Below are positions 1 to 64,000 of a stretch of DNA of 64,000 nt, one piece after another. The notes beneath the pieces are model-generated. The model was not told the origin of the DNA, made no database searches, and saw only the letters and a program-made list of their open reading frames with translations. The translations under genes were made by a program, and so were the position numbers. Source of the stretch: a virus; IMG/VR virus record IMGVR_UViG_3300028883_000044, positions 16,793-80,792 of that record. The stretch is one strand, 5' to 3'. The stretch's first letter is position 1. Each line of letters begins with the position of its first letter.

Positions 1-1579
1 TAAGTTCTGCTACAGATGTATCTGTTTGAAAACCAGATATAAAAGCTCTTACCATATTACCAGTTTCAGTAGCACTCTTATTAGATACTTCTGCAGAAGC
101 GGCAATAACAGCATTCAATTCATCTACTTCTAGACCAACATTATTAGCGGCTGTAGCTACAATTGAAAATGACATAGCGAGTGATTCAATATCTACATTA
201 GCTACCTTTGAAACAGCTACCCATTTATCTAATAGAGATACACCCTCTGTCAATTCCATATCCAATTGTTTCAAAGCGGCTGATAGAACGTCTAAAGCCT
301 GAGCTTCATCCATCCCCGATAACTGAGAAAGTGCTAATGAATCTTTAAGTAGAATTGTAGCAGTGGCTGATCTTTCTAATTCATTCTTTAAATTACCTGC
401 GGCAATGTAAGCCATCCTATAGCTATCAACAGTACCTGCTACACTCTCGCCCATTTCACTAGCTACATCGACTAACCCATCAAAAGTTTTGTACAATTCA
501 CTTGATGACTGTGCTGTCACAATTTGAACTTCTGCTAATTTAGTTTCTGTAACAATCATTTCATCAATGAGCTCTTCAAATTTTCTAATAGGTGCATAAA
601 CAACACCAATAGCTAATGTCCATTTAGCTACTTCGCCGATGTCTCGTACAATGGCATCAGAGAAAGTTCTGAATCGTTTTTGTGTATCCTTTAGTACTGT
701 ACCATGTTTATCTAATGACATATTCATGGTATCAAATACATGTGCACCATCCCCACCCATCGTATGCTTTTTTGTAAACTGAACTCTAGCCATACCTGTA
801 GAAGCTTCACGATTTATCTTTGTAATTTTATCTACACTATACCCGTACTTTTCAGCAAATTTCTCAACATTTTTTAGACCTTCTTCACCCCACTGTTGTC
901 GGATATAATCCTCAGTTGTATCAAAAGATTCTTCCATTCCCCCGCCACCAGCTCGTCTATTTTCATATTCCCAAGGGCTTTCAACATTAGTCCCATGTTG
1001 GGCATATGCAATATTCATTCGCTGTATTGCGGCTAGGTAATCATATATCTGTTTAATTTCTGGAATAGTTTCAGGAGGAAATAATGGTTCTTTTCTACCA
1101 GCACCCTGTAATAGTGCATTCATTCTAGAAAGTTCATCATTAACTTGCTGAACACTGGTTGTCCTACCTATACTTCCTCTAAATGAGGAAAGAATTCTAT
1201 CTTGGTCCTCACTAGTTCTTAAAGATGTAGGTAAACCTCCTCGTAAATTAGCATAAGCTTCTGTTCCAGCACCGGGTGAACGAACAGATGTAGCAAACCT
1301 ATTACTAACACTTAATAAGTTTTCTAAGGCTTTAGCAAGCTTTTGAGTACTTTGTGAAGAAGCATCAAAACCTGTGGTTATTTGATTAGCATTTTTTATA
1401 ACAGTATCGAAAGCTGTAGCAAAAGTATCCGCAGTAACAGTAAATTTACCAGACCCTATATTAGCTAGAGCATTGTTTAATAACTCTAAAGCTTTAATAG
1501 CTTCTGGAGATTTAACACTGATTACATTAAAGAACTCTTGTAATGCTTTTATACTCTCATGTATTTGGCTATTTGCCAT
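1..1579 (-). CDS. Tail tape measure protein, TP901-like (N-terminal part; runs off window edge)
   Basis: Not in ORF track. ATG at 1579 (MANSQIHESIKALQEFF...) is in frame with the Ala/Ser/Thr-rich helical segment at the window edge (...LDKWVAVSKVANVDIESLAMSFSIVATAANNVGLEVDELNAVIAASAEVSNKSATETGNMVRAF); position after tail chaperone. Confidence 0.85.
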   Translation of the reverse strand, partial: MANSQIHESIKALQEFFNVISVKSPEAIKALELLNNALANIGSGKFTVTADTFATAFDTVIKNANQITTGFDASSQSTQKLAKALENLLSVSNRFATSVRSPGAGTEAYANLRGGLPTSLRTSEDQDRILSSFRGSIGRTTSVQQVNDELSRMNALLQGAGRKEPLFPPETIPEIKQIYDYLAAIQRMNIAYAQHGTNVESPWEYENRRAGGGGMEESFDTTEDYIRQQWGEEGLKNVEKFAEKYGYSVDKITKINREASTGMARVQFTKKHTMGGDGAHVFDTMNMSLDKHGTVLKDTQKRFRTFSDAIVRDIGEVAKWTLAIGVVYAPIRKFEELIDEMIVTETKLAEVQIVTAQSSSELYKTFDGLVDVASEMGESVAGTVDSYRMAYIAAGNLKNELERSATATILLKDSLALSQLSGMDEAQALDVLSAALKQLDMELTEGVSLLDKWVAVSKVANVDIESLAMSFSIVATAANNVGLEVDELNAVIAASAEVSNKSATETGNMVRAFISGFQTDTSVAEL

Positions 1580-1582
1580 AAG

Positions 1583-1882
1583 TTATCCTTCGATAGCATT
1601 TTCTGAAATTAGTATTGAGTTACTTTTGCTATCTTCTTTATTTTTTCCATAAACTCTATCAAGCCAATTATCTAAGTCACTTGAAGTACCATCCCATATT
1701 ATTTTATCTGTAGGTCTTTTATCTTTAGGTAATTCACTTAGATTATCAACTTGCATTCGCTTTCGTATAACATAAGATATTGTATAAGGTAAGTAATTTA
1801 TTTCTGTAATTGAACGATCAAAAGGAATTCCTAATCCCTTTGAAACAGTCCATAAAGAAGCTATACCATTACTCCTAGCTAT
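1583..1882 (-). CDS. C-terminal extension of tail assembly chaperone (GT-type product via -1 frameshift)
   Basis: 99-codon open -1 frame (IARSNGIASLW...ENAIEG*) begins at slippery T TTA AAA AAA TAG (1879-1891) and fills the gap to the tape measure gene. Confidence 0.8.
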   Translation of the reverse strand: MARSNGIASLWTVSKGLGIPFDRSITEINYLPYTISYVIRKRMQVDNLSELPKDKRPTDKIIWDGTSSDLDNWLDRVYGKNKEDSKSNSILISENAIEG

Positions 1883-2592
1883 TTTTTTAAAGTTTCGGTG
1901 GATATTTCTAAATCAGAATACGCACTAAAAATCTGTTTCTTTATATCCTGTGGTAAATTATCAAACTGTTCATAGTTACCGAAGTAATGTGTTATATACT
2001 TATTGTCACGGTATACACTTAGAAATACAGTCATAGACCTAAAAGCATCTAACATAGTAGCTTCACATATTGTATCTATAACAGCCTTCTCATATTTTTT
2101 ATACAGAATTTCTAAATCTATTTCACCTAAAGTTTTCTTTTCTTTTTCTATAAACTTGGTTGTTTTTTCTTTTAGGATTTCTGCTCGTTTTTTACTCCAA
2201 TCATCTACTACTTTCTGATATTTTTCATGGGCTTCTAAATCAGCTTTCTCAGAAGGTTCAGTAGGTAAAGGTAAATCAATCTCCTCTGAGACCTGTTTAT
2301 AAAAAGTTTTAATTTGAGTTGCTAAGATAGCTTCTATATAAATTTCCCTGCTCTCTTCATCATAGGGTAATATATAAGCAAACCTTTCTTCTGAAACTTC
2401 TTTTCTAAGATTCTCTCGTAACTCAGCACTCTTTCGTAGAGCAAATACTCTAGCTCTATTTATATCAGCATCCCCAGCTAATCTTATATATAATGTTACT
2501 ATTGTATCACCTTTACTATTTTTTAAGCTTAGTTTCTTTTTCCACTCAAAAAGTTTAGATATATCAACATCATTTTTTTCAATTGACTCCAT
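1879..2592 (-). CDS. Tail assembly chaperone (G-type)
   Basis: Between tail tube and tape measure; ends in slippery sequence; AGGAGG RBS. Confidence 0.75.
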   Translation of the reverse strand: MESIEKNDVDISKLFEWKKKLSLKNSKGDTIVTLYIRLAGDADINRARVFALRKSAELRENLRKEVSEERFAYILPYDEESREIYIEAILATQIKTFYKQVSEEIDLPLPTEPSEKADLEAHEKYQKVVDDWSKKRAEILKEKTTKFIEKEKKTLGEIDLEILYKKYEKAVIDTICEATMLDAFRSMTVFLSVYRDNKYITHYFGNYEQFDNLPQDIKKQIFSAYSDLEISTETLKK

Positions 2593-2618
2593 TCCATACC
2601 TCCTAGTTAAAATTAAAT

Positions 2619-2656
2619 GGGGCTATAAATAAACGTAATAGTCTATATATAGCCCC
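2619..2656 (-). terminator. Stem-loop after tail tube gene
   Basis: GGGGCTATA...TATAGCCCC inverted repeat followed by U-rich tract on minus strand. Confidence 0.5.
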
Positions 2657-2692
2657 GTCTTACTACCTTTATGCTATTTTCAAAATTTTATA

Positions 2693-3886
2693 TTATGCTC
2701 GTGCACCACTGTAAATAATACATTGAGCATCATTACTCTTATAATTAAATGTTTGTGTAATATTACTATTAACATTAGCCACAAAGCTATCGCCTTGGAC
2801 AGAAATGTTAGGTATGTAAATTGTTTTCAACACGGTATACGGTGCTTCGACATCACATGGGTCTATCAATTTAATTTCAAGAGAAACGCCTGAAATCGCA
2901 CAACCTTTACCGATTTCAAATTCAGTATCTCCACCATCAATAGAACCTGTTGTTAGTAATTCTATAAGTTCAGTATCTGTATCTAACACAGTGATCTGAC
3001 CTTCTACTGTAGGAACTTGAGACTGATAACCAACAATACTTCTATTACCGAGTTCTTTTACAGCTTCTGGTTTTAAGTTACCATTAATTGAAACTGACTG
3101 AACTCTCAAAATATCGTTAGCACCTATCAAAATATCTACGTCCTGTCCACGAACAGCAACTGCCTGAACAGAGTCAGAAATATATGACCAGTTATCTCCA
3201 GCAGGATTAGCATGATATACAGCTACTGCTTGGCTAACTCTACTGTCCCCTGTAGTAAGGGTTGTACCAGAAACACTATATTCACCAGTAGATGGACCTG
3301 CTGACACTTCTGTCAAATAATCACCATCTAAAATAACTGAAAGTAAATAATCACCGTTCTTTAGTTGAATAGGTGTTTCGCTTAATGTAAAACTTGTTGT
3401 TCCTGATTCAAAAGTATCTACAACAATATCATTTTTGAACCACCGTCTTTGAGAACCAATAGCTACATACTCTTCTGTAGACTCACCATCAATACTATAG
3501 TTGAAAGTGAAATCCCTAATCTGTAGTTTTTTTCCATGACCTGACTTTACATAATCAGTAGCAGTAGCACTTTTGATATAAAATATTGCATCTATTTCAC
3601 CAAGATTTGCTATATCAACTCCAGCACCTGGATAAGCATCCGGGTCTGTACCAGTCAATGCGGCGAATATCCTAATACCTACATCAAAACCACTGAACGT
3701 TACAGTAATTTCTGGAATATCATTTACTGTACCTGCGTGTAGATTATTACCAAGTTCATCAACATCTGTAGAACTAACATTTGCGTCTACATTCAATCGC
3801 TGAACCCTAGAAAGGTCTACAGAACCTAGCCGGTTAACAACGGAAAGTTTTACCTCTTTCGATGGAATTGCTAATCTTTTAGCCAT
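2693..3886 (-). CDS. Major tail (tube) protein
   Basis: 397 aa, acidic and beta-rich, with two similar halves (LSRVQRLNV.. / ILRVQSVSI..); synteny. Confidence 0.7.
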   Translation of the reverse strand: MAKRLAIPSKEVKLSVVNRLGSVDLSRVQRLNVDANVSSTDVDELGNNLHAGTVNDIPEITVTFSGFDVGIRIFAALTGTDPDAYPGAGVDIANLGEIDAIFYIKSATATDYVKSGHGKKLQIRDFTFNYSIDGESTEEYVAIGSQRRWFKNDIVVDTFESGTTSFTLSETPIQLKNGDYLLSVILDGDYLTEVSAGPSTGEYSVSGTTLTTGDSRVSQAVAVYHANPAGDNWSYISDSVQAVAVRGQDVDILIGANDILRVQSVSINGNLKPEAVKELGNRSIVGYQSQVPTVEGQITVLDTDTELIELLTTGSIDGGDTEFEIGKGCAISGVSLEIKLIDPCDVEAPYTVLKTIYIPNISVQGDSFVANVNSNITQTFNYKSNDAQCIIYSGARA

Positions 3887-3899
3887 TTATTTAGCCTCC

Positions 3900-4349
3900 T
3901 TAACAAGATTCATATTCTGTAGTAAAAGTAAGTTGGGCACGCCAGTAGAGCATATCATTTACATCTGGAAATACTTTTACTAAATGTAACTTTATATTAT
4001 AAGGTAGAAGAACTCCTATTTTAGTTGGTGAAACTTCGGGAGGAAATCCTTCATCATAATCGTTAACTTCTACCCCTTCTTCAATATTATTTAATAATCT
4101 ATATCCCATACCATCCCGTTGTGATTTATTTTTGGCAAATATATTTATCGACCAAAACCCAGTTTTAGCACCTATGTTGTTACCCAGCTCAATTTGAAAA
4201 GTTGTAATATCTTCCCTTTCTATACTTATTGTCGGCAAAGAAAGAGCTTCCATTGGAAATTCATCCTGAACCGTTAATGAAGTAATATCACTAAATAAAT
4301 TACTTATCCAATAATACATAGCTAAATCTTGTTTCTTCTCTAAATACAT
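3900..4349 (-). CDS. Tail terminator / tail completion protein
   Basis: Size, LPTISIE...WSINIFAKNKSQRD pattern, directly upstream of tail tube. Confidence 0.6.
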   Translation of the reverse strand: MYLEKKQDLAMYYWISNLFSDITSLTVQDEFPMEALSLPTISIEREDITTFQIELGNNIGAKTGFWSINIFAKNKSQRDGMGYRLLNNIEEGVEVNDYDEGFPPEVSPTKIGVLLPYNIKLHLVKVFPDVNDMLYWRAQLTFTTEYESC

Positions 4350-4352
4350 TTA

Positions 4353-5357
4353 TTAATATCTCCTTTTTGTTACAATACCTATACGCTTACCAAACCGTTT
4401 ACTATCTCGAACAATAAGTTGCATTCTTTTATTTAAATAATCTACTTCCATGACAACATCGTTCATATTAAATTCTGCTAAACTTTTAAGAATTGTATCT
4501 AATTCAACCAAGGCATGTTCATATTCTTTACGTAATGTCTCGGTGTATTTATTATCCCCACTAAATTCCTGTGTCCTCGCTAATTCAGTATTGATATATG
4601 TATCCATTAATCGCTGGCATTCTATTTCAGATTTTTCTACAAAATTTGTAGGCAAAGCTACAGGATAAGCTGTGCCCTCATACCCGGGCATATTCACAGA
4701 ACCCTTATCTAAAAAATACCAATATCCTGCCCCACTGTCTAACGCAAGTCTGCTATTAATTATACCAGTATACTTACCAAAATCAATTTTCTTTTTACTA
4801 ACAAACTTACCTTTACTCTTTTTAGTTTTTATAGCGGGGGCTGGTGCACCTTCTCTAGCAATTTGATAAAGTTTTTTCCAATATTCAGAACGTTGCTCTG
4901 GAGTAAATTTATCACCCTTATTCCCATAGTGTACAGCTTCCATCCATTCTTCTGGATAGCCTGCTGTTTTATATGGTTCAACTGTTACAAATACTTTCTT
5001 CATACTATACTCTATAGTAAAATCAAAAGTATCTTCTTTCAATAAACAAGATTCTAATCTTCTCTGTAAAGCGTACCATTCGTATTCTTTATTTACAACA
5101 ATAGCCTCTCTTAAATGCTTATCTAATATCAGAAGAAACTGTGGTAACAGTGTATCAATTGTAGAAATAGCTAAAGATTTAAAATCTTTTTCTGTCTCTT
5201 CTGTAACAGCTAAATCATGGTAAGCTAATTCCCACTCCATTTCACTAAGAGTTTCTTGTAAATCAGATACATACCTCTTAGCAGAGGGGGTTAGTCTTTG
5301 CCAATTATTCAGCTCTGAAATCAGGTCGTTGAACATTTTCTTTTTCAATATCTCCAA
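4353..5357 (-). CDS. Putative neck/tail completion protein (likely start ATG 5336)
   Basis: Synteny in neck module; YWYFLDKGS weakly resembles HK97 gp10-like motif. Confidence 0.4.
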   Translation of the reverse strand: MEILKKKMFNDLISELNNWQRLTPSAKRYVSDLQETLSEMEWELAYHDLAVTEETEKDFKSLAISTIDTLLPQFLLILDKHLREAIVVNKEYEWYALQRRLESCLLKEDTFDFTIEYSMKKVFVTVEPYKTAGYPEEWMEAVHYGNKGDKFTPEQRSEYWKKLYQIAREGAPAPAIKTKKSKGKFVSKKKIDFGKYTGIINSRLALDSGAGYWYFLDKGSVNMPGYEGTAYPVALPTNFVEKSEIECQRLMDTYINTELARTQEFSGDNKYTETLRKEYEHALVELDTILKSLAEFNMNDVVMEVDYLNKRMQLIVRDSKRFGKRIGIVTKRRY

Positions 5358-5571
5358 ATATTAATCGAATTATCGACCTTGTATAATCATTAAAATAATC
5401 TAAAATTAATTTTCTAACTTTAATAAAATCTTCAGAATCTTTATCTATAACATTCTCAACATCATCCAAAAGAAGGGCTTGAAACCTCTTAGTCTTTTTT
5501 CTAATGAATGTTATTGTATCTATAGCATCGAGACCATTTATTATAATATTAGTGTCATTGAGCTTAGACAT
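5305..5571 (-). CDS. Hypothetical protein
   Basis: ORF coupled to neighbours. Confidence 0.6.
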   Translation of the reverse strand: MSKLNDTNIIINGLDAIDTITFIRKKTKRFQALLLDDVENVIDKDSEDFIKVRKLILDYFNDYTRSIIRLIFGDIEKENVQRPDFRAE

Positions 5572-6007
5572 CTTTTTTCCTCTCCTCTAAATTAATTATA
5601 ATCCTATTTATAGACGGTACCCCTCTATAAATAATATTCTTTTTAGCCATTTCCTTATCATCTACTATAAAAATATCGGATATATCAACGACATTTTTAT
5701 TTGTATCTGTATACTCAATTTGAACTTTACAATCACCTTCAGCTAATTGTCCCCCCGATACCCAGCCGAGTTCATCTACTTTACCCCAAGTTACATGAGC
5801 ATTAACTGAATAACCGCTAACAGTTTCAATCCAGTAAGCACCTTCACAGGCAATACAAAAAGGGTCTGTAGATAAATTAGTTGTAGGGTCTAATGTACAT
5901 AAAGAACAGGCGGATATAGTCGGTACATTTATGGTTATATCTCTACCTATGGCATTCCTTATATCATCAATTACTTGCTTGTAATCCTCCACCCACGTTA
6001 TGCTCAT
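5564..6007 (-). CDS. Putative head-closure (stopper) protein with CxxC...CxxC
   Basis: Synteny; CSLC and CIAC motifs; beta-rich C-terminus. Confidence 0.5.
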   Translation of the reverse strand: MSITWVEDYKQVIDDIRNAIGRDITINVPTISACSLCTLDPTTNLSTDPFCIACEGAYWIETVSGYSVNAHVTWGKVDELGWVSGGQLAEGDCKVQIEYTDTNKNVVDISDIFIVDDKEMAKKNIIYRGVPSINRIIINLEERKKDV

Positions 6008-7226
6008 TTTCTTCTACCTCAACTTTTACTTCTTCCGTTACAGTATTTTCAAAAACTCTTGCCCATCTTTTTGCAATAGTTTTCCATGAGTATTTGGAAG
6101 ATGTAAATTTTTTATATGATTTTTCTTCCAGTTCTTTTCTGAGGTCTTTATCTGTATAAAGCATTTCCATCCCCTTTGCTACATCAGCAGGATGTACTAA
6201 ACCTCCAGTAGTATTAATATTATCTTGAATAATCGCCTGTCGTGGCTCAATAAGAACCCCACAATCTCCAAATAATTCTAAACAGGAACTATGTGCTGGA
6301 ACTATTTGAGCCGCTCTGGTTACTGTATGTTCCATGCTAACTAATCCCCACCCTTCTCCTACAGAAGTATTAATACCTATATCAGTTGCATTATAAATTT
6401 TATTTAGTTTCTCTACAGATTTTCGCTGAACACCGTTGGTCAAATCAGTTAAAATAAGACGATTAACTATACCATAGCGTTTAGCTAATTTTGCTACATT
6501 TATAGCGGCGTCTGTATTACCTCCATGATAATACATTTTAACATTTAAAGGTTTATCGCTGGAGAATATAGCAAAAGCTTGTAAACTTATATCTATCCTT
6601 TTACGTGGTTGATTTCTATTAGCATTTAAAACTATAAAAGAATCCTCAAAATCTTTGGCACCTTTCGGATAAATTTCTCTCTTTACTTCTAATTTATTTT
6701 CTAATGGATAAAATATTTTCTTATCAATACCATGTGGCATTATTTCCACAACCATTTTAGGATTTGCTTTTAATACAACATCTTTAGCAAATTCTGTATA
6801 AACAAATATCTTATCAACTATATCAAAATTAGTATACCATTCAGGATCATGATCCATTGCATCTATTGGAAAATACACAATTATTTTTGGTATACTTTTA
6901 TTTTTAAATTCTTTTAATGCAAATGTTTTTTTAATTTCTTTTAGATAAGCATTAATAACCCACGCATCATTTAATAGGAATATAAAGTCATAATCGTCTT
7001 GTAACAATAATTCTTTTATTCTATTATAACCATATATATTTCCTTTAGAAAAAGCGGGAAATATTTTATGGGAATACTCATGTGGGTCTCCAAAATAATT
7101 AACAGCTAACTGTGCTATTTCAAATTTTGTTTTCGGTAAATTATCTATAATACCGTGCATTACTCTGGAAAATCCCGTAGGCACTACACCATCACCTATA
7201 AAAAAACCTTTCAATTTCCTTTCCAT
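5967..7226 (-). CDS. Glycosyltransferase family 4 (GT-B)
   Basis: PTGFSRV, PHGID, NRNQPRKR, IYNATDIGINTSVGEGWGLVSME motifs. Confidence 0.9.
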   Translation of the reverse strand: MERKLKGFFIGDGVVPTGFSRVMHGIIDNLPKTKFEIAQLAVNYFGDPHEYSHKIFPAFSKGNIYGYNRIKELLLQDDYDFIFLLNDAWVINAYLKEIKKTFALKEFKNKSIPKIIVYFPIDAMDHDPEWYTNFDIVDKIFVYTEFAKDVVLKANPKMVVEIMPHGIDKKIFYPLENKLEVKREIYPKGAKDFEDSFIVLNANRNQPRKRIDISLQAFAIFSSDKPLNVKMYYHGGNTDAAINVAKLAKRYGIVNRLILTDLTNGVQRKSVEKLNKIYNATDIGINTSVGEGWGLVSMEHTVTRAAQIVPAHSSCLELFGDCGVLIEPRQAIIQDNINTTGGLVHPADVAKGMEMLYTDKDLRKELEEKSYKKFTSSKYSWKTIAKRWARVFENTVTEEVKVEVEENEHNVGGGLQASN

Positions 7227-7237
7227 CTTTCCTCCTT

Positions 7238-7750
7238 CTATATGTTGTCTCCATTTTCATACTTATTTTTTAAGTAACCGGGCAACGATCCTTTATAAGG
7301 TTGAGCTAATCGTTTAGTTGGTGGTAATAATAAGTTCTCTAATTCATTAGTTAAGTTCTTTAATATTGTACTTTTAGTTCTATACTTTTCAAGATTAGAA
7401 AAAGAAATCTCACTATCTTTCCAAGATACTGCATCCCAACTGGAATTCTCTAAAGAGCCTTCTAGTAAAATTATACAAGCCATAATCAATAAAGCTTGTT
7501 CATCTTTATGTTCAATTACTGGTGGAGAATCAAATAAAAACAATTCAACAGAAGCTGAATTTCTAGTTACTACATAAGAATCATCTAAAATATATTTATG
7601 ATTCCACCAGTTGTTTAAAGTTTTTAAAGCTGAGATTAAAGAGGCTCTTATCCATTCATCTAAATAAGAATAACTTTCTGAATTAAGGTCACCCACACGT
7701 AATCTTACATATGGGATTAGGTAATCTAAGTCAGAGCTTTCAGGGAACAT
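7238..7750 (-). CDS. Head-tail adaptor (connector) protein
   Basis: LIPYVRLRVGD N-terminus; synteny after capsid. Confidence 0.55.
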   Translation of the reverse strand: MFPESSDLDYLIPYVRLRVGDLNSESYSYLDEWIRASLISALKTLNNWWNHKYILDDSYVVTRNSASVELFLFDSPPVIEHKDEQALLIMACIILLEGSLENSSWDAVSWKDSEISFSNLEKYRTKSTILKNLTNELENLLLPPTKRLAQPYKGSLPGYLKNKYENGDNI

Positions 7751-7765
7751 TTATACCTACCTATT

Positions 7766-8296
7766 TTAATCTTCGGACTCTGCTTCCTCTTCTTCATCTG
7801 ACTGAACAAAAGTAAGTCTAGCCTCTATTAAATTAATTATTTTTTCAGACTTTTCTAAGTCACGTGCTTTACTCAATACTCTAAATAAAATGGCGGTAGA
7901 TGTCATTTTCTTTAATGCGTATTTGATGCTAAAGAATTTACTCATAAGTAATTCTTCTATCTCTTCATCTGTCATTATATTAAAATTCTTTTCTTTTTCT
8001 TCTTCTTCCTTTTCAACAGACCTATCGTATTCAATGATATTACCCTTTTCTAAATGGTATCTATTCATTTTTCTAAAGAAAGAATCTTCTGATTCTGACC
8101 ACACATCAACAACAATTTTATCTAGATTAATTTTGTGTGCAAAGGGATTACCTTTTAAAATTAAATCTTCTGGATTTCCTGTATATGTATTCATTACACG
8201 TACATAAATTCGAGGTACGCATACCTTCTTATAAGATTTAAAAGGTAAGCCTACCTGCATTGCAGATACTTCATTTGCTGTTTTATTTACTACCAT
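7766..8296 (-). CDS. Hypothetical protein (post-capsid)
   Basis: ORF with AGGAGG RBS. Confidence 0.6.
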   Translation of the reverse strand: MVVNKTANEVSAMQVGLPFKSYKKVCVPRIYVRVMNTYTGNPEDLILKGNPFAHKINLDKIVVDVWSESEDSFFRKMNRYHLEKGNIIEYDRSVEKEEEEKEKNFNIMTDEEIEELLMSKFFSIKYALKKMTSTAILFRVLSKARDLEKSEKIINLIEARLTFVQSDEEEEAESED

Positions 8297-8322
8297 ATAC
8301 TCCTCCTTTCCTAAGTATAAAT

Positions 8323-8345
8323 GGGGGATAGTTAATCTATCCCCC
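8323..8345 (-). terminator. Stem-loop after major capsid gene
   Basis: GGGGGATAG-ttaat-CTATCCCCC. Confidence 0.6.
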
Positions 8346-8361
8346 TACTTTCCTATAAAAA

Positions 8362-9270
8362 TTATGAAGTAGTAACACTCAAAACATAAACGCCCTGAGC
8401 ATTATCTATAATCATACCAAATTGCTGATAAACTTCTACCATCCACTGTGGGGGTGTAGGATTCATATCAGTCCACTGTTTCCACTTGGCATCACCGTAA
8501 GTAATAAACTCACCAGCATTTTCACCAATAACAAGAATCTTATCTGCTGGTAAACTAATAGCATTATAATCATCAGGATTGTCATATACCTGATCTAAGA
8601 ATAACAGAGGAACACCATAATACTTACCTACCTGACCACGTTCAAGAATTTCCTGAACTTGGGTAGGAATCTCAGTAACATTTGTTCCGTCTGACCAAAA
8701 ACCTGCAAACTTAGTAATAGGTGTCATAGCGGCTCTAGAGCCAACTACAAGTTTGGCACCGGGTGTAACTAAATTAATTTGGTCAATAGCATCTTCTAAA
8801 GCTGTAGCGGTAATTACTCCGCCAACATCTGTATAATTGTCCGGGGCATAAGCTTCGGTCCATACATCTGTAAGTGCTGTAAAAACTTTAGTAAGATAAA
8901 AATCTTTCAACTTAGCAAGCATTTCAGATTTAATTTCCTGAACACTTCCTATATCTCCATTTTCAATATCCCACTCATTATAAGTAACTTTTACATCAGC
9001 ACCGTCAAGAATGTAATTCATTCTTTCAGATGTAGTAACCTCACTAGCTAAGTGCACAGAACCTGGTACTAAAGTTCTAACTTTAATACCTTTTCGTGTT
9101 TTCTTAACAAGTGCGTCACCGGGCTTTAAATTTCTTGTGTTGAGCATCATTCCTATAAAGTCTGTAGTAATATGGTCTGGACCTACATACTCAACTATGA
9201 GTTCAGCAATAGCATCCCTGTTGCCACTTTCTACAACAGATGCCATAGCTTTTTTCAGTTTTTCATCCAT
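8362..9270 (-). CDS. Major capsid protein (HK97 fold)
   Basis: 302 aa; order portal-protease-decoration-capsid; GKYYGVPL-type motif; followed by hairpin. Confidence 0.8.
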   Translation of the reverse strand: MDEKLKKAMASVVESGNRDAIAELIVEYVGPDHITTDFIGMMLNTRNLKPGDALVKKTRKGIKVRTLVPGSVHLASEVTTSERMNYILDGADVKVTYNEWDIENGDIGSVQEIKSEMLAKLKDFYLTKVFTALTDVWTEAYAPDNYTDVGGVITATALEDAIDQINLVTPGAKLVVGSRAAMTPITKFAGFWSDGTNVTEIPTQVQEILERGQVGKYYGVPLLFLDQVYDNPDDYNAISLPADKILVIGENAGEFITYGDAKWKQWTDMNPTPPQWMVEVYQQFGMIIDNAQGVYVLSVTTS

Positions 9271-9287
9271 TATAGCTATATCCTCCT

Positions 9288-9851
9288 TTATAATGTTCTG
9301 AATGTCAGGGTAAAGTTTGTAGAATCAAAATATTCCACAGTACCTATAGTACCTGAAGCATCATATTGTAATTTTCCTGAATCGTCCGCACCGTCATCCT
9401 CTGTATTACACACAGACAAGTTTGCACCTGGAGTAAGGTCTGCACTATAAACAAAGTTACCAGAAGTAACTGTAAATACACCCCTGTCTAAAGCCAAGGC
9501 TAGTTCGCCTGATGGAATAGTCTGAGGAGTACTCATATTGCCCGGATGTGTAACGTAAACATCAGTATTGAAAGGTGTTTGAGCATCTTGATCCCAGCCA
9601 CCTCTTCGAAGAGCATAAGTATTTGAAGGATATGTAAGTAGTGGAGTTTGCCTATTATCTAAAGCAAATGCAGAAACAAACTTGGCTTTAGCGGCATCAG
9701 TAGAGTTTGCAGGTAATTTAATACCGGGCAAATCAGTCCTACTGCCAAAGTCATGGGAAGCACCTGCATTAGTAATAACAACCATTCTCCCTTCAACAAT
9801 AGCTTCTGTAGCGACTACACCTACTATATCAGTATATTTATTGATTTCCAT
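9288..9851 (-). CDS. Capsid decoration/cement protein
   Basis: Gly/Thr-rich beta protein between scaffold and capsid genes. Confidence 0.55.
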   Translation of the reverse strand: MEINKYTDIVGVVATEAIVEGRMVVITNAGASHDFGSRTDLPGIKLPANSTDAAKAKFVSAFALDNRQTPLLTYPSNTYALRRGGWDQDAQTPFNTDVYVTHPGNMSTPQTIPSGELALALDRGVFTVTSGNFVYSADLTPGANLSVCNTEDDGADDSGKLQYDASGTIGTVEYFDSTNFTLTFRTL

Positions 9852-9864
9852 CTTGGATTACTCC

Positions 9865-10929
9865 TTATTTATTTTTTTCTTCCCTAAGTAATCTTCCGAT
9901 TTCTTTAGGGCTTAAAGTATCTTTAGTATTCTTAACAAAGTTTGGAACATTCAGAGAAGCACTGGATTCATTCTTCTTCGCAAACCCAACTAACTCTTGG
10001 ATGAAAAAGTCAATGGAAGTATCTTCCATAGCCATAAACATATCACGTTTCTCGTCAAAATATTTATCATCCATTTCCAAACCAGCTTCTGAGAACTTAT
10101 CTTTAATTGATTTAAATTTAAGTGCGTCTGCTTCCCTTGCTTCTGCTTCTGTTTTAAAGGTTTCTAATTCTACAGTTTTTTCTTGTAGTTCTTCAAACTC
10201 TTTATTCTTAGCAGTAAGCTCGGCTGTAATTCTTTCAATTTCAGAATCCTTCTCGCCAACTACTTTTTCAAAATCGGCAATAGAAGCTTTGGATTTATTT
10301 ATATCTTCTTTCAGTGATTCGTACTCCCTTTCTGAAATTTCAACTGTATCCATTTTTTTATTAACCTCCGATTTATTTTTCTGAGCAAGTGCTAATACTG
10401 GAGTTCTCCCCTCGTAAGCGGGGACTCCCACAAGTGTTGCCGCATTCATTGAAACACCTCTAAGAATTTGTATTCCACTTTCTGACTCAGATTCTGTATA
10501 ATTTAATTCCCATGAAATATTTAAATTATCTTTATTATTATAAAGATGTTTAAGTAAGTTAACATCTTCGGGTCTTTCACTAGCCCAAAGAGCAGCTAAT
10601 CCGATAATCTTATTACCTTCTATAGATAAATTAGTTATAACGCCTATAGGAAAAGCTTCGGCGTGCCCTTCGCTTATCTTACCTGCGGCTACTTTCAGGG
10701 GCATATTTATCCCTGAACGAATAACATTATTGAATTCTTCTTTAGGAATCTGCTGTTTATTACCATTAGGCACATCATCTAACAATACAAACTTCATCCA
10801 ACTAACATTAGGATTAACAGTGATACCAGCTTGCGTATAGTTTTCTCCATTCTCCTTAATTAATTCTAACTGTTCTGACAGAATAATGTTAGTTTTTATA
10901 GTATCATTCACCTTTTTCGTCTTTTTCAT
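9865..10929 (-). CDS. Prohead protease fused to coiled-coil scaffold
   Basis: PNGNKQQI, GH, ISWEL, LVGVPAY protease-like motifs; acidic coiled-coil C-terminal half. Confidence 0.7.
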   Translation of the reverse strand: MKKTKKVNDTIKTNIILSEQLELIKENGENYTQAGITVNPNVSWMKFVLLDDVPNGNKQQIPKEEFNNVIRSGINMPLKVAAGKISEGHAEAFPIGVITNLSIEGNKIIGLAALWASERPEDVNLLKHLYNNKDNLNISWELNYTESESESGIQILRGVSMNAATLVGVPAYEGRTPVLALAQKNKSEVNKKMDTVEISEREYESLKEDINKSKASIADFEKVVGEKDSEIERITAELTAKNKEFEELQEKTVELETFKTEAEAREADALKFKSIKDKFSEAGLEMDDKYFDEKRDMFMAMEDTSIDFFIQELVGFAKKNESSASLNVPNFVKNTKDTLSPKEIGRLLREEKNK

Positions 10930-12418
10930 CTACTTTCTCTCCTTCATTATTATCTGGAACATTGGAATGTGGGACTGGACTAAAAGCTTCCAATCCATTT
11001 ACTTCTATAAAGTTTTGCTCTTCTAATCGTTTATCCGCTTCCTTTGTCCAGTTATATCCAAGAACTTCTACTAAGGAATCTCTAGAGATATTGCCCTGCT
11101 CATATAGTTTTGTAAGCATTTCAAAGAAGTTTGAAAAGTCAGTTAGATTTATAGGTTTAAATCTAAACAAGGGTGCTTTAGAAAATTTATTCATATCTAC
11201 TATATTATCTATAATATCCTGAATAAAGTACTCTAACTTTTCTCTAATATTATCCATTGTTTTTATTGGAGATAACATTGCATATGAAGCATCAGAAGTG
11301 CCTGTCTTTTCTACCTCACCTGTCACAAGTATTCTAGGAAAACCAAATGCGTATAATATATCTTTATTTATACTATCATATTTACTATCACTAAGTAAAG
11401 CTTCAACATTTGGATATACCCATTCTATATTAAGTGTATGATTACCAAAAAGTTGAAAAACTCTTTCAACATTTTTATTAGAAGAATCTCTCCATAACAT
11501 TTGAGTTCGTAAATCCTCTAGTTGCTTTTCATTTTCTTCGACTAATGGAAAATCTTTATCACCTAATTTTACCAATTGAATAGCACTAATAACTCTTGAA
11601 GCTATGGAATAATCCATCTTTCTAAGATTTCTTTTATGTTTTAAAGATTCTAACGCTGGATATAAATAAGGTATTGGATATGTTTCACTAGACATTCTAC
11701 GTCTTTCTATAACAAGTGGGTTATCTAGTAATATTTTGGTTTCCCCATTATTCACCTTTTTAACAAACTCTGGATACATTATTAATAATTGTTCATATAA
11801 ATCTTTATCAACTTCCCCTGTAGAATACTTACCTTCATTTTTAATAAAGAAAATTATTTCATCTGGTACTTCAACAAAATAACTACTCTTTGAAGATACG
11901 AAACTTCTTTTAATAGTTATTGTTGCAGAATCTCTTACCCACATATCTGTAGGTAAAGTTAAAGCAGATTTCTTTTTTATACCATAATCCCTTAACTGTT
12001 TTCCTTTAACTGCTGTGTAATGTATCTCCGGAATAACTAAACCAGTTAGTAAGTATTCTAACGCACATTCTTCTATAAATTGTTGAATATCTCTTTTGAT
12101 AGCTTCGAATGCTCTGAATTCATTTTCCTTCATTCCATTAGAAAAGAATTCCAAATCTGTTATACCAATCTCTATTAACTTATTAACAACAGTTGAAGCT
12201 AAAGGGTCTCGTTGATAAAAGAATCTGCATAACTCTAATACTTTTTTATATTTATTTAAATCTTCTACATGGAATTTATCTACATCAGTAGAATCCCAAT
12301 AGAAACCGCCCCCAGTAAAATCAGTACTAATATCCATAAAGGCGGCTTTAGCCGTTCCTAACTTTATAACACTATCTTTTTCTTTATCTATATTTTTTTC
12401 TTTTTCCATTATAACCAC
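10904..12418 (-). CDS. Portal protein
   Basis: ~500 aa directly downstream of terminase; YPIPYLYPALESL and ILYAFGFPRILV patterns. Confidence 0.8.
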   Translation of the reverse strand: MVIMEKEKNIDKEKDSVIKLGTAKAAFMDISTDFTGGGFYWDSTDVDKFHVEDLNKYKKVLELCRFFYQRDPLASTVVNKLIEIGITDLEFFSNGMKENEFRAFEAIKRDIQQFIEECALEYLLTGLVIPEIHYTAVKGKQLRDYGIKKKSALTLPTDMWVRDSATITIKRSFVSSKSSYFVEVPDEIIFFIKNEGKYSTGEVDKDLYEQLLIMYPEFVKKVNNGETKILLDNPLVIERRRMSSETYPIPYLYPALESLKHKRNLRKMDYSIASRVISAIQLVKLGDKDFPLVEENEKQLEDLRTQMLWRDSSNKNVERVFQLFGNHTLNIEWVYPNVEALLSDSKYDSINKDILYAFGFPRILVTGEVEKTGTSDASYAMLSPIKTMDNIREKLEYFIQDIIDNIVDMNKFSKAPLFRFKPINLTDFSNFFEMLTKLYEQGNISRDSLVEVLGYNWTKEADKRLEEQNFIEVNGLEAFSPVPHSNVPDNNEGEKVDEKDEKGE

Positions 12419-13950
12419 CTTGGGGCTAAAAGTTTTCTAGACTTTCTTAATAATACTAATTCATTTGCTTGATGGTAAGCAAGTATTCCACAAAGCATTG
12501 CGGCTGTAAAATGATCTTCTCCCTTTTTGCCTCCTTTTGTAGTAAGTGTTTTATATACAACCATTCCTGTTGGACCTTTTGTATAAGTCATTCTTTCAAG
12601 TTCTGAAATTAATTCTAAATCCGTTGAAGAATAGACTATCCTATGATTATTGGAATACTCCTGTAAGAGAGAAACAGAGTAGGGTTTTACTTTTTCAGAT
12701 ACTTCGTTACCTTCCGTATCTAATCCTACAGCTATTGAAGCACTGAAATTCACAGGAACTACACGCTTATCATAATTTTTATTTATGTATTCATTATCCG
12801 ATTGCATATGATGTACTGTAGCTTTTCCTGAACTACCCTCATCAATACCTATTAACATTGGTCTGAATTTACTATCTAAATAATCTATGATTTTTTCTTG
12901 AATAGGATAAGATACTTTTGATAGTTTTATTCTGCAATGGATTCTGAACTCTCCACTAGTTGTTTGATTGAAAACAACTATAGCGGTAGGTTCTGTATAA
13001 CCTAAGTCTATACCTATAAGCGAACCAATACTATCTGAAGGAAGTGATGGAATTAAAGATAACTTACTTGTATACTGAGATAAATCACCTTTTAAAGATA
13101 CTCCATCTAAATTTGTTTTGTATACTGGATATGTTTGAATTGAAAACAGACGCCTATCAAAAACAGAAAATGTAGGGTTACCATGCCTACCTAAAACTAA
13201 ATGGATATAATCTTCTCCGTCTTTACCACCATATTGTTTTATATTTCTAACCTCGTCATCCTCAGAATATCTTGGGTTTTCATGTGCACTGATTCTATGT
13301 TTAGTAAACTTATCATCTACTTCATCTGCAAAATACAATACATTATTTTCCCTCAATCCTGTAGGAACACCTGATACCATAAGTTTAAAACCTTCTACCC
13401 ATGTATTCAAAGTAGGTAACAATTCTATCCAAGTACCCCAAGGATAAAATCCGGCTTCATCTAGCATTATCATAGGAGTGTGCATACCAACAACATTTGC
13501 ACCTGTACCACTTTGACCAGCTATACGACAATCCAGCATAGTTCCATTTAATAATCTAATAGTAAAACTTGAAGAATTAATTCCTTTCTTTGGATTAATA
13601 AAGTTCTTTAAAAAAGAATTTCCTCTTAGTTTCTGGGTAAGTAAATTAAATACTGGCTCTAAGTGTACTCTATTAGGTACTGTATATGCAATATACTCTG
13701 TTCCATATACTCTATTTATTAGTACCCATAGAATAATTTCTGAAATACTTTGCGTTTTACCGACAGCACGTCCACAACATAGTGCTACATAAGAATTAAA
13801 ATCACATATAAATTCTCTCTGATATAGAGTTAATTCCCAGTCCTGTCTCTCATTATCTATATTATTTTCAAACTCTGCAAACATCAGAGGATGTTGTATA
13901 ACTTCTAGTATAGCCATTTCCTCGTAGGAAAGTTTTTCTACAATAGCCAT
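12409..13950 (-). CDS. terL: Terminase large subunit
   Basis: Walker A GRAVGKT, Walker B IMLDEA, SGVP, nuclease IGIDLG and C-terminal DH. Confidence 0.9.
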   Translation of the reverse strand: MAIVEKLSYEEMAILEVIQHPLMFAEFENNIDNERQDWELTLYQREFICDFNSYVALCCGRAVGKTQSISEIILWVLINRVYGTEYIAYTVPNRVHLEPVFNLLTQKLRGNSFLKNFINPKKGINSSSFTIRLLNGTMLDCRIAGQSGTGANVVGMHTPMIMLDEAGFYPWGTWIELLPTLNTWVEGFKLMVSGVPTGLRENNVLYFADEVDDKFTKHRISAHENPRYSEDDEVRNIKQYGGKDGEDYIHLVLGRHGNPTFSVFDRRLFSIQTYPVYKTNLDGVSLKGDLSQYTSKLSLIPSLPSDSIGSLIGIDLGYTEPTAIVVFNQTTSGEFRIHCRIKLSKVSYPIQEKIIDYLDSKFRPMLIGIDEGSSGKATVHHMQSDNEYINKNYDKRVVPVNFSASIAVGLDTEGNEVSEKVKPYSVSLLQEYSNNHRIVYSSTDLELISELERMTYTKGPTGMVVYKTLTTKGGKKGEDHFTAAMLCGILAYHQANELVLLRKSRKLLAPRWL

Positions 13951-13951
13951 G

Positions 13952-14605
13952 TTAGAACTCCGGAACCGCTTCTATATTTTTCATCCCATTCTCTACTAAT
14001 TCGGGATAAGTTAAAATGACCTTTTCATCACACCTATCACAATAAAACCAAAACTTATTCTTAGAAGATTCTGGATATAGTACCCAAACACTTCCAATAA
14101 ACATTTTGCATTTAGGGCAGAAAACTCTAGCGTATCTAGATTCATAAAATTGTTTAGCTCTATCTTTTAAATTATCTATGTAAGCAAGTACTGATTCTTC
14201 TCTGTCACCTTTTCGTATACGTCTAGTTATTTTTAAATCTTCCTGCATTTTAGAAATATCAGCTCTAAGATTATTCATTATACTTGAAACTTTTCTAATC
14301 TGTTCAATTTCATTAGATTCGCTGTTACCCATCATATCTCTTTGTAGCCGATAAGTATACTGTTCATAATCTTCTAAGGCAATCATTGAACGAATCAATG
14401 AATCTAAAGTACCCATATCATTTACTTTCAAATCATCTATATCATAATCTTCACTAAAACTTTTTAATCTTTCTTGTACCCTTGTTTCAAACTCTTTACT
14501 TTTTAAACTTTTATCTTCAATCTTTCTATAAATAATATCAAACTCTTCGTCAGATAGCTCTTGATACTGTCTTAAATTCCTTACACTCTCCTTACTCTTA
14601 GCCAT
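13952..14605 (-). CDS. Putative terminase small subunit (C-terminal CxxC/CxxC)
   Basis: Immediately upstream of terL; helical/coiled-coil. Confidence 0.5.
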   Translation of the reverse strand: MAKSKESVRNLRQYQELSDEEFDIIYRKIEDKSLKSKEFETRVQERLKSFSEDYDIDDLKVNDMGTLDSLIRSMIALEDYEQYTYRLQRDMMGNSESNEIEQIRKVSSIMNNLRADISKMQEDLKITRRIRKGDREESVLAYIDNLKDRAKQFYESRYARVFCPKCKMFIGSVWVLYPESSKNKFWFYCDRCDEKVILTYPELVENGMKNIEAVPEF

Positions 14606-15509
14606 GTCTGCACCTCCAGTAATTAATTATATGGGGTTCTAACCACCTTGTTTGAATATTTATTTCAGATGGTAAATCTAATCCAGAAGTTAATGGATAA
14701 ACATTCCCATTGTAAGGCAAAGAGTAAGTTTCTTTCCCAGGCAATCCTCCCCACTTACCTATATAATAATTCTTATTCATTTCAAAATACTGTGGATCAG
14801 AACCGCCAGAACCTTCATGTATAGTTCTACTCCAAAAATGGAAATAGTAAGCATTTTTTAATTTACAAGCATACTTACTAAGTCCTTTTAAATATCCCCT
14901 AAAAGCATAATCGTTATCTTCAAAATAGGCTGGATAGAAATTTGTATCTATATAACCTATTGTTTCAAATACCTTTTTAGAAACCAAACCCATATTATGA
15001 ACGTCTATTATATCAAACTTACCTACTAAGATTTCTTCTGAATAACCTTTAAATAATTCCCAAGGCTTTTTCTCTAAATTTTTTATTATATATTTATTAG
15101 TATTGATGTTTGATTTTATTTGCGGATAATATTCTAATAATTTTTTTATACTCAATTCACTTGCTGTTACCCAATGATAACCTAAATCAGCTTGTTTTAT
15201 TAATGAGTCTATACTATAAGGATAAGCTATAATATCATTTCCTATAATAATAAGATATTCATAATTATTATTTATAAAAGCATAATCATACAGATCATTC
15301 AAAGATGCAGGAAATCCTTTGTTCTCAGAATGTCTTATACTTCTGATATTATTCTTATCTACCCACTTTTTAGTTGGTGTGTCTGTAGGCTTGCCATCAA
15401 CTATTAAAAAATCAAATGCCGATTTTGTTGTATTTTTTATAGATTCATAAGCCAATTTACTATAAGTTAAATTACCATAAGTAACCATGCCTATTAATGT
15501 TTTCGCCAA
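14598..15509 (-). CDS. Glycosyltransferase family 2 (GT-A)
   Basis: NKGFPASLN, IIGNDI, IGYIDTNFYPAYFEDND motifs. Confidence 0.85.
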   Translation of the reverse strand: MAKTLIGMVTYGNLTYSKLAYESIKNTTKSAFDFLIVDGKPTDTPTKKWVDKNNIRSIRHSENKGFPASLNDLYDYAFINNNYEYLIIIGNDIIAYPYSIDSLIKQADLGYHWVTASELSIKKLLEYYPQIKSNINTNKYIIKNLEKKPWELFKGYSEEILVGKFDIIDVHNMGLVSKKVFETIGYIDTNFYPAYFEDNDYAFRGYLKGLSKYACKLKNAYYFHFWSRTIHEGSGGSDPQYFEMNKNYYIGKWGGLPGKETYSLPYNGNVYPLTSGLDLPSEINIQTRWLEPHIINYWRCRHG

Positions 15510-16423
15510 ATTTCAATTTCCTCCTCCATCCTGTTAACAATTCTATTTACATCTGTTACATTACTCCAAGTTTTCCTAGCATTTGTTTTAATATTGTATA
15601 GTAAATTAGAACCTTCCAAAGTTCTGCAAAAAGATAAGAAGAAAAAATCTTCCCTATTATAGTTATCTTTTACCTGAGTAAAAACGTAAGGTCCAGAACT
15701 TCTACCTATAACACCATTACAGTATGTACTTAAATAACTTATCTCATTTAAGTCTTTATTATTTGGTGCTTTTATTATATCTTCTGTATAAACAACATTA
15801 TCTAACAATAGTGTGCTAAACTTTTGAGTAAGTATAAATACAATATCTGGATATTTTTTAGCTATTGAATATATAGGTTTATCAAAATTAAAATTAACTG
15901 CTTGATCTGAACTAGCAAACCCGTTGCTTACCAAAATCTTTTTTCTAGGTTCATTATCTACAAACTTATCTATATTATCCAGTAACTTATTATCCAAAAG
16001 TAAATAGTTTATTGTTGGTGTATAGTGATAAATATCTTTATCAAACCATCTACCATATCCAATATTTTCAAAAATATCATTAAACATATCTTTAAATTTA
16101 AAGAGAGCACATCCTATCCCTGGCAAAACATATTTTGATTCTAAACCTATCCATGTATTTATATATAGATTATTATTAATAATATCAAAATGTTTTCCAA
16201 AAGGACATGTCTTACTAACCTTCTCATAATATAAATTAGGGACATCTTGCAAAAGTAATTTTCCGTGCGGATGTTGATATATAACTTTATCAACATTCAC
16301 AACACGCATAGTATCTGAAACAAACTGTTTAGAGTTGAAGATGTCCCCATTACCATAAATATTAAAAAATATTAGATTTTTAAATTTTAACATTTTTAGA
16401 AAATTCTTCCACAACTTCGGCAA
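15494..16423 (-). CDS. Putative GT9-like (GT-B) glycosyltransferase
   Basis: N-terminal GNGDI and C-terminal VIGRSSGP resemble GT9 G.GD / IGxDSGP motifs. Confidence 0.5.
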   Translation of the reverse strand: MPKLWKNFLKMLKFKNLIFFNIYGNGDIFNSKQFVSDTMRVVNVDKVIYQHPHGKLLLQDVPNLYYEKVSKTCPFGKHFDIINNNLYINTWIGLESKYVLPGIGCALFKFKDMFNDIFENIGYGRWFDKDIYHYTPTINYLLLDNKLLDNIDKFVDNEPRKKILVSNGFASSDQAVNFNFDKPIYSIAKKYPDIVFILTQKFSTLLLDNVVYTEDIIKAPNNKDLNEISYLSTYCNGVIGRSSGPYVFTQVKDNYNREDFFFLSFCRTLEGSNLLYNIKTNARKTWSNVTDVNRIVNRMEEEIEIWRKH

Positions 16424-17483
16424 TATATTCTTGCTGACTATATGTTAATTCTGGATAGCTTGGAAGAATTATTACCTCCTTGTTTAGTAGTTTAGCAGAA
16501 TCTTCTTTGCCTTTAAACTTTTCTTGCAAATGTTTATGATAAGATACAGGGTAAAATAAAGGTCGAGTTTCTATATTCCTATCTTTAAAAAATCTATACG
16601 CATCATCATAATTAGAGTTTCCTCTAATTCTAATTCCAAACATCCAGTTAGAATGTTTAGTATTTACAACTTCTATTTGAAATCTAACTTTAGGATTCTT
16701 TCTTAATAATTTTCTATACCGACTAAATACTATATCCTTCTTATGAGCTATCTCTGGATAATCTTCTATTTGAGCATATAACATAGAAGCACTAACATTA
16801 TTCAATCTATAATTATATCCGAGTTCATCATGTATAAATTTTTTTTCTGTTTGACCTTGACCAAATATCTTTCGAGCATAGTCATAAATTTCTTTATACT
16901 TAGTTACAAAAGCACCGCCTTCTCCACAAGTTATATTTTTATTTCCAAAAAAAGAAAATGTGGAAAATACAGACTCTGTCCCAGCATGGTTAGAATTATA
17001 ATAACCACCAAAAGCTTCGCAAGCATCTTCGAAAATAATTTTATCTGGAAACATTTCTTTTAGCCTATAAACATTTATAACATTACCTAAATTATGTGTT
17101 ACATAGATAGCGTCAAATTCTTTTTGTTTTTCTAATAAATGTCTAGTGCTCATATTCCAAGAACTTAGGCTTGCATCTATAGGAACAAACTCGTAATCAA
17201 AATTATCATACAATAATGAATTCCATACAGACACATAAACATTATTAGGAACAGCTATACGCTTTACTTGCGGATAAAATTTATGTAAACACTTAATCAT
17301 TAAATGATTAGCTACTGTACCATTACTTGTAAGTAAAACATAATCACTATCTATAAATCGTTTTAGTTTATCCGTAGCAAAATCTACATACATACCATTA
17401 GAAGAAATCCAACCACTCCTAATTGCACTTTCACCAAACTTAATTAGCCTTTCCGTTATATAGGGTTTATATACGGGTATCAT
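16380..17483 (-). CDS. DegT/DnrJ/EryC1/StrS PLP-dependent NDP-sugar aminotransferase (perosamine synthase-like)
   Basis: GWISSNG, SNGTVA, EDACEAFG, FSFFGNKNITCGEGG, GYNYRL. Confidence 0.92.
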   Translation of the reverse strand: MIPVYKPYITERLIKFGESAIRSGWISSNGMYVDFATDKLKRFIDSDYVLLTSNGTVANHLMIKCLHKFYPQVKRIAVPNNVYVSVWNSLLYDNFDYEFVPIDASLSSWNMSTRHLLEKQKEFDAIYVTHNLGNVINVYRLKEMFPDKIIFEDACEAFGGYYNSNHAGTESVFSTFSFFGNKNITCGEGGAFVTKYKEIYDYARKIFGQGQTEKKFIHDELGYNYRLNNVSASMLYAQIEDYPEIAHKKDIVFSRYRKLLRKNPKVRFQIEVVNTKHSNWMFGIRIRGNSNYDDAYRFFKDRNIETRPLFYPVSYHKHLQEKFKGKEDSAKLLNKEVIILPSYPELTYSQQEYIAEVVEEFSKNVKI

Positions 17484-18025
17484 AATGTAGCTACTACTAT
17501 ATCATCTTTGGCTAAATTACTATTTTCGTAAATAATAGAATATTCAGGATTGATAACTTTTAACATTCTTATAATTCTATGTTCTGTTACATTTTTCCAT
17601 TCATTTATACTACCCATTAAACTTCTATTATTGACTAAAATAGTATGTATATTTAATTTATGACTACGAATAATATCTAACTCATTTACTAAAGGCATTG
17701 TAGCAATTCCCTTCTTTTTATTTAAGGCTGGGAAAGTATAACTATCTAACCAAAATGTAACTGGTACATCAATATTATCTATAAGTTTTTCTAATACCTC
17801 TAAAGAATCTCCGTAGTAAAGTTTTACTTTTGTATTATTAGAGAATTTCTTTTTGGCTTTTGTATAATAAGGTTTATAAACTTCTATTGAATATATTTTT
17901 GAAAAACTTTTACAACCCAAAGCAGTTGCTACACCACCACCTAAGTAAGTTCCCGTTTCTACAAAAATACTATTCGGATATTTATTCAAAACACTAACAG
18001 GTAAACTCATTGAATTATTCTCCAT
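17480..18025 (-). CDS. SAM-dependent methyltransferase-like protein
   Basis: FVETGTYLGGG, YSIE, GDS, FWLD. Confidence 0.65.
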   Translation of the reverse strand: MENNSMSLPVSVLNKYPNSIFVETGTYLGGGVATALGCKSFSKIYSIEVYKPYYTKAKKKFSNNTKVKLYYGDSLEVLEKLIDNIDVPVTFWLDSYTFPALNKKKGIATMPLVNELDIIRSHKLNIHTILVNNRSLMGSINEWKNVTEHRIIRMLKVINPEYSIIYENSNLAKDDIVVATL

Positions 18026-18026
18026 T

Positions 18027-18617
18027 CTAATTATCCTTCCTTGTGGCTGTCATATTATAGTGTAAGGGTTGTGGTTTTACAGTTGAGCAGTCATAATAAA
18101 TTGTATCAAATTTAATATTGTAAAAATCTTTTTCAAACATGGCTCTCAATCCCATTTCAGAGAATCGCCAAAAATCAGGAAAGGGTTGATGTAGCCTAAA
18201 ATAAAATGGAGTGGATAAATATAACCTACCTTCCGGTTTTATTAAGTAAGCTAAAATCTCAGGCACTTCAAACGCACGTTTAACATGCTCTATCACATCT
18301 AAAATTAAAACAGTATCAAATTCTTCTAAGTTAAAGGCTTTATAAGCTTCCTCTATTCCTATATTATAATCTACGTCTGCTTTTTCATAAGGGTCTATAG
18401 AAGTATATACGCACCCTTTTTGTTCTATTGTTTCTTGTGTATTTACATAAAAACATTTTATAGGAACAAACTCATAAACCATTGGACCTACTTCTAAAAC
18501 ATTTCCTGTTACTTCTTCGAAAATAGTTTTCGTAATAAAGTCATAAATGTGTTTTCGTATATCAACGGTAGGTACATCTATTGGTTTCTCTCCTAATTTA
18601 TTTTCGGCTATTTCCAT
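18027..18617 (-). CDS. Class I SAM-dependent methyltransferase
   Basis: VLEVGP, DVIEHV, IKPEGRLYLSTPF...DFWRFS. Confidence 0.8.
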   Translation of the reverse strand: MEIAENKLGEKPIDVPTVDIRKHIYDFITKTIFEEVTGNVLEVGPMVYEFVPIKCFYVNTQETIEQKGCVYTSIDPYEKADVDYNIGIEEAYKAFNLEEFDTVLILDVIEHVKRAFEVPEILAYLIKPEGRLYLSTPFYFRLHQPFPDFWRFSEMGLRAMFEKDFYNIKFDTIYYDCSTVKPQPLHYNMTATRKDN

Positions 18618-18626
18618 CCTCTCCTC

Positions 18627-18929
18627 CTAATATGACTTATGTTTTTGTTGTACAATTTTATTAACTTCTACAACCCTTTCGGCGGCTTGCTTTAGAAACT
18701 CTAACATTTTGAAATCTATCTCATCTATTAAATCATTTCTTTGCAAGTTTAAATCAATTCCTTTTTTAAATTGTTTGTATAATTCTTCCATACCTTCATC
18801 ATTATAATATCTATTTTTAAATTCTTCAAATGACATATGTCTTATTTTATAAAACATTTCTTGAGCGTTCCACATTTTTAAATTTACTATAGATAATTTA
18901 TCAACAAGGCTTCCAAGTGTATCACTCAT
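18627..18929 (-). CDS. DUF4254-like protein
   Basis: TLGSLVDKLSIVNLKMW...LNLQRNDLIDEID. Confidence 0.55.
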   Translation of the reverse strand: MSDTLGSLVDKLSIVNLKMWNAQEMFYKIRHMSFEEFKNRYYNDEGMEELYKQFKKGIDLNLQRNDLIDEIDFKMLEFLKQAAERVVEVNKIVQQKHKSY

Positions 18930-19240
18930 GCTTTTCTCCTAACTAATTCATCTAATTTTTCTAAATCCTCATAAGGATTACAGCTTCTATCATCTACCCA
19001 ATAATCATAATGTACTTTACCCATCATAAGTATATGGTAATTAACATTGTTATCCTTTAGCCATTTAGCTGTCATTTCATATTCTTGCCAACCTCTAGCT
19101 GTATATATTATAATTGTATCTCCCCTATTATAAAGTCGATTAATATAACTTATAATAGTATAAACAGGTAAAGCTAAACTTCTTTCAAATGTCGGTTTTT
19201 CAGTACATATTGTACCATCTAAATCGAATACAAACTTCAT
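18926..19240 (-). CDS. Small HAD phosphatase (capsule biosynthesis phosphatase-like)
   Basis: FDLDGT, YTARG, MGK..YDYWVDD. Confidence 0.85.
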   Translation of the reverse strand: MKFVFDLDGTICTEKPTFERSLALPVYTIISYINRLYNRGDTIIIYTARGWQEYEMTAKWLKDNNVNYHILMMGKVHYDYWVDDRSCNPYEDLEKLDELVRRKA

Positions 19241-20208
19241 GCTGTTAACCTAAAAACATGATCCCTACTAGAGCGAACTAATTTAAATCCTTCATGTGCT
19301 TCTAAATTTTTTACTGGTTTATTTTCTATATTCTTTTTAAAATTATTTTCTAAGTATGTTATAAAGTCTAAACCGCATTGAATACTAAATGTACTTCCAC
19401 CACCAAATCTAGAATTTATTTCTATAAGATAAGGCTTATTATCTTTAACAATAAATTGAAAATTGCAAGGACCGGTTACACCAAAAGTTTCTCCTACTAT
19501 TTTAGTAAGATAAATAAGTTGTGGATTATGTACTGATTTACTTATAATAACTTCACCATAACCAATTCTATCTCTAGTCCTTACAACACAGTCTATAAAC
19601 TTTTTAGAAATACAATCAAAGTAAGCATCTACAGAATATTCTTCTCCGTCTACATACTTTTGAAATACATAACCATTTTTTTTCACAGTTTCATATTCTG
19701 AATATGTAAGCTTTTTTATCCCTAAAGAGGAATGACCATTAATAGGTTTCTTTATAACTTTCTCACCACTCTCAACCGAAGGGTAAATATAATCAAAATT
19801 TTCTTTCATAGCTTGTTCAAAAACTAATTTGTCATAAGACATTTCAGCCACAGTAAAAGTTTTAATAGGAAATTTACTTAACATATATTCATCATTAAAA
19901 AACTCCAAACTGTATAACCAACTAGCACTATCCATCAAAGGCACAACTAAATCAATATTATTGTTATCTACTAGAAAGCGTATGGTTGAATTAAACTTTA
20001 TACTATTTTTAAATTCAAATTCAATTCCTTGATACATTACAATAGAATTTCTAGGTAGTTTCATTAGTGGGGAAAATCTAGGTTCTAATTCAGTAGCGTA
20101 GATTCTCCAACCATTAACAATAAAATGTAAAGCTAATTCATATCTCCTACCACCACCTAAAAATAAAACTGATTTATTTAAATCTATAAGGTCATCTTTT
20201 TTAAACAT
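19237..20208 (-). CDS. ATP-grasp ligase
   Basis: KKPINGHSSLGI, FQKYVDGEEYSVD, EINSRFGGG. Confidence 0.85.
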   Translation of the reverse strand: MFKKDDLIDLNKSVLFLGGGRRYELALHFIVNGWRIYATELEPRFSPLMKLPRNSIVMYQGIEFEFKNSIKFNSTIRFLVDNNNIDLVVPLMDSASWLYSLEFFNDEYMLSKFPIKTFTVAEMSYDKLVFEQAMKENFDYIYPSVESGEKVIKKPINGHSSLGIKKLTYSEYETVKKNGYVFQKYVDGEEYSVDAYFDCISKKFIDCVVRTRDRIGYGEVIISKSVHNPQLIYLTKIVGETFGVTGPCNFQFIVKDNKPYLIEINSRFGGGSTFSIQCGLDFITYLENNFKKNIENKPVKNLEAHEGFKLVRSSRDHVFRLTA

Positions 20209-20224
20209 TTCCTCTCCTTACCTA

Positions 20225-20446
20225 TTAATAGTAACATATTAAATAGAAGGGTATATAATACACTACAACAACAATTATATAAACAATTCCAAATATAGAT
20301 GTGTATATAAATTTATCAAAAGTTCCCAAATCATCTTTCAGCTTCATAATTTTCCACATCCAACGAAGAAAATTAATAGACATAGTAATAAAAAATAAAA
20401 ACATAATTATTGCTAACAGCAGTCTTATATAGAGCATGTACTCCAC
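20225..20446 (-). CDS. Small membrane protein
   Basis: Two hydrophobic segments. Confidence 0.55.
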   Translation of the reverse strand: MEYMLYIRLLLAIIMFLFFITMSINFLRWMWKIMKLKDDLGTFDKFIYTSIFGIVYIIVVVVYYIPFYLICYY

Positions 20447-20625
20447 CCACAGCTAAGACAAGTTAAACATCTACCATTTCTTAAAGTTATAGCACCACAA
20501 ATAGGGCAGTGGATATAAGCTTTATCATCTGACTCTAAAGTTTTTTGTTCAATACTCTTAGAATTACTTCCAAAAGTTTCTAGTTTTTTTTGATTTTCTA
20601 TTAGTAATTCGTTATTATTTAACAT
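20425..20625 (-). CDS. Small Cys-rich Zn-ribbon protein resembling class II RNR C-terminal tail
   Basis: CPICG...GRCLTCLSCGWSTC; RBS AAGGAGA before ATG 20625. Confidence 0.6.
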   Translation of the reverse strand: MLNNNELLIENQKKLETFGSNSKSIEQKTLESDDKAYIHCPICGAITLRNGRCLTCLSCGWSTCSI

Positions 20626-20839
20626 TTTTTCTCCTTTTTCTTTTACTATCATCTTTAATATTATACCACAAATCTGTAGTATCTTGTAATATTTTATGTA
20701 ATTCTTCTTTATTTTGTATCTTTTTAAAACATTCTTTATGGAAAAAGATATTCCGATAAGGAATATCTATACCATACATATAATAATCGTCTGCTAAAAA
20801 TATTGGTTTACCACAATAAGGGCATCTATTTTTTCTCAA
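20615..20839 (-). CDS. Small Zn-finger protein
   Basis: CPYCG...FHKEC. Confidence 0.6.
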   Translation of the reverse strand: MRKNRCPYCGKPIFLADDYYMYGIDIPYRNIFFHKECFKKIQNKEELHKILQDTTDLWYNIKDDSKRKRRKNVK

Positions 20840-21057
20840 TAGCGTTCTCCACTTCTGTTACCTTTAGCATATGAGAATAATCTTTTCATAAAGTTTTCAG
20901 ATAACAAACCTTTACTACCTGTCATAAGAAAATTAAGAAGCCTATTCAAATCACTTCTCGCCATAGGTACATAAATAATATCGTGTTCCTCTACATGCTT
21001 ATTTCTCTCAACAATTGTTTTAAATTTTTTACCACAATAGTAACATTTATAATCCAT
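20836..21057 (-). CDS. C2H2-type Zn-finger protein
   Basis: YKCYYCGKKF...RNKHVEEH. Confidence 0.65.
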   Translation of the reverse strand: MDYKCYYCGKKFKTIVERNKHVEEHDIIYVPMARSDLNRLLNFLMTGSKGLLSENFMKRLFSYAKGNRSGERY

Positions 21058-21580
21058 TTCTTACCATCCTTCCCAAAGCTTCGTGTAATGAATAGGGTAC
21101 ATATTTATTATTTGTATCTACTCCAACATCTAAACGGTTATGCCTAGATGTTGATTTCCCATGAGTATGCCCATGAAAATGTAAATGTCCTCTAAAAGAA
21201 CCAGCCCAACTTTCTAAGGGAAAATGCGACAACACAATATTAATACCCGTTACTTTTATTTTATATATTGGTTCTAAAAATTCAATTTTATCTTTTAGTA
21301 ATTTATGTTTTATAAAATGCTTTGCCCAATAGTCATGTTGTAAAGGTGAATAAATAAAATAAATAAAACCATTTAATTCATTAATAATATTATAAACCAT
21401 CTTCCAATTACCAAATGAAAAATCCCCTAATTGATATACTATATCTTTTTCACTCACAACACTATTCCAAGAATTGATTAATGCAGTATTCATTTCTTGT
21501 TTAGAACTAAAATCACGATTACAATAATTTATAATTTTAGTGTGATTAAAGTGTTGGTCTGCTGTAAAAAAATATTCCAT
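21047..21580 (-). CDS. Calcineurin-like metallophosphoesterase
   Basis: ADQHFNH, LGDF, HD, SHFP, HGHTHG; ATG 21580 overlaps upstream stop. Confidence 0.9.
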   Translation of the reverse strand: MEYFFTADQHFNHTKIINYCNRDFSSKQEMNTALINSWNSVVSEKDIVYQLGDFSFGNWKMVYNIINELNGFIYFIYSPLQHDYWAKHFIKHKLLKDKIEFLEPIYKIKVTGINIVLSHFPLESWAGSFRGHLHFHGHTHGKSTSRHNRLDVGVDTNNKYVPYSLHEALGRMVRNGL

Positions 21581-22404
21581 TATATGTCTACCTCCAAACC
21601 TATGGTTTCTTTTATTTTTTCGCAATAATCCTTGTTCAATTCATAGCCAATAAAATCTCTATTGGTTTCTTTACAAACTACACCAACAGTACCTGAACCT
21701 GCAAAGGGGTCTAACACTAAGTCTCCTTCATCAGTATAAGTCATAATAAAAAATTCAACTAACTTCTTAGGGAAAGTAGCTGGGTGCCACTTATTTGGAC
21801 TATAAGCATTTATAATATTATCCACATGAATTACATTTGATGGGTAAGCTTTTGTTTTCCCTTTAAAGTTTTCAAATCTAGGTTGTATCATACCACTATT
21901 ATTATTTGATGCACCTGAATATTTATTTTTAATTCTTCTATAAGTAGCTTCTTTCAAAGGTACCATAACCCTTTCGGGGTGCATTTTAATTCTATGATAC
22001 TTTGCAAAATGATAAATAGGTTCCCAGCCATTTTTAAACCTAGTATAAGGTTTGCCCGGAAAACCATTCTTAGTCCAAACCAAAGTATCTACCTCATTCA
22101 AATCAGTTTCAGTACATAATCTATAAACTAATTCTTTTACATAAGTGCTTTTGTATTTTGTCTTTTTAACTGTATGCTCTTTTATATTCAAAAAGAAAGA
22201 ACCTGTAGGTTTTAAAACTCTACTTATCTCTCTAGCAATAGGTAGAAACCAAGATACATATTCAGTAGAATCTATACCACCATAAGTATCCTTTCTCTGT
22301 TGAGCATAAGGTGGTGATGTAAATACCATATCAATAGTATTATCCTCTAAACTTTCCAAGCCTTTTAAACAATCGATATTATAAATCATCTGTCTCCTTC
22401 CCAA
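21580..22404 (-). CDS. DNA methyltransferase, beta class (N4-C/N6-A; SPPY suggests m4C)
   Basis: TSPPY, HPATFP, LDPFAGSGT. Confidence 0.9.
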   Translation of the reverse strand: MGRRQMIYNIDCLKGLESLEDNTIDMVFTSPPYAQQRKDTYGGIDSTEYVSWFLPIAREISRVLKPTGSFFLNIKEHTVKKTKYKSTYVKELVYRLCTETDLNEVDTLVWTKNGFPGKPYTRFKNGWEPIYHFAKYHRIKMHPERVMVPLKEATYRRIKNKYSGASNNNSGMIQPRFENFKGKTKAYPSNVIHVDNIINAYSPNKWHPATFPKKLVEFFIMTYTDEGDLVLDPFAGSGTVGVVCKETNRDFIGYELNKDYCEKIKETIGLEVDI

Positions 22405-22667
22405 AAAAATCCTTCTATATGGTCACTACTAAAAACATCATCTATATCGCATTCTTCTGCAACAATGTCTATAAGAGTCTGTAACTCATATAAATCTAAA
22501 GGATTAATTGTATTTTTAAATTCCATGTTATCATTTATAAGTTGAGTTAATAAATCTAAATTATTAATAATAGCACTAGCTAAAAATATTCTTTCGTCAT
22601 CTTGACTTTCTTCTAACTGGTTTACAATTTCTAAAAGCGTCGCTCTTAGCATATCATATGTGTTCAT
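22386..22667 (-). CDS. Hypothetical acidic protein
   Basis: ORF with RBS; first gene of leftward operon. Confidence 0.6.
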   Translation of the reverse strand: MNTYDMLRATLLEIVNQLEESQDDERIFLASAIINNLDLLTQLINDNMEFKNTINPLDLYELQTLIDIVAEECDIDDVFSSDHIEGFFWEGDR

Positions 22668-22805
22668 TTTTGCCTACTCCTTTTATTTTTTATTAAAGAT
22701 AATCCATAATAATTTGTCATAACTTTTTAGTTGCATCAGCATAAGCTTCAAATTTAAAATACACTTCTGCTTTCGTTATATAAATGTGCATCGTAATTTT
22801 ATAAT

Positions 22806-22834
22806 ATTATACCACTGCTTTTTATTATTGTCAA
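22806..22834 (-). promoter_or_regulatory. Consensus sigma70 promoter, leftward
   Basis: TTGACA-17 nt-TATAAT with TG extension. Confidence 0.85.
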
Positions 22835-22918
22835 ATACCAATTTTTAAATTAATCTTACATTTTTCTTAAAATGTGGTATAATTAATTATAGATAGAATA
22901 AATAAAAAAAATAAATAC

Positions 22919-22947
22919 TTGACATTTAAAAATAAATATGGTATAAT
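22919..22947 (+). promoter_or_regulatory. Consensus sigma70 promoter, rightward (second weaker one at 22855-22883)
   Basis: TTGACA-17 nt-TATAAT with TG extension. Confidence 0.85.
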
Positions 22948-23127
22948 TGTGTCGCCAAATACTGCGAAATAAAAACAATCTAATTAAAAAACGAATTAAA
23001 AAAAAATTAGATAAAAAAAATTAAATAAAAAAAACAATTAAATATTAAAATAAAAATAAATAAAAACAAAGTATTTAACCTTGTATTTATATTATAGCAC
23101 ACTAATAAAAAAATTGAAAGGAGTTTT

Positions 23128-25011
23128 ATGAATTTATTTAAAATCGAAACACTTAGTGATATTGCTAATTTTCAAAAAGATTTATCTACTACGGAATATA
23201 TTATTTTAGATATTGAAACTAACGGATTAGATTGCTTTTCTAATGATTTGCTTTTAATACAATTAAAATTAAATGATAATTATTATTATGTTGAATATCA
23301 ATTTGCTGATAAAAAATTGGTTTATTATCTATTAGATTTAATTGATGCTTCTGGTAAAAAGGTTATCGGATTTAATATTAAATTTGATATGAAATTTATA
23401 TTAAGTAAATTAAATATTCTGCTAAGGAATGTTATTTGTATTATGTATACAGAAGTTATTTTAGAAAATGGTATAGGTAAAAGATTTTATTCACTACCTG
23501 AAATTGTTTCTAAGTATCTTGACATAGAAATGTCAAAGGATGTTAGAAATGATTTTATAGATTTTCCTAAAGAATCTCATATAAGTCAGCAAATGATTGA
23601 ATATGGTTTAACAGATGTTTCTTATTTAGATGAAATATTTAAAAAGCAATCTGAATTTATCCATAAAGATAGATTAGAAGAAGTATTAGATTTAGAAATG
23701 AAACTACTACCTGTAGTTTGTAGTATGGAAAATGAAGGTATTTCTTTAAATAAAGATTTATGGTCAGAGTTAGCTAATAATGCTAAAAAAGAATATGCTT
23801 CTTTAGAGAAAAAAATAAAGGAAAATATTTTATTATCTTATATAGATACATTGGATAAGGATTTATCTATAACAGAAATTTGTGATAATCTTAAAATAAG
23901 AATAACTACTAAACGAGAAAAAACAGCTTTAGATTTAGTAAAAGATTATGATAATAAAAAAGAAATTGTATTAGAAAAATTTAATTTAAATTCTAATGCT
24001 CAATTAAAAAATTTATTAAATCTTGTAGGAGTACCTGTAAAGGATGTATCTGAAAAAACATTAAAGAAACTTATAAATCAATTTAGTTTTCTTGAAGATA
24101 TTATTTCTTACAAGGATAAAGCAAAAGCTATATCATCTTTTGGTGAAGGTTTCTTTGATTATATTCACCCAAAGACTGGAAAGATTCATGCTACAGCTAA
24201 TCAACTAATGGCTCAAACAGGAAGATTTTCTTATAGTAATCCTAACCTTCAACAGATAAAACATGATAGTAAATATCGTGAAGCTTTTTATGTAGAAGAT
24301 GGTTATAAGATAATCGCCGCAGATTATTCTCAACAAGAATTGAGATTGTTTGCCTCACTAACTAGAGAGCCAAAACTTATTGAAGCTTTTGTTAAAGGTA
24401 TTGATCCACATTCTATGACAGCTTCTATTGTCTTTGAAAAGGATATTGCTGAAATAACTCCAGATGAACGTTCTATAGGAAAGGCAGTTAATTTTGCTAT
24501 TATCTATGGTACAACATCTATGGGAATGGCATATAATTTTTCTATCCCTTTGAAAGATGCTGAGAAATTTTTAAATAAATTTTGGTTAGGTTATAACATA
24601 GCAGGATATTTTGTTACAGAAGTTAAGAATAAAATTATTCAAAATTATTATACTAGAACTCCAATAGGAAGAATAAGAAGATTTGAACAACAAGTTATAT
24701 TTAAAGATAGAGGAGATTATTATAGACATACAGAAGCAGTTAAACGAAAAGGTTTTAATACAATAGTCCAAGGATGTGGTGCAGATATTGTAAAGTATGC
24801 TCTAGTAAATATGTTTAATAACAATCCTTTTGGAGACAAGTTTAAAATTATACTTACAGTACATGATGAAATTTTGGTAAAAGTTTCTGATGATATTGTA
24901 GAACCCGCTAAAGATTTTGTGATTAAAATTATGGAAGATGTGGAACAAATATTTTTAGGAGAAATTCCAGCAAAGGTAGATGGTAAAGTTTCTACATACT
25001 GGAAACATTAA
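23128..25011 (+). CDS. polA: DNA polymerase family A (3'-5' exonuclease + polymerase, no 5' nuclease)
   Basis: DIETNG, TGRFSYSNPNLQQI, ADYSQQELR, KAVNFAIIYG, TVHDEI. Confidence 0.95.
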   Translation: MNLFKIETLSDIANFQKDLSTTEYIILDIETNGLDCFSNDLLLIQLKLNDNYYYVEYQFADKKLVYYLLDLIDASGKKVIGFNIKFDMKFILSKLNILLRNVICIMYTEVILENGIGKRFYSLPEIVSKYLDIEMSKDVRNDFIDFPKESHISQQMIEYGLTDVSYLDEIFKKQSEFIHKDRLEEVLDLEMKLLPVVCSMENEGISLNKDLWSELANNAKKEYASLEKKIKENILLSYIDTLDKDLSITEICDNLKIRITTKREKTALDLVKDYDNKKEIVLEKFNLNSNAQLKNLLNLVGVPVKDVSEKTLKKLINQFSFLEDIISYKDKAKAISSFGEGFFDYIHPKTGKIHATANQLMAQTGRFSYSNPNLQQIKHDSKYREAFYVEDGYKIIAADYSQQELRLFASLTREPKLIEAFVKGIDPHSMTASIVFEKDIAEITPDERSIGKAVNFAIIYGTTSMGMAYNFSIPLKDAEKFLNKFWLGYNIAGYFVTEVKNKIIQNYYTRTPIGRIRRFEQQVIFKDRGDYYRHTEAVKRKGFNTIVQGCGADIVKYALVNMFNNNPFGDKFKIILTVHDEILVKVSDDIVEPAKDFVIKIMEDVEQIFLGEIPAKVDGKVSTYWKH

Positions 25012-25021
25012 AGGAGGAAAA

Positions 25022-25363
25022 ATGGAAGATGGAATACTTGAACTATTGGCTATATTAAAAAGCATTGTTGAGAATGAATTTCCTAAGTTGTGGGAGATTT
25101 GCCAAATGCAAATACAATCAGAAATAAATGTCTGTCTCGGGTGGATAGGTTTTCTTGTTTTAGTTATTTTATTGTTAAGTGTGGTATTTGACCTCGATAA
25201 TAAACTGTGGGAGACAGGCGTGGTAGCCTTTTTATGTGCATTAATTATATTTATTTCATTAATAGTTTTACCATTTTTATTTGAAAAGTATATACTTTTA
25301 TCTAGTAACCCTGAATACTATGCTTTATTAAGATTATCTGGTATATTAGGTTTGGGGCAATAA
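25022..25363 (+). CDS. Membrane protein
   Basis: Two TM-like segments; AGGAGG before ATG 25022. Confidence 0.6.
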   Translation: MEDGILELLAILKSIVENEFPKLWEICQMQIQSEINVCLGWIGFLVLVILLLSVVFDLDNKLWETGVVAFLCALIIFISLIVLPFLFEKYILLSSNPEYYALLRLSGILGLGQ

Positions 25364-25366
25364 CTT

Positions 25367-26353
25367 ATGGAACAATTTAAAAAATTTATGCAATCAGATT
25401 TTGATGAATTAATTACAGATAAAGTAGAGGATGTAGAAGTAATCCCAACAGGTTCGTATAGTTTAGACATATCTATAGGACCGGGAGGTATTCCTAAAGG
25501 TAAATTTTCTCTTGTATATGGACCCGAATCTAGTGCAAAAACAACACTATCATTAGGGATATGTAGAGAAGCTCTGAAGCAAGGTGATAGTGTTCTGTTT
25601 ATAGATGTTGAGAATCAGCTTGATTTAAAATATTCTAAAGATATTATAGGGGCAAGTTTTGATGAGAATAAATTTATTTTAGTACAACCAGAATTAGCTG
25701 AGGACGCTTTTAAAATAGCTGAACGTGGTATTGAATCGGGAGAATTTGGTTTGGTAGTAATGGATTCTATCGCCGCCCTAGCACCTGAGAAGGAAAAGAA
25801 AGATGATTTTGAGGACGCAAATGTTGGACTTATTTCGAGAATGCTTGGGAAATTTTTTAGGCGACAGGCTTATCCAGTCAGAAAGAACAATGTCGCTGTG
25901 CTATTTACAAATCAAGTAAGAGATACTATTGGAAGTTATGTTTCAACATACAGTGTGCCCGGAGGACATGCACTTAAACATTATTGTTCTTTGATTGTAA
26001 TGTTATCTAAAGGAGTTAAGATTGAAGTAAAGAAAAATATTATAGGATTGAATGTAAAATTTAGTGTAAAGAAAAATAAGATAGGTGGTATACCTTTTGC
26101 AGGTTTTACAATTCCAGTAATGTTTGGAATGGGAGTAGATAGTTATCTCGACCTCTTGACATTTGCTTCACAATTAGATATAATATCTCGTAGAGGTTCA
26201 TTCTATTATTATGGTGATGCTAAGTTAGGTCAGGGAAGTTTTGATGCCAGTAAAACACTTATGGAAAATAAAGAAATACTTGACGAAATACTAAAAGAGT
26301 GTTATAATATGGTAAATCCTGAGTTAGCTATGAGGAAAGAAAACGAAGAATAA
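25367..26353 (+). CDS. recA: RecA/UvsX recombinase
   Basis: IPTGSYSLD, GPESSAKTT, DSIAAL, FTNQVR, PGGHALKHY, VKKNK. Confidence 0.95.
   Translation: MEQFKKFMQSDFDELITDKVEDVEVIPTGSYSLDISIGPGGIPKGKFSLVYGPESSAKTTLSLGICREALKQGDSVLFIDVENQLDLKYSKDIIGASFDENKFILVQPELAEDAFKIAERGIESGEFGLVVMDSIAALAPEKEKKDDFEDANVGLISRMLGKFFRRQAYPVRKNNVAVLFTNQVRDTIGSYVSTYSVPGGHALKHYCSLIVMLSKGVKIEVKKNIIGLNVKFSVKKNKIGGIPFAGFTIPVMFGMGVDSYLDLLTFASQLDIISRRGSFYYYGDAKLGQGSFDASKTLMENKEILDEILKECYNMVNPELAMRKENEE
26280..26308 (+). promoter_or_regulatory. Internal sigma70 promoter
   Basis: TTGACG-17-TATAAT. Confidence 0.65.
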
Positions 26354-26374
26354 TTTTAAGAAAGGAGAAATTTT

Positions 26375-26704
26375 ATGGATAGAAGTTTAGGTATGGAAAG
26401 GTTATACTCATTAGGTAATTATAAAAATATTAAATTTTCTAGCTACATTAATGACTTACCAGAAGATATAATGTTAGAACCCTCTGTTGTAGGAAAGCTA
26501 AGATTTATGCAGATGTTAGAAATCGAACTCTCATATAGAAAATATATACAGCTTTCAAAAGAAGTTTTTAATAAACTAGAGGAAGGTGAAATAATTGAAA
26601 AGCTAGAAGAAGTTATGGATAGTAAATTATCTGAATTAAAAAGTTTATTAGCTAAAGTAGAACCACCAGTAGAGTTAAAAGCAGATGTAACTTTGGAGGA
26701 ATAA
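26375..26704 (+). CDS. Hypothetical protein
   Basis: ORF with AAGGAGA RBS. Confidence 0.65.
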   Translation: MDRSLGMERLYSLGNYKNIKFSSYINDLPEDIMLEPSVVGKLRFMQMLEIELSYRKYIQLSKEVFNKLEEGEIIEKLEEVMDSKLSELKSLLAKVEPPVELKADVTLEE

Positions 26705-26841
26705 ATGATAGACTCTAGCAGTCTGGTGGTACCATTCGAAGTTTTTATAGCAGTTATTTTAGGTAGTATTATTAATTTTTTATTTATTGTATTACTACGA
26801 TACTTAGTCAAAAATAATAAAATATAAGGAGATAAAAAAAT

Positions 26842-27654
26842 ATGTTTGCCGATACTGGATTAAAAGATGGTGATAAAGCTCGACCGAAAATTCATTATTT
26901 ACATACGACACCCGGACATCATATTATCCGAATTCTTTCCGAAAAAGCACATAGAGTTGATATGCACTGGGTAAATGGAACTTCTGTACAATGCTTGGGA
27001 GAGGAGTGTCCACTGTGTGAAAATAATAAAATTATTAGAACAGAAAATCCTGATACCTTTAGAGAAATTTCTGGATATATTCCTTACAGAAAAACTTTTT
27101 ATATAAACATCTATGATAGAACACCTGTGAAAATTTGCCCTAATTGTGGGTATGAAAATACTAAAGTTGAGGGTGGGGCTTTTCCAGCGGTATGTGATAA
27201 ATGTCAAACACTTATTGCTAGTATAGAAGCACATCAATCAAATAGTATAAAGGTTTTAGTTAAAGGTGTTTCTGTGTTTGACCAGTTTAATGCTTTATAT
27301 GCTTCTGTATTAGATGAATCTGGAGAACCCGTTTCTCTAAATAAATACGATATTGATTTATATGTACAAGGTGTAGGAAGGAATACTAAAATTACTGCAA
27401 TACCTAGAACGGATAAAATGGATGTAATTGAATATAAAGAAGAAGATTTATATGATTTAGAAAACATACCATTGAAACTTTCTGCGGATGAAATTTTACA
27501 GTTACAGAGAAAAGTTTCTTTGCAAGATATTTTCGCCGCTCGTAGGGCTAAAGAAACTTCGGATGCAGTAATTACAGATGTAGGAGAACAATTAGAGCTT
27601 ATACCGAAAGATGTTAAAGAAGAACTTAATGATAGAATAAATAAATTCTTTTAA
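26842..27654 (+). CDS. Single-stranded DNA-binding protein (T4 gp32-like) with Zn motifs
   Basis: HIIRIL, HW..C...CPLC, FYINIYDR, YDIDL...G.G..TK; located beside recA. Confidence 0.65.
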   Translation: MFADTGLKDGDKARPKIHYLHTTPGHHIIRILSEKAHRVDMHWVNGTSVQCLGEECPLCENNKIIRTENPDTFREISGYIPYRKTFYINIYDRTPVKICPNCGYENTKVEGGAFPAVCDKCQTLIASIEAHQSNSIKVLVKGVSVFDQFNALYASVLDESGEPVSLNKYDIDLYVQGVGRNTKITAIPRTDKMDVIEYKEEDLYDLENIPLKLSADEILQLQRKVSLQDIFAARRAKETSDAVITDVGEQLELIPKDVKEELNDRINKFF

Positions 27655-27661
27655 AGTTAAA

Positions 27662-27730
27662 TGGGTAGTAGAGTTAAGTAAACCGATTTCCTACGGGTTT
27701 TTATTGTGGGTTCAAATCCCACCTACCCAT
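27662..27730 (+). tRNA. Degenerate/pseudo tRNA (anticodon unresolved)
   Basis: Perfect acceptor stem TGGGTAG/CTACCCA and T arm GTGGG-TTCAAAT-CCCAC; short D arm; poorly paired anticodon arm. Confidence 0.55.
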
Positions 27731-27756
27731 TTTATAAAATAAATAAAAGGAGGAAA

Positions 27757-28437
27757 ATGAATACAAAATATATACTACATTTATCCGGAGGAAAAGATTC
27801 TACAGCTTTACTAATCTACATATTAGAAAATAATTTGCCTTTGGATGAGATCATATTTTGCGATACAACCAAAGAATTTCCTGATATGTATAACCATTTG
27901 GATCAAATTGAAAAATCTTTGAATGTTTCAATAACAAGACTCAAAGAAAAATCATTTGATTATTGGTTTTATCAGCATAAAAAAACTAAGGGGAAGAATA
28001 AAGGAGAGTACGGATATGGATGGCCGTTCATGGGATTGCGGTGGTGTACAAAACAGTTAAAACAATGGGTTGCAAATAAATATATAAAATCTTTAGATGT
28101 TCCAAATATTCAATATCTTGGGATAGCTTATAATGAAAAACAAAGAGCTGAAAAATTTATTAAATTAAACTATTCTTTTCCCCTAATAACTGGGAAAATA
28201 TCCGAAGATGAATGTCTTAGAAAGGCATATTCATATGGGTTTACTTGGAATGGGTTATATGAAAAAATTCCAAGAGTTGGTTGTTATTTATGTCCATTAA
28301 GAAAATTATCAGGACTAGAAATAATCTACAATGAATTTCCTGAATTGTGGGAAGATATAAGGTTTCTGGATAGCAAGACATCCAGACCATTTAAATTAGG
28401 GTATACTTTGCAGGAAATTGAAAAGAAATTTTCTTAA
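27757..28437 (+). CDS. PAPS reductase family (PP-loop) protein
   Basis: SGGKDS, DT..EFP, RWCT..LK, RVGCYLCP; AGGAGG before ATG 27757. Confidence 0.85.
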   Translation: MNTKYILHLSGGKDSTALLIYILENNLPLDEIIFCDTTKEFPDMYNHLDQIEKSLNVSITRLKEKSFDYWFYQHKKTKGKNKGEYGYGWPFMGLRWCTKQLKQWVANKYIKSLDVPNIQYLGIAYNEKQRAEKFIKLNYSFPLITGKISEDECLRKAYSYGFTWNGLYEKIPRVGCYLCPLRKLSGLEIIYNEFPELWEDIRFLDSKTSRPFKLGYTLQEIEKKFS

Positions 28438-28443
28438 ATACTC

Positions 28444-28472
28444 TTGTATATTTGTAAATAGTATGGTATATT
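28444..28472 (+). promoter_or_regulatory. Probable sigma70 promoter
   Basis: TTGTAT-17-TATATT with TG extension. Confidence 0.5.
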
Positions 28473-28499
28473 TTATAAAATAAATGAAAGGAGGAAAAA

Positions 28500-28772
28500 A
28501 TGGACAAACCAAAAATAACAGACTTTATTCCAGAGTTGGTTGAAGCCTTAGAGAAAGAACTCACTGAAGCTGAAAAGAGGTGGGGTGATACTTGGCTAAA
28601 TAGAACTAGAAAAGGTCAAGAAGGAAGAGACGAAAAAAGATTTCAAGACTACTTTGACCAGTTTAAATATAATGGAATACCAGTACCTTGGTTATCAATT
28701 ATAGGCAATTCTTTTATTTGTTGGATAAGAGATAATCACCCAGAATATTTTCCAGATTATAAAGAGGATTAG
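28500..28772 (+). CDS. Hypothetical protein, weak resemblance to dATP/dGTP diphosphohydrolase-like helical domain
   Basis: AEKRWGDTW pattern; strong RBS. Confidence 0.4.
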   Translation: MDKPKITDFIPELVEALEKELTEAEKRWGDTWLNRTRKGQEGRDEKRFQDYFDQFKYNGIPVPWLSIIGNSFICWIRDNHPEYFPDYKED

Positions 28773-29128
28773 TGGATAATTTAAATAAAGGTTTGATAGA
28801 TGTTTATTTAGAAAAATTAAATAATTCAGAAGGTAGTTATGGTAAAATATTAGCTCAATTTTATTGGGAATTATTTAATATAAGACCCAATAGAAATGAC
28901 ATTGTTAGATTCAATCAGTTAGTTAAATTATATGGTGCTAAACGAGTGATATTTGTTTTACAAAGTTTATATGGTCAGGATAATTTAAATACAGATAATC
29001 TATACGGACTTATTCGATATAAATGTAGTAGAGATTTATTTGCTAAAGCTAATACAGTTGTATCAGAATCATTGATGTCAGATATACAAAAAGTTAAAGA
29101 ACAATTATACGGAGGTGCTGATGGATAA
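28772..29128 (+). CDS. Hypothetical protein (possible helicase loader)
   Basis: Coupled upstream of DnaB; function from synteny only. Confidence 0.45.
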   Translation: MDNLNKGLIDVYLEKLNNSEGSYGKILAQFYWELFNIRPNRNDIVRFNQLVKLYGAKRVIFVLQSLYGQDNLNTDNLYGLIRYKCSRDLFAKANTVVSESLMSDIQKVKEQLYGGADG

Positions 29129-30404
29129 TCTGTTTTCAACAGATTCAGAAAATTTTGTTTTGGGAATTTTAATTAAGAATCCTGATTTAGTTTATAAAAT
29201 AAAAAACTTAGAACCCTTTATGTTTTCTTCACAGCAAAATTCTTTAATATATTCTACTATTAAGGATATGAGAGATAAAGGTTTAGTGCCAGAAGTTGAT
29301 TTAGTATTACAGCATTTAGAAAATAGTGGTAACTTAGAAAATGCAGGTGGCTCAGAATATATAAAATATTTGCATGGGTTAGATGGTATTAGTAGTAATC
29401 TACACGAATATGAAAGATATGTTGTCCAAAGTTACAAGACACGTGCACTATTAAATATATTAGGTAAATATAATACAGATATTATAGTAAAATCTAATAT
29501 AGAAAAAACTTTAAATAATTTAAAGAATAATATAGAAAAAATTTCTACTACAGCGTTTGGTGATGATACTGTTTACTTAGGAGATTTTTTACCAGAATCT
29601 TGGAAAGAGATTGTAGAAAGGGCAGAGAATCCGGGCATTCGTGGAAAGACATTTGGGTTCTCTAACTTAGATATTATAACAGGTGGTATCAGCCCGGGAG
29701 ACGTTAATCTTATAGCGGGTAGACCGTCTATGGGTAAGTCAGCTTTTATATGCAATACAATTTTACAGGGTGCTAAACAAGGGAATAGGGCTTTGATATT
29801 TTCTTTGGAAATGAATAAACAAACCCTTGTAGAAAGAATGGTTGCTATAGAGACTGGAATATCTTTATCTAACATTCGTTTAGGAAATATTAAACAAGAG
29901 GAGTTAGATAAAATATCAGAAGCTATTAATAATCTAAAAGATTTACCTATTTATATAGACGCAAATTATTTTGCTGATTTAGATTATTGGGAGAACACAA
30001 TTAGAAAGTATAAAAATATTTATGGTGTAGATGTTGTATATACAGATTATTTACAATTACTTGCCGAAAGGAATTCAGATGCTACGCAGGAACTTGGAAG
30101 AATTTCTCGTAGAGCTAAAATGTTAGCAAACGATTTAGAGTTAGGACAAATTCTATTATCCCAATTAAATCGTGAAGTAGAAAGAAGAGACGATAAACGT
30201 CCTATCTTATCTGACTTACGACAATCAGGTAATCTTGAAGAAGATGCTGATTTAGTAGCTTTTGTTTATAGGGATGAAGTCTATAATAGTACTACTAAAG
30301 ATAGAGGAATAATGGAGTTTATTATAAGAAAGCATAGAAATGGTAGGACTGGTACAATCTTTTTTAAGTTTGACCAAGAGATAACAAAGATTACAGACAT
30401 ATAG
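29121..30404 (+). CDS. dnaB: Replicative DNA helicase DnaB
   Basis: AGRPSMGKS, FSLEM, DYLQL, LSQLNR, DLRQSGNLEEDAD, KHRNG. Confidence 0.97.
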   Translation: MDNLFSTDSENFVLGILIKNPDLVYKIKNLEPFMFSSQQNSLIYSTIKDMRDKGLVPEVDLVLQHLENSGNLENAGGSEYIKYLHGLDGISSNLHEYERYVVQSYKTRALLNILGKYNTDIIVKSNIEKTLNNLKNNIEKISTTAFGDDTVYLGDFLPESWKEIVERAENPGIRGKTFGFSNLDIITGGISPGDVNLIAGRPSMGKSAFICNTILQGAKQGNRALIFSLEMNKQTLVERMVAIETGISLSNIRLGNIKQEELDKISEAINNLKDLPIYIDANYFADLDYWENTIRKYKNIYGVDVVYTDYLQLLAERNSDATQELGRISRRAKMLANDLELGQILLSQLNREVERRDDKRPILSDLRQSGNLEEDADLVAFVYRDEVYNSTTKDRGIMEFIIRKHRNGRTGTIFFKFDQEITKITDI

Positions 30405-30419
30405 GGAAGGAGGTTGCTT

Positions 30420-30848
30420 ATGGTAAATGCTAAAAGAAAGGGTAGTGCATGGGAAAGGGAAGCTGTAAAGATTTTAAATAATGCCTTTGGCGAAAGATTT
30501 AAAAGAGTTCCGGGTTCTGGTGCATTGGGTACAATGCTACACGAATCTATTTTAGTTAGTGATGTAAAAGGTAAATTTAATTTCTTACCAAGACCCATTC
30601 GTATAGAATGTAAAGTGGGCTATGGTGGAAGTAAACAGATGACAATAAAAAAAGAATGGTTAGATAAAGTAAAAGAAGAAGCCGATTCTGCATATTCTTT
30701 TTCAATGCTAATGGGTAAGTTTAGTGGTGCTAGAGAAGGCACTAAACATTTTGTTGTTATTGACTTAAATACTTTTATTGATATAATGAAGATAGCCGAA
30801 AAACAGAAAGCCATTTTAGATGAGGTATACGATGGAAAAGAAAATTGA
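30420..30848 (+). CDS. Holliday junction resolvase, Hjc/PD-(D/E)XK type
   Basis: KRKGSAWERE, RVPGSG, SDV, IECK. Confidence 0.8.
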   Translation: MVNAKRKGSAWEREAVKILNNAFGERFKRVPGSGALGTMLHESILVSDVKGKFNFLPRPIRIECKVGYGGSKQMTIKKEWLDKVKEEADSAYSFSMLMGKFSGAREGTKHFVVIDLNTFIDIMKIAEKQKAILDEVYDGKEN

Positions 30849-31245
30849 TTGGGATTCTCTTTTAACTTTTTATAAAGAAAAGCTAAATGTTCCTGAATAC
30901 ATTGTTTTTTTATTAAGTGATTATAATATTTTAACAATGTGTTGCACTGGTTTTTCTAATGAACTTATCTCTGAATTCTTAGATGTGGATGAATCTTCTG
31001 TAAAAGGTGTATTAGTTGAACATTTTGATTTCAATGGTTGGAAATTGAACCTTGACAAAAATCCTTTATTGGTGTATAATAATACTATTACAGAGATTGA
31101 GGATAATTTTTCTACTGAATTTATGGATAAATTTTATTCTAATCTAAAAGAAAATAATTTTAGCGGTGATGAATTAGAGATAGCTTATAACATCTGTAAC
31201 ATCTTAGCTAGAATAGAAAGGAATATCAATGAGTACTACTCTTGA
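30820..31245 (+). CDS. Hypothetical protein with possible HTH
   Basis: GFSNELISEFLDVDESSVK. Confidence 0.5.
   Translation: MRYTMEKKIDWDSLLTFYKEKLNVPEYIVFLLSDYNILTMCCTGFSNELISEFLDVDESSVKGVLVEHFDFNGWKLNLDKNPLLVYNNTITEIEDNFSTEFMDKFYSNLKENNFSGDELEIAYNICNILARIERNINEYYS
31052..31080 (+). promoter_or_regulatory. Internal consensus sigma70 promoter
   Basis: TTGACA-17-TATAAT. Confidence 0.7.
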
Positions 31246-31594
31246 AAAATGGTTACCAGATTTTGATGATATGTCTAAGATTGTAGAAGAATTGAGAAAC
31301 TTAGACATGCGACGTGCTTCCTTAGAGTTTCAAATTAAGAAGGGAGAAATGATTGCCTTTACAGTAGCAACAGAAGATAGTCAGTATTTTGTGGGTAATA
31401 AACCACCTTCTGCTACATATATAAATAGTAAATGGAAATACGGAGGAATCAATAATGAGTTATTACCTCTGAGAAAGGAGTTAGGTGAGTTAGAAGTAGA
31501 GATAGATAATACTAAACTTAAATTAGAAATATTACGAATGAAGATAGAAGTATGGAGAACAGTTAGTGCAAATGAGAGGTTGTCTAGATTATGA
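31229..31594 (+). CDS. Coiled-coil protein (possibly UvsY-like mediator)
   Basis: Helical hairpin pattern; recombination context. Confidence 0.4.
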   Translation: MSTTLEKWLPDFDDMSKIVEELRNLDMRRASLEFQIKKGEMIAFTVATEDSQYFVGNKPPSATYINSKWKYGGINNELLPLRKELGELEVEIDNTKLKLEILRMKIEVWRTVSANERLSRL

Positions 31595-32307
31595 ATTTAT
31601 ATTTATCAGCTTCCGCTATACAGGATTATGTTACATGTCCTAGAAGGTTTTATTATAGATTATATCATTCAAAGGAAGCAGAAAAATCTTTTGCTATGGA
31701 GTTTGGAAATTTAGGACACTTTCTAGCAGAAAAATATTTTGAATGGGAAGGTTTAGATGACCATGATAGACTTGTATTTTGTAATGAGTTTATAAAAAAT
31801 AACGAGTTACTATCACGGCTTAGCAGACAAACTGTTAATGATAAGATATTATTATATACAAAAACTTTAGGTAATTATACAGAACTTTTAGACAAAGATG
31901 ATTTGGTAGAAAAGTTTTTCAAAATTAAATATAAAGATGATTTATATTTTACAGGTAAACTTGATAGAATAAATCCTAAAACAAGAATGGTTATTGACTG
32001 GAAAACTTCTAAGAGATTACCTCCAATGTTATTTGATAATAATTTACAGTTTATATTTTATAGAAGGATGTATAAAGAATTATATGGATGTTATCCTTCT
32101 AGTATGTATTTAGTATCGCTGATAAAGCCAGCCATGCGAACGTTTAAGCCGAATGATTATTACGAAAGTGTAGTGTTTAATCAACTTATACCTTCGATTT
32201 ATAATGACTGGAAGAAAAATAGTTTCCCTAAGTTGGGCTATTTTAAAGATAAATGGATTTGCGAATATTGTTCATATAAAAACTTTTGTTCATTGAACGA
32301 GGAGTAG
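31591..32307 (+). CDS. PD-(D/E)XK exonuclease (Cas4/AddB-like)
   Basis: SAS...CPRRF, GKLDRI, IDWKT, Q..FY, CEYCSYKNFC. Confidence 0.85.
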   Translation: MNLYLSASAIQDYVTCPRRFYYRLYHSKEAEKSFAMEFGNLGHFLAEKYFEWEGLDDHDRLVFCNEFIKNNELLSRLSRQTVNDKILLYTKTLGNYTELLDKDDLVEKFFKIKYKDDLYFTGKLDRINPKTRMVIDWKTSKRLPPMLFDNNLQFIFYRRMYKELYGCYPSSMYLVSLIKPAMRTFKPNDYYESVVFNQLIPSIYNDWKKNSFPKLGYFKDKWICEYCSYKNFCSLNEE

Positions 32308-32310
32308 GAA

Positions 32311-32712
32311 ATGAGTTGGTTAGTTGAAGATTATATAATGTCTATGAATACTGTAAAGGAAGCAAGTGATTTTGAATCACAGGCATATGATGAAATAATC
32401 GCTATTGAAATGGCAATAGATGTATTATCATCCTTACATATACTAACTGACAAGGAATTGAAAGTAATAAATTTACTGAAAGAAGGTAATTTATATGCTG
32501 ATGTTGCCAGAAAATTAGGTTTAGCTAGACAAACAGTTCCTATAGTTTTTAGAAAAGCATGCAATAAAATTGCAATACATTTAGGAAAGGAATTTACAGA
32601 CGAAGGTTTTAAAGCTAAGATGATAAATAAGTATAATCTATCATCTTCTGAAATTAAAAAGATGGACAAGTATATGAATAGTAGATTTAAACACAGACTG
32701 AAAAGGAGTTAA
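32311..32712 (+). CDS. Sigma70 region 4 / LuxR-type HTH regulator
   Basis: LTDKELKVINLLKEG..YADVARKLGLARQTV...ACNKI. Confidence 0.7.
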   Translation: MSWLVEDYIMSMNTVKEASDFESQAYDEIIAIEMAIDVLSSLHILTDKELKVINLLKEGNLYADVARKLGLARQTVPIVFRKACNKIAIHLGKEFTDEGFKAKMINKYNLSSSEIKKMDKYMNSRFKHRLKRS

Positions 32713-32713
32713 T

Positions 32714-33403
32714 ATGGCTAGGAAAAAAAATAATAGTGAACCTCGATGTGTACATCGACATACAATTAAAGAACACCCCTCATGTTTTGCAAAGGGCAGA
32801 GTAAAACCAGCGAAGTTGGAATCGGGTTGTGTACCTCAAAAAGAACCTTGGTTCAAGCAAGATGATTATAGAATAGGTTATCTTGATATAGAAACTTCTA
32901 ATTTATGGGCTGACTTTGGTATTATGTTATCATGGTGTCTCAAAGAAAAAGAAGGCGAAGTATCATATGATATTATTTCAACAAAGGATATTCATAACTA
33001 TGGTAACGATAAAAGAATAGTTGAATCTCTTATTGAAGAAATGAAACGCTATGCTATTATCTGTACTTATAATGGAACACGATTTGATATACCTTTTGTA
33101 AGAACTAGAGCATTGTATCATCAAATGGACTTTTTAAATTATGGAGATATTTTCCATTGGGATTTATACTACACAGCAAAATCTAAATTAAGAATGACAA
33201 GAAAATCTTTAGATGCTGTTACAGATTTGCTTGGTATTCCAGGCAAAACTCCAGTACCTAGAGAGACTTGGAGAAAAGCACAGTATGGTCATAAGGAATC
33301 TTTACAATATGTATTAGACCATAATATTGCAGATGTAGTTATCTTAGAAGAACTTCATAATAAATTATTACCATTTAGAAAGTGGATAAGGTCAAGTATA
33401 TAA
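32714..33403 (+). CDS. DEDD/RNase H-like 3'-5' exonuclease
   Basis: LDIETS, TYNGTRFDIPF, HNIADV. Confidence 0.85.
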   Translation: MARKKNNSEPRCVHRHTIKEHPSCFAKGRVKPAKLESGCVPQKEPWFKQDDYRIGYLDIETSNLWADFGIMLSWCLKEKEGEVSYDIISTKDIHNYGNDKRIVESLIEEMKRYAIICTYNGTRFDIPFVRTRALYHQMDFLNYGDIFHWDLYYTAKSKLRMTRKSLDAVTDLLGIPGKTPVPRETWRKAQYGHKESLQYVLDHNIADVVILEELHNKLLPFRKWIRSSI

Positions 33404-33714
33404 TGAGTGAAAAAGCTGACCCTAAATTTGTAAATACAATTTTATATCACCAATATGACCCTAAAGATAAAGTATATGTTGCGTATAGTATACTAATTCT
33501 TGGAAGGAAGTCGGAAAAAGATACATGGGAATATGGTACATTTTGTGTAAGAGTTGCTCACGATAGTGTCAATGAAGCTATCGATGGTGTAAATACTGCT
33601 ACTAGAAGAAGATTTGTAGATGGTTTTGATGATAGCTTTTTTGAATATGATACCTATCCTGAAATAAGTTTTATTGAGGATTATCCTTTTGTTAATATAA
33701 ATATGGAGAAATAG
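33403..33714 (+). CDS. Hypothetical protein
   Basis: ATG overlapping upstream stop. Confidence 0.55.
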   Translation: MSEKADPKFVNTILYHQYDPKDKVYVAYSILILGRKSEKDTWEYGTFCVRVAHDSVNEAIDGVNTATRRRFVDGFDDSFFEYDTYPEISFIEDYPFVNINMEK

Positions 33715-34281
33715 GTGAATAAGAAATATATAATTTTATTAGGAGGTAAGGCAGGTGTTGGAAAGACTACTACCGCAAATATTTTGCAAAAGCTTTTTGA
33801 AGATTGTGGAGTATCTAGTTGTATTTGTAATTTTGCTAATACTCTTAAGAAAGTCGCTAAAGAATCTTTTGGATGGGATGGCGAAAAAGATGATAAAGGT
33901 AGAAGATTATTACAAGAAATAGGTAAGTGTGGTAGAAATTATTATGAAGATATTTGGGTAGATAGTATTTTGACCTCACATTTTATGGAGGATTATGATA
34001 TAATTATAATAGATGATTGGAGATTTTTAAATGAATCTACGAAGTGTAAAAATTTCCCTTATCGAAAAACTATTTTAGTTTATATTTCCGCAGAGGATAG
34101 AGAGATACTTAAAGGTACACCTGCTTATGGTGATGTTTCTGAAACATCTTTACCTGATAATACTTCAATGTTATATGATTATGTTATTTATAACTCTCTA
34201 GATAATTGTCCGAATATAGAAACTCTTGGAGAGGTTGTTGAAAAAACTGTATTCAAAAATTTAATAAAAAAAAGGAGATAA
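33715..34281 (+). CDS. Deoxynucleoside monophosphate kinase
   Basis: GKAGVGKTT, FANTLK, RRLLQEIG, DDWRFLNE, SE. Confidence 0.85.
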   Translation: MNKKYIILLGGKAGVGKTTTANILQKLFEDCGVSSCICNFANTLKKVAKESFGWDGEKDDKGRRLLQEIGKCGRNYYEDIWVDSILTSHFMEDYDIIIIDDWRFLNESTKCKNFPYRKTILVYISAEDREILKGTPAYGDVSETSLPDNTSMLYDYVIYNSLDNCPNIETLGEVVEKTVFKNLIKKRR

Positions 34282-34285
34282 TAAA

Positions 34286-34486
34286 ATGGAGTTTAAACTT
34301 TTTGATGCTACAGAAAGAGATTTTCAATACTACGATAGTGTTACAGAACACTTTTTAAATGTATTTGAGTCAGGAGATAAACAAGCTGTTATAGCTATTG
34401 GTGAAAATCAAGTTGATTTAAACAGTGAACTCGTAGAAGAATTGATTAGAGTTCTTGAAATTGCTAACAACGAGTGGTTGAAATAG
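34286..34486 (+). CDS. Hypothetical protein
   Basis: RBS; followed by terminator. Confidence 0.6.
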   Translation: MEFKLFDATERDFQYYDSVTEHFLNVFESGDKQAVIAIGENQVDLNSELVEELIRVLEIANNEWLK

Positions 34487-34491
34487 TATAA

Positions 34492-34518
34492 AGGGGAGAG
34501 TTAACTCTCCCCTATTTT
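34492..34518 (+). terminator. Rho-independent terminator
   Basis: AGGGGAGAG-ttaa-CTCTCCCCT-ATTTT. Confidence 0.7.
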
Positions 34519-34523
34519 AACTT

Positions 34524-34703
34524 ATGTCTAAGTGTAAGTATTGTTTTTCTTGTTTGTTACCTTTGTTTATAGAGAATAGTCGTTATTTATACTGTACTCT
34601 TTGTAAAAAACTTTATACTGTAAAACCGAAAGGTTATCTTAAAGAAGTTTTAGATATTGATTTAATAAATATAGCAAAAGAAAAATTTGGGAATAGGATT
34701 TAA
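34524..34703 (+). CDS. Small Cys-rich protein (59 aa)
   Basis: MSKCKYCFSC...YCTLCK; below ORF-track cutoff. Confidence 0.4.
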   Translation: MSKCKYCFSCLLPLFIENSRYLYCTLCKKLYTVKPKGYLKEVLDIDLINIAKEKFGNRI

Positions 34704-34704
34704 A

Positions 34705-34866
34705 ATGAAATTATCAAAAGCTGTAAATAGAGACAGGAAAAAATATAAAACTGCAAATGCTTCATTGGTAGATTTAAAAAATATTGAAAAGAAAAATAAA
34801 GATAAAATGCGAGATACTGATATTAAACGGGCTAGGGCGGAAAAGGAAAAGTTAATAGATAGCTAA
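34705..34866 (+). CDS. Small basic protein (53 aa)
   Basis: MKLSKAVNRDRKK...; fills gap in operon. Confidence 0.4.
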   Translation: MKLSKAVNRDRKKYKTANASLVDLKNIEKKNKDKMRDTDIKRARAEKEKLIDS

Positions 34867-34892
34867 ATTTAATATTATAGGAGGTAAGTTTT

Positions 34893-35777
34893 ATGGGCAA
34901 GTACGATAATTTGCCAAAAGGTTTTTATGTAGATTCGGAAAGTGGTGAAGTAAATTTTGCTAAAGCGAAAGAGTTAGGTTATAAATTTTGTTTAGCAAGA
35001 GCGGCGGATTGTGACCAGTTAGTTGAAGGTTCTTGGAACAACGCTTCTAATTATGTAGACCAGAAGTTTGCTGAACATGTTCAAAAAGCATATGATAACG
35101 GTTTAATTTTAGGTGCTTTGTACAGATTAGGAACTACTACTGACCACGCAGTTGATTGGAAATCTCCGGGCAACGGTTTACAAGCACAAGCTTTAAAGAA
35201 AGCTTTGGAAAATAAGACATATCATTTTATAGTTATCACAGTGCCAACAGTAAATAATACTGATGGTAATATGAAAGATTATTTATTTAATTTTTTGAAT
35301 GTATGTAGTGAAGTATTTCCAAAAGTTCCTTTAGCTGTAGGCACTTCTCCAGATGTATGGGGATATGGTAATAAACAGATAGAAAACTTTATAGGGCAAG
35401 AAGATTTTCCACATACAGTAGTTGTATTAGGTTCTAGGGATAATTTTCTTTCTCCGGGCAACCTACCTTCACAAGGGAACTTAATGTGGAACGAAGGCAA
35501 CAATGTTCGTATAGGTGATAGCAATTACTTAATGTTTTTCAGGTACATAGGTTCAGAAGGTTTACTTACAGATAGATTCGGTACACCAGTTAATTGGGAT
35601 TATATGCCGAGTACTAGTGATGAGCCTACGGAACCTGGAGACGAACCAACAGAACCTGGAGACGAACCAACAGAACCTGGCGAGTACACCGGAGATATAG
35701 CTAATGCTATAAATGATTTCAATGTTATATTTGCAGATTTTGTATCTGCATATAAAGAAGTTAATCGATTAATATAG
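34893..35777 (+). CDS. GH25 lysozyme-fold protein (endolysin-like, catalytic acids apparently missing) with DEPTEPG x3 linker
   Basis: GEVNFAKAKELGYKFCLARA...YVDQKFAEHVQKAYDNGLILGALY matches GH25 N-terminal pattern; next to holin. Confidence 0.6.
   Translation: MGKYDNLPKGFYVDSESGEVNFAKAKELGYKFCLARAADCDQLVEGSWNNASNYVDQKFAEHVQKAYDNGLILGALYRLGTTTDHAVDWKSPGNGLQAQALKKALENKTYHFIVITVPTVNNTDGNMKDYLFNFLNVCSEVFPKVPLAVGTSPDVWGYGNKQIENFIGQEDFPHTVVVLGSRDNFLSPGNLPSQGNLMWNEGNNVRIGDSNYLMFFRYIGSEGLLTDRFGTPVNWDYMPSTSDEPTEPGDEPTEPGDEPTEPGEYTGDIANAINDFNVIFADFVSAYKEVNRLI
35619..35681 (+). repeat. 3 x 21-bp tandem coding repeat (DEPTEPG)
   Basis: GACGAACCAACAGAACCTGG(A/C) x2 plus a degenerate first copy. Confidence 0.9.
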
Positions 35778-35787
35778 GAGGTAAACT

Positions 35788-36000
35788 ATGACTGTACAGA
35801 CTGCATGGGAAAAATTTAAATCCCTGTGGAGTTCTAGGAAATTTTGGGTTTTGCTAGGCTCACTTGTTACAACATGGGGTGCTTATATCCTTGGCGACTT
35901 GGATATTGTTCCTGCTGTTTACGCATCTGTAGCATCTTTCTGTCTATTCTCTACTGGAGTAGCTTTAGAGGATGCTGGTAGAAACATTGGAATGAGATAA
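35788..36000 (+). CDS. Putative holin
   Basis: SRKFW motif, two TM segments, after lysin-like gene. Confidence 0.65.
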   Translation: MTVQTAWEKFKSLWSSRKFWVLLGSLVTTWGAYILGDLDIVPAVYASVASFCLFSTGVALEDAGRNIGMR

Positions 36001-36004
36001 GCTA

Positions 36005-36024
36005 GGAGGGATTTTTTTCCCTCC
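36005..36024 (+). terminator. Stem-loop after lysis genes
   Basis: GGAGGGA...TCCCTCC. Confidence 0.45.
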
Positions 36025-36028
36025 AACT

Positions 36029-36100
36029 GCGGGAATAGTTTAGTAGGAAGAACTAGAGCTTTGTAAACTCTCAGCATGGGTTCGAATCCCATTTCCCGCT
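36029..36100 (+). tRNA. tRNA-Thr(TGT), CCA not encoded
   Basis: Acceptor GCGGGAA/TTCCCGC, D stem GTTT/GAAC, anticodon loop TT-TGT-AA (one C-A mismatch in stem), T arm ATGGG-TTCGAAT-CCCAT. Confidence 0.88.
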
Positions 36101-36125
36101 TTTATAAAAAGGAAAGGAGGAACGT

Positions 36126-36386
36126 ATGAAATATGTTAAAAAGCCTATTACTATAGAGGCTGATGTTTATGAAGAAGGTATGGAAGATGGTTTTATAACT
36201 ACAGTTTCTGGTTGTGTTACACAATATACTTCGTATAGATTAGACGAATCTTCTGTACCTTATATAGAAACTTTAGAAGGTAAGATGTTTATTAGAAAAG
36301 GTGATTATATTATTACAGGAATAGCTGGAGAAAGATACCCATGTAAGCCAGATATATTTAATAAAACTTACGAAAGGGTAGACTAA
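36126..36386 (+). CDS. Conserved phage protein (PGDYG-like)
   Basis: KKPITIEA...TLEG...GDYIITG..GE.YPCKPDIF..TYE. Confidence 0.7.
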   Translation: MKYVKKPITIEADVYEEGMEDGFITTVSGCVTQYTSYRLDESSVPYIETLEGKMFIRKGDYIITGIAGERYPCKPDIFNKTYERVD

Positions 36387-37079
36387 ATGAAATTATATCT
36401 TGATGATAATATAAAAATATTAAAAGAACTTTCAGGTATAGAAGTGGATTTAGTTTATGCTGATATGATATATGAAGATTCTAATTTTGAATGGGTAGAT
36501 TATTGTGAAAATATTTTAAAAGATTCTGGTATATTTATAGTTCAAACAGATTATCATACAGTAGCTGAAATGAAACTATATTTAGATAAGCTTTTCGGTA
36601 AAGATAATTTTATTAACTGGTTAATTTATAAACAGGAATGGGGAGGAGTATCTAAAAAATACTTTCCTAGAAAGCATGATGACATACTTGTTTATTATAA
36701 AGGAAATAGGTATAATTTTTACCCTGAGAGAATTATGATACCTAAAAAGACAGCAGGCACGGGATTAGATAAAAATAATAAAAGTTTAAAAATTCCCTGT
36801 GATGTCTTTGACGACCTAGGGAATTTTTCTACTATTGCAAAAGAAAGAGTTAAGTGGTATAATGGTAAAAACATTCAATGGCAAAAACCATTAAAGCTTA
36901 TGGAGAGGTTGTTATTACCTTTTACAATTGAAAATGATTTAGTATTAGACCCTTTTATGGGAAGTGGTACTACAGGTGTATGGTGTATAAATAACAATAG
37001 GAATTTTATTGGGATAGAAAATGATCCCGATGTTTATAAGATAGCAGAAGAAAGATTGAATAAAGGAAAGGAGTATTAA
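36387..37079 (+). CDS. DNA methyltransferase, beta class, atypical motif IV (DMIY)
   Basis: DLVYADMIY, QKPLKLMERL, LDPFMGSGTTG. Confidence 0.85.
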   Translation: MKLYLDDNIKILKELSGIEVDLVYADMIYEDSNFEWVDYCENILKDSGIFIVQTDYHTVAEMKLYLDKLFGKDNFINWLIYKQEWGGVSKKYFPRKHDDILVYYKGNRYNFYPERIMIPKKTAGTGLDKNNKSLKIPCDVFDDLGNFSTIAKERVKWYNGKNIQWQKPLKLMERLLLPFTIENDLVLDPFMGSGTTGVWCINNNRNFIGIENDPDVYKIAEERLNKGKEY

Positions 37080-37502
37080 ATGGGACATAATAGTTTTATA
37101 CCTTATAATATATATTTATCCGGCGGTATGAAATCAAACTGGCAGGATAAAATTATTGAAGCATTATCAGATATTAATGCTAGAATTAAATTTATTGATC
37201 CTCGAAAGAACGGTTTAAAAAATCCTGTTAGTTATACTTATTGGGATATTAATTCTATTAGGAATAGTGATATTATATTTGCATACCTTGAATCTGATAA
37301 CCCTTCTGGTTTAGGTTTAGCCACAGAAGTGGGATATGGTGCAGGTTTTGGGTGCTTAACTATATTTATAAATGAGAAATCTAAAGATAAGCATACCCAT
37401 TTTATAGAGGAAGTAGCAACACTTTCTTATAGAGATTTAAATGAAGGTATTGCTATGCTTAAAAATATATGTGAGAATGGTTTAGTGAGAGGTATAAGAT
37501 GA
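37080..37502 (+). CDS. Nucleoside 2-deoxyribosyltransferase-like protein
   Basis: IYLSGGM..WQ, DPR, WD...I..SD, GLATEVGY. Confidence 0.75.
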   Translation: MGHNSFIPYNIYLSGGMKSNWQDKIIEALSDINARIKFIDPRKNGLKNPVSYTYWDINSIRNSDIIFAYLESDNPSGLGLATEVGYGAGFGCLTIFINEKSKDKHTHFIEEVATLSYRDLNEGIAMLKNICENGLVRGIR

Positions 37503-37738
37503 TACTATATATTGTTGAATATATTATTGCAATTATTATAGCAGTTATTATTGCAATTATTATAGATAAAGCAAACGATCGTAAATTTATTGAAGAAGAA
37601 AAAAACAATTTAGATGAAGGAAAAATAGTCTTGACAAAAGAAGAATATCGTAGTATACTAAAAGAAAGACAGAAATATCTGTTGGCTTATTATAAATTAT
37701 CGGATATGTTGATTGAGGAAAGGAATAAGAAAAATTAA
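37499..37738 (+). CDS. Small single-TM protein
   Basis: N-terminal hydrophobic helix. Confidence 0.55.
   Translation: MILYIVEYIIAIIIAVIIAIIIDKANDRKFIEEEKNNLDEGKIVLTKEEYRSILKERQKYLLAYYKLSDMLIEERNKKN
37631..37659 (+). promoter_or_regulatory. Internal sigma70 promoter upstream of primase
   Basis: TTGACA-17-TATACT. Confidence 0.65.
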
Positions 37739-37739
37739 T

Positions 37740-38639
37740 ATGAATAGTATTTTAGAAAAGGTAATAAGTGAAGATTACGAATTAGTAGGTAATGGTAGAT
37801 GGTTACGTACTGTAGAACATGATTCACTTATTATTGATTCTAAAAAGCAACTTTTCTTTTGGAACTCTAAGGATTTAGCTGGTGATGCTTATACTTGGCT
37901 AATAAAAGTTAAAGGTTACAATAATAAAGAAGCTAAAAAAAGAATATCAGAATTAAAAGATTCTGATATTATAACTGTAAGAAGTTTTACAATCAAGGGA
38001 AAAAAAGAAGATGTTGTTGTATGTGAAGATTTGGTAGATGTTTTTTGGAGTAATGGGAAACATAAAGGTAATAGAGATTACTGGTATAAGAGAGAAATCT
38101 TTGATACTACTATTGACAGATTTAGATTAGGACATTATAATGGGTGGTATACTATCCCTATATATCAGGATAATGAATTTAAAAACTTTCAAATAAGACG
38201 GGATTTACCAGAGAAGAAAATAAAATCTTGGTATAGAGGAGTAGGACCACTCTTATTTAATTCTAGTATATTGAATTGGATTTCTACAGTTTATATAACA
38301 GAAGGATTAACAGATTGTCTAATTTTAAATCAAGCAGGGTTACCAGCTATTTCTCACAATACAGGTGCAGGTGGTTGGATGCCACAGTGGTTTAAATATT
38401 TTATAAAGCTAAAAGAAATTTATGTAGTATATGATAATGATGAAGCAGGAATAAAAGGAAGTAAATTTGTTGCAGAAAATTTAGGAGTATACCGTACTAA
38501 AATTTTTACATTCGAAGGTTTCGGAGAAAAATATGATATAAATAAATACTTTTTAGATGGTGGTAATAAGGAAGATTTTAGGAAATTAGTTTTAGAAAAA
38601 TCTAAATATAGCTTTGCTATGGAAAGGAGAATATTATAA
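37740..38639 (+). CDS. DNA primase (DnaG-like TOPRIM)
   Basis: ITEGLTDCL, YDNDEAG, KYDINKY. Confidence 0.85.
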   Translation: MNSILEKVISEDYELVGNGRWLRTVEHDSLIIDSKKQLFFWNSKDLAGDAYTWLIKVKGYNNKEAKKRISELKDSDIITVRSFTIKGKKEDVVVCEDLVDVFWSNGKHKGNRDYWYKREIFDTTIDRFRLGHYNGWYTIPIYQDNEFKNFQIRRDLPEKKIKSWYRGVGPLLFNSSILNWISTVYITEGLTDCLILNQAGLPAISHNTGAGGWMPQWFKYFIKLKEIYVVYDNDEAGIKGSKFVAENLGVYRTKIFTFEGFGEKYDINKYFLDGGNKEDFRKLVLEKSKYSFAMERRIL

Positions 38640-39001
38640 TGAAAGAGGCGAGGAAAAATGTTAATGGTTTTACAGTAAAACTTTGGAGAGGTAAGGAAAA
38701 GTATTGTTTTTTATTTTCTGAGGGAAGTTTTTGGGATGATACTTCAAGAGAATTAAAGGATGCTACTCTCTGTTCATTTAATTATAAAGATTTGCTTGTT
38801 AATAAAGGTCATCTTATTTCAACTATGGCTATCAGAAATCCAAAAGATAAACCTGATACTTATACAGGACAAAAAGTTGCTTTGCGTAGATTATTAAATG
38901 CTATACATAATCTATATACGGAAGAAGATTTGCAAATTATTTGGAAAAAATTCTTCAGTCTTTGGGGCAGAGATGAAAGGGGAGAAAAAGTTGAGAAATA
39001 A
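38639..39001 (+). CDS. Hypothetical phage protein
   Basis: AIRNPKDKPDTYTGQKVALRRL pattern. Confidence 0.6.
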   Translation: MKEARKNVNGFTVKLWRGKEKYCFLFSEGSFWDDTSRELKDATLCSFNYKDLLVNKGHLISTMAIRNPKDKPDTYTGQKVALRRLLNAIHNLYTEEDLQIIWKKFFSLWGRDERGEKVEK

Positions 39002-39812
39002 AATTGTAAGTATAATAACTCCTGTGTATATTGATAATGACAGTAAGGTAGAAAAGTTATTAGATTTAGAATTGGAATTAGATAAACAGGAGTCTTTTGA
39101 ATTTGAATGGGTAAGAGTTTTTGACGGTTGTGATGTTGTAGAGAGCCATGCCAAAAATTTTAAAGTAAAAGATGTTCAGCTTAAAAATAATTATGGACCC
39201 TCTGTAGCTAGGAACGTAGGATTTTTTGTATCTGCTGGTACTATTATAGCTTTTATTGATTCAGATGATTTACCTTATAGTAATTTTATAACTAATATCT
39301 TGAAAAATTTTAGTTCAAATATTGGATTAAAATTATTATTTTCGGCTTATGAAATTTTTGATACAAGTGCTGGAATCAAAAGTGGTGAGCATAATTTAAA
39401 TAAACTATTAGATATAACAAAGGTAGATTTTAAACTTCGTGATGAAGTTTTATTACTTGGCTTATCTCAAAATATTAATTTATCTACACCATTAGGTGTA
39501 GCTGTTGATAGACAGTTACTCTATTTGTGTGGTGGGTTTCAGCCCGGGATTGTTTGTGGAGAAGATGGTATTACATGGAGACGGATTTTACAGACTATGA
39601 ACGGCACTAAAATTTTAAATGAGGGTTCAGTTAAAATTTCAGATGATATAGTAGGAACATATTTTGTAAATGAAAATAGCCAATCTAGAACACAGAGGCG
39701 TTTTGAAATGGGTGGTTTTGCTTTTGATGGTTCTGATATACAAGGAAAGAATGGACAATATTTAGATAATGATTGGTTTACTACTTTATTAACGGAGAAG
39801 TATGATGACTAA
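38991..39812 (+). CDS. Glycosyltransferase family 2
   Basis: VSIITPVY, FDG, NYGPSVARNVG, FIDSDD, GED; likely TTG start at 38991 after AGGGGAG. Confidence 0.85.
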   Translation: MRNKIVSIITPVYIDNDSKVEKLLDLELELDKQESFEFEWVRVFDGCDVVESHAKNFKVKDVQLKNNYGPSVARNVGFFVSAGTIIAFIDSDDLPYSNFITNILKNFSSNIGLKLLFSAYEIFDTSAGIKSGEHNLNKLLDITKVDFKLRDEVLLLGLSQNINLSTPLGVAVDRQLLYLCGGFQPGIVCGEDGITWRRILQTMNGTKILNEGSVKISDDIVGTYFVNENSQSRTQRRFEMGGFAFDGSDIQGKNGQYLDNDWFTTLLTEKYDD

Positions 39813-40407
39813 TAGGATAGATGTATTAGATAAAGGTTATATAGAATTAATTAATTGTATTGGTGATGATGATACTATAGCAAGGGTAGCAAAATTTACC
39901 CGTTATACACCATTTGTTCAGGATAAGAAATCAACTAAGATGCTTATAAAGACTCTTATGAACAAAGGTCATACTTCAACTTTTGAATTTGTAGAGTTTA
40001 CATTTAAAGTAAAATGTCCGATATTTGTAGCTAGACAGTGGATGCGACATAGGACATGGAACTATATGGAAGTTAGTCGAAGAATGGTTAGCACTAAACC
40101 GGATTATTTTTTAGATGTAGATTGTATTGCAATAGGTAAGTTAGAAAAGGTATATAATTATATTGATAATGTTTATTTAGAATTGTTACAGCAAGGCGTT
40201 AGACCAGAAATAGCTAGGACAATTTTACCTTTAGGTACTTATACGGAATTCTATGCGAAAGTAGATTTAAATAATCTATTAAAATTTTTAGATAAGAGGC
40301 TTGATAATTCAGCTCAAAAAGAAATAAGGGAATACGCTGTAGCTATTTTACAGTTTTTAAAAGATATTGTTCCAATGACAACAGATTATTTTTTGGAAAG
40401 GAGATAA
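39802..40407 (+). CDS. thyX: FAD-dependent thymidylate synthase
   Basis: GHTSTFE, PIFVARQWMRHR, E.SRR, PEIARTILP, AQKEIREYA. Confidence 0.95.
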   Translation: MMTNRIDVLDKGYIELINCIGDDDTIARVAKFTRYTPFVQDKKSTKMLIKTLMNKGHTSTFEFVEFTFKVKCPIFVARQWMRHRTWNYMEVSRRMVSTKPDYFLDVDCIAIGKLEKVYNYIDNVYLELLQQGVRPEIARTILPLGTYTEFYAKVDLNNLLKFLDKRLDNSAQKEIREYAVAILQFLKDIVPMTTDYFLERR

Positions 40408-40408
40408 A

Positions 40409-40960
40409 ATGAAAGGCTTTGGGTTTGATTTAGATGGTGTGTTATATGACTGGCATTCATCTATTTATATGTATGCGAAAAGTATGTATAATTTAAAGGA
40501 AGAATCGGATATAGAATTTTTTAGGAATATGGTTGATGGGAAATATACTAAGAATTTTATAGATACACTTATGAGTTATCAACCGTGTTATACTAATATT
40601 GTACCTAATAAAAAATTAGTAAAACTTATTAATACAATATCTAAAAATTTTGAAATATATTATATAACAAGTCGTTGGAAGAATCTAGAGTATGTTACTT
40701 CTAAGTGGTTAGAGGATTATGATTTTCCACAACCATATAATTTATATATGGATGAATATAAACCAGATGTTATAAGAAAAACATTTTGTAAATATTATGT
40801 AGATGATATGCCTAAATGGGGTAATAAAGTTTTAGGAATTACAAACTTTATATATCTTAAAAAAAGATGGCACTATCAAGATAATAATTTAGAAGAGAAA
40901 TCTTTTCTCATAATTAAAAATATTTTAGAATTAGAAAATAAATTAGACATTTTAGTATAG
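40409..40960 (+). CDS. HAD 5'(3')-deoxyribonucleotidase-like
   Basis: FDLDGVL, ITSR, YVDD. Confidence 0.8.
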   Translation: MKGFGFDLDGVLYDWHSSIYMYAKSMYNLKEESDIEFFRNMVDGKYTKNFIDTLMSYQPCYTNIVPNKKLVKLINTISKNFEIYYITSRWKNLEYVTSKWLEDYDFPQPYNLYMDEYKPDVIRKTFCKYYVDDMPKWGNKVLGITNFIYLKKRWHYQDNNLEEKSFLIIKNILELENKLDILV

Positions 40961-40970
40961 GAGGTTTTAT

Positions 40971-41387
40971 ATGGTAAGATTCTGTAAATTACAAAAATCT
41001 GCTGTTACACCTAAAAGGAAAAACAGCACTGATGCAGGAATAGATATTTATTCTAATGAGGACAAAACTATTCCGCCTCTTAGTGAAGCTAAAATCCACA
41101 CAGGTATTTCAATTGAAATACCTGTTGGTTTTATGGGTTTACTAAAACCTAAAGGAAAATCAAACTGGTTAGTTGGTGCAGGTGTAGTTGATGCACAATA
41201 TGAACCTGGAGAATATATAGTAAGAATATTTAATCCTACCATGTTTACATTGAATATTAAACACGGTACACCTGTATGTCAGTTAGTTATTATACCTATA
41301 AGCACACCTGAATTAAAGGAAGTCTCGAAAAAAGATTTGGAAAATTCAAGTGAACGTAGTGGTAAGGGGGGAATACACAATGCTTAG
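40971..41387 (+). CDS. dut: Trimeric dUTPase
   Basis: DAGIDI, TGISIEIP, GVVD..Y, QLV, RSGKGG. Confidence 0.9.
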   Translation: MVRFCKLQKSAVTPKRKNSTDAGIDIYSNEDKTIPPLSEAKIHTGISIEIPVGFMGLLKPKGKSNWLVGAGVVDAQYEPGEYIVRIFNPTMFTLNIKHGTPVCQLVIIPISTPELKEVSKKDLENSSERSGKGGIHNA

Positions 41388-43254
41388 TGAGAAAGGAGAA
41401 TTTATATTTAAAAGAAAGTACGCTTTGAATGAGGATGAAACTTGGGAACAGGCTTGTGTTAGAGTAGCTAGCCATGTTGCAAGTATTTTAGGAGACTCTG
41501 ATGATTTTAAAAAATATATGAAAGAGTTTTATCAGATAATTGCTAATCTATATTTTTTGCCCGGTGGTAGAATCTTAAAGAATAGTGGTACAGATATTAA
41601 GAATTTGTTTAATTGTTTTTATATTAATATAGAAGATAGTAGGGATTCTATTTATAAAGTATTAAAAGATTCTGCTGAAATATTTGCATGGGGTGGTGGT
41701 TTAGGTACACGCATTTCCGACCTTCGTGAAGAAGGGGCAGAGATAAAAACATCTAATACAGAATCTTCAGGACCTCTTTCGTTTATGAAATTATTTAATT
41801 TAACTGGAGAGATAATTCAGCAAGCTTCTAGAAGAGGTGCTCAAATAGCTTTGATGGATATTTCACATCCAGATATAATTAAATTTTTGGAATTGAAATC
41901 AAAACCAACAGCAGAAAATTATCAGTTACTTAAAGAAATGTCTGCGAATAGTCGTAAAGAAAATATAGAATTCCCTAACAGGGATGTTGTAAAAAGAACT
42001 TTAGTAGAAAATCAATTTACACATTTTAATATTTCTGTGGAAATTTCTGATAAATTCATGGAAGCTGTTATGGAAGATGCTGACTGGAATTTAATTTCCC
42101 CCAGTACTGGTGAAGTTAAAGATACTATAAAAGCTAGAAATCTTTTAAAAAGAATTGCTAAACAGATATGGTTATCAGGAGACCCTGGACTTTTCTTTAC
42201 TGATGCTGTTTGTAGAGACAATATGGTACCATATGTCAGTAATAAGTTAGGCTGTAATCCATGTGCAGAAATAAATTTAATTTCTTATGAACCTTGTAAC
42301 TTAGGTTCTATTAATTTACACAGATTATATGATAAAGAAATTGGTGGTATAGACTTAGAGAAGTTAACTCATATTGTAGCTACCGCTACTTTGTTTTTAA
42401 CATTTGTTCATGGAGTTTCTTCTAATCGTGTTGAAGAAGTTAATAAAATGGCTCAAGGTTTACGAAGAATAGGCATAGGTGTTATGGGTTTTGCTGATTT
42501 ACTTTTAGAAATGGGAGTGCCTTACGATTCAGACGAAGCTGTAGAAATTGCTGAAACTCTATCTGCATATATTTCTTATATATCGTGGATGACTTCTGCA
42601 TCTATAGCGGAAAACTTAGGTACTTTTCCTATGTATGATAAAGAAAAAGTAGACTTGCATGTTATAGATAAGTTAGAAAAATCGAGTGCTAATTTAGATA
42701 TGAGTGCTCTTAGAAAACTTATTGAGGAGAACGGTTTAGCTAATGTATCAACTACTGCTATAGCCCCTACAGGTTCAATAGCTTTATTAGCTGATGTTAG
42801 TTCTAGTATAGAACCTGTTTTTGGTTTAGCATATACTAGATATATTACAGACGGTGAATCAAATAAAGTGAAAGAAAAGATCATTGAGGTTAATCCTATA
42901 TTTATTTCTAAATTAAAAGAAGCCGAAATAGATGAAGAAACTGTAGAAAAGATTGTTAAGTATGCTGAAAAAAATGGTTCAATACAAAACTGTAAATTAG
43001 TTCCAAATGAAATTAAAAAAGTTTTTGTTACAGCTTTGGATATAGAACCTTCAAAACATATTCTTATGCAATCTGCATGGCAAAAATATATTTCTAATGC
43101 TATATCTAAAACTATTAATCTACCAGAGAGTGCTACAGAAACTGACATATATAACTCTATTATAGAGTTATGGAAAATGAATGTAAAAAGTTCTACATTA
43201 TATAGAGATGGTTCTAAATATTTTCAGATATTGAACGTAGGAAGTGCAGATTAA
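41380..43254 (+). CDS. nrdJ: Ribonucleotide reductase class II (B12-dependent), lacking C-terminal Cys tail
   Basis: FLPGGRIL, NCF, GGGLG, RRGAQ, NPCAE, CNLGSINL, IAPTGSI, ISKTINLP, YRDGS; no nrdB in window. Confidence 0.85.
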   Translation: MLSEKGEFIFKRKYALNEDETWEQACVRVASHVASILGDSDDFKKYMKEFYQIIANLYFLPGGRILKNSGTDIKNLFNCFYINIEDSRDSIYKVLKDSAEIFAWGGGLGTRISDLREEGAEIKTSNTESSGPLSFMKLFNLTGEIIQQASRRGAQIALMDISHPDIIKFLELKSKPTAENYQLLKEMSANSRKENIEFPNRDVVKRTLVENQFTHFNISVEISDKFMEAVMEDADWNLISPSTGEVKDTIKARNLLKRIAKQIWLSGDPGLFFTDAVCRDNMVPYVSNKLGCNPCAEINLISYEPCNLGSINLHRLYDKEIGGIDLEKLTHIVATATLFLTFVHGVSSNRVEEVNKMAQGLRRIGIGVMGFADLLLEMGVPYDSDEAVEIAETLSAYISYISWMTSASIAENLGTFPMYDKEKVDLHVIDKLEKSSANLDMSALRKLIEENGLANVSTTAIAPTGSIALLADVSSSIEPVFGLAYTRYITDGESNKVKEKIIEVNPIFISKLKEAEIDEETVEKIVKYAEKNGSIQNCKLVPNEIKKVFVTALDIEPSKHILMQSAWQKYISNAISKTINLPESATETDIYNSIIELWKMNVKSSTLYRDGSKYFQILNVGSAD

Positions 43255-43353
43255 TTATGAAATTCAATAAGGTAACTTTGCCAGTTAAGACAAAAATCAA
43301 TAGTTCATATTTTCCCGTTAAGGAAATTTTTAATTTGATAAAGTAAGTTAGGA

Positions 43354-43366
43354 ACTGGGTACGCAC
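43354..43366 (+). repeat. Isolated copy of the cassette-array 13-mer (ACTGGGTACGCAC)
   Basis: One mismatch to ACTGAGTACGCAC; flanks resemble 62778-62821. Confidence 0.6.
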
Positions 43367-43382
43367 ACTAGAAATATAAAAT

Positions 43383-43428
43383 AAAAAAACTGTGGGAAGA
43401 AGATTAAAAACCTTCTTCCCATTTTTTT
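43383..43428. terminator. Bidirectional terminator between convergent blocks
   Basis: A-run, TGGGAAGAAG...CTTCTTCCCA, T-run. Confidence 0.75.
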
Positions 43429-43460
43429 ATACTAAGAAATTATTTAGTTTTAATTTTTAA

Positions 43461-43997
43461 TTAACGTAAACCATTTATTTCTAAGTCTCTAAAATCATTT
43501 TCTCTTTGAACTTCTTCCCTATTATGTGGTAAATTTACTTCTACTGCTTCTAGAAAAGGTAGTCCATTATCTTCTGGTAAAATAAAATCCTGAAAATGTT
43601 TTTCAGGAAGTTTAAAAGGTTTTTGTTTAAATCTCATATGATTAGAATTTAGAATAATTATATCTTTAGAAAATTTCAGTTTTACTTTTTGCATACTAAT
43701 ACAATACTTTTTAAAATTAGCTTCTCCATAATTTTCTCTTATATCTATTTTGTATTCCTGTATTACAGTATTTATAATTAACTTTATTATTTGAAGTATT
43801 TGATAATCTCTTTCTGAGAATATATTCCTATCATCTTGTAATTTATTAATAATTAAGTATAATGATTTAAATCTAGCATAAGAAAGTACGCTAAATAATA
43901 TTATAAAAGTATCATCACTTAAATCGTATAGTATACTTTTAGTTCTATAAAGTTTAAATATTATATCTATTAAAAACTCTATATCTTCGGTTTCCAT
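43461..43997 (-). CDS. Hypothetical protein
   Basis: ORF track; coupled to upstream gene. Confidence 0.6.
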   Translation of the reverse strand: METEDIEFLIDIIFKLYRTKSILYDLSDDTFIILFSVLSYARFKSLYLIINKLQDDRNIFSERDYQILQIIKLIINTVIQEYKIDIRENYGEANFKKYCISMQKVKLKFSKDIIILNSNHMRFKQKPFKLPEKHFQDFILPEDNGLPFLEAVEVNLPHNREEVQRENDFRDLEINGLR

Positions 43998-44794
43998 TAT
44001 AGTAATAATCCATCTATTAATAAACTTTGTTTAAAATGTCCATGTATAAAATAATCATCATTTTTATAAGCATATATAAAAGATTTTAATTTAGATTCTA
44101 TCAATTCTGTATCTCCAAAAGATTTAATAATAGATTTCGTTAGATTTTTATTGTATATATTATGCGTAGCATTACTAACATTATTTAAAATAAGACTATC
44201 TAAATAATAATCAATGGTTTTATTTTCATTAATTAAAATATTAGTTGTGTAAAAAGCTCTATTTAAAACTAGTAGGAAATAGTATTGAACTAGTTTATTA
44301 AAAAAACTTGCTTTTTTAGTAAACATTAATCTTACAAAATTAAATCTATGTGTATACATATGTAATGAAGAAATTGATGAATATTCAGGTAATAAATAAT
44401 AACATTTTCTTCCATAAATTGTATTTATTTTTGTTTCACATAAAGTTGTATAAACTATATCAGGGAAAATATAATTACAAAGTTTTTCAAATTCTAATGA
44501 ATTACCCTTAGAAAGAAAATATAAATATATATCTTCTACATTTTCTTTTTTATATAGGTTAGTAGCATCTTCTCTAAAACCTCCTAAACAAACTTCACTA
44601 CAAGGACTGTCTACATAAAGTTTAAATTCTTCTAATGTTATTCCTGTATTGGGAACATTTTTTATAAACTTACATAAATCCTCTATTTCAGAATTATTAT
44701 AAATATCTGAAAGACGATAATTAATATAATCCGTCATAACTATGGTAATAGGTTTAGTAATTTCTTTTTTACTACCTGTTTGTAATAATTTCAT
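43997..44794 (-). CDS. Hypothetical protein
   Basis: ORF track. Confidence 0.6.
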   Translation of the reverse strand: MKLLQTGSKKEITKPITIVMTDYINYRLSDIYNNSEIEDLCKFIKNVPNTGITLEEFKLYVDSPCSEVCLGGFREDATNLYKKENVEDIYLYFLSKGNSLEFEKLCNYIFPDIVYTTLCETKINTIYGRKCYYLLPEYSSISSLHMYTHRFNFVRLMFTKKASFFNKLVQYYFLLVLNRAFYTTNILINENKTIDYYLDSLILNNVSNATHNIYNKNLTKSIIKSFGDTELIESKLKSFIYAYKNDDYFIHGHFKQSLLIDGLLL

Positions 44795-45446
44795 TTAGTT
44801 TCCCTTGTATAAATCTTATAAAGATTTTAGCAAACTTTTTATTACTATCTCTATATTCTAAATTATTTTGCATAAACTCTGGGTGAAATTGTGTAGTAAA
44901 TATTTTACTATTTTTTCCAAAGGACATTTCTGAAAAACCTCCGAAATAAGCTACCGTAAGTAACTCTTTCGCAGAATATTTAACAGCTTGATGATGTAAT
45001 GAATTAACTCTATCTAATTTTAAATTTTCATTTATATTAATATCTTTTGGATAATATAGTAAATGCTTACTAGGATGATTTTCTATATCCACATTTAACT
45101 TTCCGCCTAAAGAAGCATGTATAAGTTGATGACCTCTACAAATTCCAAAGATAAGTTTATTATATTTTAATGCAAGATATAAATTCTTTAAATCTATTGA
45201 GTCTCTTATAGTATTATAATGACCATTTTTTAGTGTATAATCTCCATGAATTGTTGGTGAAATATCTTCACCACCAGATAATACTAAAAGATCAATATTA
45301 TCTTTAAATTCTTCTTTATCAAAATTAGTATCTAATAAAGTAGAAGTAACAGGTATTCTAAATTCTTGATAAATAATATTTTCAATAAGTTTTTTAATTT
45401 CTCCATAAAAAGAAAGGGTTGAAAAACCTATACAAAGTTTATCCAT
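44772..45446 (-). CDS. Class I glutamine amidotransferase / peptidase C26 (PuuD-like)
   Basis: LSGGEDISP, GICRGHQ, VNSLHHQAV, QFHPE. Confidence 0.92.
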   Translation of the reverse strand: MDKLCIGFSTLSFYGEIKKLIENIIYQEFRIPVTSTLLDTNFDKEEFKDNIDLLVLSGGEDISPTIHGDYTLKNGHYNTIRDSIDLKNLYLALKYNKLIFGICRGHQLIHASLGGKLNVDIENHPSKHLLYYPKDININENLKLDRVNSLHHQAVKYSAKELLTVAYFGGFSEMSFGKNSKIFTTQFHPEFMQNNLEYRDSNKKFAKIFIRFIQGKLNEIITNR

Positions 45447-46371
45447 AAGTAACTGTATCATAAACCTTTCGCATAATACTTGCAGAATCATCTACCCTTA
45501 CTTCTAAAATATTTTTAATAGACGATTCTAAATAAGTTTCAATTAAAGGTCCAGAAAATTTTTCTAAATTATCTATTACCTTAAGTAAAAGACTTGTTGC
45601 TGTAAACATTTTTCCTATTTTTCCTAAATCTTTTATCCATAAGTTTGATGGAGTTCTATATTCAATACCTTTTATATTATCTTTTTTAGAATAAGTTTGA
45701 ATACGAAGTTTTCCGGGCAATCCATAAAATTCATGCCTATCTTTTTCTAAATAAACTTCCTCTTCAGTTTCCAAAGAAGATATAAAAGCATTTCCTAAAA
45801 TAATATCCATTAATCTTCCTATTTCAAAATATCTGTCAGTATCTATATTAGATATATGTATATGTCCCCCACCAAATCTTTTATTAATATTACTTGCATC
45901 AACTTCTTTAGAATAAAGTCCGCTATAAATATCTAAATCAGGGTCACACCCAAATCTTACACAATAGTTTGCATAACTATCTAAAACACCATCTATGTAA
46001 AGAATTTCTGGATTAAAAATTACTGCAGGTTTTATGGTAATACTATACCCAAATTTTCTTACAAGATTTTCTAAATGACCTATTGCATTAGATATCATAC
46101 TATAATATTCTAAAGTATCCTTTGTAGGTTTTGTATTAATTTCAAATGCCGCTCCATCTTCAATAATTTTATATGAAGATGTTTCCGCAAAAACTGGGTG
46201 TTTTTCTCTATCAGATTCTATTGAAGATGTAGTTAGATTTTTATTTAAATGTTTTGTAGTAAAAGGCATTCCCAACTTTCTTAATATAACTGGTGGAATA
46301 CATTCTCCTAAACTATTTACACAAAAAACTTCTGGATCAGAGCCTATTAAACTTTTTCTATTTACTGACAT
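45439..46371 (-). CDS. Phage phiEco32-like COOH-NH2 ligase type 2
   Basis: IGSDPEVF, EDGAAFEIN, FGCDPD, GGGHIH, FYG.PG..R, GIEYRTPSNLW. Confidence 0.85.
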   Translation of the reverse strand: MSVNRKSLIGSDPEVFCVNSLGECIPPVILRKLGMPFTTKHLNKNLTTSSIESDREKHPVFAETSSYKIIEDGAAFEINTKPTKDTLEYYSMISNAIGHLENLVRKFGYSITIKPAVIFNPEILYIDGVLDSYANYCVRFGCDPDLDIYSGLYSKEVDASNINKRFGGGHIHISNIDTDRYFEIGRLMDIILGNAFISSLETEEEVYLEKDRHEFYGLPGKLRIQTYSKKDNIKGIEYRTPSNLWIKDLGKIGKMFTATSLLLKVIDNLEKFSGPLIETYLESSIKNILEVRVDDSASIMRKVYDTVTYG

Positions 46372-46386
46372 ATTTTTTCTCCTATT

Positions 46387-46734
46387 TTATTCAACTAGTT
46401 TATTAAATTTATATGAAGTTACTTTTTTACCTTCAACTTCATATCTTTTTCTACACTTATCGCAAAAGATAGCATTTGAACTACTTATTTGAATATCTTC
46501 TAAAGAAAATAAATCACCACAACCTTCACATTTTATTAAAGCTTCTTTTTCTGAAAATGTTTTTCCACAATCTGGGCAATAAAAAATTAAATTTTTATTT
46601 TCAGAATTAGATTTAAAAATAATATCAATACATTTTAGACCATTTAATGTTAATTTAGGCGTTCCATAAAAATTAATAGATTCATTTAAATCAATTAGTG
46701 CAAAACTCTTTCTACATTCACTATGGTATATCAT
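46387..46734 (-). CDS. Cys-rich Zn-finger protein
   Basis: CPDC, CEGC, CDKC. Confidence 0.65.
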   Translation of the reverse strand: MIYHSECRKSFALIDLNESINFYGTPKLTLNGLKCIDIIFKSNSENKNLIFYCPDCGKTFSEKEALIKCEGCGDLFSLEDIQISSSNAIFCDKCRKRYEVEGKKVTSYKFNKLVE

Positions 46735-46747
46735 TTATAATTTTCTC

Positions 46748-47800
46748 CTATACAATTTCTACACTTGATATTTTAATATTATATCTATTTTCTATACCAC
46801 CAACTATTTCATCTACTGTCATAATATTATTCGTTAAAGATGTTTGATAAATTTCTAAAATAAGTTGTTTACTTTGTGCATATAAATTCTTTACAAAAAA
46901 ACCTAAATTCATATTATTATAACCTTTTATTTTATGAATATCTTTAACTTTACAGTTAGTATAATTAGTATAACTATTTAAAAAAGTTGTTAATAGTAAG
47001 TCTTTTTCACTTTTACTTACAGGAGTTATTATAGTAGGTATTGGAGGTTGTTCTTGAACATTTCTTCTATAAACAAATGTTTTAACTTTTTCAAAAGCTT
47101 TTTCTAATTGTAATTCTTGATAATTTCCAAAATTAGGATAATCAAGATATTTAAATAATCCCCTTATTGGAGATTGTATTACTAAATCTACCATATCTTT
47201 TATAAGAAGTTTTTCATGTGCATAAGCATAACCTATTAAAACTTCTTGCACAACAACTGCTGGATTTAATCCACTAGTTCCTGTAAAATTAAAATTATTT
47301 TTATAAGTATTATAAACTGCATAAAGAGTTTTTGCAGTTTGTCCAGAAATAAGCCCTAATCTAGAATCTATTGAAACTAATATTTTATCTTTATTATCTA
47401 TATGATTATAAATATAATTTTTATGGTTTTCATTATTTTCTAGTAAACTATATACATTAGAGTTAATTGTAGTAAACCATAATTCATTATCTTGATTATA
47501 ATAATATAAAAATACTCCCCCAGTTCGTATATTATAAAATACTTGTTTAATATCTACAGTTTGTTTATTCATAAATTTTTCTATAGCATATGTACCAGTA
47601 TTTATTTCAGAAGATAAGTAAGTTTTTGTAGTAAGTATTTCAAAAGTTTTTGTTGTAGGATTAGTTACATCAGCTTTGATAATATTATTTACTTTATCAA
47701 ATATTCTAAAATCTTTTGGACGTTCTATGAGACTAGTTTTAATTTCATCTTCTTCTAAATCTATTTTACCTAACTGTTTTACATAATTTTTATATTTCAT
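46748..47800 (-). CDS. Hypothetical protein
   Basis: 350-aa ORF. Confidence 0.65.
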   Translation of the reverse strand: MKYKNYVKQLGKIDLEEDEIKTSLIERPKDFRIFDKVNNIIKADVTNPTTKTFEILTTKTYLSSEINTGTYAIEKFMNKQTVDIKQVFYNIRTGGVFLYYYNQDNELWFTTINSNVYSLLENNENHKNYIYNHIDNKDKILVSIDSRLGLISGQTAKTLYAVYNTYKNNFNFTGTSGLNPAVVVQEVLIGYAYAHEKLLIKDMVDLVIQSPIRGLFKYLDYPNFGNYQELQLEKAFEKVKTFVYRRNVQEQPPIPTIITPVSKSEKDLLLTTFLNSYTNYTNCKVKDIHKIKGYNNMNLGFFVKNLYAQSKQLILEIYQTSLTNNIMTVDEIVGGIENRYNIKISSVEIV

Positions 47801-48545
47801 TTAAAATTCTTCCTTTTGAAGTTATTTGTATGAGATTGTTTCGTAATAAAAATGGTTCGATATAATTTTCAATAGTATTAGTAGGAACTCCTAAATATTT
47901 TGAGAGAGTTTTCAATGAAACAGCTTTATTATTTTCTAGTAATTCTAAATATTTATAATCTACATCAGTAAATCCATCTCTATATACACCAAAAGTATTT
48001 AAAACATCTATTGTAAAATCTAATGAAGGGTGTTTACCAGAATTCCTATAATAAACTTTTAATCTTTCTATGAGAGTTTTTACTACTCTAGGAACTCCTC
48101 TACTTCTATTAACAATTTCTTCTAAAATCTTATCATCATTAATTTTCAAAAAATGTTTAGCCATATTTTTTAAATCTTTTTCAGTATATTCTTCTATATA
48201 AAGAGACATACATCTATTAACAAGAGGTTCAGGCAAATCTCCGATTTCTGTTGTTAGTAGAAAGATTGTATATAATCTTTTATCCATTATATGATATAAA
48301 GTTTCTGGAGTTCTCATTAAATGTGCTTCATCTATAATCATTACAGAAGAAGTTTTAATAGGTTTATCTCCAAGAATCACTACATAATCTTTATTAGCTA
48401 ATTCTGCAGTATAAATTGCAAAAGTAGTTTTACCATAACCTGACCTACCTTGTAATAATATATTATGGTTAATATTCTTTGAAATATCCTGTGAAATATA
48501 ATACAATTCTGTTTTTAGTTTTTCTTGTCCAAATAATTTTACCAT
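47790..48545 (-). CDS. ruvB: RuvB-like AAA+ ATPase (shortened)
   Basis: FGQEKLK, GRSGYGKTT, IDEAH, SRGVPR, DGFTDVDYKYL, TIENYIEPFLL...IQITSKGR. Confidence 0.8.
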   Translation of the reverse strand: MVKLFGQEKLKTELYYISQDISKNINHNILLQGRSGYGKTTFAIYTAELANKDYVVILGDKPIKTSSVMIIDEAHLMRTPETLYHIMDKRLYTIFLLTTEIGDLPEPLVNRCMSLYIEEYTEKDLKNMAKHFLKINDDKILEEIVNRSRGVPRVVKTLIERLKVYYRNSGKHPSLDFTIDVLNTFGVYRDGFTDVDYKYLELLENNKAVSLKTLSKYLGVPTNTIENYIEPFLLRNNLIQITSKGRILNEI

Positions 48546-49270
48546 TAAATTTGCAAGTTCCTTTCGAAAAAATCTTTATATAGAAGTAAAGTTTCACCAT
48601 TTAAAGAGGGTGCAGTATTAACTTCTATAACTTTATACCCATAATTCTTTATAAAACCCATATCAACTCCCATAAATCTTAACGGTAAAACTTCGTAAAT
48701 CTTATCTACTAAGTTTATTGCTTTAGGAAATGCCTCAATATTTTTTCGTTTAAATGTATAATTATTTTTAGAATTTCTTATAGGATAAGTTTCTTCACTT
48801 TCTGAACCATCTTCTGGCATAAAAACTTTCTTAAAAACTTTCACAACTTTTCCATCAAGAACATGTACACGAATTTCGAATTTAAAATCGTAAAAATATG
48901 AATAATAATTATACCTATATTGATTAAATTCTTCTTCATTAGTTACTATTTTAATACCCTTTCCACATGAACTTCTAGTAAGTGTTCGTATAAAAACTGG
49001 ATAAGATTCTGGTAAAATATTTTTATATAATGTAACATTAGGAACTCCAGAAATTTCCATTAATTCTGAAAAGGAAACTTTAGAAGAAGCTTTTATAATT
49101 AAATTTTTATCATTTAATTCAGTATCCTGTAAATAATCTCCATTAGTATTTCCCCAACGAATTGCTGGAGAAATTATTTTAGGTTGTAAATAACAATTCA
49201 TATTTAATAAATTTGCTAATCTTCTTGCAGTAATAATACCACTCTTACTTGTTAAGATATACTTTTGCAT
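48545..49270 (-). CDS. ATP-grasp enzyme (phage RimK/YheCD-like)
   Basis: IRWGN, GKGIKIV, EIRVHV, IRNS, FMGVDMG, IEVNTAPSL. Confidence 0.85.
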   Translation of the reverse strand: MQKYILTSKSGIITARRLANLLNMNCYLQPKIISPAIRWGNTNGDYLQDTELNDKNLIIKASSKVSFSELMEISGVPNVTLYKNILPESYPVFIRTLTRSSCGKGIKIVTNEEEFNQYRYNYYSYFYDFKFEIRVHVLDGKVVKVFKKVFMPEDGSESEETYPIRNSKNNYTFKRKNIEAFPKAINLVDKIYEVLPLRFMGVDMGFIKNYGYKVIEVNTAPSLNGETLLLYKDFFERNLQI

Positions 49271-50379
49271 ATATTCTCCAAAGTTTCTTCACTATTTAAC
49301 ATGAATGGAAATTCCAAATTGTTTTCTTTATAAATATCTGATATTTTATTTTCACCTACTTTTTCTAAAATACTTTTCCAAGCTACTTTTTTACGATCTG
49401 TATTACCATCTATCATATTTTTTACTTCACTTTTAACAGTAATTGAAGAAATATTATTTAAATTTAATAGATTAATTTCTTGAGGAGTTTTTGTATTTTT
49501 AGATGCTATAAGTAATGCTATCATTACTTCTGGATAAGATAATCCACTTTCATATAATATATTTCCCAAACCTCTTTCATAGCTATTTATAGTAGATTCT
49601 GAATAAGTTACTCTAGCATATTCCTTTTTAGTTTCTTCTAAAGTATCTATTTTTATTAAATCTCCATCTTTAATTGTGAATATAGAATTTTCTTCCAAAC
49701 TATCTACTTTGTATTCTAAATTAATTATGCTGTTATTTCCCATTAAAAATAATTTAGATAAATCTAAAGTAGTAACTAAATCATCTTTTTCTGTATTAAT
49801 CATTAGATAATTTAATTTTTTTCCATCTTTAAATTCTATTGTAATTATTGCTTTGAATAAAGTTGCAGTTTTTCCTCTAGCAAAATATACTTTATTATCT
49901 TTTTTAGAGAAAATTCCAAAAGCAAATTTCCCATCATATATTTCATAAGTTTTCTTTAAAGCCTCTTCCATTGAGAGGTTATTAAGATTATTAGATAAGT
50001 TTTCTGCAAAATCTTCTGAATCAGTTTTTCCAGTAATAGTTGTTCCGTCTTTCTTTGTAAGAGTTCCATTATGAACAAGTATCAAATTATCTTTATCAAA
50101 AGGATGTGCATTTTCATCAGTAATAGTTGTTTTTAAAACGCTTGCTAATCTTGTATGTAATAAAATACTATAAGATTTATAAGTTAAATTTTGTAAAAAA
50201 GGTAAATAACTTTTAGAAGTAGTAGCTTTTTCTTTATCTTTATATAAACTTCCATCAGTTATATTATAAAAACCCCAACCATCTTTATTTTTAACACTAT
50301 TACTAAGCATCTGAAAATTAATTAATGTATTAACTACTGAAGATTTATTTTTACCTGAGATGTAAGTTATTTGGCACAT
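49252..50379 (-). CDS. Class II (Ntn) glutamine amidotransferase
   Basis: N-terminal MCQI, DGWG, HTRLAS, NAHPF, VHNGTL, TDSE. Confidence 0.9.
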   Translation of the reverse strand: MCQITYISGKNKSSVVNTLINFQMLSNSVKNKDGWGFYNITDGSLYKDKEKATTSKSYLPFLQNLTYKSYSILLHTRLASVLKTTITDENAHPFDKDNLILVHNGTLTKKDGTTITGKTDSEDFAENLSNNLNNLSMEEALKKTYEIYDGKFAFGIFSKKDNKVYFARGKTATLFKAIITIEFKDGKKLNYLMINTEKDDLVTTLDLSKLFLMGNNSIINLEYKVDSLEENSIFTIKDGDLIKIDTLEETKKEYARVTYSESTINSYERGLGNILYESGLSYPEVMIALLIASKNTKTPQEINLLNLNNISSITVKSEVKNMIDGNTDRKKVAWKSILEKVGENKISDIYKENNLEFPFMLNSEETLENICKSIS

Positions 50380-51502
50380 TTTCTATACTAAATTCTCCTC
50401 TATTATGTATATCAATATAGTTAGGTTCTTTAACTAAAATACCTTCAGTTAAACTTTTAGGTTCATAATCTCCATTAAAATATCTTGAATCTGGATTTTT
50501 AAGTTGCATATGGGAGATTACATATTCTTTTTCTATAACAGGATATTCTGAATAATCAAACAAATCTAATATTCTAGAAACTAAAGTAGGAAACTTTGTT
50601 TCATACTCATCTAAAATGTATTCTAAAATCTCTCTAGAATTATAAAGAGGATTATAAACAGAGTTTATAGCGGAAAAACCTAAGTTTTTTAGTTCGCTAT
50701 AACTTGTCGATAACATTTTATCTGTAGTTGCTTGACACAAAAGTATTATAGCTCTTATGTCTAAATCATTTAGAGTTTGATTAAAAACTCTATATTCCAA
50801 TGTTCCATATTTATTTAATGAATAAAGATTTAACCAGTGGTATCTTACAGGATGATATTTCGTTCCTGTGAATTTAATATCACCATATCTTTCGAAAAAA
50901 TCATCTAAAGTTTCTGATAATATTAAATCAAATGTATTAAATATCTGAGCTTTCTTACCTGAACGAGTTTTAATAACTGATGGACCATAAAGTGTTAAAG
51001 GTCTACAATAAGTAAAGTCATTATAAATTCCTCTATGATAATCTTGTAAAGAACCTATTCTATAAAATATAGATTCAACTCTAGTAGCCCATCTTATAAT
51101 TGATTTTAAATTCTTTAAATTAATATTCTTTCCAATATTAATATGAATATGAACCGAACTTCTTTTATTATCTATATAAGATTCTACACTAGATAATATT
51201 TTACAAACTTTCTCTAAATTATCTATAAAATGTTTAGAAGTTGGATTACTAGGTTGAGAAATAATTTCTCCACCAAAAGTATTATAAGAAAACTTATCAT
51301 AAATAGGTGAATTAAAATTTAAATTAATATCTGAATAAAAGTTCTTTTGTGAGAAAGAAGTTTTCTTTGTTTCTACACTAGCATCTCTAACTATATTCCA
51401 ATTATTATTTTGAATATCTTGTTTAATTTTATTTGTTAATAAAGTATTTTGAAGTTCTATTTCAACTCCTACAGTATCTATTGCAGGATAATCTAAATTC
51501 AT
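50351..51502 (-). CDS. Putative amidoligase (Amidoligase_2, GCS/GS-like)
   Basis: TVGVEIE, WNIVRDASV, EIISQP, SVHIHI, RYHWLNL...GTLEYRVF. Confidence 0.85.
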   Translation of the reverse strand: MNLDYPAIDTVGVEIELQNTLLTNKIKQDIQNNNWNIVRDASVETKKTSFSQKNFYSDINLNFNSPIYDKFSYNTFGGEIISQPSNPTSKHFIDNLEKVCKILSSVESYIDNKRSSVHIHINIGKNINLKNLKSIIRWATRVESIFYRIGSLQDYHRGIYNDFTYCRPLTLYGPSVIKTRSGKKAQIFNTFDLILSETLDDFFERYGDIKFTGTKYHPVRYHWLNLYSLNKYGTLEYRVFNQTLNDLDIRAIILLCQATTDKMLSTSYSELKNLGFSAINSVYNPLYNSREILEYILDEYETKFPTLVSRILDLFDYSEYPVIEKEYVISHMQLKNPDSRYFNGDYEPKSLTEGILVKEPNYIDIHNRGEFSIENVPNNLHLR

Positions 51503-51505
51503 TTT

Positions 51506-51757
51506 TTATTTACCTTCCGCTAAACGCAATCTTGAATTAAAAGCTTCGGAAACTTCTCCTATACTTTTTGGTATAACATATACCAATTTATTATTATTTG
51601 ATTTGGTTATAATAACTGATGTATAAGAACCATGATAATCTTTTATATTAACCATCTTACCTAATAAAGCAACAGTAACCATAAAATCTAATATTTTATC
51701 AAATGTAATAGAATCTCTAGAAAAAGCATCTGTTAATTCTTTTTTGAAGCATTCCAT
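51506..51757 (-). CDS. Hypothetical protein
   Basis: ORF track. Confidence 0.55.
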   Translation of the reverse strand: MECFKKELTDAFSRDSITFDKILDFMVTVALLGKMVNIKDYHGSYTSVIITKSNNNKLVYVIPKSIGEVSEAFNSRLRLAEGK

Positions 51758-52353
51758 AAAGGACTCTCTCTAATTTCTTCCATATCTTTTGTGGGAAAAA
51801 ATCCCAAACATTGTTTATTAAAAGCATCGAATTCTTTATTAGAAACTCTATCTGCTATTTTTAAATCTTTTTTCCATAAAACATAACTAAAACCTGACCT
51901 ATAATTTAAACCAAAATCTATTTTATCAAATTTTGCAAGCGATAAGAAAATTTTTATATCTTCTTGAAAATCTGCTGTTATATAATATATTACAGAATAA
52001 TTATAAGCTGTTACAATATTTTCTATTAAAGTTATTACTTTAGGTTCTTTCCATGCTCTTACTATACAACCTCCTAAATCAGTTAAAAGACAATTACCAC
52101 AATGACTTTCAAAAGTAGTTAATCTAAAATCTAAATAATTATAACTATAATCATTAATTACTACACTTAAAGAATTATCTTTTATTCCAGTTAATACTCT
52201 TATCCTATTAAAGTTAACTTCTTTTTTTCTTTCTGTTATTAAATTATAAATAAAAATTTTACAATAGTTTTCTAAATAATGTTTTACTTCATCACTTTTA
52301 AGATAATCTTTAAATTTATAGTATCCACCATTCATAATAGAGTTTCTATCCAT
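51733..52353 (-). CDS. Hypothetical protein, possible divergent GNAT fold
   Basis: SHCG...YNYSVIYYIT...FLSLAKF...NYRSG..VLWKK. Confidence 0.45.
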   Translation of the reverse strand: MDRNSIMNGGYYKFKDYLKSDEVKHYLENYCKIFIYNLITERKKEVNFNRIRVLTGIKDNSLSVVINDYSYNYLDFRLTTFESHCGNCLLTDLGGCIVRAWKEPKVITLIENIVTAYNYSVIYYITADFQEDIKIFLSLAKFDKIDFGLNYRSGFSYVLWKKDLKIADRVSNKEFDAFNKQCLGFFPTKDMEEIRESPLWNASKKN

Positions 52354-53165
52354 AAGTTTTTATAAAAATCCTTTCCATATTTTTCTGATATTGTTTCGTT
52401 AAATTGCTCTATATACTTATTCAAATATTTGGATTTATAATTAATACTAATATAAACTTCATCTTTAACTGTCATAACATTTTGTAAATAATTATATAAA
52501 AACATATTACCTTTACTATCTATATAACTTTCTTCGGTTTTTTCTAGTGTAGAACTTCTAGGCAAGTAAAAACATTTAAAATATTTAGAAAGTTTTTCTT
52601 TAATTATAGGATATAAATCTAAAGGAACTATATAAATGAATTGTGTAAACTTTAATGCAGAAATAAGTTTTCCAAAATATATATATAAAAGTTTTAAAAT
52701 TTCACTTCTTTGTTCGGTATTTATTTTACTATTTTTATAGAAATTTGTTTTAAGATAAACTGTTCCACAAACTGTGGGAAAAAGTGATACAACTACTGTA
52801 AATAATTTTTTATCAGTATCTTTAGAAAAAATTGTAATATCAAGTCTAGTATAACTTGAATACCTTTCCCTTGTAAGAGAAGTTTTAATAGGTTCGACAA
52901 TAATATTTTCAATATAGTTTGTTAAATTTTTATCAAAAAGTGCTTTAAAATCAATTTTAAATTGAGATTTTAAATCTCTATTTAGCTGACTTTGTAAAAA
53001 ATTTTCTTTTAAATTGTATTTTTCAAAAACTTTATTAAAATCTTCTATAATATCTTTAATAGAATCATAATCAGATATTTTCCATCTTTTTGTTGTAAAA
53101 TTAAAACTACTCTCATTAATTAAGTATTCAAAATCTTTTTCTAATTTTTTAACTAGATTGTCCAT
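52332..53165 (-). CDS. Hypothetical protein (shares CG motif with 51733-52353)
   Basis: FPTVCGTVYL...KFTQFIYIV. Confidence 0.55.
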   Translation of the reverse strand: MDNLVKKLEKDFEYLINESSFNFTTKRWKISDYDSIKDIIEDFNKVFEKYNLKENFLQSQLNRDLKSQFKIDFKALFDKNLTNYIENIIVEPIKTSLTRERYSSYTRLDITIFSKDTDKKLFTVVVSLFPTVCGTVYLKTNFYKNSKINTEQRSEILKLLYIYFGKLISALKFTQFIYIVPLDLYPIIKEKLSKYFKCFYLPRSSTLEKTEESYIDSKGNMFLYNYLQNVMTVKDEVYISINYKSKYLNKYIEQFNETISEKYGKDFYKNLWIETLL

Positions 53166-53628
53166 AGAAATCTTCCCATAATTTTTTATTTAGAATATAG
53201 TATCTTAATATTTGTGAGCCTCTTACAGTATTACTATAAACAAAAGGTTTAAGTATTTTAAATCCACTATTTATTAAATAATAATCTCTAGTACAAATAC
53301 CAGCATTTACTATATATAGAAGATTATCAATATCATATTTTGTATGAACATTATAAAATAATTTATTAATACCTATTTTAAAATAATTATATTTATCTTC
53401 ATTAGTAATTATATTTGAACTATATTGTTTAACATAAACATTTAAATTTGCTAAAAATAAGGTTTTCCCTAAAAAATCCATAAATTTACTTTTACTAAAT
53501 AAAATATCTAATTCTCTAAACTTTATATATACATCTTTTGTAACAGGTGTATAAGAAGTTGATGCACGAGTTATGGTAAATTCTTCATCACCATATACAC
53601 AGTAAAATTTAAAACTATTTTGTAACAT
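53149..53628 (-). CDS. Hypothetical protein
   Basis: LLYIV...YLINSGFKIL. Confidence 0.55.
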   Translation of the reverse strand: MLQNSFKFYCVYGDEEFTITRASTSYTPVTKDVYIKFRELDILFSKSKFMDFLGKTLFLANLNVYVKQYSSNIITNEDKYNYFKIGINKLFYNVHTKYDIDNLLYIVNAGICTRDYYLINSGFKILKPFVYSNTVRGSQILRYYILNKKLWEDFYGQSS

Positions 53629-53839
53629 TTTCTTCCTCTAATCTTTTAAAAATATATGGATAAGTTATATTATCACATTCTCCATAAAAATTGTATTGAA
53701 TAAAATTTTTATAATTCTCAACCTTTGTTTTAGTATTTAAACCATAAAGTTCTCTAACTTCTTGAGAAATTTCTTTTATAGATTTTTCAACCCTTCTTAC
53801 ATTATTTTTATTGTAAGTTATTGTAGTTAATAATTTCAT
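53615..53839 (-). CDS. Hypothetical protein
   Basis: ORF track. Confidence 0.55.
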   Translation of the reverse strand: MKLLTTITYNKNNVRRVEKSIKEISQEVRELYGLNTKTKVENYKNFIQYNFYGECDNITYPYIFKRLEEENVTK

Positions 53840-54201
53840 TCTAGTATCCTTTCCATTATATCTTCCAGTAGATTTTCTAAAATCATCTCTGGAAAAAAAT
53901 CTTCTTCTTCTTCAATTAAAGGTTTTATAATATCATCTGATTGTAAAGTATACATAAGAGTACGTTCGGATATTTTTTTAACAGATACTGTTTTAAGTAA
54001 ATACCCGTAAGACTCTAGAAAATTTTCTTCTATAGCTTGTTGAAAATCTAATTTAAAAAACTCATTTAAAAAATCTTCAATTAAATATTCTGAAAAATCT
54101 ATCTTTACATAGATAGTAGAATTCCCAATAATAGTAAAATCTTCTTCTATAGAATAAGAGAAGTTAGTATTAATATTTATTGAATCTATAAAAGTATTCA
54201 T
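53836..54201 (-). CDS. Hypothetical acidic protein
   Basis: ORF track; ATGA overlap. Confidence 0.55.
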   Translation of the reverse strand: MNTFIDSININTNFSYSIEEDFTIIGNSTIYVKIDFSEYLIEDFLNEFFKLDFQQAIEENFLESYGYLLKTVSVKKISERTLMYTLQSDDIIKPLIEEEEDFFPEMILENLLEDIMERILE

Positions 54202-54668
54202 TTCATTTCAGTTAAATTTAATAAATATTTTCCTTCCAGTTTATTTTTATTAATAAATCTCTCTAATCTTACTTTATATTCTTCCCCATAATATGATATA
54301 ACATTTCCAAAAAGATTATTATAACCTTGATGATTAAAAACTTCAAATTTAACTGTTCCAGAAACTAGAAAATTAACTCTAGTAGTATTAATAGAATTAA
54401 TTTCTTCATTCTTTTCAGAATCTTTTATTTGAATATTTTTAATACAGCATTCTAAAGATAAATCATTTAATATATTTTCAGTGACTTTCTCACCAAAATC
54501 ATTTAGAAACTTTTTAGAAACTTGCTCTCTTATATAAGTTGGTATTAATGTAGAAAATTTAATTGTAATATTAAATACTAATGAGGTATTTTTTAACAAA
54601 GTATTGTGTCTTATATTGAAAGTATTTTCTGTATAAATTCCGATATTATCTACACTATTAATTAACAT
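54198..54668 (-). CDS. Hypothetical protein
   Basis: ORF track. Confidence 0.55.
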   Translation of the reverse strand: MLINSVDNIGIYTENTFNIRHNTLLKNTSLVFNITIKFSTLIPTYIREQVSKKFLNDFGEKVTENILNDLSLECCIKNIQIKDSEKNEEINSINTTRVNFLVSGTVKFEVFNHQGYNNLFGNVISYYGEEYKVRLERFINKNKLEGKYLLNLTEMK

Positions 54669-55062
54669 AATTTTTCTCCTGTTTATTTAGCAAGGTTATT
54701 GCCGATAACATATTATTTAACATTCTTGAAACTTCTTCTAATACAATAGTTAATATACAATTTTTGCCTTCATTTTCTAATAAAAATGTAAAAGAATAAC
54801 AAAAACTATATTTTAAAAAATCTTCTACTATAAAATCTGAACCATATCTAATAATATCATCACATCTTTGTTTAATAAGTTGCTTATATGAATCTCTAGC
54901 ATTTTCTGTAAATAAATTAAAATCAGGAAAGACCGAAAAGATTTCATTTTTATTTACTTCAACCACTACTACATAATTATTTTTTTTAGGTTCATATATA
55001 GAAACTGAATGATTTAATATATATTTTCTTTTAACTAAATTGGTATCAAAAAACTTTTCCAT
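54658..55062 (-). CDS. Hypothetical protein
   Basis: ORF track. Confidence 0.55.
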   Translation of the reverse strand: MEKFFDTNLVKRKYILNHSVSIYEPKKNNYVVVVEVNKNEIFSVFPDFNLFTENARDSYKQLIKQRCDDIIRYGSDFIVEDFLKYSFCYSFTFLLENEGKNCILTIVLEEVSRMLNNMLSAITLLNKQEKNYVN

Positions 55063-55065
55063 ATT

Positions 55066-55584
55066 TTATCCTTTAAAAGCTAATGAAGTTGATATAACTA
55101 AAGATGTTTTAAAGTATTCTGAATAAGTTTTTAAATCTTTTTTTAGATTATATTCAATACATTTTGGTAAAGAATCAAGTGTATCTACTCCTAAAATTTT
55201 ATCGTATAAAAAACTTCCATATAAAACTCCTCCATTTCTTTTAGGTAAAACTGTACTAACTTCATCTAAACAAGTTATTCCAAAAACATCTTCAGTATAA
55301 TTCTTATTAGTTAATCTATCATAAACTAGAGAATTATATTTATTTAAATCACTTACAACAATAGTTTTAATACCATCTGAAATAATTTTTCTGAGTTTAA
55401 CTGGAAAAAAGTCTAAAAATTTTTCCATAAAAAATATATCAACTTTTGCTGTAAAAAATCCTTTAATATAATAATAATTAGTATAATTTTTACTTTCTAA
55501 ACTACTTCCTAAACTAAAAGGTGGTGTATAAATTACTCCAGAAACATGTAAACAATTTACCTCATAATCTTCATGCAGTTTCAT
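55066..55584 (-). CDS. Hypothetical protein
   Basis: ORF track. Confidence 0.55.
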   Translation of the reverse strand: MKLHEDYEVNCLHVSGVIYTPPFSLGSSLESKNYTNYYYIKGFFTAKVDIFFMEKFLDFFPVKLRKIISDGIKTIVVSDLNKYNSLVYDRLTNKNYTEDVFGITCLDEVSTVLPKRNGGVLYGSFLYDKILGVDTLDSLPKCIEYNLKKDLKTYSEYFKTSLVISTSLAFKG

Positions 55585-55771
55585 CTATACCACTTATTAA
55601 TGAAAGAGTAGCTATCATTCTTTTAATATCTTTTTTAGTGAGATTAGTTATAGTAAAGCTATGCTCAGAATCTCCAGCAAATAATTCATAATCTTCTTTA
55701 TCAGTAGTTTTAATTTCGAGTTTAAATTTTTTCTCAGTAATAAGATTACCAACAATTTTTATGCAATTCAT
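55571..55771 (-). CDS. Hypothetical protein
   Basis: ORF track. Confidence 0.55.
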   Translation of the reverse strand: MNCIKIVGNLITEKKFKLEIKTTDKEDYELFAGDSEHSFTITNLTKKDIKRMIATLSLISGIDETA

Positions 55772-56138
55772 TTTTTCTATCCTTTAATTCTAATAATTTT
55801 TCTAAAAAACCATATTGTATAGGAAACTCAATATATTCACTTTCTAATTCTTGTGTAATAGATACTACAGGAAGAATATCTTTACTAAGTTTTAGTAAAA
55901 GAATTTCGCAATTTCCTATTGCATTAATAAAATAACCAATATCATAATTTTTATTTTCAGAAATAATTTTAGTATAAGATTCTATTACATCTTCAAAAGC
56001 TTCTTTTGGTAAAAAAGCCTGCAAGATTTCTTCAGAATTTCTCTTTATATATAATCTATATAGAGTATCTGAGTTAAAAGAATTTAAATCTTTATCTATG
56101 TATAAAGTTTCTGAATCGTTCGTCAATAATTTTGTCAT
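55746..56138 (-). CDS. Hypothetical protein
   Basis: ORF track. Confidence 0.55.
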   Translation of the reverse strand: MTKLLTNDSETLYIDKDLNSFNSDTLYRLYIKRNSEEILQAFLPKEAFEDVIESYTKIISENKNYDIGYFINAIGNCEILLLKLSKDILPVVSITQELESEYIEFPIQYGFLEKLLELKDRKNELHKNCW

Positions 56139-56312
56139 TTATTTTCTTTTCCTTATTTTCTTTAATTTTTTCTTTACCTATATTAATGATATTCTTTAAT
56201 TTATAAAAAACTTTATTAAGCATTCTTAAAAACTTCCTTTCTTATTAGATATATAAAAAGATATAAAATTAAACCTAGAATAATTACTCCAAACATTTTA
56301 TTCTCCTTTATT

Positions 56313-56615
56313 TTAGTTTAGTTTATATTTAAAATTATGTGGTATCCATATTCTAAAAGTAACTATTAAAACTTTTTCATCAATTTCCTCCAATAGAATA
56401 TTTGAAATTTGCTTTACTTCTATATCAGTAACTTCATAAAGATAATTATAAGATGATTTGAAAAAAATCTCTAAAAACTGATTTATATCATTTTCTGTAA
56501 AATGTCTATTTCCAGTTAAACTAAAATTACTTTTATATGTAACTTCTATATTATTTTCATTGATAAAAGTTTTTAAACATTTTAAACTATCTTCTCGCAA
56601 GAGTATTTCATTCAT
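56313..56615 (-). CDS. Hypothetical protein
   Basis: ORF track. Confidence 0.55.
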   Translation of the reverse strand: MNEILLREDSLKCLKTFINENNIEVTYKSNFSLTGNRHFTENDINQFLEIFFKSSYNYLYEVTDIEVKQISNILLEEIDEKVLIVTFRIWIPHNFKYKLN

Positions 56616-56623
56616 TGTATACT

Positions 56624-57055
56624 TTATTTTAAATCTTTCATTACATATTTTTTGGGAACTTCTATATTAAAATCTCTTCCAATATTATCTACTTTTCTTA
56701 GTAAAAAATCTTCTAATCTAAGTTTTATTTTAAAGATTTCTTTCAAAATTCCTTTCCCATAAAAATAATAATCGTATATTGGAACTTCTGCAATAACTGA
56801 TACTACAAAGTTACTTCTGTTAGTATAACATATTTTTACTTCTTTGACTTTATAAAAATAAGAATTTAATCGAGATTCTAAATAATCTTTTAGGAAAGTT
56901 TTAAACTCATTATTATCAACAATATCTTCAGAAGTTTTCCCTTCAAACATATTATTACAAGTAATTTCTACAGTATTTAATTCAGTTTCTAAACTAATAT
57001 TTTTAATAGTAACTTCGTTAAGTTTAAGTTCAACTATTTCCATTAGTTTCTCCAT
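56624..57055 (-). CDS. Hypothetical protein
   Basis: ORF track. Confidence 0.55.
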   Translation of the reverse strand: MEKLMEIVELKLNEVTIKNISLETELNTVEITCNNMFEGKTSEDIVDNNEFKTFLKDYLESRLNSYFYKVKEVKICYTNRSNFVVSVIAEVPIYDYYFYGKGILKEIFKIKLRLEDFLLRKVDNIGRDFNIEVPKKYVMKDLK

Positions 57056-57494
57056 TAAATATTTTTTTACAAATTTCTAAGTAGTCTTGAACGATTTTTT
57101 CGCAAGTATCTATACGATAAAGATACCTAGAATCTTGGTTATAAATATTACAATCAAAACATAATTTAACATTCATTATACAGTTGCTTTCCATATTTAA
57201 TGTACTAAAAGATACAAGATCAGTTATTAAAACTTTAGGATAATCACATTTATAATCAAAGTTTAAAAATTTTTTTCTTATTTCTTTATATAAAGTTACA
57301 TGAAGTAAGTTAGCTAAGTTCATTCTATCAGTAACATCTGGAAAAGGCTCAACCAAAGTTATTTTAGAAAGAACTGTTAAAAAGTAACTTCTATAAAGTA
57401 AGTCTTTTAAATTTTCTCTTATAAGAGAAGTTGGTACTAAAGTAAATGTATTAAATTTATTATATTCTTTAATGAAATCATTAGGGTATTTCAT
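57030..57494 (-). CDS. Hypothetical protein
   Basis: ORF track; AAAGGA RBS. Confidence 0.55.
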   Translation of the reverse strand: MKYPNDFIKEYNKFNTFTLVPTSLIRENLKDLLYRSYFLTVLSKITLVEPFPDVTDRMNLANLLHVTLYKEIRKKFLNFDYKCDYPKVLITDLVSFSTLNMESNCIMNVKLCFDCNIYNQDSRYLYRIDTCEKIVQDYLEICKKIFNGETNGNS

Positions 57495-57515
57495 TTTTAA
57501 TTTCCTTTCAAAACT

Positions 57516-57677
57516 CTATAGACAATTAGTTAAATAAATAATTACACCAGCAAGTAGATAATAAATAGCGGTAGAAACTAACAGTAACTTAGTATCTCTA
57601 CAAAATCCCGCTAAAAAATAAAAAAAGCTATATATAAAAGTTACTACTACAAAACCTAATGGTAAGATTATTTCCAT
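57516..57677 (-). CDS. Small two-TM membrane protein (53 aa)
   Basis: MEIILPLGFVVVTFIYSFFYFLAGF...; GGAGA RBS. Confidence 0.5.
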   Translation of the reverse strand: MEIILPLGFVVVTFIYSFFYFLAGFCRDTKLLLVSTAIYYLLAGVIIYLTNCL

Positions 57678-57998
57678 TTATTCTCCAAAATAAACTATAT
57701 TAGTATTTTCTTTATCTTTATATATAACATCAAAAAAAATCTCCATGCCAAATAAAATCTTACAAGTATATATTATATTATTTCCTGAATATCTTTTTGT
57801 TTTTTCTAACATCAAACATTCAGTACTATTTTTAAATCTTTGCTGTAATTATTTATTTAAATAAAATGCTAACTCTTTATTCGTTAAACCTCTGGTAGAA
57901 ATAACTTCATAATCTTCTTCTATATGTATAAATATACCATTTATAGATAACTTTTCTTCTAAAATACTTTCATCATTTAATTTTCTAACTTTTATCAA
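57678..57998 (-). pseudogene. Small gene interrupted by one in-frame TAA (57849-57851)
   Basis: AAGGAGA RBS, TTG start, 107-codon frame ending at the next ATG, single internal stop. Confidence 0.55.
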
Positions 57999-58357
57999 AA
58001 TTTTCTCCTTTTAAAGGTTTTTAAATAAAATAAATGATAAAATAGCAATAAATAGTAAAAGTATCATCTGAGAATTTTCCATTATAATTTCCTTTCATAG
58101 ATTTTCGGGGTTAAAACATTATTATAATATTATATAAGTAACTATAGTAATAAATACATAGAATAAACTATTTTTATTATCTATAAAAATCTCCTTTCGT
58201 TATCGATTAAAATAAATTAAATACAAAAAGTTCCCTAGAAAGTATTGTTAAATACAATATAACTAGAGAACTTTATAGTATAAGAATAGTATAGTATAGA
58301 AAGAATATAGTATATAAAGTTTATAATATTCTTTAATAGACACTACCCTTAAGCAAT

Positions 58358-58386
58358 ATTATACCACATAATAAACTTCGAGACAA
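58358..58386 (-). promoter_or_regulatory. Leftward sigma70 promoter for the AT-rich block
   Basis: TTGTCT-17-TATAAT with TG extension. Confidence 0.65.
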
Positions 58387-59007
58387 ACTTTTTTTAATCT
58401 ATACGAAAGTCAATTTTGAAAGAAAATCTGTTACTATCTCCTAAAGAAACTTTATTTAGAACGAAGTTATAAATCAGAAAAAAAAGTTAAGTAAAATCTT
58501 ATGATAAAAAAGATAATCTTTAGTAGTTACTTCGCTAATAGCAAAGATTATTATAGAGATTATCTTTCAAGGGAAAAGTTTTTACTAAAGATTATACAAA
58601 TAAAAATAAAAAAGTTTCAAAGATTATTATATAAAAATAAATATTCTTCTAAAGAAAATATAAAAGATTTATAAAATTCAGTAAAGAAACTTTCGCAGTT
58701 ACTTTGGTAGAAAGATACTTTCTTTAAAAGAAACTTTTTTATGTATAAACTTTCTTATGTAGTGAGGACATAACTTTTATTTGATACTGAGTACGCACAT
58801 GGGGATTACGAACTGAGTACGCACAGCCTCCCCTATAAAGGTATATTAAATGAAGAAATGTACGCACATGCTCAATGAAATTGTTCTAACATATACTAGA
58901 GAAAAACTGAGTACGCACTAGGCTTGTATAGATATATATTAAATGAAGGCTTGTACGCACATGCTTACGGAAATTGTTAGGACAAAAAGTCATTGTACGG
59001 AGGGTGG

Positions 59008-59036
59008 TTGTATTTGTTAGCACTGACGGGTATAAT
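59008..59036 (+). promoter_or_regulatory. Cassette 1 promoter with GT-N4-AC in spacer
   Basis: TTGTAT-tt-GTTAGCAC-7 nt-TATAAT. Confidence 0.75.
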
Positions 59037-59187
59037 TTAATTAATGAAGGCGATAGCTATGTGCACGAATTTCTTGTGCAGATGGCTATTTTATTTATGC
59101 ACTAGGAGGTGCTTATAAGACCATTATTTTCTGTTAGTCCAAATTTTTTATGTCTTACAAAAAATCAATTAGATACAAGGAGTTTAT

Positions 59188-59526
59188 ATGGCACAAGAAA
59201 AAGAAAGTGAATACAATATCTTTGTCCTCGTTCAAAATGATGAGGTACAGAGATTAGAGTCTGAACAGGGTGGTATAGTTACTACACCCTATGGGAAGTG
59301 GTACGCCACTTTCATTGAGTACGGGAATAATGGTTTGAACATTTCCGGACCAGTTCTCCTTAAGCAAAATGGTAAGGCACTCAGAGGGTTCGTGCAGTTT
59401 GATACATTACTGAAGCCCGTAGCAATTCGTGCATACCAAACACTATCAGAACAAGAATATGTAGTTCCAGTTCTTAGAGCAGGAAACAATAAAACTATGT
59501 CCTTCTGGATGAAAAAGGATAACTAG
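59188..59526 (+). CDS. Hypothetical protein (cassette 1)
   Basis: AAGGAG RBS. Confidence 0.75.
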   Translation: MAQEKESEYNIFVLVQNDEVQRLESEQGGIVTTPYGKWYATFIEYGNNGLNISGPVLLKQNGKALRGFVQFDTLLKPVAIRAYQTLSEQEYVVPVLRAGNNKTMSFWMKKDN

Positions 59527-59544
59527 AAAAGGAGTTAGTACAAA

Positions 59545-60081
59545 ATGGCTACAAATGAAAAAACAGAAAAAACTGAACAAAAAGCAAGTTCAACCAAGAA
59601 AGTGGAGTTCCCATCAATTCCTCTACCTATACTTGCTAGCGGTGGTGCACTCGAGGGGTGGGGTGCTGACTTAAAAACTTTGCAAAAGTTAGAAATAAGT
59701 AAGGACAATGGTAAAACTTGGGTTGCTATAAAAATTAAGGACAAAGGTGAAGGACAAAACTTACATCCTGAACAAAAGAAAGTTTTGTTGTTTACGGCAC
59801 TGGCAGTTCTAACAGGTAGTAGAGCGGATAGAGGCTGGGCGTACAAGATATGGTTGGCTGAACAATCTAAAGTAGTTCTGCAGTATTTTTCAAACTTACG
59901 CGTTCGTGTCAGCAGTCCGAACTCGGCAGTGCCGGGTTCTGATTTTAAGGTGACCGAGGCGTGTGCGTTCGCACAAGCAATGGCACCCATACTGAAACGC
60001 AGTAAGGACACATATCCACCTCGTTCACAAACGAGGTCGAAATCGAACGAAGAGGAGAGTTGGGACTACTCCATTGTATAA
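59545..60081 (+). CDS. Hypothetical protein (cassette 1)
   Basis: AAGGAG RBS. Confidence 0.75.
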   Translation: MATNEKTEKTEQKASSTKKVEFPSIPLPILASGGALEGWGADLKTLQKLEISKDNGKTWVAIKIKDKGEGQNLHPEQKKVLLFTALAVLTGSRADRGWAYKIWLAEQSKVVLQYFSNLRVRVSSPNSAVPGSDFKVTEACAFAQAMAPILKRSKDTYPPRSQTRSKSNEEESWDYSIV

Positions 60082-60111
60082 AGTTTAATAGATCAAGTCC
60101 CAAATAGATCA

Positions 60112-60216
60112 GAGGACAGGACACAGTTAGTCCTGTCCTCAAAATTTTTTGGGTTAAGCACTTTGCCATAGTGTTTAACCTTTCTCGTTATGCTAGCACA
60201 ACCCTGAGTGTTAGCA
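60112..60216 (+). ncRNA. Three tandem stem-loops (structured 3' UTR or small RNA)
   Basis: Stems 60112-60140 (11 bp), 60152-60180 (11 bp), 60191-60216 (9 bp). Confidence 0.45.
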
Positions 60217-60224
60217 CCCCTGTC

Positions 60225-60261
60225 AAGTAGGCACTCAATTTTTGAGTGCCTACTTTTTTTT
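60225..60261 (+). terminator. Rho-independent terminator, cassette 1
   Basis: AAGTAGGCACTCAA-ttt-TTGAGTGCCTACTT + T-run. Confidence 0.85.
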
Positions 60262-60547
60262 ATGTCCCATAATTTTTTAGAACCGAGTACGCACAAGAAC
60301 CAGTTACCATTTTCAGTAAGGACAAGGTTTCAGTTACTACAAAATGTCCCTACAAAAAATTGCGTGTATCTTAAAAATGCAAGTGTTACTCAGTACGCAC
60401 ATGGTGTTCGAACAGTATATGTAGGAACTCAGAAGTGTTATAAACTGAGTACGCACAGGGAAGTGTATAAAATACATATTAAATGGAGAAGTGTGCGAAC
60501 ATGCTTGGTGAAATTGTGCCTACTCCAATTCTATGTACGCTAGTCCC

Positions 60548-60576
60548 TTGTAAATGTACGCACTATATGGTATAAT
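60548..60576 (+). promoter_or_regulatory. Cassette 2 promoter with GT-N4-AC in spacer
   Basis: TTGTAA-at-GTACGCAC-7 nt-TATAAT. Confidence 0.8.
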
Positions 60577-60627
60577 TTAGGTAGGGAAAAACCGTTCATC
60601 TGAACGAGATTAGAAAGGAAGGACATA

Positions 60628-61656
60628 ATGGCAAGAAGGAACTTAAAGCGGTATCAGACCGTAATTAAAGAAGGGGACATAAAGCTAGAGGGTGAACAGC
60701 TATTGTATGAAAGTTACAGTGCTAGCACACCAAATGGTAAGGACAAACGCTTGCAAGAGTTACTGAAAGAAAAGTACGGACAGGGTTCTGTTATAGGACC
60801 ACGCAGGGAAGTTGGCACTGGTTTTAAGCCACTAGTGTCAGAATTTCGTGCCTCCATATGGAGATGGTGCGAACTATTTCCAGAGGGCACACATGCAATA
60901 AGTATGAAAACTCTAATGGAAGGTAGGAACTTCAGTGAGTACAGGGATGAAGTTATACCTTTCATTCCGTTTGTACTGAAAGAGGGGGAGGAGTTAGAAC
61001 AAAGAGACCCCATCCATACAAGGATTTTGTGGACCATAGCATGTTTCTGGTATCACAAGGGAAACGGTCCTAAACCAGACGGTAGGCGTGCACCCAGAAA
61101 CAGGAAAAGCACTACTGATAATTGGATGGACACTCTAAAATGTCCTGTTTGTAATGTCATGTACACACTGACTAAACATGATAGGACAACAAAATCCAAG
61201 GAACAAATAATGTTGGACTACTCTACATGGTTAGCCAAACACAGTAAAACGTGCCAGTCCGAAAGAGAGTTCAGACAGAAAGTTTTAAGGCAAGCCAAAA
61301 AGAATCGTGAGTACAGAAAAGAGCAAGAGGACAAAAGAAATGCTATAGTCCAGCGGGATAAGGTATTAGCACGGAAGGCAGAGTTAGAACGGGGTATCAT
61401 AGAGAGGGACATAGAAATTCTAGCCTTACGACAAAAAGTGCAGGACACAGAACACTTTGAAACTCGTTTTGAGTCCCACATGAGGTATGCGGCTGAACAG
61501 TCGCAACTACAAGCAAAAATTCGTGCTAACATGGCAAAGAAGTTAGCACAAAAAAGAAAGGCTAACCCACCAGTTACCCTTGAGGACAAAGTAGAAAAAG
61601 CCTTACGAGATATGGTAGAGCACAACAAGCGTCGTTCAAAAAAGAAGAAGAAGTAG
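60628..61656 (+). CDS. Basic protein with CxxC...HxxxC Zn motif and coiled coil (cassette 2)
   Basis: CPVC...LAKHSKTC; Lys/Arg-rich tail; AAAGGAAGG RBS. Confidence 0.75.
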   Translation: MARRNLKRYQTVIKEGDIKLEGEQLLYESYSASTPNGKDKRLQELLKEKYGQGSVIGPRREVGTGFKPLVSEFRASIWRWCELFPEGTHAISMKTLMEGRNFSEYRDEVIPFIPFVLKEGEELEQRDPIHTRILWTIACFWYHKGNGPKPDGRRAPRNRKSTTDNWMDTLKCPVCNVMYTLTKHDRTTKSKEQIMLDYSTWLAKHSKTCQSEREFRQKVLRQAKKNREYRKEQEDKRNAIVQRDKVLARKAELERGIIERDIEILALRQKVQDTEHFETRFESHMRYAAEQSQLQAKIRANMAKKLAQKRKANPPVTLEDKVEKALRDMVEHNKRRSKKKKK

Positions 61657-61677
61657 AACAAGAATCCCAGTAACAAC

Positions 61678-61706
61678 AAAACCTCTGTTTACACAGGGGT
61701 TTTTTG
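61678..61706 (+). terminator. Rho-independent terminator, cassette 2
   Basis: AAAACCTCTGT...ACAGGGGTTTTTT. Confidence 0.8.
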
Positions 61707-61979
61707 TTTGGACAGTATTCAATTTTGATACTGAGTACGCACAATAATTTTCAATTTCAATAGAGTGTCCGTTACTGTTTAGTTGTCAGTACAGAGAACT
61801 GGGGGGTTTAGTAAACTCTAAATCAGAACAAGCTTTAATAGAAGATACCTAGTACGCACAATATGGTCCTTACATAGGAGTAAGGGAAATACTGAGTACG
61901 CACACCGCCACATTTCGCTTAAAACACTATTTAAATGAAGGTATGTGCGAACATGCTTGGAGAAATTGTCCTAACTAAC

Positions 61980-62008
61980 TTGACTTTGTAGGAACTGCGT
62001 GGTATAAT
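61980..62008 (+). promoter_or_regulatory. Cassette 3 promoter with GT-N4-AC in spacer
   Basis: TTGACT-tt-GTAGGAAC-7 nt-TATAAT. Confidence 0.8.
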
Positions 62009-62073
62009 ATAGATGACAGGGGAGTTCGTGTCCCCACTAAAATTTTAGTCCTAACAAGAAAGGGAGTGTAAAC

Positions 62074-62400
62074 ATGCTGGAAAAAGACTTACTTAGTATT
62101 AGTATGGTTGCTGCAGAAGGAGTGTCCTACGTGAGGGTATTCGTTCCCAGTAACCGCTCGTTTGTCCTAGCGGAGAAACGATGTCAGCGTTTAGAAAAAT
62201 TTCTAAACGACGAATGGGAGTGGGCACAAGCCGAGCTTACCTCTGATAAAGAGGGTGGCACACTAAGGTTAAAAGTGGCACCCGAATTGCTTATAAGGGT
62301 AACGACAGTCTTGTGCAAAGAGGTAGGCGTCATAACATGCAACCTTCCGTGTGCTCAAAGGGAAGGTGAGGAAGATTTAAATAGAGGTTGGAATGACTAA
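62074..62400 (+). CDS. Hypothetical protein (cassette 3)
   Basis: AAGGGAG RBS. Confidence 0.7.
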   Translation: MLEKDLLSISMVAAEGVSYVRVFVPSNRSFVLAEKRCQRLEKFLNDEWEWAQAELTSDKEGGTLRLKVAPELLIRVTTVLCKEVGVITCNLPCAQREGEEDLNRGWND

Positions 62401-62662
62401 AACCGTTATAACATACACAATGCGTGCTAACGACGACGCATCAATCCTAATAAAAGTTCCTGCAAAATTTTCAGTTTCCACAGAAAAAAATGTTAGGAAT
62501 ATTTTTGAAGAGATATACAAGGATATCGACCCCACAAAAGGGTGGTATGTGAACGAAACTTTAGGTGTAATAGAGTTTCGTGTCCCAGAAGAAATTTTAG
62601 TTGAAACATATAACCAAGTGTTCGACTTGGTTATAGATAGTGTCTACGGAGGTGGTGTGTAG
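62393..62662 (+). CDS. Hypothetical protein, apparent paralog of 62074-62400
   Basis: GAGG RBS; aligned motif pattern. Confidence 0.7.
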   Translation: MTKTVITYTMRANDDASILIKVPAKFSVSTEKNVRNIFEEIYKDIDPTKGWYVNETLGVIEFRVPEEILVETYNQVFDLVIDSVYGGGV

Positions 62663-62689
62663 AGACATAATAATATCGTTCAGACATAA

Positions 62690-62719
62690 AAAGAGAGGGC
62701 TAACAACCCTCTCTTTGTT
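62690..62719 (+). terminator. Rho-independent terminator, cassette 3
   Basis: AAAGAGAGGG...CCCTCTCTTTGTT. Confidence 0.8.
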
Positions 62720-62945
62720 GTTAAATAGAATTCAGTATCTACATAATTTCAGTTAGGACAATATGTATACACATAGCTTCCCGTTAGGACATTCAATTTC
62801 TAAAGCATACTTAGTACGCACAAGATTCCCCTAAAATTAAAATAAAGGCTAAAAGTAAGGACAGCTTCTAAAAAGAAACTGAGTACGCACACGCCCGTAT
62901 TAAGAATCATAATCGTGCACACTAGAATACTATGTACGCTATGTC

Positions 62946-62974
62946 TTGACATTGTACCTACTATTTGATATACT
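62946..62974 (+). promoter_or_regulatory. Cassette 4 promoter with GT-N4-AC in spacer
   Basis: TTGACA-tt-GTACCTAC-7 nt-TATACT. Confidence 0.8.
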
Positions 62975-63027
62975 TATCTTATCTCATTAACTGCCTTTAA
63001 GGCAGATTTAACAGAAAGGTTAAAATA

Positions 63028-63288
63028 ATGCAAAGAGGTACAAAATTAGAAAAGTGGGACAAAAAGAGAATCGTGAACGATTTTCTCATAGAAAATTTCG
63101 TAAAGGTGCTCCCTTATAGGGGGTGCTCACTTATAAACGATTGTCCACAACACTACTCCATGCAAGACAAGCTTTTACAAGCGGCACGCACTTATCATAT
63201 GCAAACTACTACTAAACCGTTCGCAAATAACACTGCGATAGAAAATTACGGATACGTCCTAACTATGAAAAGGTTAGGGTTATGCTAA
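63028..63288 (+). CDS. Hypothetical protein (cassette 4)
   Basis: AAAGGT RBS. Confidence 0.65.
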   Translation: MQRGTKLEKWDKKRIVNDFLIENFVKVLPYRGCSLINDCPQHYSMQDKLLQAARTYHMQTTTKPFANNTAIENYGYVLTMKRLGLC

Positions 63289-63572
63289 ATACAGTGCACA
63301 CCCCTCTAGTGGAAATAGTCAAGGCATATTATGGTTCAGCCTTGGAATTCATTGTAGACAAGAATCCCTGTTTAGTCAGGGATTCAGTTAGACCTATAGG
63401 CATTTGGGTTTACTCAGAAGATTGTACCTGTGAAATGCTTATAGAATATACCATATTTATGTTAGACCAAAAATATAGGTATACTCAGGAGTTTATGTTT
63501 GGAAAGAAGGGGAAAGGTGGAAAAGGATTAAGAGTTCCTATAAGAATCCCACTATCCTTACTGACAGACTAG
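63282..63572 (+). CDS. Hypothetical protein (cassette 4)
   Basis: Overlaps upstream stop. Confidence 0.65.
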   Translation: MLNTVHTPLVEIVKAYYGSALEFIVDKNPCLVRDSVRPIGIWVYSEDCTCEMLIEYTIFMLDQKYRYTQEFMFGKKGKGGKGLRVPIRIPLSLLTD

Positions 63573-63581
63573 TGTAAACAT

Positions 63582-63611
63582 AAATCCCCTTGTAAGGGCA
63601 AGGGGATTTTG
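63582..63611 (+). terminator. Rho-independent terminator, cassette 4
   Basis: AAATCCCCTTG...CAAGGGGATTTT. Confidence 0.8.
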
Positions 63612-63806
63612 TATTTAAAAGAAAACTCAATTTAGACAAAGCTATTTGTTAGGACAATTACAAAATTCAATTTACAAACTTTTTTTGTTAGGACAAAAAC
63701 GTTCCCACAAAATTCAATTTTGGAACTATTTCCGTTACTACTATAATCGTGCTAACAAACCCTTAACGGCGTTACATTGTGATTTTTTTCACAAGCGGTA
63801 ATTTGT

Positions 63807-63883
63807 GCTGGTGGCTGGTAGCTGGTGGCTGGTGGCTAGTAGCTGGTGGCTGGTAGCTGGTGGCTGGTAGCTGGTGGCTGGTA
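63807..63883 (+). repeat. 11 x 7-bp tandem repeat GCTGGT(G/A) containing six GCTGGTGG octamers
   Basis: Octamers at 63807, 63821, 63828, 63842, 63856, 63870; one unit is GCTAGTA; followed by (TA)n. Confidence 0.95.
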
Positions 63884-63961
63884 TATATATATATAAATGT
63901 AGAAAGAAAGAAAGAGAGGGGAAAAATATAAATATATATAAAAAGTGATACATGAAATCGT

Positions 63962-63990
63962 TTGTATATACTTGCAATTAATGATATACT
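63962..63990 (+). promoter_or_regulatory. Promoter for next unit beyond window
   Basis: TTGTAT-17-TATACT. Confidence 0.6.
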
Positions 63991-64000
63991 TAGGTATCTC

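Follow-up and report, generated by a model that had tools for sequence, protein, structure and literature searches.

A block of about 5 kb in the genome of an uncultured marine-sediment phage, carrying orphan genes, is saturated with the split palindrome GT-N4-AC. Within the window, i.e., the whole stretch of 64,000 nucleotides that was analyzed, this island extends from position 58743 to 63756 (GC 39%) and contains 95 sites, approximately four times the chance expectation (23.1 ± 4.3 in dinucleotide-preserving shuffles; z = 16.5). Judged from the sequence, we give a probability of roughly one half to the reading that the sites are an array of operators read by a dimeric protein of GntR/AraR-like specificity for GT-N4-AC, which would switch or silence the gene cassettes of the island. 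In that reading we infer protein binding, the dimeric state, and repression alike.

Enrichment of the motif

A sequence-only reading had arrived at about 90 sites by hand and had placed an abrupt onset near 58740; the exact count is 95, and the start is sharp, at 58743. Density is about 19 sites per kb in the island (one per 50 bp) versus about 2 per kb elsewhere. The enrichment is limited to the island rather than uniform across the genome, as the remaining 75 kb is neutral (159 sites versus 162 expected), and the first 600 bases of polA contain 0 sites, as an earlier spot check had it. A gap of four alone is enriched, with gaps of 0 to 3 and 5 to 12 yielding 13 to 31 sites each over the same interval. 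When all 16 × 16 dinucleotide pairs are compared at gaps of 0 to 8, GT-N4-AC ranks at the top and is followed by GT-N5-CA, which owes its second rank to the A that follows GT-N4-AC. Comparison of 16 nt of flanking sequence sorts the 95 sites into 91 contexts that are unrelated to one another, and simple duplication therefore accounts for little.

The sites are divided between intergenic (57) and coding (38) sequence, at densities of 21 to 34 per kb in noncoding DNA and 13 to 15 per kb in the coding DNA of three cassettes, and they were found in coding sequence, terminator stems, and promoters, where the sequence-only reading had located them. Enrichment in the genes persists under codon-preserving shuffles, with 38 sites compared to 19.3 ± 2.5 for synonymous-codon shuffling (maximum of 29 in 1000) and 11.9 ± 3.4 for codon permutation. 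The open reading frame (ORF) at 60628 to 61656, for which about 15 sites had been claimed, has exactly 15, against 3.8 ± 1.4 expected from a codon-preserving shuffle; the last two ORFs (63028 to 63572) show no enrichment. As the excess over codon-preserving shuffles is accompanied by occurrence of the motif in all three reading frames of the island coding sequence, the motif appears to be imposed at the DNA level.

Form of the site

The site is strict at each of its four core bases, and the one-mismatch variants at G, T, A, and C show no enrichment in the island. Sites are dispersed at 11 to 60 bp and run on through the genes. No two sites start less than 11 bp apart, compared to about 10 closer pairs expected (0/5000 simulations), as would be anticipated if neighboring footprints were occupied simultaneously. 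The sequences suggest an operator-like form, W-GT-N-(C/A)-G-N-AC-W. The center leans toward C-G, 75/95 sites having C at position 4, G at position 5, or both. The A/T flanks that had been claimed for most sites are borne out, at 89/95 on the 3′ side and 72/95 on the 5′ side (background, 0.61). Position 9 is A in 64/95 sites, position 0 is T in just 27/95, and positions −3 and +12 carry zero information across the 95 sites, in which the inner four bases are neither palindromic nor complementary. Coding and noncoding sites share their secondary preferences (G at 5, C/A at 4, and A/T at 9). The core itself is symmetric, and longer forms are oriented: the 13-mers of the form ACTGAGTACGCAC run 11 to 0 in one direction and GTACGCAC runs 14 to 0. 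A cluster of DnaA boxes (TTWTNCACA, with conserved T4 and C6) was considered and rejected, as G invariably fills position 1, just 13/95 sites have T at position 4, and position 6 is unconstrained.

Cassettes, promoters, and terminators

The island is organized as four or five promoter-gene-terminator cassettes, all on the plus strand, each predicted to have its own sigma-70-type promoter (scoring 10 to 11/12 matches), a strong ribosome-binding site, and a terminator. Terminator-like sites number 14, compared to 3.7 ± 1.9 in shuffles. In promoters P1 to P4, a GT-N4-AC site starts exactly 2 nt past the −35 box (spacer positions 3 to 10), with GT and AC invariant and the inner four bases differing (TAGC, ACGC, AGGA, and ACCT). 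A conserved module of about 170 bp lies upstream and holds a second paralogous set of sites in which GT and AC are again invariant and the inner bases are TCTA, TAGG, GCCT, and CCTA. That paralogous copies differ in their inner bases yet retain GT and AC indicates selection in this genome. The eleven oriented 13-mers lie 60 to 260 bp upstream of P1 to P4.

In the first cassette, three oriented long sites of the ACTGAGTACGCAC type (58786 to 58918, plus strand; starts at 58786, 58812, and 58906) precede P1 (59008 to 59036, plus strand; TTGTAT-17-TATAAT, with the site GTTAGCAC 2 nt past −35). Two plus-strand ORFs follow, encoding proteins of 112 amino acids (59188 to 59526, 5 sites) and 178 amino acids (59545 to 60081, 7 sites), and the cassette ends with two terminator-like hairpins (60112 to 60255, plus strand), the second stem of which consists of two inverted sites, GTAGGCAC and GTGCCTAC. 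The second cassette has three oriented long sites (60282 to 60456, plus strand; starts at 60282, 60388, and 60444) upstream of P2 (60548 to 60576, plus strand; TTGTAA-17-TATAAT with a TG extension and the site GTACGCAC 2 nt past −35), the ORF for a 342-amino-acid protein (60628 to 61656, plus strand), and a terminator-like hairpin (61678 to 61703, plus strand). The third again has three oriented long sites (61730 to 61903, plus strand; starts at 61730, 61847, and 61891) upstream of P3 (61980 to 62008, plus strand; TTGACT-17-TATAAT with a TG extension and GTAGGAAC 2 nt past −35), followed by overlapping plus-strand ORFs of 108 and 89 amino acids (62074 to 62662, 8 sites) and a hairpin (62690 to 62716) that was scored on the minus strand, with a T run following on the plus strand too. 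Upstream of P4 (62946 to 62974, plus strand; TTGACA-17-TATACT with GTACCTAC 2 nt past −35) there are two oriented long sites (62809 to 62890, plus strand; starts at 62809 and 62878), and downstream are plus-strand ORFs of 86 and 96 amino acids (63028 to 63572, 3 sites), which have a foreign composition, and a terminator-like hairpin (63582 to 63609, plus strand). At the right edge of the island is a promoter-like sequence, P4b (63720 to 63747, plus strand; TTGGAA-16-TATAAT), with GTTACTAC adjoining its −10 box.

Genes and setting of the island

No homologues were found anywhere for the 112-, 178-, 342-, and 108-amino-acid proteins, the four island proteins tested, and the island proteins gave zero Pfam or PHROG matches. 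The 342-amino-acid protein has a net charge of +26 and, in a high-confidence structure model, a long C-terminal helix (residues 212 to 312). The cassettes are of foreign composition, with a GC3 of 0.34 to 0.43 compared to 0.05 to 0.24 elsewhere in the genome; intergenic GC in the island is 0.31 to 0.38, and the overall 39% GC compares with 21 to 24% immediately upstream. The island is framed by a direct repeat, imperfect and about 55 bp long (left copy at 58384 to 58436, plus strand; right copy at 63675 to 63740), with a third copy near 61740 to 61780. Opposed gene arms flank the island, which adjoins the point at which the circular assembly is joined. When the source run was assembled independently, the same circular contig of 80.6 kb resulted, and a run from a second study contains fragments that are identical to this genome, from within the island as well as from outside it. 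All three of the relatives read whole are without the island, and no relative was found in bacterial genomes. The nearest GenBank terminase match, from Bacillus phage 0305phi8-36, is weak (26% identity).

Candidate binders and proposed mechanism

The sequence-only reading had proposed a second code laid over these genes and read by a dimeric protein, with protection, pulling of injected DNA, segregation, or titration among the possible roles. Of the readings considered, such a code agrees best with the three reading frames, the excess over codon shuffles, the strict core, the spacing, and the fixed place in the promoters; the binder was not found in profile searches. The likeness to HutC-type GntR spacing is genuine, in that the published signature of the family is GT-Nx-AC and the invariant positions of AraR coincide with the informative ones of the motif. 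A GntR-type gene had been said to be absent from the window, and the search is blank in the whole phage genome of 80.8 kb as well: the GntR profile PF00392 has no match at an E value of ≤10 in six frames, while control genomes all score. Profiles for MarR, PadR, and HTH_3 (Cro/C1-type HTH, PF01381) likewise gave nothing above threshold in the six-frame phage genome, nor did that for tyrosine integrase (PF00589) in the phage genome. The protein encoded at 32311, which had been named as a candidate, has a GerE-type HTH and is conserved in relatives without the island, and it is therefore unlikely to be a dedicated binder. Among products of the island itself, the strongest candidate for the binder is the 342-amino-acid protein, which is very basic and has a long C-terminal helix; a binder encoded elsewhere could be a GntR-type regulator of the host.

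Most likely, one sequence-specific dimeric DNA-binding protein, with a specificity like that of GntR/AraR-type winged-helix proteins, reads the sites. In our working model, the two or three long oriented sites upstream of each promoter would act as strong entry sites, the site fixed in the promoter spacer would give control of initiation, and the many short sites between and inside genes would allow cooperative loading across 5 kb, through which all cassettes could be switched jointly. The most plausible switch would be one in which strong promoters for the host RNA polymerase are shut off following early expression, and the bound protein might double as roadblocks. If a protein does read these sites, they would constitute a natural regulatory code over coding sequence, for which codon choice has been bent, at a very high density that far exceeds what operators or stoperators are known to reach. 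The simple strict motif and the small domain make the case directly testable, and what could emerge is a DNA-binding protein new to phages or a GntR-type regulator of the host put to a new use. Motif-density scans can, by the same token, reveal functional domains in phages in which all genes are orphans.

Several observations count against an operator array. An all-or-none requirement for four bases, with weaker variants unenriched, would be more usual in an enzyme than in the majority of transcription factors. The sites lack palindromic inner bases, the A/T flanks are asymmetric (89/95 versus 72/95), the outer positions of the AraR box, A1 and T16, are unconserved here, and the island is absent from relatives.

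Alternative explanations

A more elaborate and unlikely possibility is that of a mobile “chromatin domain” complete in itself, in which an orphan protein encoded by the island, most plausibly that of 342 amino acids, nucleates at the oriented 13-mers and polymerizes over about 95 strict sites written into synonymous positions of its own and neighboring genes; were this true, a virulent phage would have a means, not described before, of timing, insulating, or protecting the genes it has acquired. Rather unlikely too is that the GTNNNNAC sites are recognized by an enzyme that modifies or cuts DNA at specific sequences and gives the island an epigenetic or chemical state of its own, for example through methylation that gates promoter use or packaging, like the clustered Dam sites at oriC or P1 pac. 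The all-or-none core would suit an enzyme, and the phage encodes two N6_N4 methyltransferases, one of which (21580 to 22404, minus strand) has an SPPY motif, has the N4-cytosine enzyme M.PvuII as its best solved relative, and is without an orthologue in the three relatives, which themselves lack the island. That link is known from one genome, however, and PvuII-type enzymes usually read contiguous palindromes of 4 to 6 bp, a form of recognition unlike the two plus two bases split by N4 seen here. Moreover, the motif is neither avoided nor in excess across the rest of the genome, and an enzyme target leaves the 11-bp minimum spacing, the A/T flanks, and the fixed place in the promoter spacer unexplained. 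That the motif is a signature inherited from the genome that donated the cassettes, with no role in this phage, is improbable. The foreign GC3 and intergenic GC, the singleton status of all four tested proteins, the absence of the island from relatives, and its framing by an imperfect direct repeat all accord with such a donor, but density is uneven within one foreign composition (21 to 34 per kb, 13 to 15 per kb, and background in the ORFs at 63028 to 63572), the retention of GT and AC among divergent paralogous copies points to selection here, and the explanation just shifts the functional question to the donor.

The array could also be a decoy, drawing a GntR-type regulator of the host, or some other host protein that binds GT-N4-AC, off its chromosomal operators by titration and so reprogramming host metabolism rather than regulating phage genes. 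The motif core is the signature of the GntR family and of the AraR type, profile searches found no cognate regulator in the phage genome, and about 95 sites per genome copy would exceed the chromosomal operators of a typical regulator. We nevertheless hold this to be quite improbable, as both the regular layout upstream and the site at a fixed place in each promoter spacer point to control of the cassettes, AraR-type outer positions are unconserved, and no relative was found in bacterial genomes. It is very unlikely that the island is a long terminal repeat or the first-entering end of the virion DNA, with sites serving end protection, stepwise injection, or packaging. Its position between opposed gene arms and beside the junction of the assembly, the framing repeats, and the several strong host-type promoters would fit, and such promoters are a feature of the first-step-transfer region of T5 and the terminal redundancy of SPO1; the weak terminase match is to 0305phi8-36, a phage with long terminal repeats. 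Known packaging and injection signals, in contrast, measure 0.1 to 0.5 kb rather than 5 kb with intragenic sites. An artifact of composition, codon usage, repeat duplication, or chimeric assembly is largely refuted and carries next to no weight: the promoter modules are duplicated four to five times and the composition of the island is distinct, but the dinucleotide, synonymous-codon, and codon-permutation shuffles all fall short of the observed count, the flanking contexts are diverse, and both the independent assembly and the run of the second study reproduce the contig and its fragments.

Comparison with known systems

For the operator array, the closest parallels are in the GntR family, in which the operator signature is GT-Nx-AC and the AraR box is ATTTGTACGTACAAAT, with the core TGTACGTACA and invariant Pu5, T6, G9, A11, and Py12; AraR represses through operator pairs and DNA looping (PMC1950556, PMC3592433). 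The invariant AraR positions correspond to positions 1, 2, 5, 7, and 8 of the island motif, which shares the core of the AraR box and of HutC-type operators (GT-N-TA-N-AC) with x = 4 and G, T, A, and C strict, and its center leans toward C-G as well. Differences are that the island sites have no conserved outer arms (A1/T16, TGT...ACA) and no palindromic inner bases, that the phage has no detectable GntR-family gene, and that about 95 sites occur per 5 kb, many of them intragenic, rather than one or two per promoter. The TGT-N4-ACA operators of NiaR (type I) and MosR, which are winged-helix dimers, have the same core spacing (PMC2330245, PMC7145548). In the island, however, T precedes GT in 27/95 sites, and the number and distribution of sites are unlike those of a metabolic regulon.

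The stoperators of Cluster A mycobacteriophages, bound by L5 gp71-type repressors, are many copies of a short site within transcription units and show an orientation bias relative to transcription. The island sites lie inside genes (38) as well as between them (57), with orientation seen in the long 13-mers and GTACGCAC and a core that is symmetric. Stoperators are 13-bp asymmetric sites, about 25 to 35 per whole genome, read by a monomeric repressor in temperate phages, whereas the island site is a strict split palindrome of two plus two bases at 19 per kb, confined to 5 kb, in a phage in which neither an integrase (PF00589) nor an HTH_3 repressor was detected. Morons and early host-takeover cassettes, such as the terminal module of SPO1, consist of promoter, gene, and terminator units of deviant composition, and the island units resemble them in having their own promoter and terminator, deviant composition, and small orphan genes; we know of no report of morons or early modules saturated with one short motif that reaches into coding sequence. 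The phi29 p6 complex and the omega repressor heptad arrays of inc18 plasmids have many close binding units upstream of promoters and give cooperative repression, and closely spaced units upstream of promoters are found in the island also. Yet p6 reads DNA bendability rather than strict sequence, and omega heptads form contiguous runs of 7 to 10 units, while the island sites are dispersed 11 to 60 bp apart and continue through the genes.

Motif excess and its confinement to one block

The 5-kb island at window 58743-63756 contains 95 exact GT-N4-AC sites, where dinucleotide-preserving shuffles give 23.1 ± 4.3 (z = 16.5); this statistical feature is real and highly unusual. With other gaps (0-3 and 5-12 bases), 13-31 sites are found in the island, within or near expectation, and GT-N4-AC ranks first there among all dinucleotide pairs at gaps 0-8. 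The remaining 75 kb of the genome hold 159 sites where 162 are expected, and consequently neither excess nor avoidance is seen outside the island. The onset of the motif at 58743 is also the position at which GC jumps from 21-24% to about 40%. The sequence-only reading, which had counted about 90 sites starting near 58740, is borne out, and the genome-wide uniformity that would have spoken against it is absent.

That reading had also described sites running through coding sequence, about 15 of them in 60628-61656. The seven island ORFs carry 38 sites, and the enrichment does not vanish under shuffling: 19.3 ± 2.5 sites are obtained when synonymous codons are shuffled within each ORF (maximum 29 in 1000) and 11.9 ± 3.4 under codon permutation, with 15 sites against 3.8 ± 1.4 expected in ORF 60628-61656. 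As the coding sites are spread over all three reading frames and exceed both controls, codon choice and amino acid order are both skewed towards the motif. The last two ORFs of the island (63028-63572) show no motif enrichment. Between the genes the density reaches 21-34 sites/kb, and within the ORFs of cassettes 1 to 3 it is 13-15 sites/kb. Duplication explains little of the excess, since the 95 sites lie in 91 unrelated flanking contexts.

A second, modest excess (15 sites versus 6.9 expected) is found among minus-strand head genes at window 8000-10400. It was judged unrelated to the island and is probably a local effect of codon usage, as the A/T 3' flank of the island sites is absent there.

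Anatomy of the motif

The four inner bases comprise 55 different tetramers and lack self-complementarity, with position 4 leaning to C or A (C in 44 of 95) and position 5 to G (52 of 95). A or T follows AC in 89 of the 95 sites and precedes GT in 72, against a background of 0.61, and these preferences are alike in coding and noncoding sites. Changing any one of the G, T, A, and C positions gives 12 variants, none of which is enriched. Sites start at least 11 bp apart; no closer pair exists where about 10-11 would be expected from jittered or uniform placement, and none of 5000 simulations reached zero. Site spacing shows no helical periodicity. An orientation is also detectable, with GTACGCAC occurring 14 times and its reverse complement not at all; 11 of the 14 copies sit, with small variations, in an oriented 13-mer, ACTGAGTACGCAC.

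Several familiar elements were considered and dropped. DnaA boxes or CIRCE half-sites would account for only the 6 sites of GTTAGCAC or GTGCTAAC form, the inverse AC-N4-GT arrangement of LexA Cheo boxes is not enriched, and the flanks lack the complementarity of hairpin-forming mini-palindromes.

Cassettes, promoters, and upstream modules

The architecture of the island is clear. All genes lie on the plus strand and are grouped into cassettes. In every cassette a sigma-70-type promoter and a Shine-Dalgarno sequence precede one or two small ORFs, which a hairpin terminator follows; the island has 14 terminator-like sites where shuffles give 3.7 ± 1.9. The promoters P1 to P4 are located at 59008, 60548, 61980, and 62946, with a fifth promoter-like site at 63720, all on the plus strand. 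Each of P1 to P4 has a GT-N4-AC site beginning exactly 2 nt downstream of the -35 hexamer, with GT and AC invariant and the inner bases variable. Upstream of each promoter, at a distance of 60-260 bp, are two or three copies of the oriented 13-mer.

The promoters are preceded by an upstream module of about 170 bp, conserved across P1 to P3 and partly at P4, which contains two further sites. At the module site following GAAATT, the inner bases are wholly different in the four copies, with GT, AC, and the flank kept, a pattern that may be read as selection on the outer dinucleotides themselves. The module also contains a short reading frame (58835-58990, 60468-60575, and 61920-62000) whose start follows M-(K/E)-x-C-(T/A)-(H/N)-M-L-x-E-I-V in four copies. 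With no consistent ribosome-binding site and with divergence setting in after 12 codons, this frame was dropped as a source of the motif. Conservation of the module is probably at the DNA level, and a leader peptide is conceivable. No Rfam family was found in the island.

The phage genome and the origin of the island

The viral contig measures 80,792 bp, of which the window is bases 16793-80792, and its first 170 bases recur at its end, which closes the assembly into a circle. The source run is a marine-sediment metagenome; assembled independently, it gave the same circle of 80.6 kb, and fragments identical to both island and non-island parts occur in a second marine-sediment study. The genome (30% GC) encodes a terminase, portal, family A DNA polymerase, DnaB-type helicase, RecA, ThyX, ribonucleotide reductase, two N6_N4 DNA methyltransferases, and an amidoligase/glutamine amidotransferase cluster. 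GC skew tracks the orientation of the genes and does not point to an origin. No close kin was found among GenBank phages, nor a relative of the terminase in bacterial genomes that could identify the host. About 48 IMG/VR contigs share the terminase at 48-60% identity, and the island was compared across three of these genomes read whole, which have the structural, replication, and amidoligase genes in common with this phage.

None of these three relatives has the island or the 17 small minus-strand genes adjoining it, and none contains another gapped-dinucleotide island. GC3 of the island ORFs is 0.34-0.43, versus 0.05-0.24 in twelve other phage genes, with intergenic GC of 0.31-0.38. Island DNA has no match in GenBank phages or plasmids, and the island proteins have none in Pfam or PHROG and no usable match in the ESM Atlas. 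The 342-aa (60628-61656), 178-aa (59545-60081), and 108-aa (within 62074-62662) proteins have no match but themselves among 5.8 billion protein clusters, and the same is true of the 112-aa protein (59188-59526) in an exhaustive reading of 1.84 billion representatives. Searches of IMG/VR with 14-mer and promoter-module patterns returned only single chance matches with normal motif density. A paired-site pattern in metagenomes yielded unrelated tandem repeats among the matches listed, where arrays of 15-bp period sit in ORFs and resemble pentapeptide-repeat genes. The island occupies the variable region that separates the lysis genes from the amidoligase cluster, and an imperfect direct repeat, about 55 bp long, frames it. 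Taken with the foreign GC3, the orphan proteins, and the absence from relatives, this repeat makes the island look like an acquired block of moron-like cassettes.

A putative reading protein and rival explanations

It can be hypothesized, with a probability of about 0.5, that the island is an operator array through which a dimeric protein of GntR/AraR-like specificity switches the cassettes together. Several features point to a sequence-specific protein that would occupy the sites simultaneously: the palindrome is split and strict, with A/T flanks; the minimum spacing exceeds the site length; the place in promoter spacers is fixed; longer oriented versions lie upstream of each promoter; and the signal is a DNA-level one, independent of reading frame. 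The most plausible switch would be shut-off of strong host-type promoters, and the intragenic sites could be roadblocks or offer a platform for cooperative loading; we infer both the sign of regulation and the dimeric state of the putative binder.

GT-Nx-AC is the signature of the GntR family, and the AraR box ATTTGTACGTACAAAT has Pu5, T6, G9, A11, and Py12 invariant (PMC1950556, PMC3592433), exactly the informative positions of the island motif. Unlike those of the AraR box, however, the outer arms of the island sites are not conserved, and so the GntR/HutC likeness proposed from sequence holds for the signature and the AraR positions and fails for the arms. The winged-helix dimers NiaR and MosR likewise bind TGT-N4-ACA (PMC2330245, PMC7145548). 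Membership of the system in the GntR family is not established. That the window has no GntR-type gene, as had been remarked, extends to the whole phage genome, where no GntR, MarR, PadR, or HTH_3 domain was detectable in six frames; nor was an integrase detectable in the genome. The GerE-type HTH protein at window 32311, outside the island, had been put forward as a binder, a role now disfavored: it is conserved in relatives that have no island and is therefore unlikely to be a dedicated one. Within the island, the 342-aa protein would be the best candidate, given its net charge of +26, a confidently predicted helix of about 100 residues, and the strongest coding enrichment of the motif in its own gene. 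Its single-sequence AlphaFold model is poor (pLDDT 57), with the C-terminal helix confident.

Among the rivals, it is unlikely that the sites (GTNNNNAC) are the target of an enzyme acting on DNA. The all-or-none base requirement would fit, as would an extra SPPY-type methyltransferase of the phage that has no counterpart in relatives, but the spacing rule, flanks, and promoter geometry would be left unexplained. A signature inherited from the donor genome is similarly improbable, as density is uneven although the composition is uniformly foreign, and GT and AC are conserved among diverged paralogous copies. We consider it quite unlikely that the array titrates a host regulator and very unlikely that the island is a terminal repeat or the first-entering end of the DNA. 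An artefact is a negligible prospect, excluded by the shuffles and the independent assembly. For the operator-array reading, precedents for the concept are provided by operator arrays, by stoperators, and by sites of GntR type; what is new is the density of sites, their confinement to one acquired block, and their encoding within genes, which together suggest a variant of such arrays rather than a known case.

Neighboring features

The SPPY-motif methyltransferase lies on the minus strand at window 21580-22404. Among solved structures it is closest to the N4-cytosine enzyme M.PvuII, and none of the three relatives has an orthologue, whereas the other methyltransferase (36387-37079) is conserved there. 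A very AT-rich minus-strand arm (43461-57998, 21-24% GC) encodes the amidoligase, two glutamine amidotransferase-type proteins, a peptidase C26, an ATP-grasp protein, a COOH-NH2 ligase, and a RuvB-like ATPase, followed by the 17 small genes without counterpart in relatives; its amidoligase/ligase cluster may represent a peptide- or base-modification pathway.

Just downstream of P4b, the promoter-like site at the right edge of the island, the 7-bp unit GCTGGTG/GCTGGTA is repeated in tandem about 12 times (63807-63890), in an array that separates the island from the next gene and enters the circular junction. It carries the E. coli-type Chi octamer GCTGGTGG six times on the plus strand; elsewhere in the window it occurs once, on the opposite strand. 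The corresponding variable region of G001, the closest large relative, has a 48% GC block (L134-L137, about 64-66 kb of its own contig) that consists of a much larger tandem array of a different unit, with dozens of TGGATAGCC-containing copies. CRP/Rex-type palindromes, TGTGA-N6-TCACA, flank the 204-aa gene after the island, with perfect copies confirmed, upstream at window 63778-63793 and downstream at 996-1011 and about 909-926 of L142.

What the first reader, a model, noticed from the sequence alone, without database searches (positions are those of the whole stretch)
58786..63990. Array of self-contained gene cassettes separated by conserved repeat modules
Seen four times: 2-3 co-oriented ACTGAGTACGCAC-type repeats, a 47-bp box (three of four units; tandemly duplicated with ~93-bp period in the first), sigma70 promoter, small leader hairpin (59053-59089, ~60593-60606, ~62019-62035, ~62991-63005), RBS, 1-2 unknown genes, intrinsic terminator. 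A fifth promoter opens at the window edge. The genes are GC-richer than the rest. Established analogue: T4-type PeSL promoter/stem-loop elements that shuffle modules by recombination. Inference: an exchangeable array of early host-takeover or anti-defence genes.
Basis: partly seen in the sequence, partly recalled or inferred. Interest (0 to 1): 0.8.

Follow-up and report, generated by a model that had tools for sequence, protein, structure and literature searches.

The report
Repeat-flanked orphan-gene cassettes in a phage
An uncultured marine-sediment phage carries five self-contained orphan-gene units, each with its own host-type promoter and terminator. Four share an upstream module packed with one repeated 8-14-base site, a larger variant of the promoter/stem-loop cassette arrays already known from T4-type phages.

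Summary
AGTACGCAC occurs 11 times (0.06 expected), always on the + strand, only at 58.79-62.89 kb and nowhere else in the genome. Four units share a composite module: 2-3 14-nt repeats, a 57-nt box in three units (tandemly doubled in the first), and an extended -10 sigma70-type promoter with a repeat-like site in its spacer. Each unit then has a leader, a strong SD, 1-2 genes and a strong terminator.

The contig closes on itself (~80.6 kb), so the fifth promoter at the window edge drives a 204-aa gene at the contig start. Genes of units 1-4 have GC3 0.34-0.43 against 0.10-0.20 elsewhere. The island nevertheless shares the genome's near-total avoidance of GCGC, GGCC and CGCG, and an independent assembly spans it at uniform depth, so it is not a chimera.

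The eight proteins are unrelated to each other and match no known family. Two relatives (terminase 52-56% identical) carry a single, unrelated promoter-gene-terminator unit at the same junction between the lysis genes and the early genes.

Best reading: a host-polymerase-driven accessory island whose repeats are operators of one regulator. PeSL-like shuffling is plausible but unshown: there are no close relatives, no junctions in contigs, and at most 20 nt of shared exact identity. This scan has recorded similar arrays in other phages.

The parts
58786..58919 (+). Unit 1 repeats: three 14-nt ACTGAGTACGCACA-type sites (58786-58799, 58812-58825, 58906-58919)
58835..58984 (+). Unit 1: two tandem copies of the 57-nt box (58835-58891, 58928-58984; 93-nt period; the two 94-nt repeat units are about 72% identical)
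59008..59036 (+). P1: TTGTAT-17-TATAAT, with a core-like site GTTAGCAC in the spacer
59052..59090 (+). Unit 1 leader: long imperfect hairpin followed by a U-run (possible attenuator or processing site) in a ~145-nt leader
   Evidence: z -2.55
59188..59526 (+). c1a, 112 aa, orphan (only itself among 5.8 billion proteins)
59545..60081 (+). c1b, 178 aa; small uncharacterised family (13 representatives, 29-37% id; motifs LATGG..L..W..DL and TDRG.AY..W)
60112..60255 (+). Unit 1 terminators: hairpins 60112-60140 and 60225-60255, each followed by a U-run
   Evidence: z -5.6, -7.2
60282..60457 (+). Unit 2 repeats: three 14-nt sites (60282-60295, 60388-60401, 60444-60457), with GT[TA]AGGACA-type motifs between them
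60468..60524 (+). Unit 2 box (57 nt; core variant GTGCGAAC)
60548..60576 (+). P2: TTGTAA-17-TGgTATAAT, with an exact GTACGCAC in the spacer (60556) and GTACGCTA at -44
60593..60606 (+). Unit 2 leader mini-hairpin (weak, not better than shuffles)
   Evidence: z -0.86
60628..61656 (+). c2, 342 aa, orphan; CxxC...H..C motif and basic coiled-coil tail, seen by eye
61678..61703 (+). Unit 2 terminator
   Evidence: z -3.8
61730..61904 (+). Unit 3 repeats: three 14-nt sites (61730-61743, 61847-61860, 61891-61904)
61920..61976 (+). Unit 3 box (57 nt)
61980..62008 (+). P3: TTGACT-17-TGgTATAAT
62019..62035 (+). Unit 3 leader hairpin GGGGA...UCCCC (weak)
   Evidence: z -0.68
62074..62662 (+). c3a (108 aa, 62074-62400) and c3b (89 aa, 62393-62662); orphans, overlapping by 8 nt
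62690..62716 (+). Unit 3 terminator
   Evidence: z -4.35
62809..62891 (+). Unit 4 repeats: two 14-nt sites (62809-62822, 62878-62891); no box
62946..62974 (+). P4: TTGACA-17-TGaTATACT; GTACGCTA at -44 as in P2
62991..63024 (+). Unit 4 leader: hairpin 62991-63005 plus a second hairpin presenting the SD in its loop. The leader is homologous to unit 5 (79% id before the ATG), with the first hairpin's sequence replaced but its pairing kept
63028..63572 (+). c4a (86 aa, 63028-63288) and c4b (96 aa, 63282-63572); orphans, overlapping by 7 nt
63582..63609 (+). Unit 4 terminator
   Evidence: z -4.6
63640..63760 (+). Unit 5 upstream: repeated TTCAATTT / GTTAGGACA / CGTTACT elements shared with units 1-4, plus a promoter-like TTGGAA-16-TATAAT (63720-63747)
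   Evidence: (D11, D15, D18)
63777..63794 (.). Palindrome TTGTGA-N6-TCACAA, one of only three in the genome, all bracketing unit 5
63807..63895 (+). Tandem array (GCTGGTR)x11 followed by (TA)7. Both assemblies break here, and the two contig ends differ by one TA
   Evidence: (D3)
63962..63990 (+). P5: TTGTAT-17-TGaTATACT. The unit continues across the circular junction: leader hairpins, 204-aa gene at L001:212-826, terminator at about L001:840-897

Best explanation
This is a ~6.4-kb accessory-gene island: window 58.78-64.0 kb plus the first ~0.9 kb of the contig across the circular junction. It belongs to a ~80.6-kb tailed phage from marine sediment that is probably virulent.

The island consists of five autonomous transcription units read by the host sigma70/sigmaA-type RNA polymerase. 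Each has a near-consensus promoter (extended -10 in P2-P5), a structured leader, a strong SD, one or two orphan genes and a strong intrinsic terminator. It lies between the end of the lysis cassette and the divergent start of the AT-rich small-gene block, and is transcribed against both.

Units 1-4 share one composite upstream module whose conserved kernel is the near-palindromic core GTACGCAC. The core occurs 4-6 times per promoter, at about -130, -87 and -44, and inside the -35/-10 spacer at -23.5. I read these as operators of one so far unidentified DNA-binding protein that controls the four promoters together, most likely shutting them off after an early burst.

The leader hairpins probably stabilise the mRNAs or set translation. 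The terminators insulate the units and keep transcription out of the convergent lysis genes.

Shown: anatomy, enrichment, strand bias, foreign composition, orphan status, and the variable junction in relatives. Inferred: promoter activity, timing, the regulator, and any host-takeover or anti-defence role.
For: Motif enrichment and strand bias: 11 vs 0.06 expected; core 14:0, with 1 copy in the other 74 kb.

Conservation pattern: modules have diverged to 19-72% identity per segment, yet the 14-nt site and core stay exact, and the longest shared exact stretches (15-20 nt) are mostly these sites themselves. That pattern indicates selected binding sites rather than passive duplication remnants.

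Site placement: a core-like site sits in the spacer of P1-P4, exact in P2.

Unit components: promoters 10-11 of 12 hexamer matches (P2-P4) with 17-nt spacers and TG extensions. Terminators z -3.8 to -7.2. The U4 and U5 leaders are near-identical, except that 5 of 6 stem pairs of the first hairpin changed on both sides while keeping pairing.

Island-specific control: the leftward promoters in the divergent region and other strong sigma70 promoters in the genome lack the motif.

Lifestyle: no integrase, resolvase, HTH_3 or sigma region 2. The phage carries PolA, DnaB, RecA, RNR and ThyX, a virulent-type gene set.

Relatives G001 and G002 have one TTGACA-promoter / leader / GC-richer orphan / terminator unit at the same junction and in the same orientation.
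Against: There are no transcript data of any kind. The host is unknown.

No DNA-binding domain was found in the island or in ten neighbouring early ORFs, so the regulator is hypothetical.

The site positions are shared by descent among modules, so their helical phasing (21, 42 and 42-44 nt) is not independent evidence.

The U2 and U3 hairpins are no better than shuffles.

Strong sigma70-type promoters also occur in the replication arm and at the head of the late arm, so promoter type alone does not prove early timing.
Confidence: 0.6

Rival explanations
1. PeSL-like shuffling. The main significance of the repeated modules would be as portable homology that lets recombination insert, delete and swap orphan genes within and between phages.
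For: The modules are homologous while the eight proteins show no similarity to one another.

P4 looks mosaic: its -44 region matches P2, while its -10 and leader match P5 (79% id vs 27-42% for other pairs).

Unit 1 has a tandem 93-nt duplication and unit 4 has lost the box.

The same junction holds unrelated cassettes in G001 and G002. c1b relatives are absent from the phage's relatives. The phage encodes a RecA-like protein, a Cas4-like nuclease and an exonuclease.
Against: No junction or circle was seen, but only contigs were available and these hide rare variants.

No relative is close enough to show breakpoints (terminase at most 56% identical). The repeat and box occur nowhere else in IMG/VR or JGI metagenomes.

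The longest exact identity between modules is 15-20 nt. From my own knowledge this is at or below the length needed for efficient RecA-type recombination. The duplication in unit 1 is old (72% identity).
Confidence: 0.25
2. Tandem promoters of two classes. The promoter-proximal 14-nt site plus a TATAAA-like hexamer 8 nt downstream would be a second promoter, dependent on an activator or alternative sigma. It would lie upstream of the sigma70 promoter, so that the cassettes are expressed in two phases.
For: In U1a, U1b and U2 the site is followed after 8 nt by TATAAA or TATAGA, and at 62809 after 9 nt by TAAAAT (read). This geometry resembles activator-box promoters such as T4 MotA-dependent ones (my own knowledge).

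There is a sub-threshold sigma-region-4-like ORF in the replication arm.
Against: The distal copies lack the hexamer. U3 and U4 have other spacings (14 and 6 nt). No phage RNA polymerase or clear sigma factor was found. There are no TSS data.
Confidence: 0.12
3. The bicistronic units (c3a/c3b, c4a/c4b, perhaps c1a/c1b) are toxin-antitoxin-like or exclusion/defence modules, autoregulated through the repeats.
For: They are small, translationally coupled pairs (8- and 7-nt overlaps), each with its own promoter flanked by repeated near-palindromic sites.
Against: There is no match to any Pfam toxin or antitoxin family or to PADLOC. Unit 2 is monocistronic (342 aa). By eye, none of the cassette proteins has a transmembrane segment.
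Confidence: 0.07
4. Lysogenic-conversion morons of a temperate phage, expressed from the prophage.
For: The position between the lysis genes and early genes, the opposite orientation, the presence of own promoters and terminators, and the deviant composition all fit the moron definition (PMC4378225).
Against: No tyrosine or serine recombinase and no HTH_3 repressor were found. The genome has a large replication and nucleotide-metabolism gene set.
Confidence: 0.04
5. Assembly chimera: a GC-richer foreign fragment joined to an AT-rich phage.
For: There is a sharp GC step at 58.8 kb, and the contig breaks in a repeat.
Against: An independent Logan assembly gives one 80,640-bp contig at depth 42.8 that spans the island and closes the circle.

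The island shares the genome's avoidance of GCGC (0 vs 7.5 expected), GGCC (0/7.5), CGCG (1/7.5) and GATC (2/19.7).

The unit 4 and 5 leaders are homologous across the GC boundary. Relatives have the same kind of island.
Confidence: 0.01

Closest known systems
PeSL (promoter-early stem-loop) regulatory cassettes in hyperplastic regions of T4-type phages (Arbiol et al. 2010, PMC2839356; Comeau et al. 2014, PMC4122927)
   Same: Repeated regulatory elements containing strong sigma70-like promoters and stem-loops. They sit in front of orphan genes in a variable region, so unrelated genes share homologous control DNA.
   Different: This is not a T4-type phage. The modules are 100-250 bp and dominated by multiple copies of a near-palindromic site plus a 57-nt box, rather than an AT-rich tract. 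The terminator hairpins are separate, unit-specific and 90-330 nt upstream of the promoter. The conserved hairpins are in the transcribed leader. Recombination at the elements is not shown here.
Morons of lambdoid and other phages (definition as given in PMC4378225, citing Juhala et al. 2000 and Hendrix et al. 2000)
   Same: A coding region with its own promoter and terminator, inserted between conserved modules, with nucleotide composition different from its neighbours and content that varies among relatives.
   Different: Here five units lie in a row, four under a common repeat module, in a phage without lysogeny genes. Classical morons are single, unrelated insertions without shared control DNA.
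SPO1 host-takeover module (Stewart et al. 1998; summarised in PMC6873191)
   Same: A cluster of mostly small genes of unknown function arranged in many short operons. Each operon has a strong host-type early promoter and a strong ribosome-binding site.
   Different: There is no sequence relation to SPO1 gp37-60 (no PHROG hit). Location in a terminal redundancy cannot be tested from contigs. There are 8 genes here rather than 26, and the genes are GC-richer than the genome.
Multi-site phage transcription regulators and Aca-type repressors of strong early anti-defence promoters (my own knowledge; not checked in papers here)
   Same: Several copies of one short site around and inside strong early promoters, implying coordinated repression or switching.
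   Different: No regulator gene is identifiable here. The sites are co-oriented and spread over ~250 bp, unlike the one or two inverted repeats of Aca operators.

Membership tests
PeSL cassettes | Strong sigma70-like early promoter within the repeated element | tested here: met
   P1-P5 have 17-nt spacers; P2-P4 score 10-11 of 12 with a TG extension. This is a sequence match only; activity was not measured.
PeSL cassettes | Stem-loop forming part of the promoter motif (between or overlapping -35/-10, in the AT-rich tract, or just before +1) and acting as terminator/attenuator for upstream transcription | tested here: not met
   The terminators are separate, non-homologous hairpins 90-330 nt upstream of the promoters. 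The recurrent hairpins lie downstream of the predicted start, in the leader.
PeSL cassettes | [quoted passage not shown] | tested here: not met
   The upstream modules have GC 0.33-0.38 against 0.21 in the adjacent divergent region. They consist of GTACGCAC sites and the box.
PeSL cassettes | Located mainly in hyperplastic regions, immediately upstream of ORFans | tested here: met
   Seven of the eight proteins have no detectable homologue or family match (four checked in the large protein database or the exhaustive library, the others in family libraries only), and one belongs to a small uncharacterised family. The junction content differs in G001 and G002.
PeSL cassettes | Recombination between copies: indels between near-identical phages, mini-circles | tested here: inconclusive
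   There were no joints in the contigs of two runs, and contigs cannot show rare forms. No close relative exists in the collections searched.
Moron | Gene flanked by its own promoter and factor-independent terminator | tested here: met
Moron | Nucleotide composition unlike the adjacent genes | tested here: met
   GC3 is 0.34-0.43 (units 1-4) against 0.10 in the adjacent block and 0.20 in the late and replication arms. Unit 5 (0.24) does not meet this feature.
Moron | Inserted between two genes that are adjacent in related phages | tested here: inconclusive
   The relatives are distant and themselves carry one different unit at this junction. No relative with an empty site was found.
SPO1-type host-takeover module | Many short operons of small early genes with strong host-type promoters and RBS | tested here: met
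   Five units and eight genes with AGGAG-type SDs.
SPO1-type host-takeover module | Lies in the terminal redundancy and is expressed first | not testable with these tools
   Only contigs were available, so neither termini nor a coverage step can be seen.
SPO1-type host-takeover module | Products inhibit host processes | not tested
   This needs expression in a host.
Integron cassette array | Integron integrase, attC sites, promoterless cassettes | tested here: not met
   There is no tyrosine recombinase. The repeats are direct, not attC-like imperfect inverted repeats. Every unit has its own promoter.

The most novel reading that the evidence does not exclude
The GTACGCAC module would be a dedicated 'plug-in' control system. 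On this reading the phage keeps copies of one promoter-operator module as landing pads, behind which foreign, GC-richer genes are captured by recombination. The captured genes are thereby enrolled in a single co-regulated early regulon. It would be an integrase-free gene-capture platform, with its own regulator encoded in or near the island.
Probability: 0.12. Interest if true: 0.65.

Novelty: new variant of a known kind. Interest (0 to 1): 0.4.

Why it matters
Arrays of self-promoted orphan genes are where phages keep host-takeover and anti-defence functions, so they are a practical hunting ground for new inhibitors.

This example comes from a phage lineage with no cultured member. It adds a feature not described for PeSLs: a multi-copy, near-palindromic site that is exactly conserved while the rest of the module has drifted, including one copy inside the promoter spacer. 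That points to a dedicated regulator of an accessory-gene regulon.

It also shows that the junction between the lysis genes and the early genes is a conserved accessory-gene slot in this lineage: one unit in each of two relatives, five here.

The value is limited by the absence of a host, of transcripts, of close relatives and of any functional hint for the proteins. This scan has already recorded comparable promoter/hairpin cassette arrays in several other phages.

Tried and rejected
Relatives of the repeats:
- The 14-mer in IMG/VR gave only single chance hits.
- The box pattern gave 0 hits in IMG/VR and 0 in JGI metagenomes.
- The two-site pattern in metagenomes returned only unrelated tandem repeats and chance pairs; none had the extended motif.
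- blastn of the island against 50,697 phage genomes found nothing.

Proteins:
- Pfam, PHROGs and PADLOC gave nothing significant.
- c2, c5 and c1a find only themselves among 5.8 billion proteins.
- The search for related loci with c2, c1b and c5 found nothing.
- The c1b family has no PDB or PHROG match, is not in cultured phages, and was not retrievable from IMG/VR or GTDB genomes. Three members looked up sit on 1.4-2.8-kb contigs.
- AlphaFold single-sequence models of c1a and c1b were unusable (pLDDT 37.5 and 42.2), so no fold search was run.
- ESM Atlas returned no usable hit.

RNA and reads:
- Rfam gave nothing above noise.
- No RNA holder was listed among sequencing runs.
- No joints were found in contigs.

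Chi hypothesis: the 7-mer array contains GCTGGTGG six times. The apparent 28:1 enrichment of this octamer in relatives turned out to be in-frame Ala-Gly-Gly codons (GCT-GGT-GGn) at unrelated positions, so the idea was dropped.

Box as a small ORF: an ATG frame (MK.C[TA][HN]ML.EIV.T) is open in all four copies. However, variable sites fall 6/3/6 over the codon positions, there is no SD, and the frames end at different places. It is not coding-like.

Other:
- No regulator was found: no DNA-binding domain in ten adjacent early ORFs.
- G003 and G004 were too divergent at this locus to compare.

Full report
**Where the region lies.** The window is bases 16793-80792 of an 80,792-bp IMG/VR contig. 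The first 167 bases of the contig repeat its last 169 (98.8%, one TA indel). An independent Logan assembly of run X1 (marine sediment, probably the source sample) gives a single 80,640-bp contig at depth 42.8. That contig covers 57.5-64.0 kb without a difference in the island and closes the circle inside the 7-mer repeat. The genome map is therefore a circle of ~80.6 kb, and the 'fifth promoter at the window edge' continues into the contig start. A second study (X2, also marine sediment) holds three identical pieces of 219, 167 and 130 nt.

AGTACGCAC occurs 11 times, always on the + strand, between 58790 and 62890. That compares with 0.06 expected, and there are no copies elsewhere in the genome. 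An unbiased k-mer survey makes the core GTACGCAC the top island word: 14 forward, 0 reverse, and 1 in the remaining 73.7 kb.
- The 57-nt box has four copies, two of them in tandem (93 nt apart) in unit 1 and none in unit 4.
- The promoters are P1 59008-59036, P2 60548-60576, P3 61980-62008, P4 62946-62974 and P5 63962-63990. All have 17-nt spacers, and P2-P5 have a TG extension.
- Each unit ends in a strong hairpin plus U-run (dG -15.5 to -21.5 kcal/mol, z -3.8 to -7.2).
- The leader hairpins are convincing for units 1, 4 and 5 (z -2.6 to -2.9) but not for units 2 and 3.
- The leaders of units 4 and 5 are almost identical (79% over the 33 nt ending at the ATG). The exception is the first hairpin, which has a different sequence with pairing kept in 5 of 6 pairs. 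A second hairpin presents the SD in its loop.

**Composition.** Genes of units 1-4 have GC 0.37-0.45 and GC3 0.34-0.43. The late and replication arms have GC3 0.20, and the adjacent small-gene block 0.10. The unit 5 gene has GC3 0.24. The island nevertheless shares the genome's restriction-type avoidance: GCGC 0 observed vs 7.5 expected, GGCC 0/7.5, CGCG 1/7.5 and GATC 2/19.7, against 0/36.6, 1/36.6, 0/36.6 and 41/201 elsewhere. Together with the independent assembly, this rules out a chimera. It also indicates that the island has evolved under the same host pressures as the rest of the phage.

**The genes.** The eight proteins show no similarity to one another and match no Pfam, PHROG or PADLOC family. 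c2 (342 aa), c5 (204 aa) and c1a (112 aa) find only themselves among 5.8 billion proteins. An exhaustive HMMER search places c1b (178 aa) in a small family of ~190-aa proteins (13 representatives, 29-37% identity). That family has no solved structure or PHROG, is absent from the phage's relatives, and the three members looked up sit on very short contigs. The structure models were unusable.

**Genome context.**
- The phage encodes a terminase, portal, tail proteins and a collagen-like fibre, family-A DNA polymerase, DnaB and RNR.
- It also encodes RecA, a Cas4-like nuclease, an exonuclease, a DNA methylase, a primase and ThyX.
- A GH25 endolysin is preceded by a PAS-domain protein.
- There is no tyrosine or serine recombinase, no HTH_3 repressor and no sigma region 2. 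Only a sub-threshold sigma-region-4-like hit appears in a conserved 134-aa ORF. A virulent lifestyle is therefore likely.
- The island lies between the end of the lysis cassette and the divergent start of an AT-rich minus-strand block, and is transcribed against both.
- Strong sigma70-type promoters also occur elsewhere, for example a perfect divergent pair at 22.83/22.92 kb and several in the replication arm. The island's promoter class is therefore the phage's normal one. Only the upstream module is special.

**Relatives.** There is no cultured relative. IMG/VR holds phages with 50-56% identical terminase. Two of these, G001 (78.8 kb) and G002 (87.2 kb, complete), are syntenic over the late and replication arms. 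Neither has a homologue of contig region 68.3-80.8 kb plus 1-1.1 kb. At the same junction and in the same orientation:
- G001 has ~900 bp of short tandem repeats, a TTGACA promoter, a leader, one GC-richer 126-aa orphan and terminators.
- G002 has TTGACA-17-TATAAT, a ~190-nt GC-rich leader, a GC 0.50 orphan, a tiny membrane gene and terminators.

The junction is thus a conserved slot for self-promoted accessory genes, and the window's phage holds an expanded version. Unit 5 (tandem repeat, purine tract, promoter, native GC) resembles the G001 unit in architecture and may be the older resident.

**What the repeats are.** The modules have drifted: segment identities are 19-72%, the two halves of the unit 1 duplication are 72% identical, and the longest exact stretch between any two modules is 15-20 nt. 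Yet the 14-nt site is exact or nearly exact in all 11 copies. The core GTACGCAC is a near-palindrome (GTRC.GYAC; its reverse complement differs at 2 positions). Core-like versions also occur in the box, at -44, and inside the spacer at -23.5 of P1-P4.

Perfect conservation of short words in a diverged background is the signature of selected protein-binding sites. A site in the spacer suggests repression. I therefore read the module as an operator array for one regulator of units 1-4. The regulator itself is not identified.

A second possibility is that the proximal site plus a TATAAA-like hexamer 8 nt downstream forms a factor-dependent upstream promoter. TSS mapping would decide between the two.

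**Recombination.** Several features fit PeSL-type shuffling: homologous control DNA in front of unrelated genes, the mosaic P4 (upstream like P2, -10 and leader like P5), the duplication in unit 1 and the missing box in unit 4. However, nothing shows that shuffling is ongoing. No junctions appear in contigs, no close relatives exist, and the uninterrupted homology is very short.

**Comparison with what is known.**
- PeSLs, as defined in PMC2839356 and PMC4122927, share the concept but not the anatomy. Three defining features fail here or cannot be tested (see Membership tests).
- The units satisfy the moron definition (PMC4378225), except that they share control DNA and sit in a phage without lysogeny genes.
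- The layout resembles the SPO1 host-takeover module (PMC6873191), without any sequence relation.
- This scan has already recorded comparable promoter/hairpin cassette arrays in Felix O1-like, phi92-like and other phages.

**Verdict.** This is a real, well-delimited feature. It is a new variant of a known kind, of moderate interest, with its function and dynamics still to be shown.

Noticed in passing
window 63807-63895 (also contig 1-65): An array of 11 units of the 7-mer GCTGGTR is followed by (TA)7 and a purine tract, ~80 nt upstream of P5. Both assemblies break here, and the two contig ends differ by one TA unit, which hints at length heterogeneity. G001 has ~900 bp of GGCTATCCA(TCCA) repeats at the equivalent place. 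Function is unknown (origin, spacing-dependent promoter control or other). The E. coli Chi octamer inside the array seems incidental.
   Followed up: partly
window 63777-63794; L001:909-926 and L001:995-1012: The genome holds only three TTGTGA-N6-TCACAA (Rex/CRP-type) palindromes, and they bracket unit 5: one upstream of the 7-mer array and two between the unit 5 terminator and the endolysin stop.
   Followed up: partly
L001:~975-1050; G001 (L138 ~4340-4440, minus strand); G002 (L130 ~12560-12640, minus strand): A conserved non-coding element lies between the island and the lysis-gene end in all three phages, despite ~50% protein identity. It consists of a C-run, then 45-55 nt, then GTRTACCCYARRGAC. 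It is a candidate packaging, terminus or origin site.
   Followed up: partly
window 44772-51502, minus strand: The AT-rich block encodes a peptidase C26/GATase, a phiEco32-like COOH-NH2 ligase, an ATP-grasp protein, a GATase_6 and an amidoligase_2. This is a peptide- or metabolite-ligase cluster conserved in G001 and G002. A RuvB-like AAA+ protein sits within it.
   Followed up: no
whole genome: GCGC, GGCC and CGCG are almost absent (0, 1 and 0 observed for 36.6 expected each), and GATC and ACGT are 4-5-fold depleted. This is strong restriction avoidance, and a DNA methylase gene lies at 36387-37079.
   Followed up: no
window 58850-58891, 58943-58984, 60483-60524, 61935-61976: The 57-nt box keeps an ATG-initiated frame (MK.C[TA][HN]ML.EIV.T) in all four copies, about 10 nt after a TATAAA-like hexamer. 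The substitution pattern is not coding-like, so this is probably chance, but a near-leaderless micro-ORF is not excluded.
   Followed up: partly
window 58000-58780: A 780-bp divergent region with GC 0.21 carries several AAAGATTAT-type repeats and leftward sigma70-like promoters (58386, 58620, 58653). It has none of the island motifs.
   Followed up: no
window 59699-61583 (coding) and the intergenic regions: GT[TA]AGGACA has 10 of its 11 forward copies in the island. AGGACA is enriched there on the + strand, partly as in-frame Lys-Asp (AAG-GAC) codons inside genes. This is a second island-specific word of unknown meaning.
   Followed up: partly
L130:13330-13525, minus strand (G002): The G002 cassette has a ~190-nt G-rich leader and an inverted repeat (GCCTCT...AGAGGC) overlapping its -35 and spacer. 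That arrangement is closer to a classical PeSL than anything in the window.
   Followed up: no
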